DNA from: an uncultured Bacteroidales bacterium
Lineage (GTDB): Bacteria > Bacteroidota > Bacteroidia > Bacteroidales > UBA932
Direction of reading: 5' to 3'
Length of the DNA stretch: 64,000 nucleotides
Assembly (NCBI GenBank): GCA_905235445.1
Contig: CAJOLJ010000018.1
Span: 9,696 to 73,695 of the forward strand
In this document: positions 1 through 64,000 of the stretch, piece by piece
Numbering within the stretch: the stretch's first letter is position 1
How the letters are laid out: the number at the start of each line of letters is the position of its first letter
Notes under the pieces: model-generated
What the model was told of the DNA's origin: nothing
The model's database searches: none
The model's input: only the letters and a program-made list of their open reading frames with translations
Position numbers and translations under genes: made by a program

Positions 1-1
1 G

Positions 2-640
2 AGTGGAGAGCAGCTCGAGAATGCCCTCTATGGGACAGGGGACGGGGCATCGGGCATAGTGAAAGCCAGGATATCTTTCCTCAGGGCCCTGTATGACGTG
101 CACCAGAGACAGTACAACTCAGCCCTCTCGCAGTATACCTCGGCCTCCGAAGAGCCAACGGATGACCGCTTCGGAAAGCAGTACCGCGCGTTCTACCTGA
201 TGAACAGGGGAGTGCTCAGGGCTGACATGATCGAGTTCATGTCCTCCATACAGACCAATGTCCAGACCCTCACAATGGATGACCAGAGGACAACGAGGGC
301 CAGGGTGTCCGACAGGGTGAGCCGGACCTACGACTACTCCGAGGCGATAGAAGACATGGAGCGGTCCCGGGACATCGCCCCTGACGTGGCCTATATACAT
401 TTCAACCTCGGGAACCTCTACTGCCTGGCCACTCGCCATGTCGAGGCCATAGAGTCCTACGGAGAGGCGGTGAAGCTGTATCCCCAGATGGGGGATGCGT
501 ACTACAACCGGGGCCTTGTGCTTATCTATCTGAAAGATAAGGAGAAGGGTTGCATTGACCTATCCAGGGCAGGTGAACTTGGAGTCGTTGATGCCTACAG
601 CGTCATCAACAAGTACTGCGAGGAGGACGAGAACAGATAG
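2..640 (+). CDS. TPR-repeat protein, C-terminal portion (gene starts upstream of the window)
   Basis: The frame is open from base 2 with no stop before the first listed Met at 59, so the 193-aa ORF is a truncated view. The C-terminal third has TPR-like spacing (AYIHFNLGNLYCLATRHVEAIESYGEAVKLYPQMGDAYYNRGLVLIYL). Confidence 0.6.
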   Translation, partial: SGEQLENALYGTGDGASGIVKARISFLRALYDVHQRQYNSALSQYTSASEEPTDDRFGKQYRAFYLMNRGVLRADMIEFMSSIQTNVQTLTMDDQRTTRARVSDRVSRTYDYSEAIEDMERSRDIAPDVAYIHFNLGNLYCLATRHVEAIESYGEAVKLYPQMGDAYYNRGLVLIYLKDKEKGCIDLSRAGELGVVDAYSVINKYCEEDENR

Positions 641-651
641 GAGAACCCGGC

Positions 652-1512
652 ATGCCTAGACCCCAGAAAAATACCCCGAACCTCTTTCACCCATCACTCA
701 TACCCGAAGGAAGGATGGTCATGATGAGCTTCTGCTCGGGAAGCTGCGGGAACTGCTATTTCCTGTCGAACGGGGATCATGCGATACTCATAGATGCAGG
801 CGTAAGCTATCGCCGCCTCCGCCAGGTTCTTTTCAGCGTAGGCCAGTCCCCTTCGTCAATAGAAGCCATCCTTCTCACGCACGACCACATGGATCACATA
901 AGGGGCATAGGCTCCCTGTGCAAGGGGCTCTCGGTCCCGGTCTATGCCACTCCCGCCGTCCATGACAAGCTCGCTCACCATGTCAACGCAGTGCCCTACA
1001 TAAATGGGTGCAGAAAGGATTTCCCGGAGGGGGACTGCATGACGATAGCTGGGATGAAGGTGAGGAATTTCGAAGTGCCGCACGATGCCACCCAAACTGT
1101 CGGGTACTACATCGAGGACCCCGTAAGCGGGGAAAACTTTCTGATGGCCACCGATATCGGAAGACCTACCCTGGAAGTGTACAGCCTCTCAAAAGAGGCG
1201 ACGACAATCGTGATAGAATCCAATTACGACATGGACATGCTCATTGCGGGACCCTATCCCGAGGATCTCAAGAGGAGAATATGCCGAGGCCACGGCCATA
1301 TGAGCAACGCCCAGTGCGCCCAGGTCCTCGGAAATGTCGTGCATCCAGGTCTCAAGAACGTGTTCCTCTGTCACCTCAGCGAGAACAACAATACCCCCAC
1401 AGCGGCATTCGCGGCTTCCAGCGAGGCCCTCTCCGATGCAGGAGTCGAGGATGGTACGATATCCCTGCGCGCCCTTCCACGGAGGACTCCTTCGCCGCTT
1501 TTCGTGCTGTAG
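652..1512 (+). CDS. MBL-fold metallo-hydrolase
   Basis: HxHxDH zinc motif (LTHDHMDHIRG). The N-terminal SGSCGNCYFL segment is typical of this family. An alternative start Met lies at 715. Confidence 0.8.
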   Translation: MPRPQKNTPNLFHPSLIPEGRMVMMSFCSGSCGNCYFLSNGDHAILIDAGVSYRRLRQVLFSVGQSPSSIEAILLTHDHMDHIRGIGSLCKGLSVPVYATPAVHDKLAHHVNAVPYINGCRKDFPEGDCMTIAGMKVRNFEVPHDATQTVGYYIEDPVSGENFLMATDIGRPTLEVYSLSKEATTIVIESNYDMDMLIAGPYPEDLKRRICRGHGHMSNAQCAQVLGNVVHPGLKNVFLCHLSENNNTPTAAFAASSEALSDAGVEDGTISLRALPRRTPSPLFVL

Positions 1513-1738
1513 TCTGTCCGGGGGCGGGCCTTGGGGCCTCCCCGGGGATACATCCCCTCTAAATCGTATACTCCATTTACGGACAGGAAGTTCCGCCCCT
1601 TCCGTCATCCTGTCTACCGATATCAAGTCATACGATTGCTTTTCATATAGAATAGTCCTATCTTTACCCCGCATCTTATGTTTCACCCGTCGGCATCCAC
1701 CTTCCGTACCGATGTCGGCACAATCCAAATTAAGCAGC

Positions 1739-2155
1739 ATGAAGAAATTTATCATGGCCCTTGCCTGCACGCTCATGGTCGGATTCCTTTTCACGGGATG
1801 CGGCAGTGGCGGAGGCGAAAAGAAGGTCAAAGGCGAGAAGGAGGGCACAGTAAAGGAAGCCCCCTCGAAGAAAAACTCCAAGGCTGATGAAGCCGCCGAC
1901 AAGACTGCCCCCAAGGCAAAGGACGCCCTCAAGGAACTTGAGGAGATAGTCAAGTGGGGCGAGGACTTCAAGAAGAAAGCCGACAATAAGGAAATCACCG
2001 GTACGGAGGCTCTCGGGTATCTCGTACAGTTTGTGGAGAAGGCATCCAACTATGAGAAAGAGTACGGTTCCCTTACCGAAGACGACTTCTCTCCCAGGCA
2101 GTACAAGCGTTATCAGGAACTTAAGGCCAGACTGAAGGAATTGGTCGACAATTAG
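1739..2155 (+). CDS. Small lysine/glutamate-rich lipoprotein, function unknown
   Basis: Internal Met of ORF 1334..2155 gives MKKFIMALACTLMVGFLFTGC, a signal peptide plus lipobox Cys. The part of the ORF upstream of this Met has no protein-like character. Confidence 0.6.
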   Translation: MKKFIMALACTLMVGFLFTGCGSGGGEKKVKGEKEGTVKEAPSKKNSKADEAADKTAPKAKDALKELEEIVKWGEDFKKKADNKEITGTEALGYLVQFVEKASNYEKEYGSLTEDDFSPRQYKRYQELKARLKELVDN

Positions 2156-2340
2156 TTAGTAAGGCCACCTGGAGGGATACGGGCTCTTCTTCACCATTTC
2201 TCCAGCAGGTGGAAAAGAATAAGTGCGCCCGGGTCCCAGTGAGAGGCCCGGGTGACGTCTTTCTTGAATGTTTATGTTTCGAATCTTTCTCGGCAGAATC
2301 TCGTTATAAAAAAACCATATTTGCATAAAATGTGACTGCT

Positions 2341-2421
2341 ATGAAACTGTTACCGACAGGAATGTGCTCATTTGACGAGATTATAGACAATGGGTATTAC
2401 TATGTGGACAAAACCAAGTAA
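2341..2421 (+). pseudogene. N-terminal 26-codon remnant of an AAA-ATPase-like/PD-(D/E)XK (PF09820/PF08011-type) gene
   Basis: Translates to MKLLPTGMCSFDEIIDNGYYYVDKTK then a stop. The G-x-x-F-x-E-I-I-x-x-x-YYYVDKT start is the hallmark N-terminus of the predicted AAA-ATPase family. It ends where the IS remnant begins. Confidence 0.55.
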
Positions 2422-2446
2422 TGATTAAAAAATAAGTTGGTATATT

Positions 2447-3185
2447 TTAGATCGGCTTGACGAGATAGTTCCACTTAGGCAGGTTGGGGTGGAAAACGAC
2501 ATGCCATCCAAGACGTCTTTCATGGTTGAGATCAATCAGTCTTTTTATGTCATACTCTTTTGTGTTTACATCGACATATACTGTCAATCCTGTTTTTTGT
2601 GGTGGTTTCTGCAGCCCTCCTCACGGCATCGTCCATGGAAAGAAGCGGAGCACCGCTCCAACTTCGGGTTATCTGCGAAAACAACTTATGTTCAATGGGA
2701 TTGTACTTTGAACAATACGGAGGATAGTGCATAACGAGAAGCTTCATACCCAATCTATTGGCGAGATCCATCAAGTCTTGCTTGACGATTTTGTGCGAGC
2801 AGGAGTTGGATCCCCCGCCGTCGCACAGTATGGCGATGGTGTTGACCTCCGGATACTGTACTTTGAGGTACTTATCCCAAACTCTCTCTATGTTGTCGCA
2901 GACAAACATGGACGTGTCATGGTCGGTGCCCATGGTCATGTACCCCACGTTCCTAGTCACGTCATATATGCCATGCGGGACAATCTTGCCTTCTGCGAAC
3001 GACTCGAAGTCATGGTCGAGCGACTTGGGCTGTCCTACGCAGAGAACCTTCCCGGATCTCTTGAAGTTCCCGAGGAGTTCCTTCTTCTTGGTGTCTATGC
3101 TGAGGAGGGGAATGCCGAGCTCCTCGCATTGCTTCCGTACTTCTGCTATGTGAACGAACTGGGCATCCCGCTCCGTGACCTCACG
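2447..3185 (-). pseudogene. ISAzo13-family (DDE_Tnp_ISAZ013-type) transposase, 5'-truncated and frameshifted
   Basis: The minus ORF 2550..3467 carries family-typical segments: RDAQF, SIDTKKKELLGNFK, HDF, GIYDV, GTDHDT, CDGGGSN, HYPPYCSKYNPIEHKLFS. The roughly 150-200 N-terminal residues expected for this family are missing. After ...AETTTK the frame breaks at a T6 run (2593..2598 on the + strand). The adjacent frame continues TGLTVYVDVNTKEYDIKRLIDLNHERRLGWHVVFHPNLPKWNYLVKPI to a stop at 2447..2449. Confidence 0.75.
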
Positions 3186-3752
3186 CATCGGAAGGTCCTC
3201 TTCTATGATTACATAAAGCATCAGCTTTCGACCTTCGGGAAGATGGAGGCGGAGAAATTGTCGTCTCTTTTCCACGCCATGGCATTGGATGGTAAGTGGA
3301 AGGAGATGCTTACTTACGTTGTTTCCAAACTGGACCGAAGTTCGTCCACACGAGATCTCATAGGAGGGGAGAGGGCCCTTCAGGCTTACATCAAGGGCGT
3401 ACTTGATACCGGTGACTATTATCAGCCGAAGACAGAGATGGAAGTGGCCCACCATCCGAATGACCACCTTCTCTTTCCCTGGTCAGATGAGTGGTACAAG
3501 GTTGCAAAGTTTGTGTCTCACACATATATCATCGAGATTAAGTGGTTGCATTCGGATAGCACAGAGGCTGCTGTAAAGTCAAAATACGCCCAGGCAAAGA
3601 GGCAGCTTGCCCCCTATCGCCATGATCCTGTATTGGGAAGATTGGTCGGGACGGCTGAACTGCATTGCCTTGTCTTGATAGTCAAGGGTTTTGATTTGGT
3701 CATACTGGATGAAATCCCTTCGGAGGTCCTGGACGGGATGGCTGAACAGTAG
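3185..3752 (+). pseudogene. C-terminal (PD-(D/E)XK, PDDEXK_9-like) fragment of the same AAA-ATPase-like gene
   Basis: Only the last ~190 codons of ORF 2727..3752 look protein-like (…GERALQAYIKGVLDTGDYYQPKTEMEVAHHPNDHLLFP…HTYIIEIKW…AKRQLAPY…). The 5' two-thirds of that ORF is the antisense shadow of the transposase fragment. Confidence 0.55.
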
Positions 3753-3819
3753 CTGTCCCCGGACACCGGAACAATTGCGAGGGGCTTCTTCGTAAATATG
3801 ATAGTTTGGGCAAAATAGC

Positions 3820-3827
3820 TAAATTTG
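3820..3827 (+). promoter_or_regulatory. Bacteroidetes -7 promoter box (TAAATTTG)
   Basis: Matches TAnnTTTG, 27 nt upstream of the ATG at 3854. It lies downstream of the longer-ORF start at 3806 and so argues for the 3854 start. Confidence 0.5.
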
Positions 3828-3853
3828 TACTCGCAACTATCATTACCATCACA

Positions 3854-5866
3854 ATGAAAGCCCTTATCCTCAACTCGGGACTGGGACACCGAATGGGAGT
3901 CCTGACCAGCGAGCACCCCAAGTGCATGACGGAACTTTCCCCGTCCCAGACGGTACTGTCCCGTCAATTGTCTCTGCTGTGCGATGCCGGCATCAAAGAT
4001 GTCATAATGACCACAGGCTACTACGAGGATGTGCTCCGGGAGTATTGTCTCAGCCTGGACCTGCCACTTAGGATTACGTTTGTCCGAAACCCCATTTACG
4101 ACAAGACCAACTATATCTACTCTATCTACTGTGCCAGGGAGTATTTAAGGGACGATGACATCATCCTCATGCACGGGGACCTGGTATTTGAGAACTCCGT
4201 CTTTGATGAGGTGATGCGCTTCGGGGGAAGCTGCATGACAGTAAGTTCCACCCAGTCCCTTCCGCAAAAGGATTTCAAGGCCGTTGTCAAGGACGGCAAA
4301 ATAACCAAGGTCGGGGTGGAGTTTTTCGAGGATGGGGCCGTGGCTGCCCAGCCACTGTATAGGATGGTCCGCTCAGACTGGATGGTCTGGCTGGAGGGGA
4401 TCGTCGAGTACTGTGAACGGGGAGAGGTGAAGTGTTATGCGGAGAATGCACTGAATGAAGTAAGTGACCTTTGTTCTGTCCGTCCTCTGGATGTGGGAGG
4501 CATGCTATGTTCGGAGATAGATACGCCCCAGGACTATTCCGTCGTGAAAGCCACCCTCCAGGAGATAGAGTCCCGCATCGTGTACATGTGTTTCTCGACA
4601 GACATAATCCACAGCGGCCACATCTCCATCATAAGAAAGGCCCAGAGGCTCGGTAAACTCATTATCGGTGTTCTCTCGGATGAGGCGACGGCTTCGTTCA
4701 AGCACTATCCGATGGTCCCTTTCGAGCAGCGTTGTTCCCTTTTCGAGAACATCTCCGGTGTGTACAAGGTGGTCCGTCAGGACACTCTCTCATATAAGGA
4801 CAATATCCGTTCCCTGCATCCATACTATGTCGTCCACGGGGATGACTGGCGGGAAGGTTTCCAGAGACCTGTCCGGGAGGAGGTGTGCTCCGTCCTATCG
4901 GAGTATGGGGGACATCTTGTTGAGTTCCCGTACACCAAGGACGATGCGCTTGACCAGTTGGAGGACCTTTACCGCTCCCGCCTGTCAATGCCGGACTTTC
5001 GCCGTGCGAGACTCTCGAAACTGCTGGCCATGAAGGGGTTGGTTACTGCCATCGAGGCCCACAGCGGCATAACCGGATTGATAGCTGAGAAGACTACCGT
5101 TCTCCAGGATGGGAAGACTTATCAGTTCGATGCCATGTGGCTGTCGAGCCTATGTGATTCGACGGCCAAGGGAAAGCCGGACATTGAACTTGTGGACCTC
5201 AGCAGTCGCCTGCGCACTGTCGACGATATCATGGACGTCACCACGAAACCCATCATTTTCGACGGGGATACCGGCGGACTGCCGGAACATTTCACATACA
5301 CGGTGAGGACACTGGAGCGGCTCGGTGTGTCGATGGTCATCATCGAGGACAAGGTCGGACTGAAGAAGAACTCGCTCTTCGGGACTTCTGTCCCCCAGAC
5401 CCAGGATGACATCGAGCATTTCTGCGAGAAGATACGTGCCGGCAAGCGGGCCCGCAAGTCCCGTGACTTCATGATATGCGCCCGTATCGAGAGCCTCATC
5501 CTCGAAAAGGGCCAGGAAGATGCCATCAGAAGGGCCAGGGCCTATGTCGAGGCCGGTGCCGATGCGATAATGATCCATAGCAGGAAGAAGGAACCGGACG
5601 AGATATTCTCTTTCGTGGAGGAGTTCAGGCTTCAGGATAAAGCCACTCCCATCGCAGTCGTTCCCACATCATTCAATACCGTGACGGAGGATGAGTTCAA
5701 ACGTAGGGGGGTGAATATAGTGATCTATGCAAATCAGCTCACCCGAAGCGGGTTCCCTGCAATGCAGGAAGCGGCGAAGACCATTCTGCGCAACCACAGG
5801 GCTGCCGAGGCAGATGCCATGTGCATGCCCATAAAGGATATCATCACCCTCATTCCCGAGGAGTAG
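3854..5866 (+). CDS. aepX: Tri-domain fusion: LicC/PntC-like nucleotidyltransferase + HxGH cytidylyltransferase-like domain + phosphoenolpyruvate mutase
   Basis: N-terminal MKALILNSGLGHRMG (G-x-G-x-R nucleotidyltransferase loop) spans ~3854-4580. The middle VYMCFSTDIIHSGH (HxGH motif) and VVHGDDW span ~4580-4990. The C-terminal PEP mutase spans ~5010-5866, with DGDTGG and the diagnostic EDK-x5-NS motif (IIEDKVGLKKNSLFG). Confidence 0.85.
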   Translation: MKALILNSGLGHRMGVLTSEHPKCMTELSPSQTVLSRQLSLLCDAGIKDVIMTTGYYEDVLREYCLSLDLPLRITFVRNPIYDKTNYIYSIYCAREYLRDDDIILMHGDLVFENSVFDEVMRFGGSCMTVSSTQSLPQKDFKAVVKDGKITKVGVEFFEDGAVAAQPLYRMVRSDWMVWLEGIVEYCERGEVKCYAENALNEVSDLCSVRPLDVGGMLCSEIDTPQDYSVVKATLQEIESRIVYMCFSTDIIHSGHISIIRKAQRLGKLIIGVLSDEATASFKHYPMVPFEQRCSLFENISGVYKVVRQDTLSYKDNIRSLHPYYVVHGDDWREGFQRPVREEVCSVLSEYGGHLVEFPYTKDDALDQLEDLYRSRLSMPDFRRARLSKLLAMKGLVTAIEAHSGITGLIAEKTTVLQDGKTYQFDAMWLSSLCDSTAKGKPDIELVDLSSRLRTVDDIMDVTTKPIIFDGDTGGLPEHFTYTVRTLERLGVSMVIIEDKVGLKKNSLFGTSVPQTQDDIEHFCEKIRAGKRARKSRDFMICARIESLILEKGQEDAIRRARAYVEAGADAIMIHSRKKEPDEIFSFVEEFRLQDKATPIAVVPTSFNTVTEDEFKRRGVNIVIYANQLTRSGFPAMQEAAKTILRNHRAAEADAMCMPIKDIITLIPEE

Positions 5867-5882
5867 AATATACACTGTCGCC

Positions 5883-7022
5883 ATGATATCGACATCCTCT
5901 TTCATAGACCGTCTCACGGCTCTCGGGGTGGACTTTTTCAGCGGAGTCCCCGACAGTCTGCTCTCTTCACTGAGTGCGTGCATAGTTGACTCTTTCCCGA
6001 AGGACAGGCACATCATTGCCGCAAATGAGGGCGCCGCAACCGCGCTTTGTGCCGGTTACAACCTTTCCACGGGAAGGATCGGGTGCACCTATATGCAGAA
6101 TAGCGGCCTTGGGAATGCCATAAACCCTCTTCTGTCGCTTTGCGACGGGCAGGTGTATGGGATACCGGTGCTGCTCATCATCGGCTGGAGAGGGGAACCG
6201 GGTGTGCATGACGAGCCTCAGCACGCAAAACAGGGAGGGGTCACTCTCTCCCTCCTGGATGCCTGCGAGATACCCCATGAGATACTCTCCACCGGGGAGG
6301 AAGAGGCTCTTGTGCAGGTGGAAAGGGCGGTGGAGTTCATGAAGGAGCAGTCACGTCCATATGCTCTTGTAGTTAGGAAAGGTACTTTCCTGAAGTATGA
6401 ATCACCCCTCCCCGACCCTTCCAGGGGAGATGAGGGCCTTCCCCTTACAAGGGAGGATGCGATAAGGGTGATACTTGAGCATCTTGCCCCATCTGATGCG
6501 GTAGTGTCCACTACCGGGATGGCCAGCCGGGAACTGTTCGAACTGCGTGAGTCAAGGCACGAAGGCCATGGACGGGATTTCCTGACGGTGGGGTCCATGG
6601 GACACGCATCCCAGATCGCGCTGTCCATTTCCCTGCAAAAGCCCCACAGGAGAGTTGTCTGCCTTGACGGGGACGGAGCCGCCATAATGCACATGGGTTC
6701 GCTTGCGATCTCGGGGCAAAACGCACGGGGCAACTTCCTCCATATAGTGCTGAATAACGGGGCGCACGAGTCCGTCGGAGGGCAGCCTACGGTAGGACTT
6801 GACATAGATTTGCCGAAAGTGGCATCGGCTGTCGGATACCCGCAGGTGAAAAGTGTCCGCACCGAAGAGGAACTCTCCTCAGCCCTGGATTTGTGGAGGG
6901 ATGCCCCAGGGGCCTGTTTCCTTGAAGTGAAGGTGCGAAAAGGCCACCGTCCCGATCTTGGAAGGCCCACTGCCACTCCCACCCAGAACAAGCAGTCCTT
7001 CACCGCTTTCCTACAGCAGTAA
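5883..7022 (+). CDS. aepY: Phosphonopyruvate decarboxylase (TPP-dependent)
   Basis: TPP-binding GDGAAIMHMGSL…NNGAHESVGGQ motif and ~380 aa size. It lies directly downstream of the PEP mutase with a 16-nt gap. Confidence 0.85.
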   Translation: MISTSSFIDRLTALGVDFFSGVPDSLLSSLSACIVDSFPKDRHIIAANEGAATALCAGYNLSTGRIGCTYMQNSGLGNAINPLLSLCDGQVYGIPVLLIIGWRGEPGVHDEPQHAKQGGVTLSLLDACEIPHEILSTGEEEALVQVERAVEFMKEQSRPYALVVRKGTFLKYESPLPDPSRGDEGLPLTREDAIRVILEHLAPSDAVVSTTGMASRELFELRESRHEGHGRDFLTVGSMGHASQIALSISLQKPHRRVVCLDGDGAAIMHMGSLAISGQNARGNFLHIVLNNGAHESVGGQPTVGLDIDLPKVASAVGYPQVKSVRTEEELSSALDLWRDAPGACFLEVKVRKGHRPDLGRPTATPTQNKQSFTAFLQQ

Positions 7023-7040
7023 ACCATCCCCTCCCTCACC

Positions 7041-8159
7041 ATGCAAGAGATTCTTTTCGGGATAGACGCTCTCCCTTCCGCCATCGGGCAGTGCCGAAGG
7101 CCCATGCTCGTTTGCGACGGGTCATACAGGTTTCTTGGGACAAGGGATAAGATAGATTCCGCTCTGGGTGAGAAGGCAGGCGGAAGTCCCCTTGTCGTGT
7201 TCTCATCTTTCGCCTCCAATCCCCTCTATGAGGATGTATGCAAAGGAGTGGACCTTTTCCGTCGGGAAGGGTGTGACTGCATCCTCGCCGTAGGGGGAGG
7301 AAGCAGCCTGGATACGGCAAAATGCATAAAGCTTTTCGGGGGGATGGACCCCCGCGGCGGAAACTATCTGACAAGGGAGTGGACCCCGTCGGACGTGAAG
7401 CTCATAGCCATCCCGACAACGGCCGGTACCGGCAGCGAGTCCACACGCTATGCGGTCATTTATTTCGAGGGCAAAAAACAGTCGATTACCCATGAGGGTA
7501 TCATCCCGAATATCGCCATACTCGATGGCGAGGCTCTTCGGACCCTGCCTCCGTACCAGAGGAAGTGCACCCTCCTGGATGCCCTCTGCCAGGGCATCGA
7601 ATCCTGGTGGAGCGTAAACTCCACCCCTGAAAGTGTCGGATACTCCAGGGCGTGCGTCGAAGGGATAATGAGGGACTGGAGAGGGTACATCAATGATGAC
7701 AACGGAGCTTTGTATGACAGGATGATGCTTCATGCCAACTATGGCGGCAGGGCAATCTGCGTCACCCAGACTACCGCTCCCCATGCCTTCAGCTACAAGT
7801 TGACCTCGACCTACGGCCTTCCCCACGGGCATGCCGTGGCCGTGTGCCTGCCTGAAATCTGGGCCTTCATGATAGGAAACATGCAGGGGTGCGTGGACCC
7901 GAGGGGACAGCAGTACCTTTGGGGTGTGTTCTGTGATATCGCATCGGCCCTGGGGGCTGGAAGCCCTTCTGAGGGAGTGGACCTTTTCCGGTCCCTCCTT
8001 GGGGACCTTCACATCGAAAACCCGGTATCCCCGTCCCCAAGGGAGGATATCGAGATGCTCTCGGGCAGTGTAAACCCGCTCCGCCTGTCCAATAACCCTG
8101 TGAGACTTACCAGTGGGGACATGGCGGCAATCTACTCCAAGGTCCTTGGCGTATCCTAG
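7041..8159 (+). CDS. Iron-containing (group III) alcohol dehydrogenase; candidate phosphonoacetaldehyde reductase
   Basis: GGGSSLDTAKCIK nucleotide-binding motif and a metal-ligand His cluster (APHAFSYKLTSTYGLPHGHAVA). It is the third gene of the phosphonate operon with an 18-nt gap. The substrate assignment is inferred from context. Confidence 0.7.
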   Translation: MQEILFGIDALPSAIGQCRRPMLVCDGSYRFLGTRDKIDSALGEKAGGSPLVVFSSFASNPLYEDVCKGVDLFRREGCDCILAVGGGSSLDTAKCIKLFGGMDPRGGNYLTREWTPSDVKLIAIPTTAGTGSESTRYAVIYFEGKKQSITHEGIIPNIAILDGEALRTLPPYQRKCTLLDALCQGIESWWSVNSTPESVGYSRACVEGIMRDWRGYINDDNGALYDRMMLHANYGGRAICVTQTTAPHAFSYKLTSTYGLPHGHAVAVCLPEIWAFMIGNMQGCVDPRGQQYLWGVFCDIASALGAGSPSEGVDLFRSLLGDLHIENPVSPSPREDIEMLSGSVNPLRLSNNPVRLTSGDMAAIYSKVLGVS

Positions 8160-8174
8160 AGTGGACATCCGGAC

Positions 8175-8211
8175 AGAAAAAATCCCGGGGGAGTCCCGGG
8201 ATTGCTTTTTT
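8175..8211. terminator. Bidirectional intrinsic terminator between convergent genes
   Basis: A perfect 9-bp stem AATCCCGGG / CCCGGGATT with loop GGAGT, flanked by an A-run upstream and GCTTTTTT downstream. It sits between the stops at 8159 (+) and 8217 (-). Confidence 0.75.
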
Positions 8212-8216
8212 AGGGG

Positions 8217-10748
8217 TTACTTTGTCTTTATCGTGACCCTGTCTTCCTGAAGGCCGGCGCTTCGGGCAGTCAGGACAGCTTTCCCCTTGTTGGAGGATCC
8301 CCTCAGCACCACGAGGCATTTCCCGTAGAAAGCCTTCCTGTGGCTGTCCTTGAACCTTTCCATCGATATCGGGCTTCCGTTGTCGACCCCCTCTATCCTT
8401 GCCGTTCCCTTCACATCGAACTGCACGTCGTTCTCAGCCCAGGGACAGAGGTTGCCGTCCTTGTCCAGGATTTCGACAGTGACAAAGGACAGGTCCTTCC
8501 CGTCTGCGGATATGACGCTGCGGTCAGGGGTAAGTTTGACCATATAGGGTTCACCGGCTGTGCGGATGGTCTGGGCCGCGACCTCTTTCCCGTCTTTGCG
8601 TGAGACAACCCGGACGCTTCCTGGGAGATACTTCACCCTCCACTGGGCATGCAGGCAGTCCTCGGTCTTGCTCTTGACCCCTGCGGACTGTCCGTTCACG
8701 AAGAGCTCGACCTCATCGGCGTTGTTGTAGTAGCACCACATGTCAATGTCCTGCCCCTCTTCCCAGTTCCAGTGGGGGAAGAGATGGAGTGTCGGCTCAT
8801 CTGTCCATTCGCTTCGGTAAAGCCACCAGGCATCCTTGGGGAACCCGGCAAGGTCCACGACCCCGAAGTAGGAACTCCTTGCAGGCCAAGGGTAGGGAGT
8901 GGGCTCACCGATGTAGTCGAACCCGGTCCAGATGAACTGTCCGCTCACGTAGTCGTTGTCACGGATGATTTTCAGTGTCTGCTCGTGTGTGTTGCCCCAG
9001 GGGACATGGCAGTTGTCGTAAGAGGAGCACGAGTAGGAGTCGTCATGGAAAGGGGCGAGGAAAGAAGTCGGGAATATGTACATGGAGTCGGAAGGCATCC
9101 TGTAATAGCCCCTTGTGGCGAGGGCTGAGTTGCTCTCCGTTATGACGAAGGGCTTGCCTGGATAGTTCTGCGGAACTTTGAGGACATCCTGGTTGTGGTA
9201 GTTGAAACCGATTACGTCCAGGGCTCCGCTTCGGAAAAGATGGTTCCACTTACCCGTCTCGTTGCATCCTGCCGTAATGGGCCTGGAGGGGTCCATTTCC
9301 CTCACGATATCGGCGAGGCGTATGGTAAGGAGTGAGTTGACGCTAAGGGCCTCCTCACCGCCGGCGGGAACCTCCTCGGAAGCGTGTCCGAGGTTCAGTA
9401 TGAGGTTCGCCTCCTCCAGGGACAGTGTGTCGGCATCGGCGCTGCTCCACTGCTCGAGGACCTCGTTCCCGATGCTCCAGATGACAATGCTGGGGTGATT
9501 GCGGTCACGTCTGACAAAGTCCCTGAGGTCCTGCTCGTACCATTTGTCGAAATAGCGGGCGTAGTCGTTGGCCGTCTTTCTGCGTCGCCACATATCGAAA
9601 GATTCATCCATCACCAGGAATCCCATCCTGTCGCAAAGGTCCAGGAGAATGGGGGAGGGGGGATTGTGTGAAGTGCGGATGGCATTGCAGCCCATTCCGC
9701 GCAGTATTTCCAGCTGACGCTCAATCGCCCGCCTTGAAGTTGCGGCCCCCAGGCAGCCGAGGTCGTGGTGCATGCATACACCATTGAGCTTGACCTTCTT
9801 CCCGTTCAGTCGGAACCCGTCAAGGTCGAATGATATGGTCCTTACGCCGAAGGGCGTGAGGTACTTGTCAACTACACTGCCTTCCACGAGGACGGATGTC
9901 TCGAGAGTGTACAGGTACGGGTCGCTGACGGACCACAGGTGAGCGGAGGGTATGGACCCTTCCAGGGAAGCTACGCTTGTCGTACCGCTTCCCAGGACGA
10001 CCTGCCCCTCCATGGTAGTGACTTGCCGTCCTTTGTCATCCAGTATGCTGCACCGGAGGGTGGCATCCACGGGTGAGTCCGAATCGTTTCTCACCGAGAT
10101 CTCGGCGCTCACCGGAGCATCGCCATTCCCGTCCAACTTATCAGCCCTTACGAAGGTCCCGTCCCGCACCACATGCTGGCAGGCGGTCTTTACGAGCCTA
10201 ACGTCTCGGTAGATGCCGCAGCCACTATACCACCTGCTATTGGGTTGGTCCGAATTGTCCACCTTGACGGCAATGACATTCTCCTGACCAAAGCGGATAT
10301 ACGGGGTCAGGTCGTAACCGAAGGAAATGTACCCGTAGGGGCGCATCCCCAGGGACTGCCCGTTTATGAACACTTCGGTCTGCATGTACGCCCCGTCGAA
10401 CTCGACGCTTATCCTTTTCCCCGAGTCGCTTGCAGGTACGTTGAAAGTCTTGCGATACCATCCCAGTCCACCCGGCAGGGCTCCTCCTCCGGTCCCGGAG
10501 GGGTTGTCCTGTGAAAAGTCGCCTTCGATGGCCCAGTCATGGGGAAGTTCAATGTCCCTCCAGGAACTGTCATCGAAGTCAATTGGGGTGGGAGTCCCAC
10601 TCTGGGCGAGGGAGAACTTCCATCCCGAGTCGAAGTCCTCGATTATCCGGGGGTAGGTGTCCTCTCTCTCTTTTGTTCCCGTGCAGGATAGGATGCCTGA
10701 GAGTGTGAAAAAGGCAATGACAAAACAAGTTGTGATTCTGGTGTTCAT
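8217..10748 (-). CDS. Glycoside hydrolase family 2 (beta-galactosidase-like), secreted lipoprotein
   Basis: GH2 signatures: NAIRTSHNPPSP, IVIWSIGNEV, DESFDMW. Internal Met gives MNTRITTCFVIAFFTLSGILSC (signal plus lipobox). A -7 box at 10773..10780 lies downstream of the longer-ORF start at 10871. Confidence 0.85.
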   Translation of the reverse strand: MNTRITTCFVIAFFTLSGILSCTGTKEREDTYPRIIEDFDSGWKFSLAQSGTPTPIDFDDSSWRDIELPHDWAIEGDFSQDNPSGTGGGALPGGLGWYRKTFNVPASDSGKRISVEFDGAYMQTEVFINGQSLGMRPYGYISFGYDLTPYIRFGQENVIAVKVDNSDQPNSRWYSGCGIYRDVRLVKTACQHVVRDGTFVRADKLDGNGDAPVSAEISVRNDSDSPVDATLRCSILDDKGRQVTTMEGQVVLGSGTTSVASLEGSIPSAHLWSVSDPYLYTLETSVLVEGSVVDKYLTPFGVRTISFDLDGFRLNGKKVKLNGVCMHHDLGCLGAATSRRAIERQLEILRGMGCNAIRTSHNPPSPILLDLCDRMGFLVMDESFDMWRRRKTANDYARYFDKWYEQDLRDFVRRDRNHPSIVIWSIGNEVLEQWSSADADTLSLEEANLILNLGHASEEVPAGGEEALSVNSLLTIRLADIVREMDPSRPITAGCNETGKWNHLFRSGALDVIGFNYHNQDVLKVPQNYPGKPFVITESNSALATRGYYRMPSDSMYIFPTSFLAPFHDDSYSCSSYDNCHVPWGNTHEQTLKIIRDNDYVSGQFIWTGFDYIGEPTPYPWPARSSYFGVVDLAGFPKDAWWLYRSEWTDEPTLHLFPHWNWEEGQDIDMWCYYNNADEVELFVNGQSAGVKSKTEDCLHAQWRVKYLPGSVRVVSRKDGKEVAAQTIRTAGEPYMVKLTPDRSVISADGKDLSFVTVEILDKDGNLCPWAENDVQFDVKGTARIEGVDNGSPISMERFKDSHRKAFYGKCLVVLRGSSNKGKAVLTARSAGLQEDRVTIKTK

Positions 10749-10772
10749 GGTGCCGTTTTTTTGTGAGCGTTT

Positions 10773-10780
10773 CAAAGATA
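10773..10780 (-). promoter_or_regulatory. -7 promoter box (TATCTTTG on minus strand)
   Basis: TAnnTTTG match ~25 nt upstream of the GH2 ATG at 10748. Confidence 0.5.
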
Positions 10781-11058
10781 CAAAGAAAGCTTGTATGTTG
10801 TCATTATCGGGTCCTATATTGAAGTACTGAGGAATTCGGCGAATCTTTGTCGTTGCAGTCAAAATTGACAAATACTGCCCGGGCCCCTCTTTGGCTCAGG
10901 CTTTTTCATTTCACGGTGGGTGGCGAAAGTCCCTCAAATCCCTCCCAAGCACCACGTGAGCCCTTTTGAATTTGCCAATATAGAGACAAGCATCTGATTA
11001 TTATCGGGAAAGGCATTCTTTTTTGCGACAATCAATGCTTTTTTGGACAGGAAAGCAT

Positions 11059-11066
11059 TATATTTG
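11059..11066 (+). promoter_or_regulatory. -7 promoter box (TATATTTG)
   Basis: TAnnTTTG match ending 7 nt before the ATG at 11073. This implies a leaderless or near-leaderless iorA mRNA and excludes the 11043 start. Confidence 0.45.
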
Positions 11067-11072
11067 CTCCCT

Positions 11073-12710
11073 ATGAAAGACAAAAGACTACTCCTTGGCG
11101 ATGAGGCCATCGCCCTCGGTGCCCGGGACAGCGGACTTTCCGGTGTATATGCATATCCCGGTACCCCTTCCACGGAAATCACCGAGTTCATCCAGAACGA
11201 TCCCCTTTGCATACAGAGGGGTATACATTCCCGTTGGTGCACGAATGAGAAGACAGCCATGGAAGCTGCCCTGGGCATGTCCTACGCAGGCAAGCGCGCC
11301 ATGGTCTGCATGAAGCACGTTGGAATGAATGTCTGCGCCGATCCATTCGTGAACAGTGCCCTGACCGGCGTAAACGGAGGACTCATTGTCCTTGTCGCCG
11401 ATGACCCATCCATGCATTCCTCCCAGAACGAGCAGGATTCCAGGTACTACGCATCCTTCGCGATGATCCCGCTGTTCGAACCCTCGAACCAGCAGGAAGC
11501 CTACGATATGGTAGGGGAGGCATTCGCCCTTTCAGAAAAGTATTCCACTCCCGTCATGATAAGGATGGTGACCCGTCTGGCCCACTCCAGGGCTGAGGTC
11601 CTCCCCAGGGAGACCGCCCCCCAGAATGCCCTGTCCCCGTCATCGGATATGGGCTGGGTCCTTCTTCCCGCCATTGCCAGGCGGCAGTATCTGAAACTCA
11701 TAGACAAGCAGCCCGCATTCCTTTCCGCGAGTGAGAGTTCTCCCTGCAATGCGATTCTCCCGGGCCGTGAAGGGGAGGGAAACGAGGGCCTTGGAATTGT
11801 AGCCTGCGGAATTGGCATAAACTACGTAAACGAGGCTTCACCAGCCTGTACGGGCATAGTGAAGGTGTCAAGATATCCGCTCCCTGTCCAGATGATCAGA
11901 GACCTTGGTTCCCGCAGCAGCCGCATCCTCGTGGTCGAGGACGGGCAGCCGTTCGTGGAACATGAGATAAAGGCCATCCTGGGTGCTGATTACCCTGTCC
12001 TGGGAAGGCTCACGGGGGATCTTCCCAGAACCGGTGAACTGAACCCCGACAATGTCGGGGCGGCTGTAGGGCGTCCAAGTTCAAGGGCATTCCCGGATGC
12101 GCTCAATATGGCGCCCCGTCCTCCTCAGCTATGTCCCGGATGCGGACACAGGGACGTCTATGCAGCCCTCAACGAGGTTGCCGCAAGTTATCCGGGTGCA
12201 AGGATATTCGGGGACATCGGGTGTTATACCCTCGGTGCCCTCCCTCCATACAGGTCGCTTTCCAGTTGCGTCGATATGGGTGCATCCATTACCATGGCAA
12301 AGGGTGCTGCCGATGCCGGTGTGTTCCCCGCCATCGCTGTTATCGGTGACTCCACCTTCACCCATTCCGGCATGACCGGACTGCTGGATGCAGTGAACGG
12401 GAATGCGAACATAACTGTCATAATATCGGATAACCTCACTACCGCGATGACCGGTGGGCAGGACTCCGCAGGAACCAGCAAGTACGAAGGCATCTGCATT
12501 GGTCTGGGTGTGGACCCCGCCCATGTGAGGGTGGTGGTTCCCACACCTGCGAAGATACCTGAGATAACCGGGATAATCCGTGAGGAGATACAGTACAAGG
12601 GCGTATCCGTCATCATCCCCCGCAGGGAGTGCATCCAGTCTGCAAGAAGGCATGCTTCCGCAAGGGCCAAGGCAGCCGCAGCGGCAAAGACAAAAGACGG
12701 GGAGAAATAA
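11073..12710 (+). CDS. iorA: Indolepyruvate:ferredoxin oxidoreductase, alpha subunit
   Basis: N-terminus MKDKRLLLGDEAIALGARDSGLSGVYAYPGTPSTEI and the TPP-binding region (CPGCGHRDVY…GDSTFTHSGM) are typical of IorA. It is followed by iorB. Confidence 0.85.
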   Translation: MKDKRLLLGDEAIALGARDSGLSGVYAYPGTPSTEITEFIQNDPLCIQRGIHSRWCTNEKTAMEAALGMSYAGKRAMVCMKHVGMNVCADPFVNSALTGVNGGLIVLVADDPSMHSSQNEQDSRYYASFAMIPLFEPSNQQEAYDMVGEAFALSEKYSTPVMIRMVTRLAHSRAEVLPRETAPQNALSPSSDMGWVLLPAIARRQYLKLIDKQPAFLSASESSPCNAILPGREGEGNEGLGIVACGIGINYVNEASPACTGIVKVSRYPLPVQMIRDLGSRSSRILVVEDGQPFVEHEIKAILGADYPVLGRLTGDLPRTGELNPDNVGAAVGRPSSRAFPDALNMAPRPPQLCPGCGHRDVYAALNEVAASYPGARIFGDIGCYTLGALPPYRSLSSCVDMGASITMAKGAADAGVFPAIAVIGDSTFTHSGMTGLLDAVNGNANITVIISDNLTTAMTGGQDSAGTSKYEGICIGLGVDPAHVRVVVPTPAKIPEITGIIREEIQYKGVSVIIPRRECIQSARRHASARAKAAAAAKTKDGEK

Positions 12711-12722
12711 AGCAGAAAGAAG

Positions 12723-13304
12723 ATGAAAAAAGACATCATACTTTGCGGAGTCGGTGGACAGGGAATCCTGTCCATAGCGACGGTAATCGGCCAGGCGGCC
12801 ACCAGCTCTGGGCTCCATCTCAAGCAGGCTGAAGTCCATGGGATGAGCCAGAGGGGTGGGGACGTGGAAAGTGACCTGCGTCTCTCCACTCAGGAGATAG
12901 CAAGCGACCTTATCGCCGAAGGCGGGGCTGACCTCATAATTTCGATGGAACCGATGGAGGCCCTCAGGTATCTCAGGTTCCTTTCCCCCGACGGTGCAAT
13001 CATTACCGCGTCGGAACCTTTCGTCAATATCCCCAACTACCCCGACAGGGACGCTCTCACGGGAGAGCTGTCCTCCCTTCCGAACGTAACGAAGGGGGAT
13101 ATAGCGGCCCTCGCCCAGTCTGTCGGCAACCCCAAGGGTGCCAACATGGTCCTCCTGGGAATGGCTGCCTCAAGCATAGGGATTGTGTCCGAATCTGACC
13201 TGAGGGATGCGATAGGGAGCATATTCTCCGCCAAGGGAGAGAAGGTGGTGGCCCTGAACCAGGCCTCCTTCGACCTTGGCGTGAAGGTGTCCAAGGGCGA
13301 ATGA
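12723..13304 (+). CDS. iorB: Indolepyruvate oxidoreductase, beta subunit
   Basis: About 190 aa. MKKDIILCGVGGQGILS…EVHGMSQRGG is the gamma-domain signature of 2-oxoacid:ferredoxin oxidoreductases. It lies immediately after iorA. Confidence 0.85.
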   Translation: MKKDIILCGVGGQGILSIATVIGQAATSSGLHLKQAEVHGMSQRGGDVESDLRLSTQEIASDLIAEGGADLIISMEPMEALRYLRFLSPDGAIITASEPFVNIPNYPDRDALTGELSSLPNVTKGDIAALAQSVGNPKGANMVLLGMAASSIGIVSESDLRDAIGSIFSAKGEKVVALNQASFDLGVKVSKGE

Positions 13305-13347
13305 TCCCCATTCCATGATAGAAAAACGAACTTATACAATAAAGACA

Positions 13348-14658
13348 ATGATCTGGAACGAACACAAAGAGACCATGTCCCGTGACGAAATGTCAGCCAT
13401 GCAGGGACGTCGTCTCCACAAAACGGTAGACTACGTTTACCATCATGTCCCATTCTACCGCAAGAAACTTCAGTCCATGGATATCTCTCCCGATGATATC
13501 CAGACGGTGGAGGACATCGTAAAGCTTCCCTACACCACGAAGCAGGACCTGCGCGACAACTATCCCTTCGGGCTGCAGGCCGCACCCAAGAGCGAAATCA
13601 TCCGCATCCATGCGTCCTCAGGCACCACCGGCAATCCCACTATCGTGGGCTATACCCGCAGGGATGTCGAGATCTGGTCCGAGTGCATGGCCCGCTGCCT
13701 GACAGGCTACGGAATGACTTCCGATGATACTTTCTCGGTATCTTACGGCTACGGTCTCTTTACCGGGGGACTGGGCGCCCACTACGGAGTCGAAAGGGTC
13801 GGAGGGGCCGTGGTCCCCGCCTCCACCGGCAATACCGAGAAACACGTGCGCCTTATCCGTGACCTGGGTATCGACGGCATCGCCTGCACCCCCTCATACG
13901 CCCTTCACCTTGCCGAGGTGATGGAGACAATGGGAGTCACGAAAGACCAGATACGCCTTCGCATCGGTGCCTTCGGGGCGGAGCCCTGGACGGAGAACAT
14001 GCGTCATGAGATCGAGTCCCGCCTCGGCCTCAAGGGTTACAACCTCTACGGCCTCAGTGAGATAATGGGACCCTGCGTGAGCTTCGAGTGCGAGTGCCAG
14101 AACGGATCCCACGTAAACGAGGACCATTTCTTCCCGGAAATCATAGATCCCGACACCCTCGAGCCCCTCGGGCGCGGCCACTACGGGGAACTTGTGTTCA
14201 CGACCCTCACCAAAGAGGGCATGCCGCTGCTGCGTTACCGTACCCGTGACCTCTGTTCCCTCGTCGAGGGGGACGACTGCCCCTGCGGAAGGACCACGGT
14301 CAGAATGACCCCGATCATGGGGAGGAGCGATGACATGCTGATTATCCGCGGAATCAACGTGTTCCCCTCCCAGGTGGAGAGCGTCATCCTGGGCATTCCC
14401 GAATGTGCCCCTCGTTACCGCCTCATAGTGGACAGGGTCAACAACCTCGACACACTGACGGTGGAAGTGGAAATGAGGCCCGAGTACTTCATGGGTGCGG
14501 ATACGTTGGAGGCCGTGACCAACTTGGAGAAAGCCGTTGCGGCAAAGCTTCGCAGTGTCCTTTCCATCGGTGCCAATGTCCAGATCCGTCAGCCCGGTTC
14601 CCTCGAGAGGAGCCTCGGCAAGGGCAAGTACGTCATAGACAAGAGGGTCCTGAAATAA
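13348..14658 (+). CDS. paaK: Phenylacetate-CoA ligase (adenylate-forming), paralog 1
   Basis: SSGTTGNPT AMP-binding motif, YNLYGLSE, and a C-terminal DDMLIIRGINVFPSQVE. The start is taken at MIWNEHKETMSRDEM; the longer ORF starts at 13315. Confidence 0.85.
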   Translation: MIWNEHKETMSRDEMSAMQGRRLHKTVDYVYHHVPFYRKKLQSMDISPDDIQTVEDIVKLPYTTKQDLRDNYPFGLQAAPKSEIIRIHASSGTTGNPTIVGYTRRDVEIWSECMARCLTGYGMTSDDTFSVSYGYGLFTGGLGAHYGVERVGGAVVPASTGNTEKHVRLIRDLGIDGIACTPSYALHLAEVMETMGVTKDQIRLRIGAFGAEPWTENMRHEIESRLGLKGYNLYGLSEIMGPCVSFECECQNGSHVNEDHFFPEIIDPDTLEPLGRGHYGELVFTTLTKEGMPLLRYRTRDLCSLVEGDDCPCGRTTVRMTPIMGRSDDMLIIRGINVFPSQVESVILGIPECAPRYRLIVDRVNNLDTLTVEVEMRPEYFMGADTLEAVTNLEKAVAAKLRSVLSIGANVQIRQPGSLERSLGKGKYVIDKRVLK

Positions 14659-14716
14659 TCCCCTTATCCTTTTGCTATACAACAATTATACTGATAATTA
14701 ACTGTTTGCGGATACC

Positions 14717-16027
14717 ATGCCTTATCTGGAATTCTTCAACCCCGTCGAGGAGACCCTCGACCGTGCAGGAATCGAGAGACTTCAATTGGAACGCCTCCAA
14801 AGGACGGTCCGTCACTGCATGAACTCCCCCTTCTACAGGGAGAGGTTCGCAGGGGCAGGACTCACTCCCGATGACATACGGTCCCTTGATGACCTGAAGA
14901 AAATCCCCTTCACCACGAAGCAGGACCTGAGGGATACCTATCCCTTCGGGATGGCTTCGGTTCCACTGGACCGGTGTACCCGCCTACATTCCTCCAGCGG
15001 CACCACCGGTAACCCGACCGTCATCCTTCATACCAAGAGGGACCTCGAGCAGTGGGCGGTCGCCGTGGCCCGCTGCCTGTGGATGGTGGGCTGCCGTCCC
15101 GAGGACGTATTCCAGAACACTTCCGGTTACGGTATGTTCACGGGCGGGCTGGGGTTCCAGTACGGGGCCGAGCTTCTCGGGATGCTGACCATTCCCGCTG
15201 CGGCAGGCAACACCCTTCGCCAGATCAAGTTTTTCACGGACTTCGGAACCACCGTGGTCCATGCGATCCCCTCGTATGCCGCACGCCTGTACGAGGTCAT
15301 GTGCGAGAGGGGAGTGGACCCCAGGAGGGACACGAAGCTTCGCATCATGGCAATCGGTGCGGAGCCCCATAGCGAGGATACGAGGCGAAGGATAGAGGAA
15401 ATGCTGGGAGTGAAAGCCTACAACTCCTTCGGAATGTCCGAGATGTGCGGCCCGGGAGTCGGGTTTGAGTGCAAGGAGCAGAACGGCATGCATATCTGGG
15501 AGGACTATTACATCGTGGAGATAATAGACCCCGACACCCTTGAAAGAGTCCCTGACGGACAGGTGGGGGAACTGGTTCTCACCACGCTCAACCGAGAGGC
15601 GATGCCCCTGCTGCGCTACCGTACCCGTGACCTTACGAGGATTCTTCCGGGGGACTGCCCATGCGGAAGATGCCATAAGAGGATCGACCGGCTGAAGGGA
15701 AGAAGCGATGACATGATAATCCTGAAGGGGGTGAACATATTCCCCATACAGATTGAACAGGTCCTCATGCAGTTCAGGGAACTGGCATCCGACTATCTCA
15801 TCACCCTCGAGACCATTGACGGGAATGACGTCATGACCGTGGAAATCGAACTCTCCGACCGCTTCATAGACGACTATGCCGCCTTCCAGAAACTGGAAAG
15901 GGACATAATCCGCAGTCTTCGCGACGAGATCCTGGTGACCCCGAGGATAAAACTCATTCCCAAGGGAAGCCTCCCCAAGAGCGAGGGCAAGGCCGTCAGG
16001 GTCAGGGACCTTCGCAAACAGTATTGA
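14717..16027 (+). CDS. Phenylacetate-CoA ligase-like, paralog 2
   Basis: Same architecture and motifs as paralog 1 (SSGTTGNPT, YNSFGMSE, DDMIILKGVNIFPIQIE), clearly diverged from it. Confidence 0.85.
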   Translation: MPYLEFFNPVEETLDRAGIERLQLERLQRTVRHCMNSPFYRERFAGAGLTPDDIRSLDDLKKIPFTTKQDLRDTYPFGMASVPLDRCTRLHSSSGTTGNPTVILHTKRDLEQWAVAVARCLWMVGCRPEDVFQNTSGYGMFTGGLGFQYGAELLGMLTIPAAAGNTLRQIKFFTDFGTTVVHAIPSYAARLYEVMCERGVDPRRDTKLRIMAIGAEPHSEDTRRRIEEMLGVKAYNSFGMSEMCGPGVGFECKEQNGMHIWEDYYIVEIIDPDTLERVPDGQVGELVLTTLNREAMPLLRYRTRDLTRILPGDCPCGRCHKRIDRLKGRSDDMIILKGVNIFPIQIEQVLMQFRELASDYLITLETIDGNDVMTVEIELSDRFIDDYAAFQKLERDIIRSLRDEILVTPRIKLIPKGSLPKSEGKAVRVRDLRKQY

Positions 16028-16093
16028 CCCCCTCAGGACAGCCCAACGAACAAAATAGCTCAAAACATAGAACTTTCAATAACTTATACAGAG

Positions 16094-16522
16094 ATGACGG
16101 TACATCAACTTTCAATTTTCATCGAGAACAAGGCCGGTACGCTAGTGAGCGTGCTCAGACTTCTTAAGGATGCCGGTATCCAGCTGATTGCAACGACCAT
16201 CTCGGATACTGCTGAATATGGCATATGCAGGATCATCTGCTCCGAGCCAGAACGTGCATACGAGGTCCTCCGCTCCAACGGGGTGGCCGTGTCCCTGTGC
16301 GAGGTGATAGCGGTGGAGCTGGATGACGTGCCCGGAAGGGCTGCCGATGCCATCGGAATCCTCTCCGAGGAGGGCATCAGCATCTCCTACCTGTACTCAT
16401 TCCTCCTCTCTGGCAAGGGGGTGATTGTCTTCAGGACAGACGACAACCCCAAGACCCTCGACGCCCTCACCCGGTCCGGTATGACTGTCATTGCCGAAAA
16501 GGATCTCTCAAAACTTGTCTGA
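16094..16522 (+). CDS. ACT-domain protein
   Basis: Two ACT-like beta-alpha-beta-beta-alpha-beta halves (LSIFIENKAGTLVSVLRLLKDAGI…; VELDDVPGRAADAIGILSEEGISI). Last gene of the ior/paaK cluster. Confidence 0.75.
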   Translation: MTVHQLSIFIENKAGTLVSVLRLLKDAGIQLIATTISDTAEYGICRIICSEPERAYEVLRSNGVAVSLCEVIAVELDDVPGRAADAIGILSEEGISISYLYSFLLSGKGVIVFRTDDNPKTLDALTRSGMTVIAEKDLSKLV

Positions 16523-16662
16523 GGACTCCTTTGCAAATGTTGGCCCTGCCTCCTCCGAAGAAATGGATGCCCCCTCGCTTGGACGGACCTTGTGAAGGGG
16601 GCTGCCTTTTTGCCCCCGGGGTGAGTTTATCGGAAGGATTCAGAAAAAACACTCATGTTTTG

Positions 16663-16670
16663 TAAATTTG
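16663..16670 (+). promoter_or_regulatory. -7 promoter box (TAAATTTG)
   Basis: TAnnTTTG match ~68 nt upstream of the LicD-family ATG at 16738. Confidence 0.45.
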
Positions 16671-16737
16671 CATCCCGGAGCGGGAACTTGACACTCTTTC
16701 CCCCCCCTGGCCCCCAGTATCGCCACCAAGTGACATT

Positions 16738-17661
16738 ATGGCTCAAAGCGCCCCCACATACGATAAGGCCCTTTATGAAAGGATTCTCCTAAGGACCCTC
16801 CGGTCTTTCTCTGCTCTTTGCAAGAGAGAGGGTCTTCGTTACTTCCTGTCCTTCGGCTCGGCGATAGGGGCGGTGCGTCACGGCGGGATGATCCCCTGGG
16901 ACGATGACATTGATGTCTGCATGCCAAGGGAGGATTACGAGAGGTTCCTCTCCCTGGGGGAGTGGTGCACGGTCCGCCTGGACGGCAAGGATGAACGTTT
17001 CCGGATCGTTTCCCTGAGGACCTCCCCCGAGCGGTCGGACGTACCCTTTTCCTATGCCAAATGGACTGACACGACGTCCACCATCTGGGAGCAGAGACGT
17101 TACAGGTGCACCTTTGGCGTCTTCGTGGATGTGTTCCCCCTTGAGAGGGTGTCTTCCGTCCAGGAGGCGCAGACCCTCTGCGAAGAGTACAGGCGCTCCC
17201 TCCTTCAGTACAAGAGGTCTTTCAGGTCCCATTCCCTCTCCGACTGGAAAGAAGCCATCCTGGGGGCGAGGTTCCATGACCTGGGGGCATGGACGATGGA
17301 TGTGTGTGCCCTGAGAGGGCGCAGGGACAAATACCGCAGGGAGTTCATCGCCCTCGATGAGTCCCTTTCCGGGAGAGGAAATGACGGAGAGTACTGCACG
17401 GTACTGGACACCCCCTATTCCATGAAGAAAGTGACCTGCCCCATCCAGTGGTTCAGCGATACCGTAAAGATGCCTTTCGGTGATGTCGAAGCGCCCCTGC
17501 CGGTAGGATATGACAGCATCCTCTCCCAGATTTACGGGGATTATATGACTCCCCCTCCCGAGGAGGGGAGGATATCCGCTCATCATCATTACTTCGTTGA
17601 CCTTCAGAACTGTCTTACCCCCCAGCAAGTGGAAGGGAAATTGAAAGGACGGCAAAAATAG
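16738..17661 (+). CDS. LicD-family phosphotransferase
   Basis: GSAIGAVRHGGMIPWDDDIDVCMPREDYERF is the LicD/fukutin-type nucleotidyltransferase-fold DxD region. About 300 aa. Confidence 0.75.
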   Translation: MAQSAPTYDKALYERILLRTLRSFSALCKREGLRYFLSFGSAIGAVRHGGMIPWDDDIDVCMPREDYERFLSLGEWCTVRLDGKDERFRIVSLRTSPERSDVPFSYAKWTDTTSTIWEQRRYRCTFGVFVDVFPLERVSSVQEAQTLCEEYRRSLLQYKRSFRSHSLSDWKEAILGARFHDLGAWTMDVCALRGRRDKYRREFIALDESLSGRGNDGEYCTVLDTPYSMKKVTCPIQWFSDTVKMPFGDVEAPLPVGYDSILSQIYGDYMTPPPEEGRISAHHHYFVDLQNCLTPQQVEGKLKGRQK

Positions 17662-17673
17662 CTCTATACAAGG

Positions 17674-19218
17674 ATGGGATCTTTCAGCAAGGAAAACAGT
17701 CGCATAGCACGCAACACCCTGGTAATCTATATCAGGATGATTTGCGTGATTCTTATCGGACTCATTTCCACGAGGTTCGTTCTCGCCGCCCTGGGACAGT
17801 CCGACTTCGGGCTGTACGGAGTGGTGGGAGGACTCATATCAATGCTGGGGTTCCTCTCTACCGCAATGTCAATCACCACCCGTCGCTACATGAATATCGA
17901 GATGGGAAAACCGGACGGGAACCCGAACAGGATATTCAATATGCTGATGGTAGTGCATATCACCTTGGCGGGGGTGATACTGCTTCTTGCGGAAACCCTT
18001 GGCCTATGGTACATCCTCAATATAATGAAGCTGGAGCCCGGGAAGATGCCGGATGCCATTTTCGTATTCGAGGTGTCCACCATAGTCGCTTGCATGGGCA
18101 TAGTGAACCTCCCCTTCCAGAGCCTCATCGAGGCCAACGAGAAGTTCACTGCCCTGTCCATCATTGACATTTCGACGAACCTTGTCAAACTCGGCCTTGT
18201 AATAGTCCTGGTTTACTACAAGGGCAACGCCCTTCGCTTCTATGCCCTGAGCATGGCCGTGGTGACTTTCCTTTCCCTTCTCTTTTATCATGGCTACTGT
18301 TCCCGTCACTGGAAGGATGTGATAAGGTGGAAGTTCTTCAAGGGGAAGGAACTGTACCGCGAGATAGTGATATTCAATAACTGGACTGCGCTCTCCGCTG
18401 CGGCATACATCGCAAGGACGCAGGGCAGCACACTGATTGTGAACTTCTTCTTCGGCACCTTCGTCAACGGTGCCATGAAACCAGCCTATGACCTGGAGAA
18501 CTTCTCCGTCATGGCGATTAACCGCCTCTCCAATGTGGCCTCCCCGCAGATAACCCAGAACTGGGGCGGAGGGAACCATTCCAGGTCCCTGGACCTGGTG
18601 TACAGGATATCCCGCTTCAGTGCGCTTCTGATGACGATATTGGTGTTCGTCCTGCTCGTGGAGCTTCCTTTCGTCCTGGGAGTCTGGCTGAAGAATGTCC
18701 CCGAGGGAGCTGTGTTCTTTTGCCAGTGGACCCTGATAAGCGCCCTTGTGCGTTCCTTCACGGGAGGGACACAGACTCTGGAGCAGGCGACCGGGAAGAT
18801 AAAATGGTTCCAGATCATGAACTCCACTTTGTCACTGAGCTGCCTTCCCCTTGGGTTCCTCTCATACAAACTGGGAGCCCCGCCCGTCACCATCATCCAG
18901 ATTTACATCGGCTATTCCGTCATATACCGGTTCGTGGAATTCTATCTCCTTCACCGCTTGCTGTCGTTTGACGTGGGAAGTTTCGTCACCCAGGCCTACC
19001 TGCGTCCTCTCGCAGTGATAGCGATAATGGTGGGATTCCTGTTCCTGTACAGGTGGGTGACACCAGGGGACATGTCCGCCATCGCCCGTCTTGCAGGTAT
19101 TGCCGTTACGGGAGTGGTTTGTTTACTGTCAGCTTTCTTTATCGGTCTCACGGCCCCCGAAAGGAAGGGCGTCGTGGATGCCGCACACTCCCGCCTTTCC
19201 CGAAAGACTTCAAAATGA
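17674..19218 (+). CDS. Polysaccharide/oligosaccharide flippase (MOP/Wzx-like)
   Basis: 514 aa and highly hydrophobic with many predicted TM segments. The N-terminal NTLVIYIRMICVILIGLISTRFVLAALGQSDFGLY is typical of Wzx-like proteins. 12-nt gap after the LicD gene. Confidence 0.7.
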   Translation: MGSFSKENSRIARNTLVIYIRMICVILIGLISTRFVLAALGQSDFGLYGVVGGLISMLGFLSTAMSITTRRYMNIEMGKPDGNPNRIFNMLMVVHITLAGVILLLAETLGLWYILNIMKLEPGKMPDAIFVFEVSTIVACMGIVNLPFQSLIEANEKFTALSIIDISTNLVKLGLVIVLVYYKGNALRFYALSMAVVTFLSLLFYHGYCSRHWKDVIRWKFFKGKELYREIVIFNNWTALSAAAYIARTQGSTLIVNFFFGTFVNGAMKPAYDLENFSVMAINRLSNVASPQITQNWGGGNHSRSLDLVYRISRFSALLMTILVFVLLVELPFVLGVWLKNVPEGAVFFCQWTLISALVRSFTGGTQTLEQATGKIKWFQIMNSTLSLSCLPLGFLSYKLGAPPVTIIQIYIGYSVIYRFVEFYLLHRLLSFDVGSFVTQAYLRPLAVIAIMVGFLFLYRWVTPGDMSAIARLAGIAVTGVVCLLSAFFIGLTAPERKGVVDAAHSRLSRKTSK

Positions 19219-19228
19219 TACTTGCGCC

Positions 19229-19495
19229 ATGGCAAACATAAATGATATCATCCGTGAAATGTTCCCCCGCCTCGAGCCCACCCATCCCCTTGACAGGAAA
19301 GGGAGCACCGGGCGTCTCGTATCCGGGATAGTATTCATCATCCTTGTCGCTGCCATAACTATCTATGTCACCCTCACTCCCGACAGGAATGCCCAGGAGG
19401 ACCCCACCCTAGCGAACGAGGTGGCAGTGGACACTCTTTCTTCGACCCCATCGGCCCTGCCTTCATCGACGGATGGGGCACTTGAACTGAAATAG
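19229..19495 (+). CDS. Small single-pass membrane protein, function unknown
   Basis: Internal Met of ORF 19091..19495, 10 nt after the flippase stop. One hydrophobic helix (LVSGIVFIILVAAITIYVTL) followed by an acidic, Ser/Thr/Pro-rich tail. Confidence 0.45.
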   Translation: MANINDIIREMFPRLEPTHPLDRKGSTGRLVSGIVFIILVAAITIYVTLTPDRNAQEDPTLANEVAVDTLSSTPSALPSSTDGALELK

Positions 19496-19643
19496 TGTAG
19501 CAATTTCTTGTGGGTAAGGGGCTACAGGGGAGGGCTTTCCTAGCCACATATCGTTAGGCTCGATGGCACGGATTATGCTGCTATTGGGTCAGGAACGCTG
19601 TTTAGGCGTTACTGTTTTTTTACGTAAAAGAAAGACCCAACAC

Positions 19644-20069
19644 ATGAAAAATAATAAATCCCTCCCGCTTCATCTGCTTGGCGCAGCCCTTGCCCTTCTT
19701 ACGCTTGCCTCCTTCACCCTCATTCCCACCTCACAGGATGACCCCCACAAGAGAGTCCTCGAGGACGGGACCGTGGTCGTCAATACCACCAAGCTTGGCG
19801 GCAAGTTCTGCGGCTACAGGGACATAACCCCTGTGGAGGTGTATGTGAAGGACGGAGTGGTCAGAAAAGTGGAAGTGCTTGAGAACTATGAGACACCTGC
19901 GTACTTCGAGATGGTGACGGCGGCAGGCCTTCTAGACAAATGGAACGGACTCACTCTCGAGAAAGCCGATAAACTGCAGGTGGATGCAGTGAGCGGTGCG
20001 ACTTTCTCCTCCGAGTCCATAATAGGGAACGTCAAGGCTGCGATTACATATCTTCTTCCCGGGAAATGA
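19644..20069 (+). CDS. FMN-binding domain protein (secreted or membrane-anchored)
   Basis: Start at MKNNKSLPLHLLGAALALLTLASF (signal/anchor). C-terminal VDAVSGATFSSESIIGNV is the FMN_bind covalent-flavinylation-type motif. Confidence 0.7.
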   Translation: MKNNKSLPLHLLGAALALLTLASFTLIPTSQDDPHKRVLEDGTVVVNTTKLGGKFCGYRDITPVEVYVKDGVVRKVEVLENYETPAYFEMVTAAGLLDKWNGLTLEKADKLQVDAVSGATFSSESIIGNVKAAITYLLPGK

Positions 20070-20211
20070 AATAGCCCTCTCTAAGGCTGTCATAGGAGAA
20101 AAGATCTTTTGATGATATCCAAAATGCCCCGTACGGTCAAATAACCGGAAATGCCGCCCCCTTTCAGGAAATCATCATGGGGCAAGTCACGGAAATAATC
20201 CGAAAACTTGT

Positions 20212-21144
20212 CTATTCCGATAACCATTCTACTTCCTCCTTAATCTTTTCCAGTTCCATAGATACCCTTTCATCCTCATTCCCGTCCAAAGACAGGATTA
20301 AAGAGATTTTATCACATATTCCATTCTTTGCAAGGGTCTGCGGCTGATACATCCATATTTCTACACTGTTAAATGCGCCAGCATCCTCCTCTACATAAAC
20401 GTCCGTCCCTTTTCCAACTGCCTTGCAAATGCCATTGGGAGCTAGCAGGGACATTTCTGCCAAGGCGCTTTCCCCAGCAATCACGCCGTCAATTACATCC
20501 AGATGATACTCAGTATGTATGGACTTGACCACAGGATTGCGGAGAAAAGGTTTGAAAGCGTCAAGTGTCTCTTTGTAGGAAGGAAATGCCAAGAGTTGTC
20601 GCCTCCCATCATTTCTGAGAGGGAACACATTGTCCGAAATCCATTTCAGCGCCCGGGTTACGGTTAAGTATGAATAGCCTGTCATTGACGCTATCTCCCC
20701 TGCATCTTTACCGTTCAGTGAATCTATTTCCAAATGATACAAGGCAATTAGCTGCGCCGCCGGTGGAATGGGGCCGGCGGCCTTGACGACTGCCCGGCCA
20801 CCAAGGTCTATGAAAACCGCTGGCATGAACATCCTCTGAAGCGGCACAATGAAGTCAATCCCCTTTTCCACCATACGATGTGTGTGCATGGGAGAAAGGT
20901 GGGAAATGACCATTACGACAATCTTCCCGGTAACTGTGCGAAGCAGCTCCTGGGCTTTTTGATAACCCAGAGGTGTCTTTTCTGATTTGGAAAGTGCAAA
21001 AACAATCTCACAGTTGGCGATAGTGCCGGTATACAAATCGTACTGAGCCAAGAGAATGTGAGGAATCTTCCCGGTATTCAGCTTGGAAAGAGTGAATTCC
21101 GAATGCAATGTTTTGCGGATGTATTCCTCTGTATCTTTTTTCAT
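20212..21144 (-). CDS. Hypothetical protein with a central winged-helix-like segment
   Basis: 310-aa ORF in a visibly AT-richer pocket. The segment AGEIASMTGYSYLTVTRALKWISDN resembles an HTH/wHTH recognition unit. No family recognised with confidence. Confidence 0.5.
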   Translation of the reverse strand: MKKDTEEYIRKTLHSEFTLSKLNTGKIPHILLAQYDLYTGTIANCEIVFALSKSEKTPLGYQKAQELLRTVTGKIVVMVISHLSPMHTHRMVEKGIDFIVPLQRMFMPAVFIDLGGRAVVKAAGPIPPAAQLIALYHLEIDSLNGKDAGEIASMTGYSYLTVTRALKWISDNVFPLRNDGRRQLLAFPSYKETLDAFKPFLRNPVVKSIHTEYHLDVIDGVIAGESALAEMSLLAPNGICKAVGKGTDVYVEEDAGAFNSVEIWMYQPQTLAKNGICDKISLILSLDGNEDERVSMELEKIKEEVEWLSE

Positions 21145-21175
21145 TTGTTATCTATCATTATATAATGAAACATTT

Positions 21176-21183
21176 CAAAAATA
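21176..21183 (-). promoter_or_regulatory. -7 promoter box (TATTTTTG on minus strand)
   Basis: TAnnTTTG match ~32 nt upstream of the ATG at 21144. Confidence 0.45.
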
Positions 21184-21306
21184 ATGATAATATTCTATAA
21201 AACAATTTTTTAGATACTACCCTTCATCCATTAGGATAAACACTCGTTGAGAATCCAAACATGCCAATGAAAAGGGAGGCCTCCAAGGAAGCCTCCCCGA
21301 TTCTTC

Positions 21307-22521
21307 TTAGGAGCGGAGCCTCCCAAGGCCCCTCACTATCCTGTCCAGGCCCTCCGTCAAGGTCGGCAGGGGACAGGCAAGGTTTATCCTTATGAATGAG
21401 TCCTCGCCGTACATCTGCCCGGCATTGACCCAGACATGTTCGTTTTCAAGCAGGGACACTTCAATCTCGGAGGAACTCATGTTGAGGATGCTTGTGTCGA
21501 CCCATGCCAGGTATGTTCCCTCGAGTTTAGCGATGGGAAAATCCCTCCCCAGGCTCCCGAGCTTTTCCACCAGGATGCCGTAGTTCCTCCAGATTGTCTT
21601 GTTCAACCCCTCAAGCCATTTCCTGCCATCCGGGGAGTATGCGGCCAGCAGCCCCACGACCCCGAAGGGATTGACGTCACAGATCTCGTTGATGTTGATG
21701 GCCCTGTCTATAGCGGCTCTCCACCGGGGGTTTGAAGTGATGATGTTCCCGATCTGGAGACCTGCCGTGTTGAAACTCTTTGACGGGGAGCAAAGCGTTA
21801 TCGAAGAGAGCCTGTTCTCTTCACTTGCCCTGGCAAAAGGAACGTATTCTGTCCCTGGACTCACTATCTCGCAGTGAATCTCGTCGGAAACCACTATGAC
21901 ATCATTTTCCCGTGCAATCTTTCCGACCAAGGACAGCTCGTCCTCCGTCCATACCCTTCCGGCCGGGTTGTGAGGGTTGCAAAGCAGGAGGACCTTTGCC
22001 TTCGGGCTGGAACAAAGGGAACGAAGCAGGTCAAAGTCCATCCTATATGTGAATGAACCGTCTGGAAGGGATACCCTGAGAAGGGGGCAGTTCACCTGGA
22101 CGAGGCCGTTGTTCCTGATGGAGGAGAAGAAGCAGTTATACACGGGAGTCATGACGAGCACCTCCTCGCCCGGGAGAGCGAGAGCTTTCAGGACTGCGGA
22201 TATGGCGGGAACTATTCCGGTCGTGTACATTATCCACTCCTGCGGGAAGAAGACACCGTGAACCTCGCTGAACCACCTTGAAACGGTCCCGAAGTACTCC
22301 TCGGGGACGTGGGTGTATCCGAATATGCCGTGCGAGACTCTTTCCGCGAGGGCCTTCTCAATGCAAGGCGCCACCTTGAAATCCATGTCGGCGACCCACA
22401 TCGGGATAACGTCTTCCATGTCCCCGGGAGTCATGTGGGCCTGCTCGGGAAGGGATGCCTCCCACTTGTAGGAGAGGCTCCCCCGACGGGGAGTAATTTC
22501 GTCAAAACTGTAATTATTCAT
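21307..22521 (-). CDS. PLP-dependent C-S lyase / aminotransferase class I-II (MalY/PatB type)
   Basis: Start at MNNYSFDEITPRRGSLSYKWE, the typical PatB/MalY N-terminus, with SPSKSFNTAGL carrying the PLP lysine. The longer ORF start at 22695 would overlap the upstream MATE gene. Confidence 0.8.
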   Translation of the reverse strand: MNNYSFDEITPRRGSLSYKWEASLPEQAHMTPGDMEDVIPMWVADMDFKVAPCIEKALAERVSHGIFGYTHVPEEYFGTVSRWFSEVHGVFFPQEWIMYTTGIVPAISAVLKALALPGEEVLVMTPVYNCFFSSIRNNGLVQVNCPLLRVSLPDGSFTYRMDFDLLRSLCSSPKAKVLLLCNPHNPAGRVWTEDELSLVGKIARENDVIVVSDEIHCEIVSPGTEYVPFARASEENRLSSITLCSPSKSFNTAGLQIGNIITSNPRWRAAIDRAININEICDVNPFGVVGLLAAYSPDGRKWLEGLNKTIWRNYGILVEKLGSLGRDFPIAKLEGTYLAWVDTSILNMSSSEIEVSLLENEHVWVNAGQMYGEDSFIRINLACPLPTLTEGLDRIVRGLGRLRS

Positions 22522-22529
22522 TGCGGATC

Positions 22530-23963
22530 TTATTGTTTTGAGGTGGCCAGATGTCCTTTCATCCATTTGTCCCCGCCGGTCCTCCACAGGAAGAGGGCGC
22601 CCCGGACATTCAGTTCGATGCACATGGCAATCCAGTAGCCTACGAGTCCGTACCTCGGGGTGAGTATCAGTGCCAGTCCGATCCTTACCACCCACATGCT
22701 TCCGAGGTTCAGGACCGAGGACATCTTCGTGTCGCCGGCACCGATGCAGGCACCGCTGGCGACAATCGCGGCGGCATAGCCCGCCTCAGCGAAGGCCTCT
22801 ATCTTCAGGACCTTCGCCCCGAGGGCGATTACGTCCGGATCCACGCTCAGAAGACCCATGATCTGGGCTGAAAAGAAGTACATCAGAACAGCAAGGCTGA
22901 CCATCATGCCGATACCGAGGTATATGCAAATGCGGGTGAAGGATTTTGCGAGGTCCTTTCTGTCCGCACCCAGGCTCTGTCCCACCAGGGTCGTCGCCGC
23001 ATCACCCATACCGTAGCCGGGCATGTACACGAAACTCTCCGCAGTGATCGCGAAAGAGTTCGCTGCAATGGCGACGGCTCCCAGAGGAGCCACTATTATG
23101 GTGCTCATCACATAGGCTCCCCTCATAATGAGGTTCTGGACCCATAGGGGACCGGTTATTCCGAGGGCATTTTTTATGGAAGTCCTGGAGGGAAGGAACT
23201 GTGGCCTCTCTCCTTTGGACAGTCCAAGTTCCTTGCTGCGGAAGAAGATGAAATACAGCCCCATCAGGGTCACGATGCTTTCCGCCAGGCCAGTTCCCAG
23301 GGCCGCTCCCTTAACTCCCATCCCGGCACCGGGAACGGTGATGGAGGCGCCAAGCAGGGATATCTCCCTCGTCGGGAAAATCAGCAGGAAATTGAATGCC
23401 ACATCCAGTGCGCACATCAGGATATTGAGCATGCTGGGGACTTTCATGTTCCCCGAGCATTGCAGCATACCGGCGCAGCAGAAAGCAAGCCCCATGACGG
23501 GAAGGAATAAAATGTATATCCTGAAGTACTCGCTTGCCTCTTCAACTATATCCTCTCCACCCCCTAGCCACCCTGGAAGGGGCCCTGCGATGCAAAGGCC
23601 TGCAATGGCGAGGCAGGAGGCGAATACCAGCACCGACAGCAATCCTTGGTGCATGACCTTCCTTGCTGAAGGAAAATCGTTGGACCCGATGAGGTGGGCC
23701 ACCTGGACCGAGAATCCCTGGGAAGTGGCTATGACAAACCCTCCGAATATCCACGTTGTCGTGGACACCAGTCCGATGGAGGCCGAAGGCCCTGCCCCGA
23801 GGCTTCCCACCATTGAAGCGTCTATGAACTGGAGGAGGACGCTGGCTATCTGGGCCAGGATGGCCGGGGCGCAAAGAAGGAGGGTAAGCCTTGTCTGGCT
23901 CCCCCGGGTCATGTCTTTGCCTTCGCGGATAGACTTTAGCAGGACATCTTTGCTTTCGGCCAT
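22530..23963 (-). CDS. MATE-family efflux transporter
   Basis: 477 aa with about 12 hydrophobic segments. The N-terminal LLLCAPAILAQIASVLLQFIDASMVGSLG is typical of MATE proteins. 8-nt gap to the downstream lyase gene. Confidence 0.8.
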   Translation of the reverse strand: MAESKDVLLKSIREGKDMTRGSQTRLTLLLCAPAILAQIASVLLQFIDASMVGSLGAGPSASIGLVSTTTWIFGGFVIATSQGFSVQVAHLIGSNDFPSARKVMHQGLLSVLVFASCLAIAGLCIAGPLPGWLGGGEDIVEEASEYFRIYILFLPVMGLAFCCAGMLQCSGNMKVPSMLNILMCALDVAFNFLLIFPTREISLLGASITVPGAGMGVKGAALGTGLAESIVTLMGLYFIFFRSKELGLSKGERPQFLPSRTSIKNALGITGPLWVQNLIMRGAYVMSTIIVAPLGAVAIAANSFAITAESFVYMPGYGMGDAATTLVGQSLGADRKDLAKSFTRICIYLGIGMMVSLAVLMYFFSAQIMGLLSVDPDVIALGAKVLKIEAFAEAGYAAAIVASGACIGAGDTKMSSVLNLGSMWVVRIGLALILTPRYGLVGYWIAMCIELNVRGALFLWRTGGDKWMKGHLATSKQ

Positions 23964-23983
23964 GGTTTAAATTAAAAGAGGGG

Positions 23984-23991
23984 CAAAGATA
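23984..23991 (-). promoter_or_regulatory. -7 promoter box (TATCTTTG on minus strand)
   Basis: TAnnTTTG match ~21 nt upstream of the MATE ATG at 23963. Confidence 0.5.
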
Positions 23992-24107
23992 ATGCTTTTC
24001 CCCTTGACAAATCTACCACTTTCCCGAAATATGTCACTTTCATGGAATGATTGTCACGGAAAGAACACACCTCCACTCTTGCATCCTGTGGAAGGTGTGA
24101 GTGCAAA

Positions 24108-25049
24108 CTATAGCCTTCTTAGCCAGGCCGTGAGCTCGGCTGTCATCTGCTCATGGTACGGGAAACTCATCCTGTCGCCCCAGCCATGGCCTCCGGAAGG
24201 ATAGATGTGAAGGCTGGCGGGAATCCCGTTGGCCTTGAGGGCGGAGTAGTACAGAATGGAGTTCATGGGAGGAACACCCCTGTCGTCATCGCTCAGAAGC
24301 AGAATGGCCGGAGGAGTGAGGGAGTCCACTCTCCTGTCGGTGGAATACTCCTCCCTCTGCGAGGAAGAGGCCATCTCCCCGAGCAGGTTGTTGAAGGAGC
24401 CTTTGTGCATCCACCTGGGGTCGGAGGATATGACGGGGTAGAAAAGTATCTGGAATGAGGGTCTCAGTTCGGGTGGCGCCATCGTGGCGACGCTGCTGGC
24501 AAGGTGCCCTCCTGCGGAGAAGCCCATGATGCCGATTTGCGAGGGGTCGATGTTCCACTCCTGTGCATGTTCCCTTACAAGTTCAATGGCCTGAAGGACA
24601 TCTTCCATCGGGATTTCCTTTATCCCGTAAGGCATCCTGTAAGTGACCATTATGGCAGCGATGCCTTCCCTTGTGAACAGCCCGCTCCAGCCGTATCCCT
24701 CATGGAAAGGGGACAGCAGCGCATAGCCTCCGCCGGGACAGATGACAACAGCCTTGGTAGGGGTGTCACCCTTCTTGGCAGGGAGCGCCACATGGATCTG
24801 CGGAGCATACTGTCTCTTGTCCTCAAGGGTCAGGTCTGAGTAGTCCACCCCGTTGTCATGGGGAGGGGCCACTTTGTCCCAGAGGTCAATGTGGATGATC
24901 CCCTCGGGGATGGCGTGGTCTCCCTGGATCCTTTTCTGGGCGAAGGAGGGGAGGGAAGAGAGGCAAAGAATCAGTATGGATCCGAGAAGGAGTCCCCCTA
25001 TGCCCTTCTTCAGTACGGTGGCAATGGTGGATGGCGTTGTCATGGTCAT
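24108..25049 (-). CDS. Secreted alpha/beta-hydrolase (esterase, Abhydrolase_3/BD-FAE-like)
   Basis: Signal peptide (LLLGSILILCLSSLPSFA), oxyanion-type PGGGY, nucleophile elbow GFSAGGH, and a C-terminal SGGHGW. Confidence 0.75.
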   Translation of the reverse strand: MTMTTPSTIATVLKKGIGGLLLGSILILCLSSLPSFAQKRIQGDHAIPEGIIHIDLWDKVAPPHDNGVDYSDLTLEDKRQYAPQIHVALPAKKGDTPTKAVVICPGGGYALLSPFHEGYGWSGLFTREGIAAIMVTYRMPYGIKEIPMEDVLQAIELVREHAQEWNIDPSQIGIMGFSAGGHLASSVATMAPPELRPSFQILFYPVISSDPRWMHKGSFNNLLGEMASSSQREEYSTDRRVDSLTPPAILLLSDDDRGVPPMNSILYYSALKANGIPASLHIYPSGGHGWGDRMSFPYHEQMTAELTAWLRRL

Positions 25050-27604
25050 TAGCGGTTATATTCCTTGAAAAGGTGTCTAATCGGGCTTATGAAAGGTGAA
25101 ATGCGCTTGGCGTAGTAAGTGCGTCTTACGGTGTACATCAGGAAGAGGCCTCGCCTTGCCCTTGAGAGGCCCACGTAAAAGACTCTCTTGTCCTCATCTC
25201 TCTGCTGGTCGGTCTTGCTGGAGAACCAGGGGTATGTCCCGTCCGTGCAGTCGAACATGATGACCCTGTCGAACTCCAGGCCCTTGGCCTTATGGACGGT
25301 CATGAGGTAAATCTTCTCCTTTATGACCCCGCTGTCGCACAGGTCTGCATTGCTGTAGGTCCTCAGCTGGCCCAGGTGACGCTCCACCTCCGTGAGCATA
25401 TGGTCCTCGGTTGCGGGATTCGTGAAAACCGAATTCCCGAGGAAGGAGCAGATGTACTCGAACCTGGGGATCTTTTCTATGAACTCCTGCGAGAGCATGT
25501 AGCTGTATGTGTGGATCATCTCATCCAGCATGCTGGTGCCTCCCTCGGATATGGCCCTGTCCGAAAGAAGGGCCTCCCTTGTCCTGCGGTACAGGGGCAG
25601 ATAGTTCTCCTCGATGGCCCTCGCGTTCTCCATGGCCTGGTAATTTTGCCTCAGCTCCCCCTGGAGCGGCAGTAGGGAGGCCGCTTTCCCGTAGATGTAG
25701 TCCACAAGGGACTTCGTGGCAAGGATGTCGTCATCCGCACGGTGGCTGTTTACGCCCTCGAGGCCCAGGGCCTCAAGGAGGCTTCGGAGCTTGTAGACTT
25801 TGAGGTGAGGCTCCACCAGTCGGATTAGCCTAAGTGAATCCAGCACTTCCCGTCCCTCAAGGTGGTATTCCCTCTTCAGTGCGGGGAACCTCCCCATATT
25901 ATTTTTAAGTATCCTTTCATCAAAATCCGAGTTGTGCCCAAGCAGGGGGTCCTCCCCTACATATTCCATGAACTGCCTCAGGCCTTCCTCCCTCTCTGTC
26001 AGGGGGCCTTCCGCATAGAGCTGGACCATGGGGTTCACTTCCGAGCCAAGGGTCTGCGGGATGGGACGCTCAGTCCTCAGGAGGAGGTTGAACTCACTTC
26101 CCGGGACAATCTCTCCTCCTCTGACCTTTATCGCCGCTATCTGGATGATGTCATCGTTGAAGACGTCAAGTCCCGTGGTCTCTGTGTCGAAGATGACCAG
26201 TTCCCCTTCACTGTATATCCTGGCGAACTTCCCGAGGAGGGTATCCTCCCCGTGTCGCACAGCCACGAGGTCCAGGGGGGTCATGGCCTTGGACCTCAGT
26301 TCAGCGCAGGCGGTCCTTCCATCCTTGTATGATTTGACTGCGCCCACACTCCACAGCAGCCTTGCCCACTCAAGGAAGTTTGTCTCCTTGTAGCATACGC
26401 CGAAGTGTGCGAGAAGGGCTTTGTAGGACTTGCCTTTGAAGACGTCCTCCCCGGACAGCTTGAAGTGCTCCAGGCCGCTTATGGACAGTATCGCCGAAAT
26501 GTCCTCGGCTATGCGGTTGGTCCTTACCAGGATGCCTACGCTTCCTTCCGGGTCGAGGTTGCGCAGTGTCTTCACCGCCCTGGCGATGCCGGTGGTCATC
26601 TTGTCATATTCCCCGTAGCAGTTTATGCTGAGGTCCCCCGGTGCCGCCTCCGCCTGGATGCTGGAGGTGGGAAGAAGGGAAGGGGGTATCCCCAGCTCTG
26701 ACTCCGCATACAGGTTCAGAAGGTCCAGCATGTAGCTTGGGCTGCGGTAGTTGGTGAAAAGGTGAAGGACATGGCCGCCGCATTTGGTCTCGAGGTTCCT
26801 CAGGCTCTCGACCTTGGCTCCCATGAAGGAGTAGATGGCCTGGCGCTCGTCACCGAGGTACAGTACCGAGAAACCCTCTGGTGCGGTCAGCTTGTCCACG
26901 AGTGCCATCTGGAGGGGACTGAGGTCCTGGACTTCGTCGACCTGTATCCAGTGATAGGAAGTCATGGAGTATTTCTCCCGGTAGGAGGGGTCCATCATGG
27001 CAGTGTATGAAAGGACGAGCAGGTCATTGAAGTCGATTATGTTGTGCTCTTCTTTGTAAGAAGAGTAGCGTCGGGCCATTGAGTCTGCCTCAGCGGTGGC
27101 CCACCTAGGGATGGGACGGCAGGGGAGGAGAAGTCCGGCGGGATGTCCGTTCGCCTTCTGGAAGAGAATGGCGGAGAGGTTGGAGATATCTTCTGCAGTG
27201 ACCTCCTCGAATTCCTTCGAGGCCCTCGTGTTCAGCTTCTTCAGCCCGAAATCATCCATGATGTCCTTCAGGTCATTTTCGTCGATGATGCCGGTATCGA
27301 GGCTGATGATCCTGTTGTCATACAGGAAAGAAGAGCAGAAACGGTGCAAGTTCCCGACGAAAAGTCCGTCGAGTCCTTCTGTCCCGTCCTCCTGCAGTCT
27401 CTCCCTCATGGCCCGGGCGGCCCTGTTCGTGAAAGTGAGGCAAATCATGTCCTCGGGCGGGATGCCTTGGGACTGCAGATGCGAGATCCTTTCTTTCAGG
27501 ATTTCGGTCTTCCCGCATCCGGGAGGGGCCAGGACCAGATGGCGACCCTCCCCGAGGTGGATGACTTCCATCTGATGGGTATCGAATGTCTTGGACATGT
27601 CCAT
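25049..27604 (-). CDS. UvrD/Rep-type SF1 helicase with an internal DEDDh (DnaQ-like) 3'-5' exonuclease domain
   Basis: Walker A APPGCGKT and DEVQD (Walker B/motif II). C-terminal helicase motifs TVHKAKGLEFD and YVGLSRAR. Between them lie exonuclease motifs FDTETTGL (Exo I), GHNSDFDERIL (Exo II) and HRADDD (Exo III, H-x4-D), at about 25690..26205. Confidence 0.85.
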   Translation of the reverse strand: MDMSKTFDTHQMEVIHLGEGRHLVLAPPGCGKTEILKERISHLQSQGIPPEDMICLTFTNRAARAMRERLQEDGTEGLDGLFVGNLHRFCSSFLYDNRIISLDTGIIDENDLKDIMDDFGLKKLNTRASKEFEEVTAEDISNLSAILFQKANGHPAGLLLPCRPIPRWATAEADSMARRYSSYKEEHNIIDFNDLLVLSYTAMMDPSYREKYSMTSYHWIQVDEVQDLSPLQMALVDKLTAPEGFSVLYLGDERQAIYSFMGAKVESLRNLETKCGGHVLHLFTNYRSPSYMLDLLNLYAESELGIPPSLLPTSSIQAEAAPGDLSINCYGEYDKMTTGIARAVKTLRNLDPEGSVGILVRTNRIAEDISAILSISGLEHFKLSGEDVFKGKSYKALLAHFGVCYKETNFLEWARLLWSVGAVKSYKDGRTACAELRSKAMTPLDLVAVRHGEDTLLGKFARIYSEGELVIFDTETTGLDVFNDDIIQIAAIKVRGGEIVPGSEFNLLLRTERPIPQTLGSEVNPMVQLYAEGPLTEREEGLRQFMEYVGEDPLLGHNSDFDERILKNNMGRFPALKREYHLEGREVLDSLRLIRLVEPHLKVYKLRSLLEALGLEGVNSHRADDDILATKSLVDYIYGKAASLLPLQGELRQNYQAMENARAIEENYLPLYRRTREALLSDRAISEGGTSMLDEMIHTYSYMLSQEFIEKIPRFEYICSFLGNSVFTNPATEDHMLTEVERHLGQLRTYSNADLCDSGVIKEKIYLMTVHKAKGLEFDRVIMFDCTDGTYPWFSSKTDQQRDEDKRVFYVGLSRARRGLFLMYTVRRTYYAKRISPFISPIRHLFKEYNR

Positions 27605-27684
27605 TGAATTTTGTAAAGGGGAACTTTATGTAAAGCTCCGGTTGTGAGGAAAATTGAACATCGGGCGGAAATGATGTCCGTTTA

Positions 27685-27692
27685 CAAAAGTA
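27685..27692 (-). promoter_or_regulatory. -7 promoter box (TACTTTTG on minus strand)
   Basis: TAnnTTTG match ~80 nt upstream of the helicase ATG at 27604. Confidence 0.4.
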
Positions 27693-27981
27693 CGAATTCA
27701 TCCGTCACTTGACAACAAAAATGGGCGATCGTTTTTCCCGAATTCAGCCACCGGACCCCATCCTGCGTCTGCCGGAAACCATCTTTTGAATAATTATGCT
27801 GTCTAGTGGATAATTATTCTTTATGGGAAGGTTCCTTGCTTTTTCCCCGCCATTTTCCCCTTCATCTATTTTAAATCCTTTTAAATGAGTAAAAAAGCAT
27901 GGTTTTATACTCCAGAAGGCATTTTACGGTGAAATTCCCAAAAAAATTCTTTAAAAAAGTTGTGTTAATAAATATTTTTCC

Positions 27982-27989
27982 TACCTTTG
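27982..27989 (+). promoter_or_regulatory. -7 promoter box (TACCTTTG) driving a non-coding transcript
   Basis: TAnnTTTG match with a TTG-containing element ~20 nt upstream. No ORF follows; a strong terminator lies ~70 nt downstream. Confidence 0.5.
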
Positions 27990-27996
27990 CAGTGCA

Positions 27997-28090
27997 ATAG
28001 AAGTAGTTTCATATTGGTTAGTTATTAGTCAGTAGTATTAAAAGTTAGTAGTGCAATAAGGGTCGCAGTGATGCGCTCCTTATTTTTTTT
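27997..28090 (+). ncRNA. Candidate small RNA (~95 nt), family unknown
   Basis: Bounded by the -7 box at 27982..27989 and the intrinsic terminator at 28056..28090. Apart from the 12 nt where it overlaps the end of the rejected 33-codon ORF (27899..28000), the body has no ORF of its own: its only ATG lies inside the terminator stem. It is AU-rich with reiterated GUAGU/UUAGU pentamers. Both flanking genes are on the opposite strand. Confidence 0.5.
28056..28090 (+). terminator. Intrinsic terminator
   Basis: ATAAGGGTCGCA-GTGA-TGCGCTCCTTAT forms a 12-position stem with one mismatch and one G-U pair, then a run of T residues (T at 28083..28090). Confidence 0.7.
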
Positions 28091-28376
28091 ACTCCCTTGA
28101 ATTTCAGGGTGGTTTACTCTCTTCCGAGGTAATGCCCCCGGCCCTGGGACTGGATGCCCTTCTTACAGATTTAAACTGAAATCCCTCAAGGGAAAAATAT
28201 GTCTTTAAAGTAGTTGAACGTTCTGATTAAGAGAATGATAAGCTCTTGCCATCCAAAATTCATAACTGCGGCGAAGGGTCTTTTCATCTAACAGTTTTCA
28301 GTGGCGTGGAAAATGTCCTTTTCCCGCCCTTCCGCCCCTGGAATTTTCCTGCCTTTCCCTTTGCCGTATAAGCAGT

Positions 28377-28410
28377 AATGGCCTACGGCGTGAGGGTGCC
28401 GAAGGCCATT
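28377..28410 (-). terminator. Hairpin downstream of the GH53 gene (terminator candidate)
   Basis: AATGGCCT-a-CGGC … GCCG-a-AGGCCATT gives 12 paired positions with an 8-nt loop, ~45 nt past the stop at 28456. No clear U-tract. Confidence 0.45.
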
Positions 28411-28455
28411 GGAAGAAGACCCGTAAAGGGTGCTGCCAAATTTCCTGCCGGAAGG

Positions 28456-30099
28456 CTAATCCTTGAAACAATCCAGGGCCGATGAAGGGGCGCCGCTACT
28501 TGTGAAGGCTCCCATGTCGTAGGCGTTCCAGCTTCCTCCGCCCTCAACGTACTTCGAGACATCGTTGTACACTTTCGGCTTCCAGCCTCCGTACACCTCG
28601 GGCTCCCAGTAGAAGATCCCCTTGCAGGCGGGGATTTTCCTTGCCTCCGACATGAAATAATCCATGCACTTCTTAGCCTCGGCGGTGTTGTCGACCATCT
28701 TGCTTCCGTCCCAGACTGAGAGTTTCACACCGATTTCGGAAATGATCACGGGAACCCCGAAGGCGGTACTGAGATTCTTTATCTGGGCAAGTGCCTTTTG
28801 GTTGATGTCATTATAGGAGTCGGAGCCGCTGGCCATGGGATAGTGAGAGAGGGCTATCATGTCGAACTTGAGTCCGAGGGCCTTCAGTTCGGAGAACCAC
28901 CATGCGTTGTCCTCGTAGGCATTGTTGAGGTGAGGCATAACGATGATGGAGGGGAAAACGGACTTGGCAGCATCGTAGCCGCTGTTGTATATCTTCACGA
29001 AGTTCTCCCGTCCTCCGTCGATGTTGCCTTTTGAGTTCCAGAAGCGGGCCACGTCCCAGAGCATTCCGTTCCGGGTCTCGTTCCCTATCTGCACCCAGAG
29101 GGGGGTGACCCCGGCATCCTTGATAGCGGCAAGAACATCCTTGGTGTGCTCGGAGACCTTGGCGCAGAGTCCGTCCGCGTCCAGCCCATTCCAGCTTTCG
29201 GGGACACGTTGCCTTCCTGGATCCGCGAAGAAATCGCTGTAGTGGAAGTCAATCATGACTTCGAGCCCTTCCTCTGCCGCCCTCCTGGCTTTCTGTACGA
29301 CGTCATCCTTGGAACACCACAGTTCGTCACCCTCGACAAAGACCCTGAGGCGGATGGCGTTCATCCCGATGGATGCGAGGAGTTTGAAAAGGTCCTGTTC
29401 CGCTCCGCCAGAGTCCCTGAACTTCACACCGTCCCTTTCCATCTCGGTGACCCAGCTTATGTCCGCTCCCTTGGCGAAGAGGGATGCGGGGGTTCCGCTG
29501 TCATTGACGGAGACAGTACAGGTTGCCTTCATGTTGTTAACCGTGGCAACTGTTATTGTGGCGGTGCCTGCAGAGAGTCCCTTCACGGTCCCCTCCGATA
29601 CTGTAGCCACCTTGGTGTCGGAAGAATGCCAGGTGAGGGTCTTGTCGGTGGCATCCGAAGGGGATACTTCCGCCTTGAGGGTCCTGCTTTCCCCGATGTC
29701 CAGGGTGAGGGAGGCCTCCTCCAGGGTCACCCCCGTGGGGAATACAGTAGCCTTTTTCACGGTTACGCTGCAAGTGGCATTCCTGCCACCGGCGGAGGCT
29801 GTTATGACGGAGGTGCCTTCGCTCACTCCCGTGACCGTACCTCCGCTTACCGTGGCAATGGCGGGAGCGGAACTGCTCCAGGTGATCCCGGCTGTGGAAG
29901 TGGCGGGATTTATAGTGGCACTCAGGGATGAACTCTGTCCTACCGTAAGTTCGAGGGTGGAAGGGCTTACACTCAGGGAGACCACTTCATTTTTCGTCTG
30001 GCCGCAGGAGCAGAGGGCCAGCGCCGCCCAAACCGCAATCGGGAAAAGAGCCATGGCGCCTACCCTTCGGTTTGAGTGCAGGGGGGAATGAAGGTGCAT
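28456..30099 (-). CDS. GH53 arabinogalactan endo-beta-1,4-galactanase with two N-terminal Big_2 Ig-like domains
   Basis: Two Big_2-like repeats (VSLSVSPSTLELTVGQSS…; VTLEEASLTLDIGESRT…) precede a GH53 core (GADISWVTEME, NAIRLRVF, DFHYSDFFADPG, VQIGNETRNGMLW). The start is taken at the first in-frame Met downstream of the -7 box (MHLHS…LALCSC); an alternative lies at 30054. Confidence 0.85.
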   Translation of the reverse strand: MHLHSPLHSNRRVGAMALFPIAVWAALALCSCGQTKNEVVSLSVSPSTLELTVGQSSSLSATINPATSTAGITWSSSAPAIATVSGGTVTGVSEGTSVITASAGGRNATCSVTVKKATVFPTGVTLEEASLTLDIGESRTLKAEVSPSDATDKTLTWHSSDTKVATVSEGTVKGLSAGTATITVATVNNMKATCTVSVNDSGTPASLFAKGADISWVTEMERDGVKFRDSGGAEQDLFKLLASIGMNAIRLRVFVEGDELWCSKDDVVQKARRAAEEGLEVMIDFHYSDFFADPGRQRVPESWNGLDADGLCAKVSEHTKDVLAAIKDAGVTPLWVQIGNETRNGMLWDVARFWNSKGNIDGGRENFVKIYNSGYDAAKSVFPSIIVMPHLNNAYEDNAWWFSELKALGLKFDMIALSHYPMASGSDSYNDINQKALAQIKNLSTAFGVPVIISEIGVKLSVWDGSKMVDNTAEAKKCMDYFMSEARKIPACKGIFYWEPEVYGGWKPKVYNDVSKYVEGGGSWNAYDMGAFTSSGAPSSALDCFKD

Positions 30100-30168
30100 G
30101 ATAGGTAATGTATGGTTGAATTTGGTTATTGGTTCCTTGTCATTGAATGGATAATCCCATTCACTGTG

Positions 30169-30176
30169 CAAAGATA
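30169..30176 (-). promoter_or_regulatory. -7 promoter box (TATCTTTG on minus strand)
   Basis: TAnnTTTG match overlapping the longest-ORF start (30171), so the real start must be further downstream. Confidence 0.5.
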
Positions 30177-30194
30177 GTCAAAAACCATTTCAGT

Positions 30195-31159
30195 TCAGTT
30201 CCGTGGGGAGGGGGGAGAGGGCTTGGGGAGGGAGGAAGGCGGCACCGCCACATTTTCGTTCCCCACGAAGTGCTGCGGAAGTCTTTTGAAAAGCCAGAAC
30301 CAGTCCTTCACCTCCGGACTGAGCCCGATCAGCCATGCGGTGAGGGGAGAGATGTCCAGGTCCTTGAGGGGGTCCCTCACCTGGAGCATTATCTCATAGG
30401 GATAGTTCTCTTTCGCAAACCTGTCGGCCTCCTCGCTGACCTGCCCTCCATAGAGGTCCCACGCTCCGTACAGGTGAAGTATCTCGTGGGCAATGGACTG
30501 GGGTGTGACGGGGCCCCATTCCTGCTCCTTGAAAATGTATGCGCTCTCAAGGAAATAATCCTCCATCCCGGAGAGGATATGCTTGACGGAAAACTGGAAG
30601 GAGGAATTCCTGCCCACCTTGTTTATGAGAGAGAGGACAAGCACGTTGTCCACACCGTCATAACCCATGAGCTGGTCGTAGCACTGCATTACGCCACCGC
30701 TGTAGCCTATCTTGCTCAGGGCCTGGGGGGTAAGGATCGGGAAGGAGGTACTCTCCTCGAGGGTCGAAGGCAACTCTTCCAGGGTGACGCCCCCTCCTGA
30801 ACCGTAGAGTAGCTGCCCTTTTCGAATGTCGCCTCGACTCCGTAGTATGCGGCAAGATCCGTAAGCCACTCCAGCGCCTCGTTTATCTTTCCCTGGACGA
30901 CCACCATCTCGTCCCAGTCCCACTGCGTTCCCACTTCGGTGAGCCAAAGTTCCAGCACATAAGTCTTGCCGCGGAGCCTCTTGGCGCTTCCCACGTTCCA
31001 TGCGTTCTCGTATTCAATCCCGATGTTCCAGTCCAGCAGGCCGGCTGTCACGACATCATCCCCATTTTCGAGGGGACGGTCTCCGTATGCCTGGGAAAAA
31101 ATGGGCACAGGGAAGGCCAGGGACAGAGGAAGGAGCAGTGCCGGGAGCCTTGTTTTCAT
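30195..31159 (-). pseudogene. Secreted HExxH (zinc-metallopeptidase-like) protein, disrupted by a single frameshift
   Basis: ORF 30716..31159 supplies the signal peptide MKTRLPALLLPLSLAFPVPIFSQA and the N-terminal half. ORF 30195..31001 supplies the C-terminal half including HEILHLYGAWDLY. The two frames join at a C5 run (30800..30804, G5 on the coding strand). Adding one G gives …YSTVQEGGVTLEELPSTLEE…. Confidence 0.7.
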
Positions 31160-31188
31160 GATTGGGGAAAGGTGAAATACGGGAAAAT

Positions 31189-31227
31189 GGAAGAAAAAGG
31201 AATCCTGCCTCCGGGATGGAGGCAGGA
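31189..31227 (-). terminator. Intrinsic terminator of pckA
   Basis: A perfect 10-bp stem (TCCTGCCTCC / GGAGGCAGGA) with a 5-nt loop, followed on the minus strand by UUCCUUUUUCUUCC. About 30 nt past the pckA stop. Confidence 0.75.
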
Positions 31228-31257
31228 ATGTGCTTAATCCACAGAAAGGATTTATGA

Positions 31258-32874
31258 TTAGAGCTTAGGACCGGCGGCGACAAGAGCCTTTCCGGCCTCG
31301 TTGGACTCGTACTTGTGGAAGTTCTTGATGAACCTGCCGGCGAGATCCTTTGCTTTCTCCTCCCAGATGGCGGGATCAGCGTAGGTGTCGCGAGGATCGA
31401 GGATACCGGTGTCCACTCCCTTCAGCACTGTGGGGACACAGAAGTTGAAGTAAGGGATGGTCTTGGTGGGAGCTGCGTCGATGGAGTGGTCAAGGATGGC
31501 ATCGATGATACCGCGGGTGTCGCGGATGGAGATGCGCTTGCCTGTTCCGTTCCATCCGGTGTTCACGAGGTAAGCCTTTGCACCGCTCTTTTCCATCTTC
31601 TTCACCAGCTCCTCTGCATACTTGGTGGGATGCAGCTCGAGGAATGCCTGGCCGAAGCAAGCGGAGAAGGTGGGAGTGGGCTCGGTAATGCCCCTCTCGG
31701 TTCCTGCGAGCTTGGCGGTGAAGCCGGACAGGAAGTAGTACTTGGTCTGCTCGGAGGTGAGGATAGAAACGGGAGGAAGGACACCGAATGCGTCAGCGGA
31801 CAGGAAGATGACCTGCTTTGCTGCGGGGCCATGGCTGTCGGGACGGACGATGTTGTTGATGTGATAGATAGGATAGGATACCCTGGTGTTCTCGGTGACG
31901 GACTTGTCATTGAAGTCGATGACTCCGTTCTCGTCCACGGTCACGTTCTCCAGCAGAGCGTCACGACGGATGGCGTTGTAGATGTCAGGCTCGCTTTCCT
32001 TGTCGAGCTTGATGACCTTGGCATAGCAGCCGCCCTCGAAATTGAAGACTCCCTCGTCATCCCAGCCGTGCTCGTCGTCTCCGATGAGAAGACGCTTGGG
32101 GTCGGTGGAAAGGGTGGTCTTGCCGGTTCCGGAAAGACCGAAGAAGATGGCGGTGTTTTCCCCGTTCATGTCGGTGTTGGCGGAGCAGTGCATTGCTGCG
32201 ATGCCCTTCAGGGGAAGGTAGTAGTTCATCATGGAGAACAGGCCTTTCTTCATCTCACCGCCATACCAGGTGTTGAGGATTACCTGTTCCTTGGAAGTGA
32301 CGTTGAAAGCGATGCAGGTCTCGGAACGGATACCCAGCTCCTTGTAGTTCTCGACCTTTGCCTTGGCTGCGCAGTACACTACGAAGTCGGGCTCCTGGTC
32401 GAACTCTTCCTGGTTCTTGGGGCGGATGAACATGTTGGTCACGAAGTGTGCCTGCCATGCAACCTCCATGATGAAGCGGACTTTCATGCGGGTGTCTTTG
32501 TGGGTGCCGCAGAAACCGTCCACTACGAACAGCCTCTTGCCGGAGAGCTGGTCCTTGGCGAGTTTCTTGACGACTTCCCAGGTCTCGACGCTCATCTTGT
32601 GGTTGTCATTGGGATAACCCTCGGTGGTCCACCAGATTTCTCCGGGAGCACCTTCCTTGCTTGTCTCGTCGTAGACGATGTATTTGTCCTTGGGGGAACG
32701 ACCGGTGTAGATTCCAGTCATCACGTTGATGGCTCCCAGTTCGGTTACCTGGCCTTTGTCAAAGCCCTCGAGACCGGGTTTGGTCTCCTCGTTGTAGAGG
32801 ACTTCGTAGGTGGGGTTGTACAGGACTTCCTTCACATCGGTGATGCCGTACTTGCTGAGATCGAATTTTGGCAT
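31258..32874 (-). CDS. pckA: Phosphoenolpyruvate carboxykinase (ATP)
   Basis: 538 aa. N-terminus [30 protein letters not shown], kinase-1a [11 protein letters not shown], and IGDDEHGW. Confidence 0.95.
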
Positions 32875-32979
32875 GGTGTGTTGTTTGTGTATGGTGTTAA
32901 ACTATTTTATTTGAGCAGTCTGCCGTTTTTCCGTTCCCGAATTTTCCCCAGGGGGGAAACCGGTCCCGGTTCAATCATG

Positions 32980-32987
32980 CAAAGATA
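32980..32987 (-). promoter_or_regulatory. -7 promoter box (TATCTTTG on minus strand)
   Basis: TAnnTTTG match ~105 nt upstream of the pckA ATG. Confidence 0.45.
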
Positions 32988-33190
32988 GCAATTTCCCGCT
33001 ATCTTCCGACCCATTCCATCTGCAATTTCTTTGCCATAGGTCACTTGTTTCGCTTCATCATGCAGGAAAAAACAACCTCAATCGTTTTATCCATTGCGCT
33101 TTTCCCGCTTCGCCCGGGCAGGTGTAATGAAAGAGGGGGAGTTTAGGTTTTTTTCCCTACCTTTACAACCGTAACCCACCTTTTCTGAAA

Positions 33191-34933
33191 ATGACCCCCG
33201 ACTCTCCCACACCTCTTGAGATACTCTCCCGATACTGGGGCTACGACTCCTTCCGAAGCGGACAGGAGGAGATAATTTCAGATGCCCTCAGCGGCAAGGA
33301 CGTCCTCGCGATCCTTCCCACCGGAGGGGGGAAGTCGATATGTTTCCAAGTACCCGCCATGATGCGGGACGGCATTGCCCTTGTCATCACTCCGCTTATC
33401 GCCCTGATGAAGGACCAGGTCCAGAATCTCTCCGCAAGGGGGATCCGGGCCATAGCAGTGCATGCCGGCATGACCAGGCGGGAAGTCGACACTGCCCTCA
33501 ACAATGCAGCCTACGGGGACTACAAGTTCCTGTACATTTCCCCGGAAAGGCTCAGGACATTCCTCTTCAGGAGTTACCTGCCGGTGCTGGACATAAGTTT
33601 CATCGTGGTTGACGAGGCGCACTGCATTTCCCAGTGGGGCTATGACTTCAGACCGGAGTATCTGGAGATAGGGAAGATAAGGGAGAGCGTGGGAGCACCC
33701 CTCATTGCCCTCACCGCAACCGCCACCCCCCATGTCGCGGGGGATATCATGCACAGGCTCTCTTTCAGGGAGGAGAATGTCGTACGCACAAGTTTCGAGA
33801 GGCCGAATCTGTCCTATGTCGTGAGGAAGGTGTCCGACAAGGATGAAAAGATTTCCCAGCTCCTTTCCATCTGCCGGGGAGTGCCGGGTACGGGGATAGT
33901 ATACGTGCGCAGCAGGAAGGGGACCCGCCAGATAGCCGAGTGCCTCTCTGCAGAGGGCATATCCTCTTCCCATTATCATGCGGGCATAGGCTACGAGGCC
34001 AGGGAACAGAGGCAAAGGGACTGGAAGGAAGGGAAGATAAGGGTGATGGTATGCACCAATGCCTTCGGAATGGGAATCGACAAGCCGGACGTGCGGTTCG
34101 TGGTGCACATGGACCTGCCACCCTCCCTCGAGGAATACTTCCAGGAAGCGGGCAGGGCAGGCAGGGACGGGAAGAGTGCCTATGCGGTGCTGCTGTATTC
34201 CCCCTCCGACAAGGCCTCCCTTACCAGGGGAGGGCAACAGCAATTCCCCTCGCATGATTTCATCGAGGATACCTACCAGAGGCTCCACATGTTCTATACC
34301 ATCCCATATGGGCAGGGAGAGGGCAGGGAACTGCGTTTCGACATGGAGGAGTTCTGCGGCCGCTACAAGGTGGGGGAGGAGATGACGGCCAGCGCCCTTC
34401 GTTTCCTTGCCAGGGAGGGACATATAACCATATCCGAGAAAGTGGACCTTCCTACGAGGGTCAAGATAAAAGTCGACCGTACGGACCTGTATGAAACGGA
34501 CCTTCCGGATAGCCGCATGACGGATATCCTGGAGAACCTCATGCGACGTTACGAGGGCATCTTCTCTTTCGCCGTCCCCATTGACGAGCAGGTCGTCGCC
34601 GGGAGCGTCGGAGTGGATGTCCCCACCCTCCATGAACTGCTCTACCAAATGTCCGTTAACGCTTTCATAAGTTACGTCCCCTCCCAGACATCCGATGTCA
34701 TCCTCCTGCTTCACGACCGGTGGGAGAAGGGGAACGTCAAGCTTGACTGGAGCGCATACGATGCCCTGAAGCTCCTGACGGAGGAACGCAGCGAAGCCGT
34801 GAAGAATTATGCCCAGAGCGGGGAGTGCCGCAGCCTCTATATGATGAAGTATTTCGGACAGGAGGACGGCCGCCCGTGCGGGCGATGCGATATCTGCCGG
34901 GACCTCCAGAAGGCTTCATCCGGGAAGAAATAG
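33191..34933 (+). CDS. RecQ-family ATP-dependent DNA helicase
   Basis: PTGGGKS (motif I), DEAHCISQWGYDFRPEY (DEAH box plus RecQ aromatic loop), ATATATP, and a C-terminal Zn-finger-like CGRCDIC. Confidence 0.9.
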   Translation: MTPDSPTPLEILSRYWGYDSFRSGQEEIISDALSGKDVLAILPTGGGKSICFQVPAMMRDGIALVITPLIALMKDQVQNLSARGIRAIAVHAGMTRREVDTALNNAAYGDYKFLYISPERLRTFLFRSYLPVLDISFIVVDEAHCISQWGYDFRPEYLEIGKIRESVGAPLIALTATATPHVAGDIMHRLSFREENVVRTSFERPNLSYVVRKVSDKDEKISQLLSICRGVPGTGIVYVRSRKGTRQIAECLSAEGISSSHYHAGIGYEAREQRQRDWKEGKIRVMVCTNAFGMGIDKPDVRFVVHMDLPPSLEEYFQEAGRAGRDGKSAYAVLLYSPSDKASLTRGGQQQFPSHDFIEDTYQRLHMFYTIPYGQGEGRELRFDMEEFCGRYKVGEEMTASALRFLAREGHITISEKVDLPTRVKIKVDRTDLYETDLPDSRMTDILENLMRRYEGIFSFAVPIDEQVVAGSVGVDVPTLHELLYQMSVNAFISYVPSQTSDVILLLHDRWEKGNVKLDWSAYDALKLLTEERSEAVKNYAQSGECRSLYMMKYFGQEDGRPCGRCDICRDLQKASSGKK

Positions 34934-35037
34934 ACAAAAAAACGGACCCTTTCCTGTGGAACGGTCATGTCCCTTGGGAAAAGAGTCCGGTAAATGGAAG
35001 AAGCGCCGGGGGGCTTTTCACTCGAACGGTAGCGGGA

Positions 35038-35277
35038 TTATTCCTCGAGCATAGTGGTGTCCCCGATTTCCACGTCGATCAGTTTGCCCTTTGCGTTAAT
35101 GATTTTTTCCTTCCTGCCAAGCTGCAGGAGGAACTTGTCGAATTCCCGGGAAATCATGTAGCCATTCACGATGAGCCTGTTCATGATCTCCCTGCCAAGA
35201 GGTGAAATCGACAGTGTCACGTTCACCTTCTTGTCCTCGGGACGCATTCTCTTGCGTCCAACCTTAAGTCCTGCCAT
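35038..35277 (-). CDS. Small hypothetical protein (possible ribbon-helix-helix DNA binder)
   Basis: 79-aa ORF with a basic N-terminus, then a beta-strand-like VNVTLSIS and a helix-like PLGREIMNRL. A -7 box lies ~110 nt upstream. Function is a guess. Confidence 0.4.
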   Translation of the reverse strand: MAGLKVGRKRMRPEDKKVNVTLSISPLGREIMNRLIVNGYMISREFDKFLLQLGRKEKIINAKGKLIDVEIGDTTMLEE

Positions 35278-35387
35278 CTCTCAGAGCGTCTAAAATACTA
35301 TGTTAAACTATTATCCTTCCGCAATGCGGTCTCTGTTGGCCTCGTCAGTGGCCCGTCCACTACCTCTCGTGCATTTCGGTTATGCTA

Positions 35388-35395
35388 CAAAGATA
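35388..35395 (-). promoter_or_regulatory. -7 promoter box (TATCTTTG on minus strand)
   Basis: TAnnTTTG match. It implies a ~100-nt leader before the ATG at 35277. Confidence 0.4.
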
Positions 35396-36041
35396 GCATT
35401 TAATTCTGAATTGCAACTATTTTCCAAGAGAAAATTAATTATTTACTGCCATAAAGAATGAAATAATCCTTTTTTTGATACTTTCGTTCGTTTTGATAAT
35501 AATTGCTTAAACGTAAAACCCGCTCACGTCGCTTCTGCTTTAAATCGTTTATAACAGCGTGGAGCCCCTAAATTTTCAAAACTGCGTAAAACTACCCAAT
35601 GTCGCAGAAATTATTCAAATCTTCCATTTCATACATATTTTAATTAAAACCGAAACATTCCTTAAAACCGAAATCAACTTGTCAAAACAATGCATATATG
35701 AACATTAATGGATTTATTGTCGGTAATTTTTCCCTCCAGTCCTTCCTGATCAAATGTTCCAATCATTGTTGTCGGTTGTTCCCCTTTCCCCCGGGCCCTA
35801 GTAGGGCCCCCTCATATAACGCAAAGTATTCTTTTCTTTACGTTTTTTGCGAAAACCGTCTACGTGTATGACAACTTTCCCTTAAATATTCTCGCATTTC
35901 ATTGAAAAATATAGATGTGCGGTGTGTTTTGTAATGTGGTAATGTGTACGAACACGCAATTAAAATGATACTATTTTGTCTAATATTTGACCTTTCTTGT
36001 CATAATTGCATAGGTTATGAACATAGGACGGATTATTTTCC

Positions 36042-36049
36042 TAAATTTG
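36042..36049 (+). promoter_or_regulatory. -7 promoter box (TAAATTTG), likely pectin-locus promoter
   Basis: TAnnTTTG match 60 nt upstream of the ATG at 36109. It lies inside the longer ORF that starts at 35944, arguing against that start. Confidence 0.5.
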
Positions 36050-36108
36050 TAAACCACATCCCCCGAAGGAGGTATGGGAACCGTAATATTGACCGAATCG
36101 CCACATTG

Positions 36109-37605
36109 ATGAAAAACAAAGCTTTCCTTCTTCCCGCTCTGTCCATTTTCCTGATGGTCACGCCCTTTTCCGGGTGCAACCCCACCGTAGGCAGCGAGAA
36201 AGAGAAGATTGCAGCCCTTTACGAGAATCTTCCTTTCGATATGCCCCTTGTCGAGGAACCTACAATTCCGGACCTGAGGGTTTCGATAACGGACTTCGGG
36301 GGTGTAGGTGACGGGACCCTTCTGAATACCGAGGCTTTCAGGAAGGCCATCGAGCATCTTTCCTCGAAGGGAGGAGGCCATCTTGTGGTCCCCGCGGGAG
36401 TGTGGAAGAGCGGTCCCATCACGCTTCGCAGCGGAGTGGACCTCCACCTGGAGAAAAACGCCATTCTCATCTTCAGTCCCGACGAGAACCTCTATCCCAT
36501 CATCCCCACGAACTTCGAGGGCCTCGATGTCAACAGGTGTCTTTCCCCCATAAATGCCACCGCCCAGAAGAATATCTCCATTACCGGGGAGGGCATCATC
36601 GACGGTAACGGCGACGCCTGGAGGGAAGTAAAGAAAAGGAAAGTCTCCCCGGACCAGTGGAAGGAAGTCCTCGGGAGGGGAGGGGTGCTTTCTGAGAAAG
36701 GGGACACCTGGTTCCCCAATGAAGGCTACGGTGCCGCCAGGGCGACTGCCGGGTCCCTCAACTTCCCCGATCCCTCTCTCGACGAGCAGTACATAAAGAC
36801 TTTCCTGCGTCCCGTGATGGTGTCCCTCAGGCAGTGCGAGAACGTGCTCCTTGAAGGCTGCACCTTCCAGAACAGCCCCTGCTGGAACATCCACCCCCTC
36901 TACTGCAGGAACATGATCGTGCGCAACATAAATGTCCGCAACCCTTATTATTCAGCCAACGGCGACGGAATCGACATCGATGCATGCGAGAACGTGCTTC
37001 TGTATGACAGCACCTTCGACGTGGGTGACGATGCCATCTGCATCAAGTCAGGCAAGGATGCGGACGGCAGAAGGCATGGCGTAGCCTGTAGGAACCTCAT
37101 CATTTCCGGGTGCACCGTATATCACGGCCATGGCGGATTTGTAATCGGCAGCGAGATGAGCGGAGGGGTGAACAACATCAAAGTCTCCGACTGCTCCTTC
37201 ATAGGAACCGACGTGGGACTTCGTTTCAAAAGCACCAGGGGACGGGGAGGCCTTGTCCAGGACATCTGGTGCGAGAGGATCTACATGAAGGATATCGTCA
37301 CCGATGCGGTGATATTCAACCTGTACTATGCGGGGGTCGCGGCAACGGAGATGTCAGGGGCCAACGGTAAGGAGGACCTCCTGCCCGTGGATGAGACCAC
37401 CCCCGAGTTCCGCAATTTCCATTTCAAGGACCTCGTCTGCGACGGGGCGCGTGAAGCCATCTACATCAACGGCCTTCCCGAGTTGCCCCTCAGGAACCTC
37501 ACCTTCACCGACTGCACCTTTACGGCCTCCAAGGACGGGGTCACCGTGCTTCGTGCGGAGGAAGTGAAATTCGATGAAGTCACAGTCAACAACAACCCCC
37601 TTTAA
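36109..37605 (+). CDS. GH28 polygalacturonase, lipoprotein
   Basis: MKNKAFLLPALSIFLMVTPFSGC (signal plus lipobox). GH28 catalytic blocks NGDGIDID, GDDAICIKSG, GHGGFVIGSE and RFKSTRGRGG. Confidence 0.9.
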   Translation: MKNKAFLLPALSIFLMVTPFSGCNPTVGSEKEKIAALYENLPFDMPLVEEPTIPDLRVSITDFGGVGDGTLLNTEAFRKAIEHLSSKGGGHLVVPAGVWKSGPITLRSGVDLHLEKNAILIFSPDENLYPIIPTNFEGLDVNRCLSPINATAQKNISITGEGIIDGNGDAWREVKKRKVSPDQWKEVLGRGGVLSEKGDTWFPNEGYGAARATAGSLNFPDPSLDEQYIKTFLRPVMVSLRQCENVLLEGCTFQNSPCWNIHPLYCRNMIVRNINVRNPYYSANGDGIDIDACENVLLYDSTFDVGDDAICIKSGKDADGRRHGVACRNLIISGCTVYHGHGGFVIGSEMSGGVNNIKVSDCSFIGTDVGLRFKSTRGRGGLVQDIWCERIYMKDIVTDAVIFNLYYAGVAATEMSGANGKEDLLPVDETTPEFRNFHFKDLVCDGAREAIYINGLPELPLRNLTFTDCTFTASKDGVTVLRAEEVKFDEVTVNNNPL

Positions 37606-37642
37606 CCCATCCCGCCCAATACTTCCAACCAACAATTATTCC

Positions 37643-38680
37643 ATGAAGCGGACACTATCAGTACTGTGCCTTCTGTGCCTGGCTCTCCTGCCCCTCCGGG
37701 CGGAGGAGTCCCGGCATGAAATAAGCGCTGATATTGTCGTGGCCAAGGACGGGAGCGGGGATTTCCGGACGGTGAGCGAGGCAATCGATGCAGTGCCCGA
37801 CTACGAGCATGGCAAGATAACCACCATTTTCATCCGGGAGGGCGTCTACAATGAAAAAGTGACCATCCCCAACAACAAGTACCGCCTCCATCTCCTCGGG
37901 GAGAATGCCCTTCGCACCGTCATAACCTACGGCAAGTATGCCGAGGGCAAGTGGCCGGTGGGCGGGACCAGGATAGGCACATCCGGATCCGCCACCATGT
38001 ACATCCACGCCTATTATGTCACGATAGAGAACCTGACCATCGAGAACAGCGCCGGCGAGGGCCCCGAGATCGGCCAGGCCGTGGCCGTATTCACAAACGG
38101 TGACTTCATCTTCTTCAAGGGCTGCCGCCTCCTCGGAAACCAGGACACCCTGTACACCTACGGCTCCGTCGGGAGGAAGGGAAACATTGTAAGAAACTAT
38201 TATCTTGACTGTTACATAGAGGGGACAACGGATTTCATATTCGGTTCCTCGGTATGTTACTTCGAGAACTGCGAGATACGTTCAAAAAAAGACTCTTTCG
38301 TAACTGCCGCCTCCACCCCGGAGGGGTCCAGGTACGGTTACGTCTTCCACAGGTGCCGCTTCACCGCTGACCCGGGAGTGAAGAACTGCTACCTGGGGCG
38401 TCCCTGGGGAGCCTACGCCAAGACCGTCATCCTGGAGTGCGAACTTGGAAGCCACATCCTTCCCGAGGGCTGGCATGACTGGGAGAAGGAAGGGAAGCCC
38501 CTTACCAAGAAAAACGCCTACTACGCCGAGTACCGGAACTTCGGTCCCGGGGCCTGCGCCTCGGGGAGAGTTGATTGGTCCTTCCAGCTGAACCCTTACC
38601 AGGCCGAGGACTACACTTTCGGGAAAGTGATGTCCACCCCCTTGGACGAGCATCCCTGGGATCCCTTCGACAACAAGTAA
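37643..38680 (+). CDS. CE8 pectin methylesterase
   Basis: Signal peptide MKRTLSVLCLLCLALLPLRA. CE8 motifs GQAVAV, LLGNQDTLY, GTTDFIFG and YLGRPW. Confidence 0.9.
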   Translation: MKRTLSVLCLLCLALLPLRAEESRHEISADIVVAKDGSGDFRTVSEAIDAVPDYEHGKITTIFIREGVYNEKVTIPNNKYRLHLLGENALRTVITYGKYAEGKWPVGGTRIGTSGSATMYIHAYYVTIENLTIENSAGEGPEIGQAVAVFTNGDFIFFKGCRLLGNQDTLYTYGSVGRKGNIVRNYYLDCYIEGTTDFIFGSSVCYFENCEIRSKKDSFVTAASTPEGSRYGYVFHRCRFTADPGVKNCYLGRPWGAYAKTVILECELGSHILPEGWHDWEKEGKPLTKKNAYYAEYRNFGPGACASGRVDWSFQLNPYQAEDYTFGKVMSTPLDEHPWDPFDNK

Positions 38681-38703
38681 GCACTAGCCTAGAAAATCCG
38701 ACA

Positions 38704-39936
38704 ATGAAACGTACATTCAAATACCTGATACTCACCTCATCCGCCCTCATTCTCATGGTGGCCGCCCTCTCTTCCTGCAACGGGACGAAAGGCACGAAGG
38801 ATACCGCCAATCTCCTGAGCGTGAAGACGGTTCGTAGCGAGATGTCCCGCTGCCCTGACGGAAGCTACCTGGACGGGATGAACGGAACCCTTAAGTGGAA
38901 CTACACGACGGGACTCGAGCTCCTTTCCTTCCTTGACGTGTACCGTACCTACGGAGGGGACGATATCCTCAGGTACGTGGACGGGTGGTACGACCGCATG
39001 ATAGATGAAAAGGGAACCATATATAAGTACAAGGTAAGCAACTATTCCACCGACCACATCTGCCCGGGCCGCACGCTTTTCGACCTGTACGACATTACGG
39101 GCAAGGAAAAGTACCGCTGTGCCATGGATACCCTCTGGAAGCAGATCCAGGGGCAGCCCAGGACCCCGGAAGGAGGATTCTGGCACAAGCAGGTCTATGA
39201 GAACCAGATGTGGCTGGACGGCCTTTACATGGCACAGCCATTCTACGCCATCTATGTGTCAAGGTACATCCCCGAAAAGGACAGGCTCCCGTATTACAAT
39301 GACATCATCAGTCACTTCAGGATAGTGGCAGACCATACATTCGACCCCTCCACGGGACTTTACCGCCATGCTTGGGACTCTTCCCACAAAATGTTCTGGG
39401 CGGACCCTGTGACCGGACAGTCCCTCCATGCATGGGGACGTGCCCTCGGATGGTACAGCATGGCCCTTGTCGATGTCCTTGAAGTCATTCCCCAGGACGT
39501 GGAGGCCAGGAAGGAACTTCTTGACATCCTCGGCCAGATATTCATCGTGGCCCTCCCCAAAGTGGCCGATCCCGCCACGGGGCTGTGGTACCAGGTACTT
39601 GACCGTCCCGGCGGGGAGGGCAACTACCTCGAGGCCACCTGCTGCGCCATGTTCTCCTACTCTCTTCTCAAGGCTGTGCGCCTCGGATATCTTCCCTCCG
39701 ACATGAAGGACTATGCCCTCAGGACTTATGACGCTTTCCAGAAGGAGTTTGTCGCGGAGGACGAAAACGGGGAAATCGAGCTTCGCAGATGCTGCGAAGT
39801 CGCAGGGCTCGGGGGCAAGGACAACAGGAGCGGTGACTATGCCTATTATATAGGTGAGAAGGTCCGTTCCAACGACCCCAAGGGCATAGGACCCCTCATC
39901 TGGGCGGCCCTTGAAAAGGAAAGGCAGGAAAAATGA
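38704..39936 (+). CDS. GH105 unsaturated rhamnogalacturonyl/galacturonyl hydrolase (YteR-like), lipoprotein
   Basis: MKRTFKYLILTSSALILMVAALSSC lipobox. WHKQVYENQMWLDGLYMAQPFY and HAWGRALGWY are typical GH105 blocks. Confidence 0.85.
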   Translation: MKRTFKYLILTSSALILMVAALSSCNGTKGTKDTANLLSVKTVRSEMSRCPDGSYLDGMNGTLKWNYTTGLELLSFLDVYRTYGGDDILRYVDGWYDRMIDEKGTIYKYKVSNYSTDHICPGRTLFDLYDITGKEKYRCAMDTLWKQIQGQPRTPEGGFWHKQVYENQMWLDGLYMAQPFYAIYVSRYIPEKDRLPYYNDIISHFRIVADHTFDPSTGLYRHAWDSSHKMFWADPVTGQSLHAWGRALGWYSMALVDVLEVIPQDVEARKELLDILGQIFIVALPKVADPATGLWYQVLDRPGGEGNYLEATCCAMFSYSLLKAVRLGYLPSDMKDYALRTYDAFQKEFVAEDENGEIELRRCCEVAGLGGKDNRSGDYAYYIGEKVRSNDPKGIGPLIWAALEKERQEK

Positions 39937-39978
39937 CACCAACTGAACAATCAGGTAAATAATAAAGCAAAACGCAGG

Positions 39979-41868
39979 ATGCATCACCTCCCACTATCTT
40001 CAACGAACTTATTCAAATACACCACCTCGGCCATCCTCTTCCTTTGCCTCGGCCTTCTCCCCTGGAGCTGCGGCAACCCCGAAGACGGGAAGGAGGACCA
40101 GCCCACGACCCCGGAAGTACCCGCTTCCGTGGCCGTGCACGGGAACGTTGAGGAAACCGCTGCCACTTTCCAGTGGGAGGCGGTCGCGGGAGCCACCGGG
40201 TATGACTGGAAGGTGGCGCTGGACGGAGGTGGCGAAGTCGCCAGCGGCTCTGTCACGCAGAGGAATGTCCGTGTCACAGGCCTCAACAAGGCCACGGCCT
40301 ACACCTTCTCTGTCAGGGCCCTGTGCGGTACCCTTTCATCCTCCTGGTCCACTCCTGTCAAGTTCACTACCGCAGGGAGCGGTGGCGAGGATCCCGGCGA
40401 GGATCCCGGAAACACCCCCTCGACACAGAGCCCCGACTACTATTATTCGGAGTACGGCATCCCAGCTTGGGATGAGGACGGAGTGGTGAGGGCATTCCCC
40501 GGAGCGGAGGGCTGTGGCTCTCTTGTTACCGGAGGAAGAGGCGGGGCTGTTTACCATGTAACCAACCTAAATGACAGCGGCGAAGGGTCCCTTCGCTGGG
40601 CTGTGGGGCAGAGCGGGGCCCGGACCGTGGTGTTCGACGTCGCTGGAAGGATTCAGCTCAGGAGCATGATCAAGATAACCAATGGTGACCTCACCATTGC
40701 CGGGCAGACTGCCCCGGGCGGGGGTATCTGCATTTCCGACTACACGGTCGAGAACCAGGCTGACAATGTCATCATCCGCTTCGTGCGCTTCCGTCTCGGG
40801 GACAATGTCGAGGGACAGGAAGACTGCATCTGGGGCCGTAACCGCAAGGACATTATCCTGGACCACTGCTCCATGAGCTGGAGCATGGACGAGTGCGCCT
40901 CCTTCTACGACAACGACAACTTCACGATGCAGTGGTGCATCCTCTCCGAGAGCCTGGCGAACTCCAAGCACCCCAAGGGGGCGCACGGGTACGGCGGCAT
41001 CTGGGGAGGCCACGGGGCATCCTTCCACCATAACCTCCTCGCCCACCACACCTCCAGGACTCCACGCCTTTGCGGGAGCCGCTACACGGGAAAGCCGGAG
41101 AATGAGAAAGTGGACCTCTATAACAACGTCTTCTACAACTGGGGTCCCACCAACGGCGGTTACGCAGGGGAGGGAGGAAGCTTCAATTTCCGTGGCAACT
41201 ACTATAAGCCCGGTCCTTCCACCATCACGAAGCCCGTCCTGGTGAACCGCATATTCGAGCCCTACGCCGATGACGGTTCCAACACCAACGCCAAGGGCGT
41301 CTGGGGCAAGTTCTACGTCGAGGGGAACTATTTCGACCCTTCCGTGGTGACTTCCGATGCCCAGAAGACCTCCATCGAGAACGTGAACAAGGACAACTGG
41401 ACAGGAATCCATCCCCATGAGGAAGTGGACGTCGCGACAATAAAGTCCACTGCCGCTTTCAGCGTATCCTCCACCGTGGCCCTTCCCCTCGCCCAGACCC
41501 CGGAAGATGCTTTCGGCAAGGTCCTCGAGGTGGCCGGGGCCTCCATGGCCAGGGACGAGGTCGATGCCAGAATCGTGAAGGAGACCAGGGAAGGCATTTT
41601 CACCTACAGCGGCAGCAAGGGGTCCAAGTACGGCATAATAGACTCCCAGGAGGACGCAGGCGGGTGGCCCGCCTACACATCCGATACCACCGTCAAGGAT
41701 ACCGACGGTGACGGCATCCCCGATTCCTTCGAGGACAAGTACGGCCTCGACAAGATGGACCCCTCCGACGGCAAGGCCTATACCATTGACAAGACCGCCA
41801 AGCGCTACACCAACCTGGAAATGTATCTTCACTACCTCGTAAAGGACGTCGTAGCGAAGCAGAAATAA
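39979..41868 (+). CDS. PL1 pectate lyase with N-terminal FN3-like domain, lipoprotein
   Basis: Lipobox LLPWSC. FN3-like segment (ATFQWEAVAGATGYDWKV…AYTFSVRA). Pectate-lyase beta-helix blocks (LTIAGQTAPGGGI, VIIRFVRFRLGD, DHCSMSWSMDE, HGYGGIWGG). C-terminal Ca-binding-like DTDGDGIPD. Confidence 0.85.
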   Translation: MHHLPLSSTNLFKYTTSAILFLCLGLLPWSCGNPEDGKEDQPTTPEVPASVAVHGNVEETAATFQWEAVAGATGYDWKVALDGGGEVASGSVTQRNVRVTGLNKATAYTFSVRALCGTLSSSWSTPVKFTTAGSGGEDPGEDPGNTPSTQSPDYYYSEYGIPAWDEDGVVRAFPGAEGCGSLVTGGRGGAVYHVTNLNDSGEGSLRWAVGQSGARTVVFDVAGRIQLRSMIKITNGDLTIAGQTAPGGGICISDYTVENQADNVIIRFVRFRLGDNVEGQEDCIWGRNRKDIILDHCSMSWSMDECASFYDNDNFTMQWCILSESLANSKHPKGAHGYGGIWGGHGASFHHNLLAHHTSRTPRLCGSRYTGKPENEKVDLYNNVFYNWGPTNGGYAGEGGSFNFRGNYYKPGPSTITKPVLVNRIFEPYADDGSNTNAKGVWGKFYVEGNYFDPSVVTSDAQKTSIENVNKDNWTGIHPHEEVDVATIKSTAAFSVSSTVALPLAQTPEDAFGKVLEVAGASMARDEVDARIVKETREGIFTYSGSKGSKYGIIDSQEDAGGWPAYTSDTTVKDTDGDGIPDSFEDKYGLDKMDPSDGKAYTIDKTAKRYTNLEMYLHYLVKDVVAKQK

Positions 41869-41927
41869 TCCCGACAAAAATCAAAGTATCATAATACCAA
41901 CATCAACAACCAAAAAACCAATTCCTT

Positions 41928-44900
41928 ATGAGCAAAATCTTTATTAAGATTGCTTCCGTGCTCTTCCTGCTCTGCGGTTCCGTCTGGGCCCTCGGTGCGC
42001 AGGAAGTGACGGGTACAGTAAAGGACGCTACAGGGGAACCGCTGATGGGAGTCTTCGTGATGGTGCAGGGCACCACCCAGGGGACTACCACAGACCTGGA
42101 CGGTATGTACAAGATAAACGTACCCGGTCCCTCCGCAGTCCTTACCTTCTCACTCATCGGAATGAAGGATGTCTCCGTCCCCGTGGGCGACAAGAAAGTG
42201 GTGGACGTCGTCCTCGAGGATGATTCCACGACCCTCGACGAGATTGTCGTCGTGGGTTATGCCACGGTCAAGAGACGCGACCTCCTCGGTTCCGTGTCAT
42301 CGGTGGGATCGGACAAACTGACCGAACAGCCTGTGACCACGGTCTCCCAGGCCCTCTCCGGAAAGATGGCCGGTGTGAGCGTAGTCACTACCGAAGGCGA
42401 TCCTGATGCGGACATTAAGATCAGGGTCCGCGGTGGCGGTTCCATTACCCAGGACAACAGCCCCCTGTACATCGTGGACGGATTCCCGGTGGAGTCCATA
42501 AACGATATCCCTTCGTCCGAGATCCAGTCCATCGACGTCCTCAAGGACTCTTTCTCCACCGCCATCTACGGTAGCCGCGGCGCTAACGGTGTCGTGATTG
42601 TCACTACCAAGAGCGCAGAGAAAGGACAGAAGGTATCCGTCAAATTCAACACCTACTACGGGCTCAAGAAGATGGCCAACGCAGGTGCCATCGTCGCCAT
42701 GCAGCCCTACGACTTCGTGAGGTTCCAGTATGAGCTCGGGCTCATCCGCGACAACCTCTCCAGCAACTACTACCCTTATTTCGGGACCTTCGACGATATC
42801 GACCTGTATTCCAAGCTCAGCGGCAACAACTGGGTGAATGCGGTCTTCGGCAATGTCGGGAACACCTTCAGCGCTGATTTCTCGGTCTCCGGGAGCGGCG
42901 ACAACTACAACTGGACGGTGGGTTACGCCCACATGGGGGACGAGGCCATCATGATGGGCTCCAACTATTCCCGTGACAACCTTTCCTTCAAGGGCAACTT
43001 CAAGACAAGCAAGACCACCAGCATCGACGTCAACGTGCGTTATTCCCGCACCAACGTCCGCGGTTCCGGTGCCAACGGAATCAACGATACAGGTACAACC
43101 TCCGGCAACGGTAGGCTCAAGCATGCCGTCTCCTATACTCCCATCCCAATCGCCTCCACTGTGCAGGGAGTGGACGAGGAGCAGGACTACGGCGACAACG
43201 CCCCGCCTCTCCAGAGTGTCGCTGACAACGATTCGAAGCGCCTGAGGACCACGCTCAACGCCAATGCGGCATTCTCCTGGAAGATAATCGACAACCTGAA
43301 CCTCAAGATTGAGGGCGGCATGGAGGACTATCGCCAGATGGACGACCGTTTCTACGGCCTTACCACCTACTATGTGGCCAACAACTCCACGGTGAAGAAT
43401 ACTCCTTCCAACCAGCACAAGGAGGCCTTCAGGACCAAGTACCGCAATACCAACACCCTCAATTACGACTTCGCGGAAGTGCTCAATAATCCGGACATGT
43501 CCCTGACGGCCCTGCTCGGAGAGGAGATGACCATCACCAAGAGCAACACCATCACTTCCATGGTGGACGGATATCCCGTCTTCTACGATGCCCAGATGGC
43601 CTGGAACTTCTCCTCCTCAGCCATTCCCAGCACATTCAACAATTACTACAACCCCGATGACGTGCTCCTGTCCTTCTTCGGCAGGGTCAACTACGACTAC
43701 AAGCACCGTTACTCGGTAGGTGCCACGCTGCGTGCGGACGGTTCCTCGAAGTTCGCTCCCGGCCATCAGTGGGGTTTCTTCCCCTCGGCCGCTGTCTCCT
43801 GGACCATCAGCAACGAGGAGTTCATGGACAGCACCCACAATTGGCTCGACCAGTTGAAGGTACGCTACTCCTTCGGAACGGCAGGTAACAACAACATCCC
43901 TTCCGGCCAGCTCAACAAGCAGTATTCCTCTACCACCACGGCATGGCTTAGCCAGTCCACCAACTACTGGATGGCAGGCAAGATCATGAACAACCCCGAC
44001 CTGAAGTGGGAGACCACCTACACCCACAACTTCGGTCTGGACTTCTCCTTCTTCCAGAACAGGCTGAGCGGTAGCTTGGAAGTGTACCAGAACAACACCA
44101 AGGACCTCCTCATCAACTTCCCGATCACCGGTTCCGGCTATGACAGCCAGTACCGTAACCTGGGTTCCACCCGCAACCGCGGTGTCGAGCTGACCCTCAA
44201 CATGCCCATCATCCAGCAGAAGGACTACTCCCTGAATGTAAGCGCCAACATCGCCTACAACAAGAACGTGGTCACTGACCTGGGCGGCCTGAGCAGCATA
44301 ACCGCACAGTCCTACTGGGCCTCCACCGAGATCGGTGACGACTACATCGTCCAGGTGGGACAGCCCCTCGGCAACATGTACGGTTTTGTGTCCGACGGCA
44401 TGTACACGACAGCCGACTTCGACTACAACGGGTCCAAGTGGGTCCTGAAGGACGGTGTCGTTGACAACTCCGCCATCATCGGCAGCAACTACATGATCCC
44501 CGGCGCCCTCAAACTGAAGGACCTCAACGGGGACGGCAAGGTGACCGTGGCTGACCGCCAGGTCATAGGCAAGGCCACTCCCGACTTCACGGGCGGATTC
44601 TCCCTCAGCGGCTACGTCAAGGGCTTTGACATCAGCGCCAACTTCAACTACATGATAGGGAACCAGGTGTACAACGCCAACAAGATCGAGTTCACCTCCT
44701 CCCGCAAGTTCTACAACCGCAACCTTCTCGAAATGATGGCAGTGGACAAGAGGTGGACCAATGTTGACTGGACGACCGGTGAGCTCATCACCGATGCCGC
44801 CACCCTTGAAGCCGCCAACCGCGGCAAAACCATGTGGAACCCCGCCATCGGCAATGCGGTCTTCTCCGACTGGGCTGTCGAGGATGCATCGTTCCTCCGT

Positions 44901-45131
44901 CTGCAGAGCGTGACCATCGGCTACACCGTTCCCGAGAAGATCACCGAGAAGATTCACCTCCGTCGTGCCAGGGTCTACGCTACCGGAACCAACCTGTTCT
45001 GCCTGACCAAGTATTCCGGCTACGATCCCGAGGTCGATACCCGCCGTTCCACTCCGCTTACCCCCGGCGTGGACTACTCAGCCTACCCGAAGAGCATCGG
45101 CTTTGTCTGCGGTCTGAATTTAACCTTCTAA
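41928..45131 (+). CDS. SusC/RagA-family TonB-dependent outer-membrane transporter
   Basis: Signal peptide, CarboxypepD_reg-like VTGTVKDATGEPLMGVFVMVQGT, plug region (DVLKDSFSTAIYGSRGANGVVIVTTK), ~1070 aa, and a C-terminal aromatic residue (…LNLTF). Confidence 0.95.
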   Translation: MSKIFIKIASVLFLLCGSVWALGAQEVTGTVKDATGEPLMGVFVMVQGTTQGTTTDLDGMYKINVPGPSAVLTFSLIGMKDVSVPVGDKKVVDVVLEDDSTTLDEIVVVGYATVKRRDLLGSVSSVGSDKLTEQPVTTVSQALSGKMAGVSVVTTEGDPDADIKIRVRGGGSITQDNSPLYIVDGFPVESINDIPSSEIQSIDVLKDSFSTAIYGSRGANGVVIVTTKSAEKGQKVSVKFNTYYGLKKMANAGAIVAMQPYDFVRFQYELGLIRDNLSSNYYPYFGTFDDIDLYSKLSGNNWVNAVFGNVGNTFSADFSVSGSGDNYNWTVGYAHMGDEAIMMGSNYSRDNLSFKGNFKTSKTTSIDVNVRYSRTNVRGSGANGINDTGTTSGNGRLKHAVSYTPIPIASTVQGVDEEQDYGDNAPPLQSVADNDSKRLRTTLNANAAFSWKIIDNLNLKIEGGMEDYRQMDDRFYGLTTYYVANNSTVKNTPSNQHKEAFRTKYRNTNTLNYDFAEVLNNPDMSLTALLGEEMTITKSNTITSMVDGYPVFYDAQMAWNFSSSAIPSTFNNYYNPDDVLLSFFGRVNYDYKHRYSVGATLRADGSSKFAPGHQWGFFPSAAVSWTISNEEFMDSTHNWLDQLKVRYSFGTAGNNNIPSGQLNKQYSSTTTAWLSQSTNYWMAGKIMNNPDLKWETTYTHNFGLDFSFFQNRLSGSLEVYQNNTKDLLINFPITGSGYDSQYRNLGSTRNRGVELTLNMPIIQQKDYSLNVSANIAYNKNVVTDLGGLSSITAQSYWASTEIGDDYIVQVGQPLGNMYGFVSDGMYTTADFDYNGSKWVLKDGVVDNSAIIGSNYMIPGALKLKDLNGDGKVTVADRQVIGKATPDFTGGFSLSGYVKGFDISANFNYMIGNQVYNANKIEFTSSRKFYNRNLLEMMAVDKRWTNVDWTTGELITDAATLEAANRGKTMWNPAIGNAVFSDWAVEDASFLRLQSVTIGYTVPEKITEKIHLRRARVYATGTNLFCLTKYSGYDPEVDTRRSTPLTPGVDYSAYPKSIGFVCGLNLTF

Positions 45132-45143
45132 TTCCCTGCTGAT

Positions 45144-46973
45144 ATGAAAAAGTTCAATACAATCATAGTGACAATTCTGGCAGCGGTGCTCACCCTTTCT
45201 TCCTGCTCGTCCCTGCTGGAGCCGAAGTCCCCTTCGACTTTCGACGCCTCCACGGTCTACCAGTACTATGACCTCACCGAGGGTACCATCTTCGGTATCA
45301 CCGAGGCTTTCTGCGAGGTGAACTCCTACAGGGGAAGGTTCCTTCCCTGGTACGGTTTCAACACCGACGTGGAGTGGTACAACACCTACAAGCTGGGTGA
45401 CGGCAAGAGCGACATCGCAGGTTACGACTGCGCTCCGAACAATGCACAGCTGAACCTCTCCAACGGTCCTTTCCCTCTGATGTACATGGGAATTGAGAGG
45501 GCCAACCTCGTAATCGAGGGCATCAGGACTTACGGCAACCCCGACGAGAGGCCCGAGATGGCTTACCTGCTGGGTGAGGCCCTGACCCTCAGGGCCCTGA
45601 TCTACTACGACCTCATCAAGGCTTGGGGAGACGTACCTGCCCGCTTCGAGCCCCTTACCTCCGATACCATCTACGCTCCCAAGGAGAGCCGTGACGTAAT
45701 CTTCAAGCAGATTCTCTCCGACCTCGAAGAGGCCATCCCCAACATCCCCTATCCCGGACAGAACGCAGCGACTTCCCGTACCGACAGGGTCAACAAGGTG
45801 TTCGCCGAAGGCCTTTACGCCCGTATAGCTCTCGCCGCATCCGGTTACGCCATCCGTCCCGATGACGGAAAGGTGGGAACCGGTGACCTCGGAACCGTGC
45901 GTCTTTCCTCCGATCCCGAGCTTTCCAAGGATGTCCTCTATCCCAAGGCCCTCGCTTACCTGAAGGATGCCATCGCCTCCGGCAGCGCCTCCCTCGAGAG
46001 CGACTACAAGGGACTGTGGTACAAACTCAACAACATGGACAACCTCACCGCAGGTCCCGGCAACGAGACTCTATATGTGATTCCTTTCGGAGCCGGTCGC
46101 GGAAGGTGGAACTTCACTTTCGCCGTGCGCAGCGACGGGGCCAAGTGGTCCAACGGCGTGACCCGCGGCGGTGACGCAGGTCCCCTGCCCACCATGTATT
46201 TCCGTTACGGCCAGGACGACAAGCGCCGTGACGTCACCTGCGTCAACTACGCCTGGAACAAGAACTCCGTCCCCGAGGCCGCAGGAATCAGCAAGTGGTA
46301 TTTCGGTAAATTCCGCTTCGAGTGGATGGACGCCCAGCCCTATACCGGCGGGAACGATGACGGCATCAAGCCCGTTGTGATGCGCTACTCCGACATCCTT
46401 CTCATGGCAGCCGAGATAGAGAACGAGCTCAATGGCCCCGCCGGTGCCAAGAATTACCTCCAGGAGGTCCGTGCCCGTGCAACCTCGGAGGCTGCGGCGG
46501 ATGCCTACGTCGCCACTCTCAATGACAAGGACTCCTTCTTCGATGCAGTCGTTGAGGAGAGGGCCCTCGAGTTCTGCGGCGAGTTCCTCCGCAAGGCCGA
46601 CCTCATCAGGTGGAACCTCCTGAAGGCCAAACTTGACGAGAGCATCGAGGATATGCTCAAACTCCGTGACCTCCAGGCTCCGTACGACTACCTCACCGGT
46701 GATGTCTACACGCAGATTTCCGAGGACGGTTCGACCATGAACTTCTACGGCCTGAACCCCGGCGAGGACGGCAACCCCGGTCTCGACTGGGAAATCAACC
46801 CCGGATACGTCACCAAGTACGATGACGCCAAGAAGAGCGGTTTCTACGAGGAAAGGATTCGCGGTATCTACGTCAAGGATCCCGAGCAGTACATGTTCTG
46901 GCCCATCTTCAACGATACCATGACCAATAGCCAGGGATATATCAAGAATGACTATGGCTACGACAACCTCTAA
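45144..46973 (+). CDS. SusD/RagB-family nutrient-binding lipoprotein
   Basis: Lipobox LTLSSCSS. 609 aa, lying 12 nt after SusC. Typical SusD helices (…EALTLRALIYYDLIKAWGDVP…, RALEFCGEFLRKADLIRW). Confidence 0.9.
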   Translation: MKKFNTIIVTILAAVLTLSSCSSLLEPKSPSTFDASTVYQYYDLTEGTIFGITEAFCEVNSYRGRFLPWYGFNTDVEWYNTYKLGDGKSDIAGYDCAPNNAQLNLSNGPFPLMYMGIERANLVIEGIRTYGNPDERPEMAYLLGEALTLRALIYYDLIKAWGDVPARFEPLTSDTIYAPKESRDVIFKQILSDLEEAIPNIPYPGQNAATSRTDRVNKVFAEGLYARIALAASGYAIRPDDGKVGTGDLGTVRLSSDPELSKDVLYPKALAYLKDAIASGSASLESDYKGLWYKLNNMDNLTAGPGNETLYVIPFGAGRGRWNFTFAVRSDGAKWSNGVTRGGDAGPLPTMYFRYGQDDKRRDVTCVNYAWNKNSVPEAAGISKWYFGKFRFEWMDAQPYTGGNDDGIKPVVMRYSDILLMAAEIENELNGPAGAKNYLQEVRARATSEAAADAYVATLNDKDSFFDAVVEERALEFCGEFLRKADLIRWNLLKAKLDESIEDMLKLRDLQAPYDYLTGDVYTQISEDGSTMNFYGLNPGEDGNPGLDWEINPGYVTKYDDAKKSGFYEERIRGIYVKDPEQYMFWPIFNDTMTNSQGYIKNDYGYDNL

Positions 46974-46986
46974 TATCCCCTGCCTT

Positions 46987-49900
46987 ATGAAAAAAATGAA
47001 TAGAATAATATACTCCATCCTCGCCGTCGTCCTGACAGCCGGCCTCAGTGTTGGCTGCGCCGAGAAGTTCGACGAGATCGAGACCCTGGACCTCACCCGC
47101 TGCCTTGAGCCCATGAATCTCTCGGCAAGGGTCAGCGCCACCCTCGGTGACGTGGTTACTTTCTCATGGGATGTGAGCAAGGATGCCGAGGCCTACATTC
47201 TTGAGGTATTCACCGACAAGGAACTCTCCGCCTCCTACATGACCAAGGAACTCGCACCCGCGGATGTTCCCTATACCGTGAAACTGGAGGCCGACAAGAC
47301 CTACTACTACAGGGTCCAGGCCACGGCCACCGGAAAGTCCGCATCCAAGTATGCGGTCTATGACAAGAAGATCGAGACCTTCGCAGTGAAGGACAACCTC
47401 TACATGAAGGTCGCCGACAGGGCAGCCACTTCAGTCACCCTTTCCTGGTCCAAGGAAGTGTCCGACTACGAGGAAGTCACCCGCATCGACTACGGTGTAC
47501 CGGGTGCCGACGAAAAGCAGTCCTATGAGCTCACTGCCGAAGATATCGCAGCAGCCGGGGCGACCGTAAGCGGCCTTACCGCATCGACCGAGTATGTGTT
47601 CACGCTGTACTACCTCTCCGCGTCCCGTGGAGAAGTCAACGCATGGACCACTCCCGACGTCTCCGTCCTGACTCCCGTCTCCACTCTGGCTGAACTCCAG
47701 AATGCCATTCTTACCTCCGGGGCCCAGATCCTCCTCAAGATGGAAGGCTCTCCCTATGACATCGAGATGCTCGACTTCCCCGTGGGAGTGTCCATCTACG
47801 GTGAGGAGAGCGCTGACGGGACCAAGCCCGTCCTGCAGGGAGAGATCCATGTTCCCGACACCTGGAAGAATGGGGACGCCCTGTACTTCGAGGGTGTGGA
47901 ATTCAATGGCAATCCCACTGCTGCCAGCCCGTCCGGATTCGGATTCCCGTTCCAGAAGAAGAATGGCGGCACGGTAGACAATGTCGAGCTTTCCAGCGTC
48001 ATCTTCCGTAACTGTATCATCACGAACTATTCCAAGGGTCTCATCTATGAGTGGAGCAAGACCTTCACCATAGGGGAGCTCACCTGGGACAGCTGCGAGA
48101 TAAGCAACATCAACGCTGACGGAACCGGCGGCGGTGACTGTATCGACTTCCGTGGCGCCTCCACCGTAAATGCGATGAACATCGTCAACAATACCATCTA
48201 CCAGGGTATGCGTACGTTCATCCGCCTCGATGCGGGTACATGGGGTGACATCAAGGTCGACAACAACACGGTGATGAACCTGAACTTCGTTGACAACACC
48301 AACAATGCAGGTTTCTTCGGCATCCAGCCCGATGTCGCATCCCTCTCCTTCAGGAACAACCTCATCATGGGCATGGTCGAGAAGGCTACCATGGGAAGCG
48401 CCAACACCAAGTACAAGACCGCTGAGGACTTGGGCGTCAATGCCTCCAACAACTGGTTCTACAATATTGTCGAGACCTACTTCACCGACTCCTGGCCTTC
48501 TTCCAAGGTCGGTTACAATGCCCTCGAGGCGGATCCCTGCTACAACGCTGCAGGAGGGTTCTTCAACATAAGCCCCGAGTCCGCCATCGCAGGCAAGGAG
48601 GTCGGTGCATCCAAGTGGTGGACTCCCTACGTGGAGGAGCCCGAGGACCTCTCCATGACACTAGTCGAGGGAGCGAAGACCTGGGACCTGGGCAACGCCC
48701 GTTACTTCTCCGGTACCATCAAGAAGGAAATGGTCCGTGACCGCCTGTTCGTGTCCGGTTCCGAGTCCAACCCCATCGTCTGTGACGGCGGCATGCTGAA
48801 CTTCAAGGAGACCACGGTCCTCACCCGCAAGGGGGTTCCTTCCGTGGGATATCTCAAGTTCATGGTCGACACTCCGGGATCCGTCATCCTCAAACCCGCC
48901 GATCCCGACGCAGTGGGCAACCACCTCGTAGTGGGAGTGGGTCCCGTCGACGGTTCCTCAGTGACCATCAAGGGCGGTGCATCCGCACTCGCCGACATGG
49001 ACAATGCACAGAAGATCATCATCTCCACCATCACCGAGCCTTCGTACGTCTACGTATGGGCATCCGGTGCAGTGAGCCTCGCCCAGCTGGCCTGGTCCAC
49101 TGACGTGACCGCTGTCAATACGGCCCTCGCCACTCCTGCCCCCAAGACGAACCCCGCCTCAGTCACGGCTGGCGATGCCACCGACATCGAGGTATCCTGG
49201 GAGAGCGTCGAGAATGCAGGCAGCTACACTGTCGTGTTCAATGGCAAGGCCTACGATGTCGAGGAGGGAACCTCCTACATCATCGGTGCGTCCACCGTGG
49301 CCATGCTCGATGCCGGTCCCTACACGGTTGATGTGTATGCGAACCCCGGTGAGAAGGATATCTACAACACCGAGTCCGCTGCCGGAACAGCTGCTTTCGC
49401 AGTGCTGCCTAAGGGCGGCGGTGAGGAAAGCTCCGAGTTCGTGGTCTCCAGCGTAGAGGAGTTCCTCAACGCTGTCTCCGCAGGCAAGGATGCCATCACC
49501 TTCAAGTACAGCGACACCCCTTACGAGGTCGGATCCATGACTGTCACCACCCCTCTGCACCTGAAAGGTCAGACCAGCGGTGACAAGATGACCAAGATTA
49601 CCGCATCCTTCACCCTCAGCGGGGAGATCGGCGGAAGCTTCGTGCTGCGTAACTTCGAGATTGTCGGTGACGGAACCTCAGTCATAGTTGACGACAAGAC
49701 CGCTGCCGCACCCGTAGTCGATACCGTAGCCATCTACGACAGCTACCTGCACGGCACCAAGGCCCTGTACGACAATTCCGGCAAGGCTGAGTCCAATATC
49801 CAGTACGTGATATTCAAGGGCAACCTCATCGAGGACAGCTCCGACGGTGCGGACTACATCGATATGAGGGCAGGTGCCCACCACAACTTCATATTCGAGA

Positions 49901-52389
49901 ACAACACCGTATCCAAGAGCTGCCGTACCTTCATCCGTACCGATGCCGGTCACGAGATGAATACCGCTCTGATCAAGAACAACACGTTCTATAAGGTCGC
50001 CACCAACTCCTCCAGCAAGGATAACAACGGTATTCTCCACATCCGCAGCGCAGCAGGTGCAGGCCTGTACAGCTACGTCGTGAAGAACAACTTCTTCTAC
50101 TCCATCCTCATTGACGAGGAGCCTTCGAACGCAGCCGGCTTCCCGAAGCTCAAGAGCAAGGGCGGACTGATGCCTTCGACCATCTCCAACAACTGGTTCT
50201 TCAACGTCGAGGAAAGGGAAGAGAAGGCCGCTTACTCCTTCTTCTCCTACATCACCAAGGAAGAGGCTACAGCTGACGGCGGTGCCGTCATCACCGTGGA
50301 TCCCACCAAGGATGCCGAAGGCGGTGACTTCACCCTTGTCAACGCAGTTCTCATGAACGCCGGAGTCGGCGATCCCAGGTGGAACGCCATGGCAGGAGGC
50401 ACTCCTTCTTCCGACATCACCGTGACGAACCTCGATGAACTGCTGAGCGCTATCGCCGCAGGCAAGGCCACCATTACCCTTGCCGCCGGGGACTATGACT
50501 TCACCGCAGCTCCCGAGACCGCAACCGAGATCGCCGCAGGAAAGATCACCCTTGCGACTCCGCTGAACCTCATCGGTGAGAGCGGTGCCCACCTCATCGG
50601 CGGGTTCATCCTCAATGCCGGTGCCGACAAGTTCTCGGTCCAGGGCATTGCTTTCGACGGCGCCTCCTCGGTGGACAACTTCCTCGAGATAGCTGATGAT
50701 GCCGCTGTTGTTGGTGCCATCACCATCCGCAACAACACCTTCACCTCCTACAAGAACCGCTTCGCCTACATGAACAAGACGGGAGTCGTGACTTCCCTTG
50801 AGATTACCGGCAACGTCGTTACCGGAATCGAGGGAGCTGACTTCACGGGCGGTGACTTCATCGACTTCCGCAAGGGAACCCTGACGGCAGTGAAAGTGAA
50901 GAACAACACCTTCGCCAATGGAATCAGGACATTCTCCCGCATCGACGCAGCAGTCGTGCTGGATTCCTACCTGGTGGAGAACAACACCTTCTACAACAAC
51001 TGCTACATCGACAGCAAGGACAACAACGGTCTTTTCCATGTCCGTGCGACTTCCCTCGACGAGGCCAACATGGTCGTCAGGAAGAACATCTTCGCCTCCA
51101 TGCACCGTGCTGCCGAGACTCCTTCCCAGGCCAACGGTTACCCGAAGATCGTCTCCACCAATACCGCTTCCAAGATCCCTACCTTCAGCCAGAACTACTA
51201 CTACGGCATCGATGCCGCGGAAGATTACAACTGGTGGACCAAGGACCGCGTTACCGAGGAAGTCGGAACGGCCGGATTCGGAGTGGTCCTGAGCGTGGAT
51301 CCTTTCAAGGACGGCGCAAACGGTGACTTCACCATTACCCACGGACTCGTCGCCACCGAGGGCATCGGTGACCCGAGGTGGATAAAGGGCGGAGCCGTCA
51401 GCGGCGAGAGCTTCCCCGTCTCCGACATGGGAGGACTTCTCAACGCAATCGACGCAGGCAAGTCCGTCATCAGCCTTGATTACGGAACCTATGACTTCAC
51501 CACTGCGGAGGCCCTTACCGGAGGAACCCTCAACCTTGCAACGGGCCTTACACTCAAGGGCGTCAGCAAGAACGGCCTCAAGCCTGTGGTCATCGGAGCC
51601 TTCAAGCCAGCCATCACCGACGGAGGTGACCTCATCCTGGAGAACCTCAACATCCAGGGCGTGAGCGGGGAAACGAAGCTCGGCAACATGATCGACGTCG
51701 ACGCCACTTCAGTAATGGGTGACCTCGTCATCAAGGACTGCGAACTGAGCCTCTTCTCCAACCGTCTCATCAGCAACGCCGGCGAGTCCAGCATCAACAA
51801 GATTGAAATCAGCGGTGTCATAGCCCATGACTTCGGGACCGGCGGTGACTTCATCGATGTCCGCAAGGGTAGCGTTGGTACCATCTCCGTTACCGGTAGC
51901 ACCTTCACCAACGGTATCCGTACCTTCCTGAGGGTTGATGCAGGTGTGAACTGCGGCGGTGTGAAGGTATCCAACAACACCTTCTTCAACACCTCCTACG
52001 TGGACAGCAAGGACAACAACGGTATCATGCACGTCCGCTCCACCATGGCAGTCTCCCCGGCTGCCCTCGAGGGCGCCGCCCGCAGGATCGTTGTGACCCG
52101 CAACATCTTCGCTTCCATGCACAGGGCTGCCGAGACTCCTTCCAATGCGGCAGGTTTCCCGAAACTCGTCAGTACCGCATCCGAGAAGATCGCCCATCCT
52201 TACATAACCGACAACCTCTTCTTCGACATCGATACGACCGAAGGCTACAGCTGGTGGAATACCATGACCGAGGAGGATATAGCGGCAGCAGGAAAGGTTC
52301 TTGAGGAGACCCCGTTCTCCGGCGACACAGCAGCCGGCAAGTTCACCGTCACCTCAGCCTACAAGGGCTACGGCGATACCCGCTGGTAG
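46987..52389 (+). CDS. Giant (1800 aa) surface lipoprotein: FN3-like domains plus four tandem DUF4957/pectate-lyase-fold-like modules
   Basis: Start at MKKMNRIIYSILAVVLTAGLSVGC (lipobox). It occupies the SusE/F position after SusD. Four ~320-330-aa modules lie at ~47677-48630, ~49438-50382, ~50413-51381 and ~51411-52386. Each opens with V-x-x-L-x-x-L-L-x-A-I-x-A-G-K-like text, contains TF(I/L/S)R(x)DAG…NNTF…KDNNG, and ends in GDPRW / GDTRW / SKWW. Confidence 0.8.
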   Translation: MKKMNRIIYSILAVVLTAGLSVGCAEKFDEIETLDLTRCLEPMNLSARVSATLGDVVTFSWDVSKDAEAYILEVFTDKELSASYMTKELAPADVPYTVKLEADKTYYYRVQATATGKSASKYAVYDKKIETFAVKDNLYMKVADRAATSVTLSWSKEVSDYEEVTRIDYGVPGADEKQSYELTAEDIAAAGATVSGLTASTEYVFTLYYLSASRGEVNAWTTPDVSVLTPVSTLAELQNAILTSGAQILLKMEGSPYDIEMLDFPVGVSIYGEESADGTKPVLQGEIHVPDTWKNGDALYFEGVEFNGNPTAASPSGFGFPFQKKNGGTVDNVELSSVIFRNCIITNYSKGLIYEWSKTFTIGELTWDSCEISNINADGTGGGDCIDFRGASTVNAMNIVNNTIYQGMRTFIRLDAGTWGDIKVDNNTVMNLNFVDNTNNAGFFGIQPDVASLSFRNNLIMGMVEKATMGSANTKYKTAEDLGVNASNNWFYNIVETYFTDSWPSSKVGYNALEADPCYNAAGGFFNISPESAIAGKEVGASKWWTPYVEEPEDLSMTLVEGAKTWDLGNARYFSGTIKKEMVRDRLFVSGSESNPIVCDGGMLNFKETTVLTRKGVPSVGYLKFMVDTPGSVILKPADPDAVGNHLVVGVGPVDGSSVTIKGGASALADMDNAQKIIISTITEPSYVYVWASGAVSLAQLAWSTDVTAVNTALATPAPKTNPASVTAGDATDIEVSWESVENAGSYTVVFNGKAYDVEEGTSYIIGASTVAMLDAGPYTVDVYANPGEKDIYNTESAAGTAAFAVLPKGGGEESSEFVVSSVEEFLNAVSAGKDAITFKYSDTPYEVGSMTVTTPLHLKGQTSGDKMTKITASFTLSGEIGGSFVLRNFEIVGDGTSVIVDDKTAAAPVVDTVAIYDSYLHGTKALYDNSGKAESNIQYVIFKGNLIEDSSDGADYIDMRAGAHHNFIFENNTVSKSCRTFIRTDAGHEMNTALIKNNTFYKVATNSSSKDNNGILHIRSAAGAGLYSYVVKNNFFYSILIDEEPSNAAGFPKLKSKGGLMPSTISNNWFFNVEEREEKAAYSFFSYITKEEATADGGAVITVDPTKDAEGGDFTLVNAVLMNAGVGDPRWNAMAGGTPSSDITVTNLDELLSAIAAGKATITLAAGDYDFTAAPETATEIAAGKITLATPLNLIGESGAHLIGGFILNAGADKFSVQGIAFDGASSVDNFLEIADDAAVVGAITIRNNTFTSYKNRFAYMNKTGVVTSLEITGNVVTGIEGADFTGGDFIDFRKGTLTAVKVKNNTFANGIRTFSRIDAAVVLDSYLVENNTFYNNCYIDSKDNNGLFHVRATSLDEANMVVRKNIFASMHRAAETPSQANGYPKIVSTNTASKIPTFSQNYYYGIDAAEDYNWWTKDRVTEEVGTAGFGVVLSVDPFKDGANGDFTITHGLVATEGIGDPRWIKGGAVSGESFPVSDMGGLLNAIDAGKSVISLDYGTYDFTTAEALTGGTLNLATGLTLKGVSKNGLKPVVIGAFKPAITDGGDLILENLNIQGVSGETKLGNMIDVDATSVMGDLVIKDCELSLFSNRLISNAGESSINKIEISGVIAHDFGTGGDFIDVRKGSVGTISVTGSTFTNGIRTFLRVDAGVNCGGVKVSNNTFFNTSYVDSKDNNGIMHVRSTMAVSPAALEGAARRIVVTRNIFASMHRAAETPSNAAGFPKLVSTASEKIAHPYITDNLFFDIDTTEGYSWWNTMTEEDIAAAGKVLEETPFSGDTAAGKFTVTSAYKGYGDTRW

Positions 52390-52521
52390 TATAGGATTCC
52401 CTGGGGAGAAGGACTTCTTCTCCCCTCGGGACCGAACAATCATCAAACACACAACGAAACGGTGGGGGAGGACACGACACTGTCCTCTCCCCTTAAATGA
52501 AATAATCAATAACTATTACTT

Positions 52522-53325
52522 ATGGCTAACTTGTTCTCACTTGAAGGTCGCAACGCATGGATTACCGGCGCATCCTATGGAATCGGATTCAATATCGCCA
52601 AGGCCTTCGTTGCCGCAGGTATCGACAACATCATATTCAATGACATCAATGAGGCTGCCCTCGAGAGGGGTCTTAAGAACTATGCCGAAGCTGGCATCAA
52701 GAATGTCCACGGCTATGTGTGCGACGTCACCGACGAGGTGGCCGTCAAGGCTCTCGTAGAGAAGATCCATGAGGAGGTAGGCCAGATCGACATCCTCGTC
52801 AACAATGCCGGGATCATCAAGCGCATCCCCATGCATGAGATGGAGAGAAAGCAGTTCCAGCAGGTTATTGACGTGGACCTGGTCGCTCCCTTCATCGTAT
52901 CCTCCGCAGTCCTTCCTGAAATGATGGAAAGGAAAGAGGGCAAGATCATCAATATCTGCTCCATGATGAGCGAGCTTGGCCGTGAGACCGTCTCAGCCTA
53001 CGCCGCCGCCAAGGGAGGGCTCAAGATGCTCACCCGCAATATCTGCTCCGAGTACGGTGCCTACAATATCCAGTGCAACGGCATAGGTCCCGGTTACATC
53101 GCCACCCCCCAGACTGCACCCCTTCGTGAGATACAGCCGGACGGAAGCCGTCATCCCTTCGACAAGTTCATCTGCGCCAAGACCCCCGCAGGAAGGTGGC
53201 TTGACCCGAGCGAACTCGGAGGCCCCGCAGTCTTCCTCGCTTCCCATGCCTCCGATGCAGTCAACGGTCACATCCTGTATGTGGACGGCGGTATCCTGGC
53301 ATACATCGGAAAGCAGCCCGAATAG
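52522..53325 (+). CDS. kduD: SDR oxidoreductase, 2-dehydro-3-deoxy-D-gluconate 5-dehydrogenase / gluconate 5-dehydrogenase type
   Basis: TGASYGIG cofactor motif, NNAG, and catalytic YAAAKGG. Located immediately upstream of kduI inside a pectin locus. Confidence 0.8.
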   Translation: MANLFSLEGRNAWITGASYGIGFNIAKAFVAAGIDNIIFNDINEAALERGLKNYAEAGIKNVHGYVCDVTDEVAVKALVEKIHEEVGQIDILVNNAGIIKRIPMHEMERKQFQQVIDVDLVAPFIVSSAVLPEMMERKEGKIINICSMMSELGRETVSAYAAAKGGLKMLTRNICSEYGAYNIQCNGIGPGYIATPQTAPLREIQPDGSRHPFDKFICAKTPAGRWLDPSELGGPAVFLASHASDAVNGHILYVDGGILAYIGKQPE

Positions 53326-53358
53326 AGTTGATGGTCCCAAATAAGATTTAAGTTCATT

Positions 53359-54201
53359 ATGAAAATCAACTGCGAAGTACGCTATCCCTCCCACCAGGAC
53401 GACGCGAAGCATTACGATACCGAGACGCTGCGCAAGCATTATCTCGTACAGAACATCATGGTCCCCGATGAAATCAACATGGTCTACTCCATGTTCGACA
53501 GGATCATCGCAGGCGGTGCAGTCCCCGTGGAGGAGGAACTGGAGCTCAAGGCTCCCGATATCCTCAGGGCGGAGTTTTTCACCCAGAGAAGGGAACTTGG
53601 CATCATCAATGTCGGCGGGACCGGCATGGTGAAAGTGGGTGACGAGGAATATACAATCCCTTACAAGGAGGCCATCTACATCGGAAGGGGCAACCGCAAG
53701 GTCACCTTCAGCAGTGTGGACAAGGAGCATCCCGCCCATTTTTACTTCAATTCAGCCCTGGCACATAGGGAGACAGCGGTAAAGCAGGTCTCCAAGAAGG
53801 ATGCCGTAGTCATGCACCTCGGCAGCCTCGAGGAGTCCAACGAGAGGACGATTAACCGCCTTCTCGTGAAGGAAGTGGTCCCTTGCTGCCAGCTCCAGAT
53901 GGGAATGACCGAGCTCGCTCCCGGAAGTACCTGGAACACTATGCCCGCACATACCCACGACCGCAGGATGGAAGTGTATTTCTACTTCCAGCTGCCCGAG
54001 GATGCAGCCGTATGCCACTTCATGGGGCAGCCCCAGGAGACCCGTCACATCTGGATGCACAACGAGGAGGCCGTGATATCTCCCCAGTGGAGCATCCACT
54101 CAGCCTGCGCCACCCGCAACTACACCTTCATCTGGGGAATGTGCGGTGAGAACGACGACTACAATGACATGGACTGGTGCGCTACCACCGACCTCAAGTA
54201 G
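53359..54201 (+). CDS. kduI: 5-dehydro-4-deoxy-D-glucuronate isomerase
   Basis: 280 aa. N-terminus MKINCEVRYPSHQDDAKHYDTETLRKHYLV and the cupin metal-site region (MPAHTHDRRMEVYFYF…WSIHS) are typical of KduI. Confidence 0.9.
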   Translation: MKINCEVRYPSHQDDAKHYDTETLRKHYLVQNIMVPDEINMVYSMFDRIIAGGAVPVEEELELKAPDILRAEFFTQRRELGIINVGGTGMVKVGDEEYTIPYKEAIYIGRGNRKVTFSSVDKEHPAHFYFNSALAHRETAVKQVSKKDAVVMHLGSLEESNERTINRLLVKEVVPCCQLQMGMTELAPGSTWNTMPAHTHDRRMEVYFYFQLPEDAAVCHFMGQPQETRHIWMHNEEAVISPQWSIHSACATRNYTFIWGMCGENDDYNDMDWCATTDLK

Positions 54202-54222
54202 AGTTTTTCTTTAACAAATGGA

Positions 54223-55125
54223 ATGAACAGAACTATGTCACTTCTATCATCAGTCATAAGGAAGGCGGCACCCGCCATGGCCCTGGCCGCCCTGTGCGCA
54301 TCGCTTCTGGTGGGGTGCGCCCCCAAGAACGGGGAAGCAGAGGTCTATGCGAGGGCAGTACCTGAGAGGGGAGACGACTTCGCATGGGAGAACGACTATG
54401 TTTTCTACAGGGCGTACGGAGCCTCGCTGGAGACCAGCCTGGATTTCCTGACAAGCCCGGGATTCGACGTGTGGGTCAAGAACCCCGGTCCCATCATGAT
54501 GGACAAACTGTACAAGGATGAACTTGAGAACGGCCTTTCATACCACAACTACCGTGGCCTCGGAAAGGACTGCTACAAGGTGTCCAAGAGTCTCGGTGCG
54601 GGAGCATCGTCGGTAGTCATTGCCGATACACTGCGTTTCCCCGCCACCAACTGGAGGGCATATGAGATCCTCGAGCAGGAACCCCGGAAAGTGGTCTTCG
54701 TCCTGAAGTATCCCAAGTGGGATGTTTGCGGCTATACCATATCCCTGGACAAGAAGATAACCGTTGAGGCTGGGACCCACTTCTGCAAAGCCGAGGATGT
54801 GTACACATTCACGGGCCCCACCCAGGAACTTCCCGTCGCCGCCGGAATCATCCGTCATGACATCCGTTCCGAGTTCAAGGGAGATGACCGCTTCGCCATC
54901 TGGGAGAGAGCATCCGACCAGAGCAAGGAGCCGGAGGACGGGATGATAGGACTCGGTCTCGTGATGCCGGGTGCAAAGGCCCAGGCAATCATCCAGGACC
55001 ACAGCGTGCTCATGAAGAACGTCAGGAGCGGGGAAACCCTCACATACTACTTCGGCAACTGCTGGTCCAAGGCTGATGTCAAGACAGATAAGGACTGGTT
55101 CGATATGGTGAAGGCTGTGAAGTAA
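54223..55125 (+). CDS. DUF4861-like lipoprotein (pectin-locus associated)
   Basis: Lipobox LLVGC. The DDFAWENDYVFYRAYG block resembles the DUF4861 family commonly found beside kduI/kduD in Bacteroidetes. Family assignment is from memory of that block only. Confidence 0.6.
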   Translation: MNRTMSLLSSVIRKAAPAMALAALCASLLVGCAPKNGEAEVYARAVPERGDDFAWENDYVFYRAYGASLETSLDFLTSPGFDVWVKNPGPIMMDKLYKDELENGLSYHNYRGLGKDCYKVSKSLGAGASSVVIADTLRFPATNWRAYEILEQEPRKVVFVLKYPKWDVCGYTISLDKKITVEAGTHFCKAEDVYTFTGPTQELPVAAGIIRHDIRSEFKGDDRFAIWERASDQSKEPEDGMIGLGLVMPGAKAQAIIQDHSVLMKNVRSGETLTYYFGNCWSKADVKTDKDWFDMVKAVK

Positions 55126-55158
55126 GCGCCCAGTCCGCACTGTCGGACTTGAAAAGAG

Positions 55159-55201
55159 AACCGATGCTCTTTCCCCTAGGGGGTAAGGGTATCGGTTTTT
55201 T
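55159..55201 (+). terminator. Intrinsic terminator ending the pectin operon
   Basis: AACCGAT … ATCGGTT outer stem enclosing the palindrome CCCCTAGGGG, followed by TTTT. About 35 nt after the stop at 55125. Confidence 0.6.
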
Positions 55202-55320
55202 CGTGTCCTGGAGTGAATGACGGTCCGGCTCGGAAGAATGTCGAAGGTCCCTCCATGAAAACACCCCAGGCGGATGCCTGAGGTGGTATATCGAGGGATT
55301 GTTGTCCGTCTCCCTGTGTG

Positions 55321-56610
55321 TCAGGAGGCGTCATCCTGTAGGATGGAGAGAATCTGATCCAGGGAGAGACCTGTCTTGTCTGAGATATCTTCGGGTGACG
55401 ATCCTCGTGAGGCAAGGAGCCTAATACAAAGAACAAGGTATTTCTGTGCCTCTTCCTTCTGTGCTCTTTCCACTTCCTTCTGTGCTCTTTCCGCCTCCTT
55501 CTGTGCTCTTTCCGCCTCCTTCTGCGCTCTTTCCGCCTCCTTCTGCGCTCTTTCCACTTCCTTCTCCGTCCTCAATTTCTCGGCTTCTGCTACGGCAGCC
55601 TGGAGCTTCCCGCTCATCTCGAATCTCTCATGATCCAAGAGAGCGCTCATCCTTGACTTGAGCTCATCCTGTGAGATCTTATTTCTAACATATGTTGTCA
55701 TATCTTTAGGGGCTATGTTTTTGATCCTGGCTGACTCAGCAATACCACGGTATCTTTCAGGCAACCAGATTGGGTTTTCTGCGAAGTTAGACAAGTTTTT
55801 GATGAAATACAGGCACTCTTCCTCCCTTGAAGCATTCTCACTCGGGGCAGGGGCATCCTTGTATTTGTAGACCTCACAAAGGGTGATATCCAGGTCGTTT
55901 GTGAAAGGGGAGTAGTGCGTGGCATATAGGTCGTTTGTGTAGGGTGTATGGTACGTGACATCCAGCATTCTGTATCTCATGATGGATTCCTTTTCAATCT
56001 GTTGAATCTCCTCTTCAAGATGCCTGTCGTATTCCTCCAATTTTGCGGGCTCAACCAGATGTCTTTCAGTCCTTTCCTTGTCCCTTTTGATGTATTCCGG
56101 ATATGGTTTTATCCTAGAGTCAGCGAAAGCAATAACATGGACAGGAAACAAATCAAAGGAACCCCCATTTGTTAACTGACTGTTGATGACATAGCTGCCA
56201 TAGATGAAGAGTCTGTTCAGGATGTTTGTTTCCGGCTCCTTCTGCATCTCCACAAGAAAAAAAGAACCGTCATTATCTTCGCATAGTATGTCGAACCTTA
56301 CAGCCTTGGAGAAAATGCCGGTACCAGGCATCTCGGGGCTATCAATGTGCTTGATGGAGATGTCCTTTCCGACAATGTCTCTTAGAATCACTTCCATGTT
56401 CTCCTTTTTGGAGAAAACATACTTGAATGCTGCGTCGTAGGTCAGGTCAATGAAATTCTTGGAGAAGATGTCCTTTAGGAGTTGTTCCTTATTCTCCGGT
56501 TTCATCTTTCTGCCCTTGATGAAATGCCCGTATTTGCAGGTGTAGGGAAATTGATCCACACCGGATTGTGGTTGCGGGACTTTGTCGTTGTCTTCCTTTT
56601 TACTTTCCAT
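55321..56610 (-). CDS. Rpn/YhgA-like PD-(D/E)XK recombination-promoting nuclease / putative transposase family protein
   Basis: N-terminal LTYDAAFKYVFSKKEN…AVRFDILCEDNDGSFFLVEMQKE shows the D…E-x-K nuclease core typical of the PDDEXK_2 family. C-terminal coiled coil with a heptad tandem repeat. AT-richer than its neighbours. Confidence 0.7.
   Translation of the reverse strand: MESKKEDNDKVPQPQSGVDQFPYTCKYGHFIKGRKMKPENKEQLLKDIFSKNFIDLTYDAAFKYVFSKKENMEVILRDIVGKDISIKHIDSPEMPGTGIFSKAVRFDILCEDNDGSFFLVEMQKEPETNILNRLFIYGSYVINSQLTNGGSFDLFPVHVIAFADSRIKPYPEYIKRDKERTERHLVEPAKLEEYDRHLEEEIQQIEKESIMRYRMLDVTYHTPYTNDLYATHYSPFTNDLDITLCEVYKYKDAPAPSENASREEECLYFIKNLSNFAENPIWLPERYRGIAESARIKNIAPKDMTTYVRNKISQDELKSRMSALLDHERFEMSGKLQAAVAEAEKLRTEKEVERAQKEAERAQKEAERAQKEAERAQKEVERAQKEEAQKYLVLCIRLLASRGSSPEDISDKTGLSLDQILSILQDDAS
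55442..55573. repeat. 21-bp tandem repeat (five full units plus degenerate flanks), in frame inside the Rpn-like gene
   Basis: Units of TTCTG(T/C)GCTCTTTCC(A/G)C(T/C)TCC start at 55457, 55478, 55499, 55520 and 55541. They encode (ERAQKE[A/V])n on the minus strand. Confidence 0.9.
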
Positions 56611-57095
56611 ATTTGTGATTTTAGCGTTCCGTTAAAGCTCTTCCAGGAGAGTCTCCAGCTATTTCCGACTATTTATTGGCGGATTGGCCGGTCCTCTACA
56701 CAATGACCTTGAGTGAATCAGGTCATTGCAGGAATCCTCTCATTCTCCTTAGATGATTTTTGCTCTGTTTGTCTTCATTTCCAATACTTTATCAATGTTT
56801 ATAGATGATTACGACATTGAGACTGAAGGCTTGGATGCCGTTGCGGCCCATGACTCTCATATACAAATTTCCCTATTGTGCAATACAAAAACAAAGAGTC
56901 ACACTTGCAGAAATTCCTGCAATATCCATCATGCCCGTACGGAAGAAGAACGAACACCGCGATGAAAAGAGGGAAAGATCCCCTTCACTCTTGCGAAGAT
57001 ATGATAGCCTGGAATGAGAGAGTTCGCAATTGGAAATGGCCGGTTCCTGCATCTCAAGAGATGCGGGCGTCGAACGTTGTTTTCGTAGATATGAA

Positions 57096-57133
57096 ATACC
57101 GGACATCTCCCTTCATTATGGAGTGTCCGGTAT
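57096..57133 (-). terminator. Hairpin downstream of the transporter gene (terminator candidate)
   Basis: A perfect 10-bp stem ATACCGGACA / TGTCCGGTAT with an 18-nt loop, ~28 nt past the stop at 57161. Weak U-tract. Confidence 0.4.
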
Positions 57134-57160
57134 CTAGCTTGCTGAGGGAAGTGCCTCTCT

Positions 57161-58330
57161 CTAGAACAGGCTGAAAAGCAGGAACGTGAAATGAGCTATG
57201 ACACCTGCGCAAAGACCTGCGATGGTATGTGCCCCGATAGCCTTGGATATGACTTTGCGGTATCCCAGGGAATCCAGCATGGCGGTATGGGTCGACAGGA
57301 ACCCGCTCCAGCACATTCCGATTGCGGTGAGGGTTGCGATGGCGTTGCCGTCGAGGATTCCGCTTGCATTGAAAGAGGGCAGCAGTCCAAGTGCTGCGCC
57401 TACGGCTCCGAGTGCAGTCATGGGGAAAGCGATGAGTCTCATGTCTGTGAAACCGAACAGCCACTCGAAGATCCAGTGGATCTTGCCCGCAAGCCAGGGT
57501 AGAATCGGTACACCCTGCGTCGAGCCCCCGTCATACCCGTTAGCACCTGGCCCGAATGTAACAAGTATTACGGCAGTGGTGATGATCAGAACTCCGGGAA
57601 TTATCTGAAGTCCCAGTTCAACACCATTCTTTCCTCCGTCCAGGATGGCGTTCAGGAATCTCATGAAAACGCTCTCCTTCTTCTCGTCATTGTCTTTTTC
57701 GGACGCCTCCTCATCCTTTTCCGTTTTCTTCGCCTCCTCCCTGGATGCCTCGGGGTAGACAGGTTCCTTGAGTTCCGGGTAGGTCTTCAGGCAGGAACGC
57801 TGCATGAGCCTCGTTGAGATGACAGATCCGCAGAAGGCTCCGAAGAATCCTATCAGAGCGGCTCCGCCCTGCCCGTAACTTGACATCGTTATCAATACCA
57901 CGAACCCCATGCCGAAAGCGGTACCGAAGTTGGTGAGGGATATGAGCTGGTATTTCCTGAAATAAGAAGCGAAGGCCTTGTCCTTGCCGAAGGCGATGAT
58001 GGCAGGATTATCTGAGAGAAATGTCATGATTGCTCCTAGGGCAGCTACACCGGGGAGGTTGAATAACGGCTTCATAAGTGGCCGCAGGATCCTTTCAAGA
58101 AGTTTCACAACCCCGAACTCTGACATAAGTCGGCTCAGTGCCCCGGTCAGGACAGTTATGCCCATCAGGTAGAATACAGTGTTAAGCAGGAGGTCATGGG
58201 CCGTATTCATGATGGTTTTGATGAGGTTTCCGCCTCCCATCCTGGAGGAAAGGGGCCAGAATACGGCTACGAGGATGGCCAGGAAGACAATGGCTTCCAC
58301 GGTATAACGCTTGGGACGTTTCAGTGCCAT
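57161..58330 (-). CDS. Nucleoside-recognition (Gate) domain membrane protein, YjiH/SpmA-like transporter
   Basis: Polytopic membrane protein with an acidic central loop (KKTEKDEEASEKDNDEKK). The LLERILRPLMKPLFNLPGVAALGAIMTFLSDNPA block resembles the Gate domain. The start is taken at MALKRPKRY, downstream of the -7 box at 58387..58394. Confidence 0.55.
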   Translation of the reverse strand: MALKRPKRYTVEAIVFLAILVAVFWPLSSRMGGGNLIKTIMNTAHDLLLNTVFYLMGITVLTGALSRLMSEFGVVKLLERILRPLMKPLFNLPGVAALGAIMTFLSDNPAIIAFGKDKAFASYFRKYQLISLTNFGTAFGMGFVVLITMSSYGQGGAALIGFFGAFCGSVISTRLMQRSCLKTYPELKEPVYPEASREEAKKTEKDEEASEKDNDEKKESVFMRFLNAILDGGKNGVELGLQIIPGVLIITTAVILVTFGPGANGYDGGSTQGVPILPWLAGKIHWIFEWLFGFTDMRLIAFPMTALGAVGAALGLLPSFNASGILDGNAIATLTAIGMCWSGFLSTHTAMLDSLGYRKVISKAIGAHTIAGLCAGVIAHFTFLLFSLF

Positions 58331-58386
58331 GTGGTTATGTGGTTTCCGAAAAGTGTGTTGTGGCTTGGTTATCTGTAAAAGGAACG

Positions 58387-58394
58387 CAAAATTA
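58387..58394 (-). promoter_or_regulatory. -7 promoter box (TAATTTTG on minus strand)
   Basis: TAnnTTTG match ~57 nt upstream of the ATG at 58330 and inside the longer ORF that starts at 58432. Confidence 0.45.
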
Positions 58395-58518
58395 GCAATT
58401 TCTCGGTCATTTCCACCCTCACGATAAGCCAAATGATCTTTAGAGGGTCATTGGCATTCTAAGTTCTTCATGGATGGGCTTGTCGAATTGGACCGCACAG
58501 CGCTCCAAGTGCCGTACT

Positions 58519-58827
58519 CTATTCCAGATAATAAACTTCCTTGCCGGTGGATATTGCATACTGAATCTCGCCTGCCGTGCTCTTCCCTATGTAGCCACCT
58601 ACGTTTATGACGAATATGGCATCCGCCATATCAATCTTTCTCTTGTGCATGTCATCCAACATTTCCTTGGTGCCTTCCGTCCAGACCTCATCGTCCCCGC
58701 TGTGACCGAAGAGACCTACCGATATGACGATATTGCCCTCTAAGGTGAGCCTTTTCTGGGCAGAGAGGAATTCCTCCTTGAAGCGGGTGCTCCCGCATAG
58801 AGTGATGACTTTGTACTTTCCAACCAT
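58519..58827 (-). CDS. Small (102 aa) Rossmann-like protein, nucleoside 2-deoxyribosyltransferase-like superfamily (tentative)
   Basis: YKVITLCGSTRF…ADAIFVINVGGYIGKSTAGEIQYAISTGKEVYYL has the beta-strand/Gly-Ser loop and the C-terminal E-x-x-x-A-x-x-x-GK pattern seen in DUF4406/NDT-like proteins. Assignment is by eye only. Confidence 0.45.
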   Translation of the reverse strand: MVGKYKVITLCGSTRFKEEFLSAQKRLTLEGNIVISVGLFGHSGDDEVWTEGTKEMLDDMHKRKIDMADAIFVINVGGYIGKSTAGEIQYAISTGKEVYYLE

Positions 58828-58960
58828 GGGGGGAAACTATCTTATGGATTGAAGTGAATGGAAGGTAGCACTAACTTATGTAAATCTTGCAGTTTGGGTG
58901 GATATCCCGTCAACTGCAAGCCATATATGGCGTTGCTGCCTATATGCTGGAAGGAGACTT

Positions 58961-59191
58961 TTAAATAAATGTGTGTGATATAGTTTGAATATGTCCTTTC
59001 CTAACTATTAAGTATGAATTGGAATAAGGGTTTTCTTCAGAGAGCTTTTTTGTTCTAAAGGTCTGATATTTAATTCCGATAAGCTTGCTAATAGTGGGGT
59101 CCTCAAACATGGCAGCTATGGACCCAAAATAAAAATGCTCTCCCGTTGACTTTACTTCAACGTGAATAATAGACCGATCTTGCTTTATCAT
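58961..59191 (-). CDS. Small hypothetical protein (76 aa), possible HTH
   Basis: AT-rich ORF with its own -7 box at 59211..59218. The PTISKLIGIKYQTFRTKKL segment is HTH-like. Transcribed divergently from the restriction gene. Confidence 0.4.
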   Translation of the reverse strand: MIKQDRSIIHVEVKSTGEHFYFGSIAAMFEDPTISKLIGIKYQTFRTKKLSEENPYSNSYLIVRKGHIQTISHTFI

Positions 59192-59210
59192 TTTTCTCCG
59201 TTTTCCAAAG

Positions 59211-59218
59211 CAAATTTA
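59211..59218 (-). promoter_or_regulatory. -7 promoter box (TAAATTTG on minus strand)
   Basis: TAnnTTTG match ~20 nt upstream of the ATG at 59191. Confidence 0.4.
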
Positions 59219-59404
59219 ATATTAGGTCAACAAATGCCCAAAAAAAGTAGATTCTTTTTTAGATATATCAACATTTATTGTATATTTGTAGTCGAAATGC
59301 GAGCAAACCTCTCTCGTATCAGATTATTATGATAACCGAATTCCGTTGGAACAAGATATTGTGTTGCTCCCTTGATGACGGATTGACAATGAGAGAAAAT
59401 TCTT

Positions 59405-59412
59405 TAAATTTG
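59405..59412 (+). promoter_or_regulatory. -7 promoter box (TAAATTTG) for the R-M operon
   Basis: TAnnTTTG match 25 nt upstream of the ATG at 59437. A second match (TATATTTG) lies at 59281..59288. Confidence 0.4.
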
Positions 59413-59436
59413 CAATCTACGAATGGTACAGGCATC

Positions 59437-60501
59437 ATGGAAACAACAAAACCTACATTGTTTGGGCAAAAGCATTCGAGTCGCGATTATTCGGATCCTG
59501 CGTTTTGGGGAAAGAATCAGTTCAATAGTTCTTTTCCTGCTTCACTCTTGGCCTATATGTCATATAAGAGAGTGAGACCTGTATACATTAAGTATTCGGA
59601 TGGAGCTACGATTCATGATTATCTTGATGCGTCTGCGGTATTGGGAATTGATCCTTTATCAGACAATGCTTTTTATAATTATGAAGCTGGCTTTGCCCCT
59701 TACGAACAATTTTATTCAGGCAAGCGAGAGAATATAGATTTAGTTATGTTGGATAATCTCAATAATCGACTCCTAAGGGGCCTTGAGATAAAGTTGACGG
59801 CTTTGCCTGATAATACAACTAAATCTTTGACTGAAGAGCAGTATAGTTCAGAGATAGTCGTTCGTCCACCCACAATATGCTTTATTGCTTGTAGTATCTG
59901 TATGAACTATCGCAACGATCAAAGCATAATTCGTCTAAGGAATCTCTTATCGGGAGTGCCTCAAATCAATCATTGGGAAGAAGCGGATGAAGTATCTCAA
60001 TATTACCCGGAAATAGAGGCTGCAGTATTGAGAGTTTGTTCAGATATGTCTGTGCAACAGCAGCCAATCATGGTTCAACCGATATGGAAAACCCAAGGCC
60101 TCAAGCCCATCCTTGCAAATGATTGTCTAGATATTTTTGTTTGGTCAAATCTTGCGGTCCTAATGATGTGCATCAGTGATGGGGCCAATAGGAATCATGA
60201 CATCAATAGATTCCAACGCACTATTATTTGGGTATATCGGATGCTGTTTGATTATGTAACCTATGGATCTTTTGATTACATGCGCATAATCAAGAATCAC
60301 TCATACGGGAGAGCTAACGACAAGGCTTTTGCAATGACAGGTTTGCGTACACATAAGTTTCTCGCATGCGATGAGTTAACTCACCCCCGAATCAATAAAA
60401 ATGAAATTAAAAACATTATTCTGGGCGGAGGTCAAGACTTGTTGAGTCCAGAACGACGTTTTGATGCAGCTATTGCAGCCAGTCCAGATTTATTTCTTTA
60501 A
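59437..60501 (+). CDS. Type II restriction endonuclease (PD-(D/E)XK; family and specificity not assignable by eye)
   Basis: Sits 6 nt upstream of, and co-oriented with, a C5-cytosine methyltransferase. AT-rich. Candidate catalytic core ENIDLVML-x13-GLEIKLTA (D…E-x-K). The start is taken at METTKPTLFG; longer alternatives lie at 59389, 59329 and 59278. Confidence 0.65.
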   Translation: METTKPTLFGQKHSSRDYSDPAFWGKNQFNSSFPASLLAYMSYKRVRPVYIKYSDGATIHDYLDASAVLGIDPLSDNAFYNYEAGFAPYEQFYSGKRENIDLVMLDNLNNRLLRGLEIKLTALPDNTTKSLTEEQYSSEIVVRPPTICFIACSICMNYRNDQSIIRLRNLLSGVPQINHWEEADEVSQYYPEIEAAVLRVCSDMSVQQQPIMVQPIWKTQGLKPILANDCLDIFVWSNLAVLMMCISDGANRNHDINRFQRTIIWVYRMLFDYVTYGSFDYMRIIKNHSYGRANDKAFAMTGLRTHKFLACDELTHPRINKNEIKNIILGGGQDLLSPERRFDAAIAASPDLFL

Positions 60502-60507
60502 CTAACA

Positions 60508-61410
60508 ATGAATATTGTAGATCTCTTCTGTGGCTGTGGCGGCCTGAGTTTGGGTTTTCAAGAAGCAGGGCACACGATAGTGTCAGCTTTCGACAATTGG
60601 GATATTGCCCTTGAAGTTTATCGGGCTAATTTTGCACATCCTTGTTTCAAACTTGACCTTTCAGACGTTGAGAAGTCAGTGAGACAGGTTGAGCCTTTCC
60701 ACCCGGACATGGTTATAGGCGGACCTCCATGCCAGGACTTCTCTTCTGCCGGTAAACGTGACGAGGATGGCGGCAGGGGAAACCTGACTGTGCATTATGC
60801 TAAAATCGTTTCCCAGGTACATCCACGTTGGTTCGTTATGGAAAACGTTGCCACCATAACAAAAACCCGTAAGCTTGAAGAGGCCCTGTCAATTTTCCGG
60901 GAAGCAGGCTATGGTCTTACGCAAATGGTCCTGGATGCTTCCAGATGCGGCGTTCCACAGGCAAGAAAGAGGTTCGTCTTGATAGGTAAACTTCACGCAG
61001 TTGATGGGTTCATTGCGGAATCGTTATCATGCGGGCTTACTGATCATAGGATGACACTGAGAGATTATTTTGGTGATGAGCTGGGAACGGAGTTTTACTA
61101 TCGTCATCCCCGCAGTTATGCCCGTAGAGGTATTTTCAGTATCGATGAACCTTGTCCTACGATTAGGGGAGTAAACCGACCTCTTCCGAAGAACTATGTC
61201 CCGCACCCCAATGATGCCACTTCTGACCTTTCCAAGGTGCGTCCCCTTACTACAGAAGAGAGGGCTCGCATTCAGACATTCCCAAGGGAATTCGTGTTCT
61301 TGGGCAACAAGACAGACAAGGAGCAGATGATAGGCAATGCGGTCCCGGTTGCTTTGGCAAGATATGTGGCAGAGGCCATTGCAGAATACGAAATGAACCA
61401 TCCTAGGTAG
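60508..61410 (+). CDS. DNA (cytosine-5)-methyltransferase
   Basis: All core m5C motifs are present: I DLFCGCGGLSLGF, IV GGPPCQDFS, VI ENV, VIII QARKRFVLIG, X GNAVPV. The variable region is short (300 aa total). Confidence 0.95.
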   Translation: MNIVDLFCGCGGLSLGFQEAGHTIVSAFDNWDIALEVYRANFAHPCFKLDLSDVEKSVRQVEPFHPDMVIGGPPCQDFSSAGKRDEDGGRGNLTVHYAKIVSQVHPRWFVMENVATITKTRKLEEALSIFREAGYGLTQMVLDASRCGVPQARKRFVLIGKLHAVDGFIAESLSCGLTDHRMTLRDYFGDELGTEFYYRHPRSYARRGIFSIDEPCPTIRGVNRPLPKNYVPHPNDATSDLSKVRPLTTEERARIQTFPREFVFLGNKTDKEQMIGNAVPVALARYVAEAIAEYEMNHPR

Positions 61411-61429
61411 GGATGGTTCATTTGTTTTT
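61395..61429 (+). terminator. Intrinsic terminator of the R-M operon
   Basis: A 9-bp stem GAACCATCC / GGATGGTTC with loop TAGGTAG, which contains the methyltransferase stop codon, followed by ATTTGTTTTT. Confidence 0.75.
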
Positions 61430-61450
61430 CCGTATATCGATCTCTTAATC

Positions 61451-62521
61451 CTATTCCCCAAGTTCCAGCGGTGCATTCGCCTCCAGGCTCTGGGTCTTGT
61501 TCATTAGACTTGTGAGCATCAGCATGTTGGCGGCAATCTCCACCACCTGCGCATTGTCGCTGCCGCTAAGTACATACCAGTTCAGGTCCGAGTCATCGAT
61601 GCTTTCCACGAAGGCAATGTCCGGGAACCTTTCCCTGATGCTCTCGCGGAACACTCTCGTATACTGGGCACAAAGGTCCTCCACCTCCGCCTCTATGCTC
61701 TCCTTGGCCATTGTGGCCTGTTCGCTGCGGTACTGGCTCTTCAGCTTGTCGTACTCGCTGCCGGAACGTATTTCCACTTTCTCTCCCTTGTCGCCGCTTA
61801 CCTTGAGGATTTCGCACATCTCGATATCCTCCTCGTCGGGTATCAGTTCACTGCTTATGTCATGGAGACGGGAGAACTTCACCCCATGGAAGATTATCCT
61901 TCCGCCCGAAGTGGCGAACTTGATTCTCGAGAAATCGATGCCGATGGAAGCCTTGTAGTAGAACTTGTGGATGTACAGGATCTTGCGCAGATAATCGGCC
62001 TTCCCGACCATGTTTTCCAGCAGTGAGCCTATCATGGAGACGTCTGGAATATCGAATGTTTCCCGGTCGAGGTCATCGATGTTCTCCTGCTTTACGATGT
62101 AGCCTTTCTTTGCGAACTCAAGTTGCTCCAGCTTGAAGGTGAATTTGATGTCGGAGGGCATGGTGGCGGTCTGCTGGCGGGTCTGGAGCTGCTGCTCGAG
62201 GTCCCTGTTCTGGGCTTCGAGGGTGGCAACCCTCTCCTGGAGAAGTCTTTCTTTCTCCTGTTTCAGGGAGAGTTCCTCCTGCTTGGCTGCCAGTGTGGAC
62301 TGCACCAGGTCATTGACCGGCTTGAAGGCCAGTGCCGTGAGGACCATGGTCACCGCGTTGGAAAGGGCGATTGCCATGGGGCTCAGTATCTTGGGGAAAG
62401 TGAGGAAAACGGCGATGTTCACGCCTATGAGAATCAGGCAGAGCCCGATCCAGATGTAGCTGCTTGTCCTGCGTCCCTCATCCAGGGTCGCCCCGACCTT
62501 CTTCTTGAAAAAAAGTCCCAT
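61451..62521 (-). CDS. Membrane-anchored coiled-coil protein, function unknown (possibly DUF4230-like C-terminal region)
   Basis: N-terminal TM helices (YIWIGLCLILIGVNIAVFLTF; AIALSNAVTMVLTALAF), a coiled coil (EELSLKQEKERLLQERVATLEAQNRDLEQQLQ), then a globular part with KASIGIDFSRIKF. Host-like GC. Confidence 0.55.
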   Translation of the reverse strand: MGLFFKKKVGATLDEGRRTSSYIWIGLCLILIGVNIAVFLTFPKILSPMAIALSNAVTMVLTALAFKPVNDLVQSTLAAKQEELSLKQEKERLLQERVATLEAQNRDLEQQLQTRQQTATMPSDIKFTFKLEQLEFAKKGYIVKQENIDDLDRETFDIPDVSMIGSLLENMVGKADYLRKILYIHKFYYKASIGIDFSRIKFATSGGRIIFHGVKFSRLHDISSELIPDEEDIEMCEILKVSGDKGEKVEIRSGSEYDKLKSQYRSEQATMAKESIEAEVEDLCAQYTRVFRESIRERFPDIAFVESIDDSDLNWYVLSGSDNAQVVEIAANMLMLTSLMNKTQSLEANAPLELGE

Positions 62522-62608
62522 CTGTTGCTGAAATACTGTTCCAGGTAGAGTGAAAAAGGGGAAAAACCCGTCTTCGGACTTTTCCCCTGCAAATTTTGTG
62601 CAAAGGCC

Positions 62609-64000
62609 TTAGAGCGTGACTCCGGACTTGAAGATTGCGATCTCCCTGATGCCGTTCTTCTCGTTATTCACCTCCCGTCCCTCGGCTACGCTGAGCACGT
62701 ACTCGATGAACCTTTCGGACACATCCTTCATGCTTTCCCCCTGGGCGAGAACCCCGGCGTTGAAGTCAATCCAGGTGGGTTTCTTCTCGAAGAGGGGAGT
62801 GTTGGTGGATATCTTCATCGTAGGGACGAAGGACCCGAAGGGGGTGCCGCGGCCTGTCGTGAAAAGGACTATCTGGCAGCCGGAGGAGGCCAAGGCGGTA
62901 GAGGCGACGAGGTCATTGCCGGGAGCCGACAGTAAGTTCAGCCCCTTCACCGACAGTCTCTTCCCATAGGGAAGCACGCCCCTCACTATGCTCTTGCCGC
63001 ATTTCTGGGTGCAGCCCAGAGACTTTTCCTCCAGGGTTGATATCCCGCCAGCCTTGTTCCCCGGGGAGGGATTCTCATAGACTGGCTGGCCAAGTTTCAT
63101 GAAGTATTCCTTGAAATTGTTTATGAGGTCAACCGTCCTGTGGAAAGTCTCCTCGTCCTGGCACCGGTTCATCAGAATGGTCTCAGCCCCGAACATCTCG
63201 GGAACCTCGGTGAGGACCGTTGTACCTCCCTGGGACACGATCCAGTCGGAGAACACACCCAGGAGCGGGTTCGCAGTGATTCCGGAAAGTCCGTCGGAAC
63301 CTCCGCATTTGAGTCCGACCCTCAGTTCACTGACCGGCACATCCGTCCTGCGGTCATCCTTGCAAGCCGCATAGATGTCCCGAAGCTGACTTACTCCGTA
63401 CTCAATCTCGTCACCCTCTATTTTCTGAAGTTCCATGAAGCGGACCCTGGCGGGATCTACTTCCCCGGCCAGTTCCTTGAAAGCCGGGAGCTGGTTGTTC
63501 TCGCAGCCGAGGGCAACGACCAGGACTCCTCCCGCATTGGGGTGATGCACCATGTCGCAGAGCACAGTACGGGTGTTCTCGTGGTCGCCTCCCAGCTGGG
63601 AGCATCCGTAGTTGTGGGGGAAGAACGTTATGCTGTCCACGCCTTCATGCTCTCCGACCTCCTTCTTGAAAGCCTCCGTTATTCGGGTGGCGATGCCGTT
63701 GACGCAGCCTACAGTAGGGATGACCCAGATTTCATTGCGGACGCCTACCTGGCCGTCAGCCCTGCGGAAGCCCTTGAAAGTACGGGGTTCGGTGCGTGGA
63801 ATCTCCACGAGGGCGGGACTGTAGGTGTAGTCCAGAAGACCCTCGAGGTTGGTCTTGATGCAGCAGTGGTCCAGCAGGGTCCCGGTCTGGGCATCGCATG
63901 TGACGTGACCGATGGGGAATCCGTACTTTATTACGTTCTCGCCTTCCTTGAAATCCTTCAGAGCGATCTTGTGGCCCCTCGGGATGTCCATCCTGAGGGT
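62609..64000 (-). CDS. uxaA: Altronate dehydratase (5' end beyond window edge)
   Basis: …IPRGHKIALKDFKEGENVIKYGFPIGH (SAF domain) and a C-terminal GD_AH domain (GCVNG, GGDHENT, LKCGGSDGLSGITANP, VLFTTGRGTP). The frame stays open past the first listed Met at 63991 to the window end. Confidence 0.9.
   Translation of the reverse strand, partial: TLRMDIPRGHKIALKDFKEGENVIKYGFPIGHVTCDAQTGTLLDHCCIKTNLEGLLDYTYSPALVEIPRTEPRTFKGFRRADGQVGVRNEIWVIPTVGCVNGIATRITEAFKKEVGEHEGVDSITFFPHNYGCSQLGGDHENTRTVLCDMVHHPNAGGVLVVALGCENNQLPAFKELAGEVDPARVRFMELQKIEGDEIEYGVSQLRDIYAACKDDRRTDVPVSELRVGLKCGGSDGLSGITANPLLGVFSDWIVSQGGTTVLTEVPEMFGAETILMNRCQDEETFHRTVDLINNFKEYFMKLGQPVYENPSPGNKAGGISTLEEKSLGCTQKCGKSIVRGVLPYGKRLSVKGLNLLSAPGNDLVASTALASSGCQIVLFTTGRGTPFGSFVPTMKISTNTPLFEKKPTWIDFNAGVLAQGESMKDVSERFIEYVLSVAEGREVNNEKNGIREIAIFKSGVTL

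Follow-up and report, generated by a model that had tools for sequence, protein, structure and literature searches.

A predicted 2-hydroxyethylphosphonate supply-and-attach system in an uncultured Bacteroidales bacterium

What does a phosphonate operon make when its last gene encodes an alcohol dehydrogenase instead of an aminotransferase, and where does the product go? The question is raised by three closely packed genes at 3854-8159 (+ strand) of a 64-kb stretch of DNA, here called the window. They encode a PEP mutase fusion, a phosphonopyruvate decarboxylase (Ppd), and an Fe-ADH family enzyme (ADH); the sequence and the gene calls confirm the place given for them in an earlier note. We propose, with a probability of about 0.7, that the cassette is part of a system for supplying and attaching a phosphonate head group, in which 2-hydroxyethylphosphonate (HEP) would be made, activated as CMP-HEP, and used to decorate a surface glycan. 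The earlier note had put forward this HEP and CMP-HEP core and the decoration of a glycan or lipid. The core is upheld, and the decoration gains a LicD-family transferase and a Wzx-like flippase, but the ideas that the system is unusual and that three genes complete it are not.

The three-gene cassette and its enzymes

The features of the cassette are as follows.

3820..3827, + strand: Bacteroidetes-type -7 promoter box TAAATTTG, seen in the sequence 27 nt 5' of the fusion-gene ATG
3854..5866, + strand: triple-fusion protein, 670 aa (Pfam NTP_transf_3, CTP_transf_like, PEP_mutase)
3854..4558, + strand: its N-terminal LicC-like nucleotidyltransferase domain, aa 1-235 (PDB 1jyk, LicC, E = 1.3e-8)
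4568..4942, + strand: its Fom1-type cytidylyltransferase domain, aa 239-363 (PDB 5x3d, E = 1.2e-38; HSGH motif)
5012..5860, + strand: its PEP mutase domain, aa 387-669 (TIGR02320)
5883..7022, + strand: Ppd/AepY phosphonopyruvate decarboxylase, 379 aa (TIGR03297, 481 bits, cut-off 312.5)
7041..8159, + strand: Fe-ADH family enzyme, predicted phosphonoacetaldehyde reductase, 372 aa (Pfam Fe-ADH and ADH_Fe_C)
8181..8203, no strand: G+C-rich bidirectional terminator hairpin (T-runs on both strands; folding energy)

Gaps of 16 and 18 nt separate the genes. The ORF of gene 1 spans 3806..5866, and its true start is the ATG at 3854, because the ENA gene calls agree and the resulting N-terminus, MKALILNSGLGHR, is conserved in 117 homologs. 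The domain order is LicC/MobA-like nucleotidyltransferase, Fom1-like cytidylyltransferase, PEP mutase. The PEP mutase had been recognized by an EDK-x5-NS motif; this motif is present, and the TIGR02320 match reaches 393 bits (cut-off 319.6). At aa 496-510 the fusion protein has IIEDKVGLKKNSLFG, EDKVGLKKNS is encoded at nt 5345-5374, and both EDKxxxxxNS and DGDTGG are invariant among the homologs. The catalytic signatures EDKx5NS, DGDTGG, GxGxR..PK, and HxGH are all intact and are conserved across about 120 homologs.

The expected cytidylyltransferase is there as a Fom1-type domain, but it is not the only one, since Pfam finds two N-terminal nucleotidyltransferase domains. Over 124 ungapped residues, the middle domain shares 52% identity with the solved Fom1 cytidylyltransferase domain, and HxGH is retained in 118/121 sequences. 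The LicC-like domain matches the characterised PntC (6pd1) weakly (E = 0.01), and its GLGHR...PK signature is retained in all 117 homologs that cover it. Rice et al. (2019) counted 42 proteins with the PF12804, PF01467, and PF13714 triple fusion, 2.8% of Ppm (PMC6697681); the same paper, citing Cho 2017, has the Fom1 cytidylyltransferase domain forming CMP-HEP. Two seemingly active cytidylyltransferase domains exceed the need of one substrate, which counts against the HEP reading.

The second protein contains the TPP_enzyme_N and TPP_enzyme_C domains and scores above the curated equivalog cut-off, so its earlier identification as a TPP-dependent Ppd holds. Among 87 related loci, 75 have its gene next to the fusion gene, and the others are truncated. 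With the third protein, HMM searches thus matched the PEP_mutase, TPP_enzyme_N/C, and Fe-ADH domains alike, and the last enzyme is, as had been claimed, an Fe-ADH and not a class V aminotransferase.

The ADH sequence includes GGGSSLDTAKC and LPHGH. Its residues K146, T244, Y252, and R348 align with Lys157, Thr256, Tyr264, and Arg349 of PhpC from P. fungorum, a biochemically characterised enzyme in which these four are predicted to bind HEP and Tyr264 is described as strictly conserved in PhpC enzymes (PMC13576164). An equivalent of Tyr252 occurs in 88/88 ADHs linked to Ppm/Ppd but in only 17/68 unlinked ones. A neighbour-joining tree places the ADH inside an all-Tyr clade that contains every Ppm/Ppd-linked ADH; this clade adjoins the TIGR03405 clade and is separate from the general Fe-ADHs. 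The enzyme therefore groups with phosphonate-linked rather than ordinary Fe-ADHs. Members of the clade lie beside PEP mutase and Ppd in several phyla, and a Segatella copri homolog, 50% identical, bears the RefSeq name phosphonoacetaldehyde reductase. Counting against the assignment, the phosphonate Fe-ADH model TIGR03405 gives only 139 bits (cut-off 423.7), other Fe-ADH models score slightly above TIGR03405 for relative P0025, and Gln replaces His at one canonical metal ligand. The metal site is probably of the zinc type, Asp/Gln/His/His. From these comparisons we infer that the ADH reduces phosphonoacetaldehyde to HEP.

The Bacteroidetes -7 promoter consensus is TAnnTTTG, and the box at 3820-3827 fits it. 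The short motif TANNTTTG occurs 27 times in the window against 16.6 expected, a count reached in 1 of 100 shuffles, and numerous copies in the window scan stand directly upstream of gene starts. The closest relative, L006, has TAACTTTG at the matching relative position. The location of the window box, 27 nt ahead of the ATG, suggests but does not prove that it is the promoter of the cassette. At the other end, the hairpin has a 9-10 bp stem with 6 G-C pairs and an energy of -19.8 kcal/mol (z = -2.0), and it is flanked by the convergent ADH and GH2 genes. Box and hairpin are present where first described, but they do not bracket the full system.

The LicD-flippase pair

The system extends beyond the three genes, with a LicD gene and a flippase gene at 16738-19218, as follows.

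8217..16522, no strand: intervening block outside the system, separating its halves (Pfam and gene calls)
16663..16670, + strand: second TAAATTTG box, about 70 nt 5' of the LicD start, separate promoter of the LicD-flippase pair
16738..17661, + strand: LicD-family phospho-head-group transferase, 307 aa (Pfam LicD, E = 1.8e-38)
17674..19218, + strand: Wzx-like (MOP superfamily) flippase, 514 aa, 13 nt 3' of LicD (homologs)

The block contains GH2 (- strand), IorA/IorB, two PaaK-like ligases, and an ACT protein, and the pair lies about 8.5-8.6 kb downstream of the ADH. L006 has no equivalent of the block: LicD and then the flippase follow directly 3' of the ADH, the ADH-LicD spacer is 92 bp and likewise contains a box, TAATTTTG, and the remaining synteny is collinear. 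The LicD motif GAVRHGGMIPWDDDID is intact in the window protein, and the L006 ortholog is 66% identical to it. The flippase itself has no Pfam match and gives a weak full-length match to TIGR00797 MATE (E = 0.006). Its homologs at 44-61% identity contain PF01943 or PF01554, and some carry the source name O-antigen/teichoic acid export protein. The LicD-Wzx pair is also kept in L006 and in two further loci, L167 and L169.

We propose that the system consists of two transcription units, formerly contiguous, of which the first (3854-8159) would supply the donor and the second (16738-19218) would consume it, as follows. The PEP mutase domain would convert PEP to phosphonopyruvate, which Ppd would decarboxylate to phosphonoacetaldehyde, drawing the unfavourable equilibrium forward. 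The Fe-ADH family enzyme, with NAD(P)H, would reduce the aldehyde to HEP, and a cytidylyltransferase domain of the fusion, most likely the Fom1-like middle one, would join HEP and CTP to give CMP-HEP. LicD would then move the HEP-phosphonyl group from CMP-HEP onto a hydroxyl of a lipid-linked glycan at the cytoplasmic face of the membrane, and the adjacent flippase would export the precursor so decorated, which would then be displayed at the cell surface.

The last steps have a competitor of some weight, though a clearly less probable one: CMP-HEP may be made, with the LicD-flippase pair being a resident module for another CDP-activated head group and HEP being attached by a transferase from another part of the genome. 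The LicDs of L167 and L169, which share 45-46% identity with the window LicD, sit with a homologous flippase (72% and 58%) and accompany non-phosphonate supply genes: L167 has a fusion of a nucleotidyltransferase with a class I/II aminotransferase, and L169 has epimerases and Pribosyltran. With the LicDs beside other HEP cassettes, the window LicD shares no more than 33% identity. The halves of the window system are about 8.6 kb apart with separate promoters, and the S. copri cassette adjoins a TagF-like transferase instead of LicD. Against this stand the 92-bp spacing within otherwise collinear L006, the lack of a further nucleotidyltransferase gene, or of any gene supplying a head group, around LicD in the window, and the frequency of LicD in the related loci (39/87), where it is the commonest cassette neighbour after Ppd and ADH. 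Because the LicDs linked to non-phosphonate genes are the closer ones, it is the adjacency in L006, and that adjacency by itself, which suggests the use of CMP-HEP by LicD.

Other products and other fates

It is improbable that the end product is 2-aminoethylphosphonate (AEP), made by an unlinked class V transaminase while the ADH buffers or detoxifies the aldehyde. The visible part of the genome is only 64 kb, AEP outnumbers every other phosphonate by a wide margin (56% of ppm neighbourhoods are predicted to make it; PMC8942020), and the characterised PF12804-type PntC enzymes prefer it (PMC6697681). In AEP pathways, however, the transaminase normally lies inside the cluster (PMC8942020), and a class V aminotransferase is absent from the window and forms no recurrent neighbour cluster in the 87 related loci. 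The 80 metagenome loci retrieved have human-gut and fermentation records among them. Wherever a metagenome triple-fusion locus extends far enough downstream, which is so for 73 loci, Ppd and the same ADH are found within the operon, and the window ADH retains PhpC-type residues at the predicted HEP-binding positions. Because of the clade and residues of the ADH, this 73/73 linkage, and the absent aminotransferase, the HEP-to-glycan reading is well supported.

Similarly improbable is a phosphonolipid or free small molecule as the destination of HEP. The N-terminus of LicD matches the diacylglycerol cholinephosphotransferase model Mf1 (E = 7e-17), but over residues 19-70 only, and no glycosyltransferase stands beside LicD in the window. 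Against such a fate, the locus in the window lacks a CDP-alcohol phosphatidyltransferase, an ATP-grasp ligase, and radical-SAM or NRPS-type tailoring genes, a Wzx-type flippase adjoins LicD, and more distant relatives have the cassette within capsule/O-antigen-type loci with GT2, GT4, EpsG, Bac_transf, and Wzx genes. That no radical-SAM, epoxidase, or other tailoring gene follows the operon, as had been noted, is borne out: tailoring genes of the radical-SAM, epoxidase, or hydrolase kinds do not follow it in the window and are not recurrent neighbours in the 87 loci, where HEPD/MpnS-like genes likewise form no recurrent neighbour cluster.

Finally, although PhpC-type enzymes are reversible and some lie within degradative clusters (PMC13576164), a catabolic HEP dehydrogenase yielding phosphonoacetaldehyde for phosphorus scavenging is very unlikely, given an operon shared with the biosynthetic hallmarks PEP mutase and Ppd and a locus where phnX, phnA, phnY, transporter, and regulator genes were not found.

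Distribution and comparison with known systems

A HEP-type modification had been thought unusual for such an organism. At the gene level this fails: the fusion protein matches at least 8000 database clusters at E <= 1e-20, the best 120 of these share 71-100% identity with it and almost all have the complete triple fusion, and S. copri DSM 18205 also has the cassette. The cassette is common and already annotated, and gut and rumen metagenomes contain it in abundance. In the literature searched, no chemical or enzymatic study of a member of the triple-fusion clade appears; no HEP-glycan is known from Bacteroidota, which counts against the decoration reading.

Two inventories, one in Li & Horsman 2022 (PMC8942020) and the other in Rice et al. 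2019 (PMC6697681), cover predicted HEP-branch phosphonoglycan clusters. Like the window, these clusters combine Ppm, Ppd, a PhpC-type reductase, and a predicted HEP intermediate with nucleotidyl activation and surface-polysaccharide genes, and Stackebrandtia nassauensis has yielded an exopolysaccharide that bears HEP. The window differs in its Bacteroidia host and in the approximately 8.5 kb between cassette and transferase/flippase. The S. copri genes (LK433_RS14495-14485; NZ_CP085933.1), annotated as aepX, aepY, and phosphonoacetaldehyde reductase, have the same order as those of the window; identities are 69%, 60%, and 80% for the fusion domains, 56% for Ppd, and 50% for ADH. That cassette is inside a capsule-type locus. 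Its next downstream neighbour encodes a TagF-like CDP-glycerol glycerophosphotransferase family protein, not LicD, and Wzy, flippase, glycosyltransferase, and D-alanylation-like genes come after it.

The fosfomycin pathway of Streptomyces wedmorensis has the same core, Fom1 (cytidylyltransferase-Ppm), Fom2 (Ppd), and FomC (Fe-ADH), and there too HEP made by the Fe-ADH is cytidylylated. The window lacks the Fom3 radical-SAM methyltransferase, the FomD hydrolase, and the Fom4 epoxidase, and its fusion has a LicC-like domain that Fom1 does not. CMP-HEP is a transient carrier in that pathway, whereas in the window it is predicted to be a transfer donor. The aepX-aepY-aepZ genes of Bacteroides fragilis polysaccharide B share with the window the Bacteroidales host, the cytidylyltransferase-Ppm fusion, Ppd, and, as predicted here, a phosphonate head group on a surface polysaccharide. 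In B. fragilis, however, a class V aminotransferase takes third place and yields AEP, which provides a zwitterionic glycan with its positive charge, whereas the predicted reductase of the window would give HEP, with a hydroxyl and no positive charge. In Streptococcus pneumoniae, the cytidylyltransferase LicC activates a phosphocholine head group acquired from the host, LicD1/LicD2 place it on a lipid-linked glycan, and the dedicated MOP flippase TacF carries the product out. The logic is parallel, but the head group of the window would be a phosphonate made de novo.

Cassette genes and their boundaries

The earlier note had placed three tightly spaced + strand genes at 3820–8211, and the ORF listing and translation bear this out, with intergenic gaps of 16 nt (ppm–ppd) and 18 nt. 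The features are as follows.

Features of the cassette
3820–3827, + strand: −7 box TAAATTTG, fitting the Bacteroidetes TAnnTTTG
3854–5866 (ORF 3806–5866, start ATG 3854), + strand: gene 1, triple fusion, 670 aa in the ENA gene call; Pfam domains NTP_transf_3/NTP_transferase (aa 1 to roughly 235), CTP_transf_like (aa 250–344), and PEP_mutase (PF13714, aa 389–645)
5883–7022, + strand: gene 2, phosphonopyruvate decarboxylase (Ppd); TIGR03297, TPP_enzyme_N, TPP_enzyme_C
7041–8159, + strand: gene 3, Fe-ADH family protein (Pfam), here the window ADH
8181–8203, where the ADH and GH2 genes converge: hairpin with T-runs on both strands

The start codon of gene 1 is almost certainly ATG 3854 and not the ORF start, 3806, since the independent ENA call is of 670 aa and the N-terminus, MKALILNSGLGHR, is kept in 117 homologs. 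HMM searches uphold the proposed core enzymes: gene 1 scores 393 bits against the PEP mutase (Ppm) equivalog TIGR02320 (cut-off 319.6), gene 2 scores at equivalog level against TIGR03297 (481 bits, cut-off 312.5), and gene 3 matches the Pfam Fe-ADH and ADH_Fe_C models with 122.7 and 59.3 bits, respectively, and has the Fe-ADH fold (PF00465). The EDKxxxxxNS motif, which tells Ppm from its isocitrate-lyase relatives, is present as EDKVGLKKNS at aa 498–507 of gene 1 and is invariant among homologs.

A promoter box and a bidirectional terminator had been said to bracket the genes. Box and hairpin are both present, but the predicted system continues past the terminator. The Bacteroidetes −7 box consensus, TAnnTTTG, is statistically weak, with 27 matches in the window versus 16.6 expected, and the matches repeatedly lie just upstream of gene starts. 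A horizontally acquired island was considered and dropped: the GC content, 51–58%, resembles that of the surroundings (about 55% in the uncultured Bacteroidia MAG), and the cassette has no compositional anomaly.

Directly upstream of the cassette, a 341-aa ORF without a Pfam match (2727–3752, +) is also found in L002. The contig recurs in assemblies of ENA, Logan, and NCBI. In L001, an otherwise identical ENA contig, a DDE_Tnp_ISAZ013 transposase (6668–7306, −) replaces it, and this spot is a strain-variable site.

The third enzyme and the predicted end product

The best NCBIfam model for the window ADH is the phosphonate Fe-ADH model TIGR03405. By sequence, the enzyme is best placed in a subfamily distinct from TIGR03405, since its score of 139 bits is far below the cut-off of 423.7, and a relative with 57% identity scores slightly higher with other Fe-ADH models than with TIGR03405. 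The biosynthetic PhpC, FomC, and DhpG enzymes are described as themselves divergent (PMC13576164).

Work published in 2026 on the P. fungorum PhpC names Lys157, Thr256, Tyr264, and Arg349 as predicted contacts of 2-hydroxyethylphosphonate (HEP) and Asp191, His195, His260, and His274 as metal ligands, and it describes Tyr264, at position His+4, as strictly conserved among PhpC enzymes (PMC13576164). Two genuine TIGR03405 members from the related loci L031 (545 bits) and L041 (516 bits) served as the alignment bridge to PhpC. The four HEP contacts align with K146, T244, Y252, and R348 of the window ADH; among K146, T244, and R348, the C-terminal Arg, R348, is the least certain. Y252 lies within H248-AFS-Y252 and is invariant in the family. 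The His+4 Tyr is found in all 88 ADHs whose genes lie beside a Ppm or Ppd gene versus 17 of 68 unlinked ADHs, which mostly have His or Arg there. The metal-ligand positions are D180, Q184, H248, and H262, with Gln where PhpC has His195, and a Gln at this second position has been reported for the Zn-dependent sulfoacetaldehyde reductase (PMC13576164).

Genomic linkage was examined at two distances. Retrieval with the fusion protein gave 80 metagenome loci whose fusions are 69–75% identical to it, and in every one of the 73 with enough downstream DNA, Ppd and a window-type ADH are present, in either order. More distant linked and unlinked ADHs, used in the residue and tree tests, came from a GTDB genome scan with an ADH alignment; relatives of 55–68% identity are absent among the matches listed. 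Seven of the nine relatives with at least 43% identity among these matches adjoin the triple fusion, Ppd, or both, and the linked ones belong to Lachnospiraceae, Oscillospiraceae, Clostridia, and Lentisphaeria. Several listed relatives at 32–36% identity (Salinivirgaceae, Paludibacteraceae, Sedimentisphaerales, Defluviitaleaceae) adjoin Ppd, most of them also a cytidylyltransferase–Ppm fusion; those at 33% identity or less are mostly unlinked. In a neighbour-joining tree, made without bootstrap, the window ADH groups within a clade whose members all have the Tyr; this clade holds every linked ADH and adjoins the TIGR03405 clade, apart from general Fe-ADHs. The PhpC-type references in this tree are L031 and L041, standing in for the Streptomyces FomC, PhpC, and DhpG.

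Three independent lines of evidence, linkage, residues, and phylogeny, support the prediction that the window ADH is a PhpC-type phosphonoacetaldehyde reductase. A Segatella copri homolog, 50% identical to the window ADH, is named phosphonoacetaldehyde reductase in RefSeq. The biochemical inference of the earlier note, an HEP pathway, is sound.

Three other roles were weighed. A catabolic HEP dehydrogenase role is rejected, as the ADH gene is in an operon with the PEP mutase and Ppd. A Bacteroides-type 2-aminoethylphosphonate (2-AEP) locus, aepX-aepY-aepZ, does not fit either: the third enzyme is not a class V aminotransferase, and no such enzyme (PF00266) is found in the operon or in the remainder of the 64-kb window. 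A fosfomycin-type antibiotic cluster is likewise rejected, since the Fom3 radical-SAM methyltransferase, the FomD hydrolase, and the Fom4 epoxidase were found neither in the window nor among recurrent neighbours. Neighbour clustering over 87 related loci gave no recurrent cluster for class V aminotransferases or for radical-SAM, HEPD/MpnS-like, or FomD-like proteins. The claim that no tailoring gene follows the operon stands for the window and extends to recurrent neighbours in the 87 loci.

The sole aminotransferase found in the window is a class I/II enzyme at 21307–22695 (−). PF00155 enzymes have been tied to phosphonoalanine formation in some clusters (PMC8942020). This one is probably unrelated to the cassette, as it is on the opposite strand and is absent from the more distant cassette loci. 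Together with a MatE transporter, it lies near the LicD–flippase pair, an arrangement also seen in L006, the closest relative.

Two members of the phosphonate-type ADH clade lack linked phosphonate genes. The ADHs of L010 (6931–7980; Bacillota MAG) and L013 (10001–10945; Acetivibrio MAG) are 44% identical to the window ADH and keep the Tyr and Arg, and no Ppm or Ppd is found within 7–10 kb. They may serve to salvage or catabolise HEP, or may belong to a split cluster.

Two nucleotidyltransferase domains and the LicD–flippase pair

The middle domain of gene 1 matches the solved Fom1 cytidylyltransferase domain (PDB 5x3d) with E = 1.2e-38 and 52% identity over 124 ungapped residues, and its HxGH signature, HSGH at aa 253–256, is kept in 118 of 121 sequences. 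It is, judged by these matches, a Fom1-type cytidylyltransferase (PF01467). The N-terminal domain matches LicC (PDB 1jyk, E = 1.3e-8) and, faintly, the characterised AEP-specific PntC of T. denticola (6pd1, E = 0.01). Set against the PntC/LicC-type (PF12804) signature used here, GxG(T/S)Rx4-8PK, the N-terminal domain has a conserved, signature-like GLGHRMGVLTSEHPK, with an Arg–PK spacer of 8 residues and a His where T or S is expected. GxGxR..PK is kept in 117 of 117 homologs (of about 120). Both nucleotidyltransferase domains look undecayed.

Triple fusions have been recorded previously: Rice et al. (2019) counted 42, or 2.8% of all Ppm, and assigned them no role (PMC6697681). The two nucleotidyltransferase types also occur together as separate proteins. 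In L016, a Paludibacteraceae MAG, a separate IspD/NTP_transf_3 gene immediately precedes the cytidylyltransferase–Ppm fusion, Ppd, ADH, and LicD, and the related loci L008 and L014 have an unfused N-domain homolog within the operon. The Fom1-like domain is most likely the one that would activate HEP to CMP-HEP.

The downstream half of the predicted system comprises two genes, as follows.

16738–17661: LicD (Pfam PF04991, E = 1.8e-38)
17674–19218: 514-aa Wzx-like protein (Pfam matches and names on homologs)

LicD scores 133 bits against PF04991 (cut-off 22.6). The family signature is RHxGxIPWDDDxD, and the corresponding motif, VRHGGMIPWDDDID, is intact, including WDDDID. The 514-aa protein itself has no Pfam match; it matches TIGR00797 weakly over its full length (E = 0.006), hhalign against the window's own MatE protein gives a probability of 0.14, and a PDB profile search gave chance matches only. 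We call it a predicted Wzx-like flippase because its homologs (44–61% identity) carry PF01943 (Polysacc_synt) or PF01554 (MatE), and some are named O-antigen/teichoic acid export protein by their sources.

An 8.3-kb block parts the ADH gene from LicD and holds GH2 (−), IorAB, two PaaK-like ligases, and an ACT protein. In L006, whose fusion and ADH are 81% and 68% identical to those of the window, the order is fusion, Ppd, ADH, LicD, a 517-aa protein, an 84-aa ORF, and FMN_bind, followed on the other strand by the aminotransferase, MatE, BD-FAE, and UvrD. From LicD on, this order is that of window 16738–27604, bar the 84-aa ORF of L006 and an extra window ORF of 310 aa (20212–21144, −). Since LicD follows the cassette directly in L006 and in many more distant relatives, we infer that the adjacency is probably ancestral and that the window arrangement arose by insertion or rearrangement. 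A TAnnTTTG box precedes each half, the cassette and the LicD–flippase pair, in the window and also in L006, so the halves could be separated without loss of expression.

The block itself, 8217–16522, with IorA/IorB, two tandem PaaK-like AMP-binding ligases, an ACT-pair protein, and a TAnnTTTG box at 11059, looks like an operon of the aryl-pyruvate to arylacetate type.

Whose head group would the window LicD use? In two related loci, L167 and L169, flippase homologs (72% and 58% identical, respectively) lie near a LicD, separated from it by a hexapeptide acetyltransferase and a GT1. The window LicD is 45–46% identical to these LicDs versus 33% or less to the LicDs beside other HEP cassettes. 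Head-group supply differs: L167 has a nucleotidyltransferase fused to a class I/II aminotransferase, and L169 has epimerases and Pribosyltran. The L169 module is at the chromosomal position of the cassette, downstream of ABC, M28, TPR, and Lactamase_B genes. The LicD–flippase pair therefore looks like a resident module with exchanged supply genes. CMP-HEP as the donor for the window LicD is suggested by the adjacency in L006.

In L167, a Bacteroidales-type MAG, the NTP_transferase–class I/II aminotransferase fusion (613 aa, 5385–7226, −) divergently adjoins LicD (7250–8125), whose neighbours include Hexapep, GT1, and Wzx; it may provide such a module with another head group, one that is not a phosphonate.

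These loci show directly which genes are present, that their motifs are intact, how they are linked, and in which clade the ADH lies. For the pathway built on them, we infer which substrates are used, which way the ADH runs, what accepts the head group, and what is finally made. The Ppm domain would convert PEP to phosphonopyruvate, Ppd would decarboxylate this to phosphonoacetaldehyde, and the ADH would reduce the latter to HEP, which the Fom1-like domain, most likely, would turn into CMP-HEP. LicD would then move the HEP-phosphonyl group from CMP-HEP onto a lipid-linked glycan, for export by the Wzx-like flippase.

Distribution and possible roles of the cassette

The fusion is present in all 87 of the clustered loci, Ppd in 75, and ADH in 74. 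Their other recurrent neighbours are as follows.

Recurrent neighbours in 87 related loci
LicD: 39/87
GT2: 25/87
DegT-type sugar aminotransferase: 16/87
GT4: 14/87
Epimerase: 12/87
Wzx-like flippase: 9/87
Bac_transf: 8/87
IspD-like: 8/87
TagF-like Glyphos_transf: 7/87
ATP-grasp ligases: recurrent

This set is the make-up of a capsule, O-antigen, or teichoic-like locus. In complete genomes, 8.5% of ppm neighbourhoods belong to the HEP branch, and Stackebrandtia has yielded an HEP-bearing exopolysaccharide (PMC8942020).

At least 8000 protein clusters match the fusion at E <= 1e-20, and the best 120 of these are 71–100% identical. Names on the relatives include Bacteroidales, Bacteroidaceae, and Oscillospiraceae MAGs, and human-gut and fermentation records are among the metagenome loci. 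Gut and rumen Bacteroidales and Clostridia commonly carry the cassette. S. copri DSM 18205 has the same cassette, annotated aepX, aepY, and phosphonoacetaldehyde reductase, in a capsule-type locus where a TagF-like transferase comes next and replaces LicD. The earlier note had considered an HEP-type modification unusual for a gut Bacteroidales organism; at the gene level this view fails, given the abundant homologs and the annotated S. copri cassette. The cassette is of an already-annotated kind, and the window mainly confirms an annotation-level prediction, with no new kind of system. The literature searched gave nothing on triple fusions, on CMP-HEP transferases, or on phosphonates in Prevotella/Segatella.

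The S. copri locus (L171, NZ_CP085933.1, a record of a 167-kb circular 'plasmid') has at 13131–22974 a TagF-like CDP-glycerol glycerophosphotransferase family gene, Wzy, a flippase, and two glycosyltransferases. Further on are an adenylation-domain protein, an ACP, an AAC(3)-type acetyltransferase, and an alanine racemase.

The AEP amine gives zwitterionic polysaccharide B its positive charge. The phosphonate on this polysaccharide in B. fragilis is 2-AEP (PMC11405768). If HEP replaces AEP, the decoration would be purely anionic and phosphatase-resistant, and it could alter how the cell appears to the host, phages, and neighbouring microbes. It is tempting, if quite unlikely to be correct, to see in the cytidylyltransferase pair and the use of HEP over AEP a chemistry closed to AEP, such as short poly(hydroxyethylphosphonate) chains, a teichoic-acid-like polyphosphonate, or a second activated group on the HEP hydroxyl. 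The free hydroxyl of HEP can accept another phosphonyl group, and each nucleotidyltransferase domain could serve one step. A hint of polymer formation is the TagF-like CDP-glycerol glycerophosphotransferase, a member of a polymerising family, whose gene directly follows the S. copri cassette and is present in 7 metagenome loci too.

The intact cytidylyltransferase pair, the apparent swapping of supply genes onto a LicD–flippase module, and a culturable carrier, S. copri, make the cassette noteworthy. Because it is common and is present in the culturable S. copri type strain, it is now directly testable whether gut bacteria bear HEP-glycans, why two cytidylyltransferases are kept, and how LicD–flippase modules swap their supply genes.

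The searches and the window yielded several minor observations. More than 20 small (about 9 kb) plasmid records of the insect symbiont Candidatus Stammera capleta (CP144773–CP145604) carry a Ppm/isocitrate-lyase-family protein, 36–40% identical to the mutase domain. In the window, the UvrD_C region of a UvrD-family helicase (25049–27604, −) is interrupted at aa 470–631 by an RNase_T/DnaQ-like exonuclease domain. In a type II restriction-modification pair (59278–61410, +), the gene of a HindVP-family endonuclease (E = 3e-127) precedes that of a C5 cytosine DNA methylase. A large pectin/uronate utilisation locus (35944–55125 and 62609–63991) includes GH28, pectinesterase, GH88, an fn3 protein, SusC/SusD, a 1813-aa DUF4957/DUF5123 protein, a KduD-like SDR, KduI, and DUF4861; an altronate/galactarate dehydratase is encoded close by.
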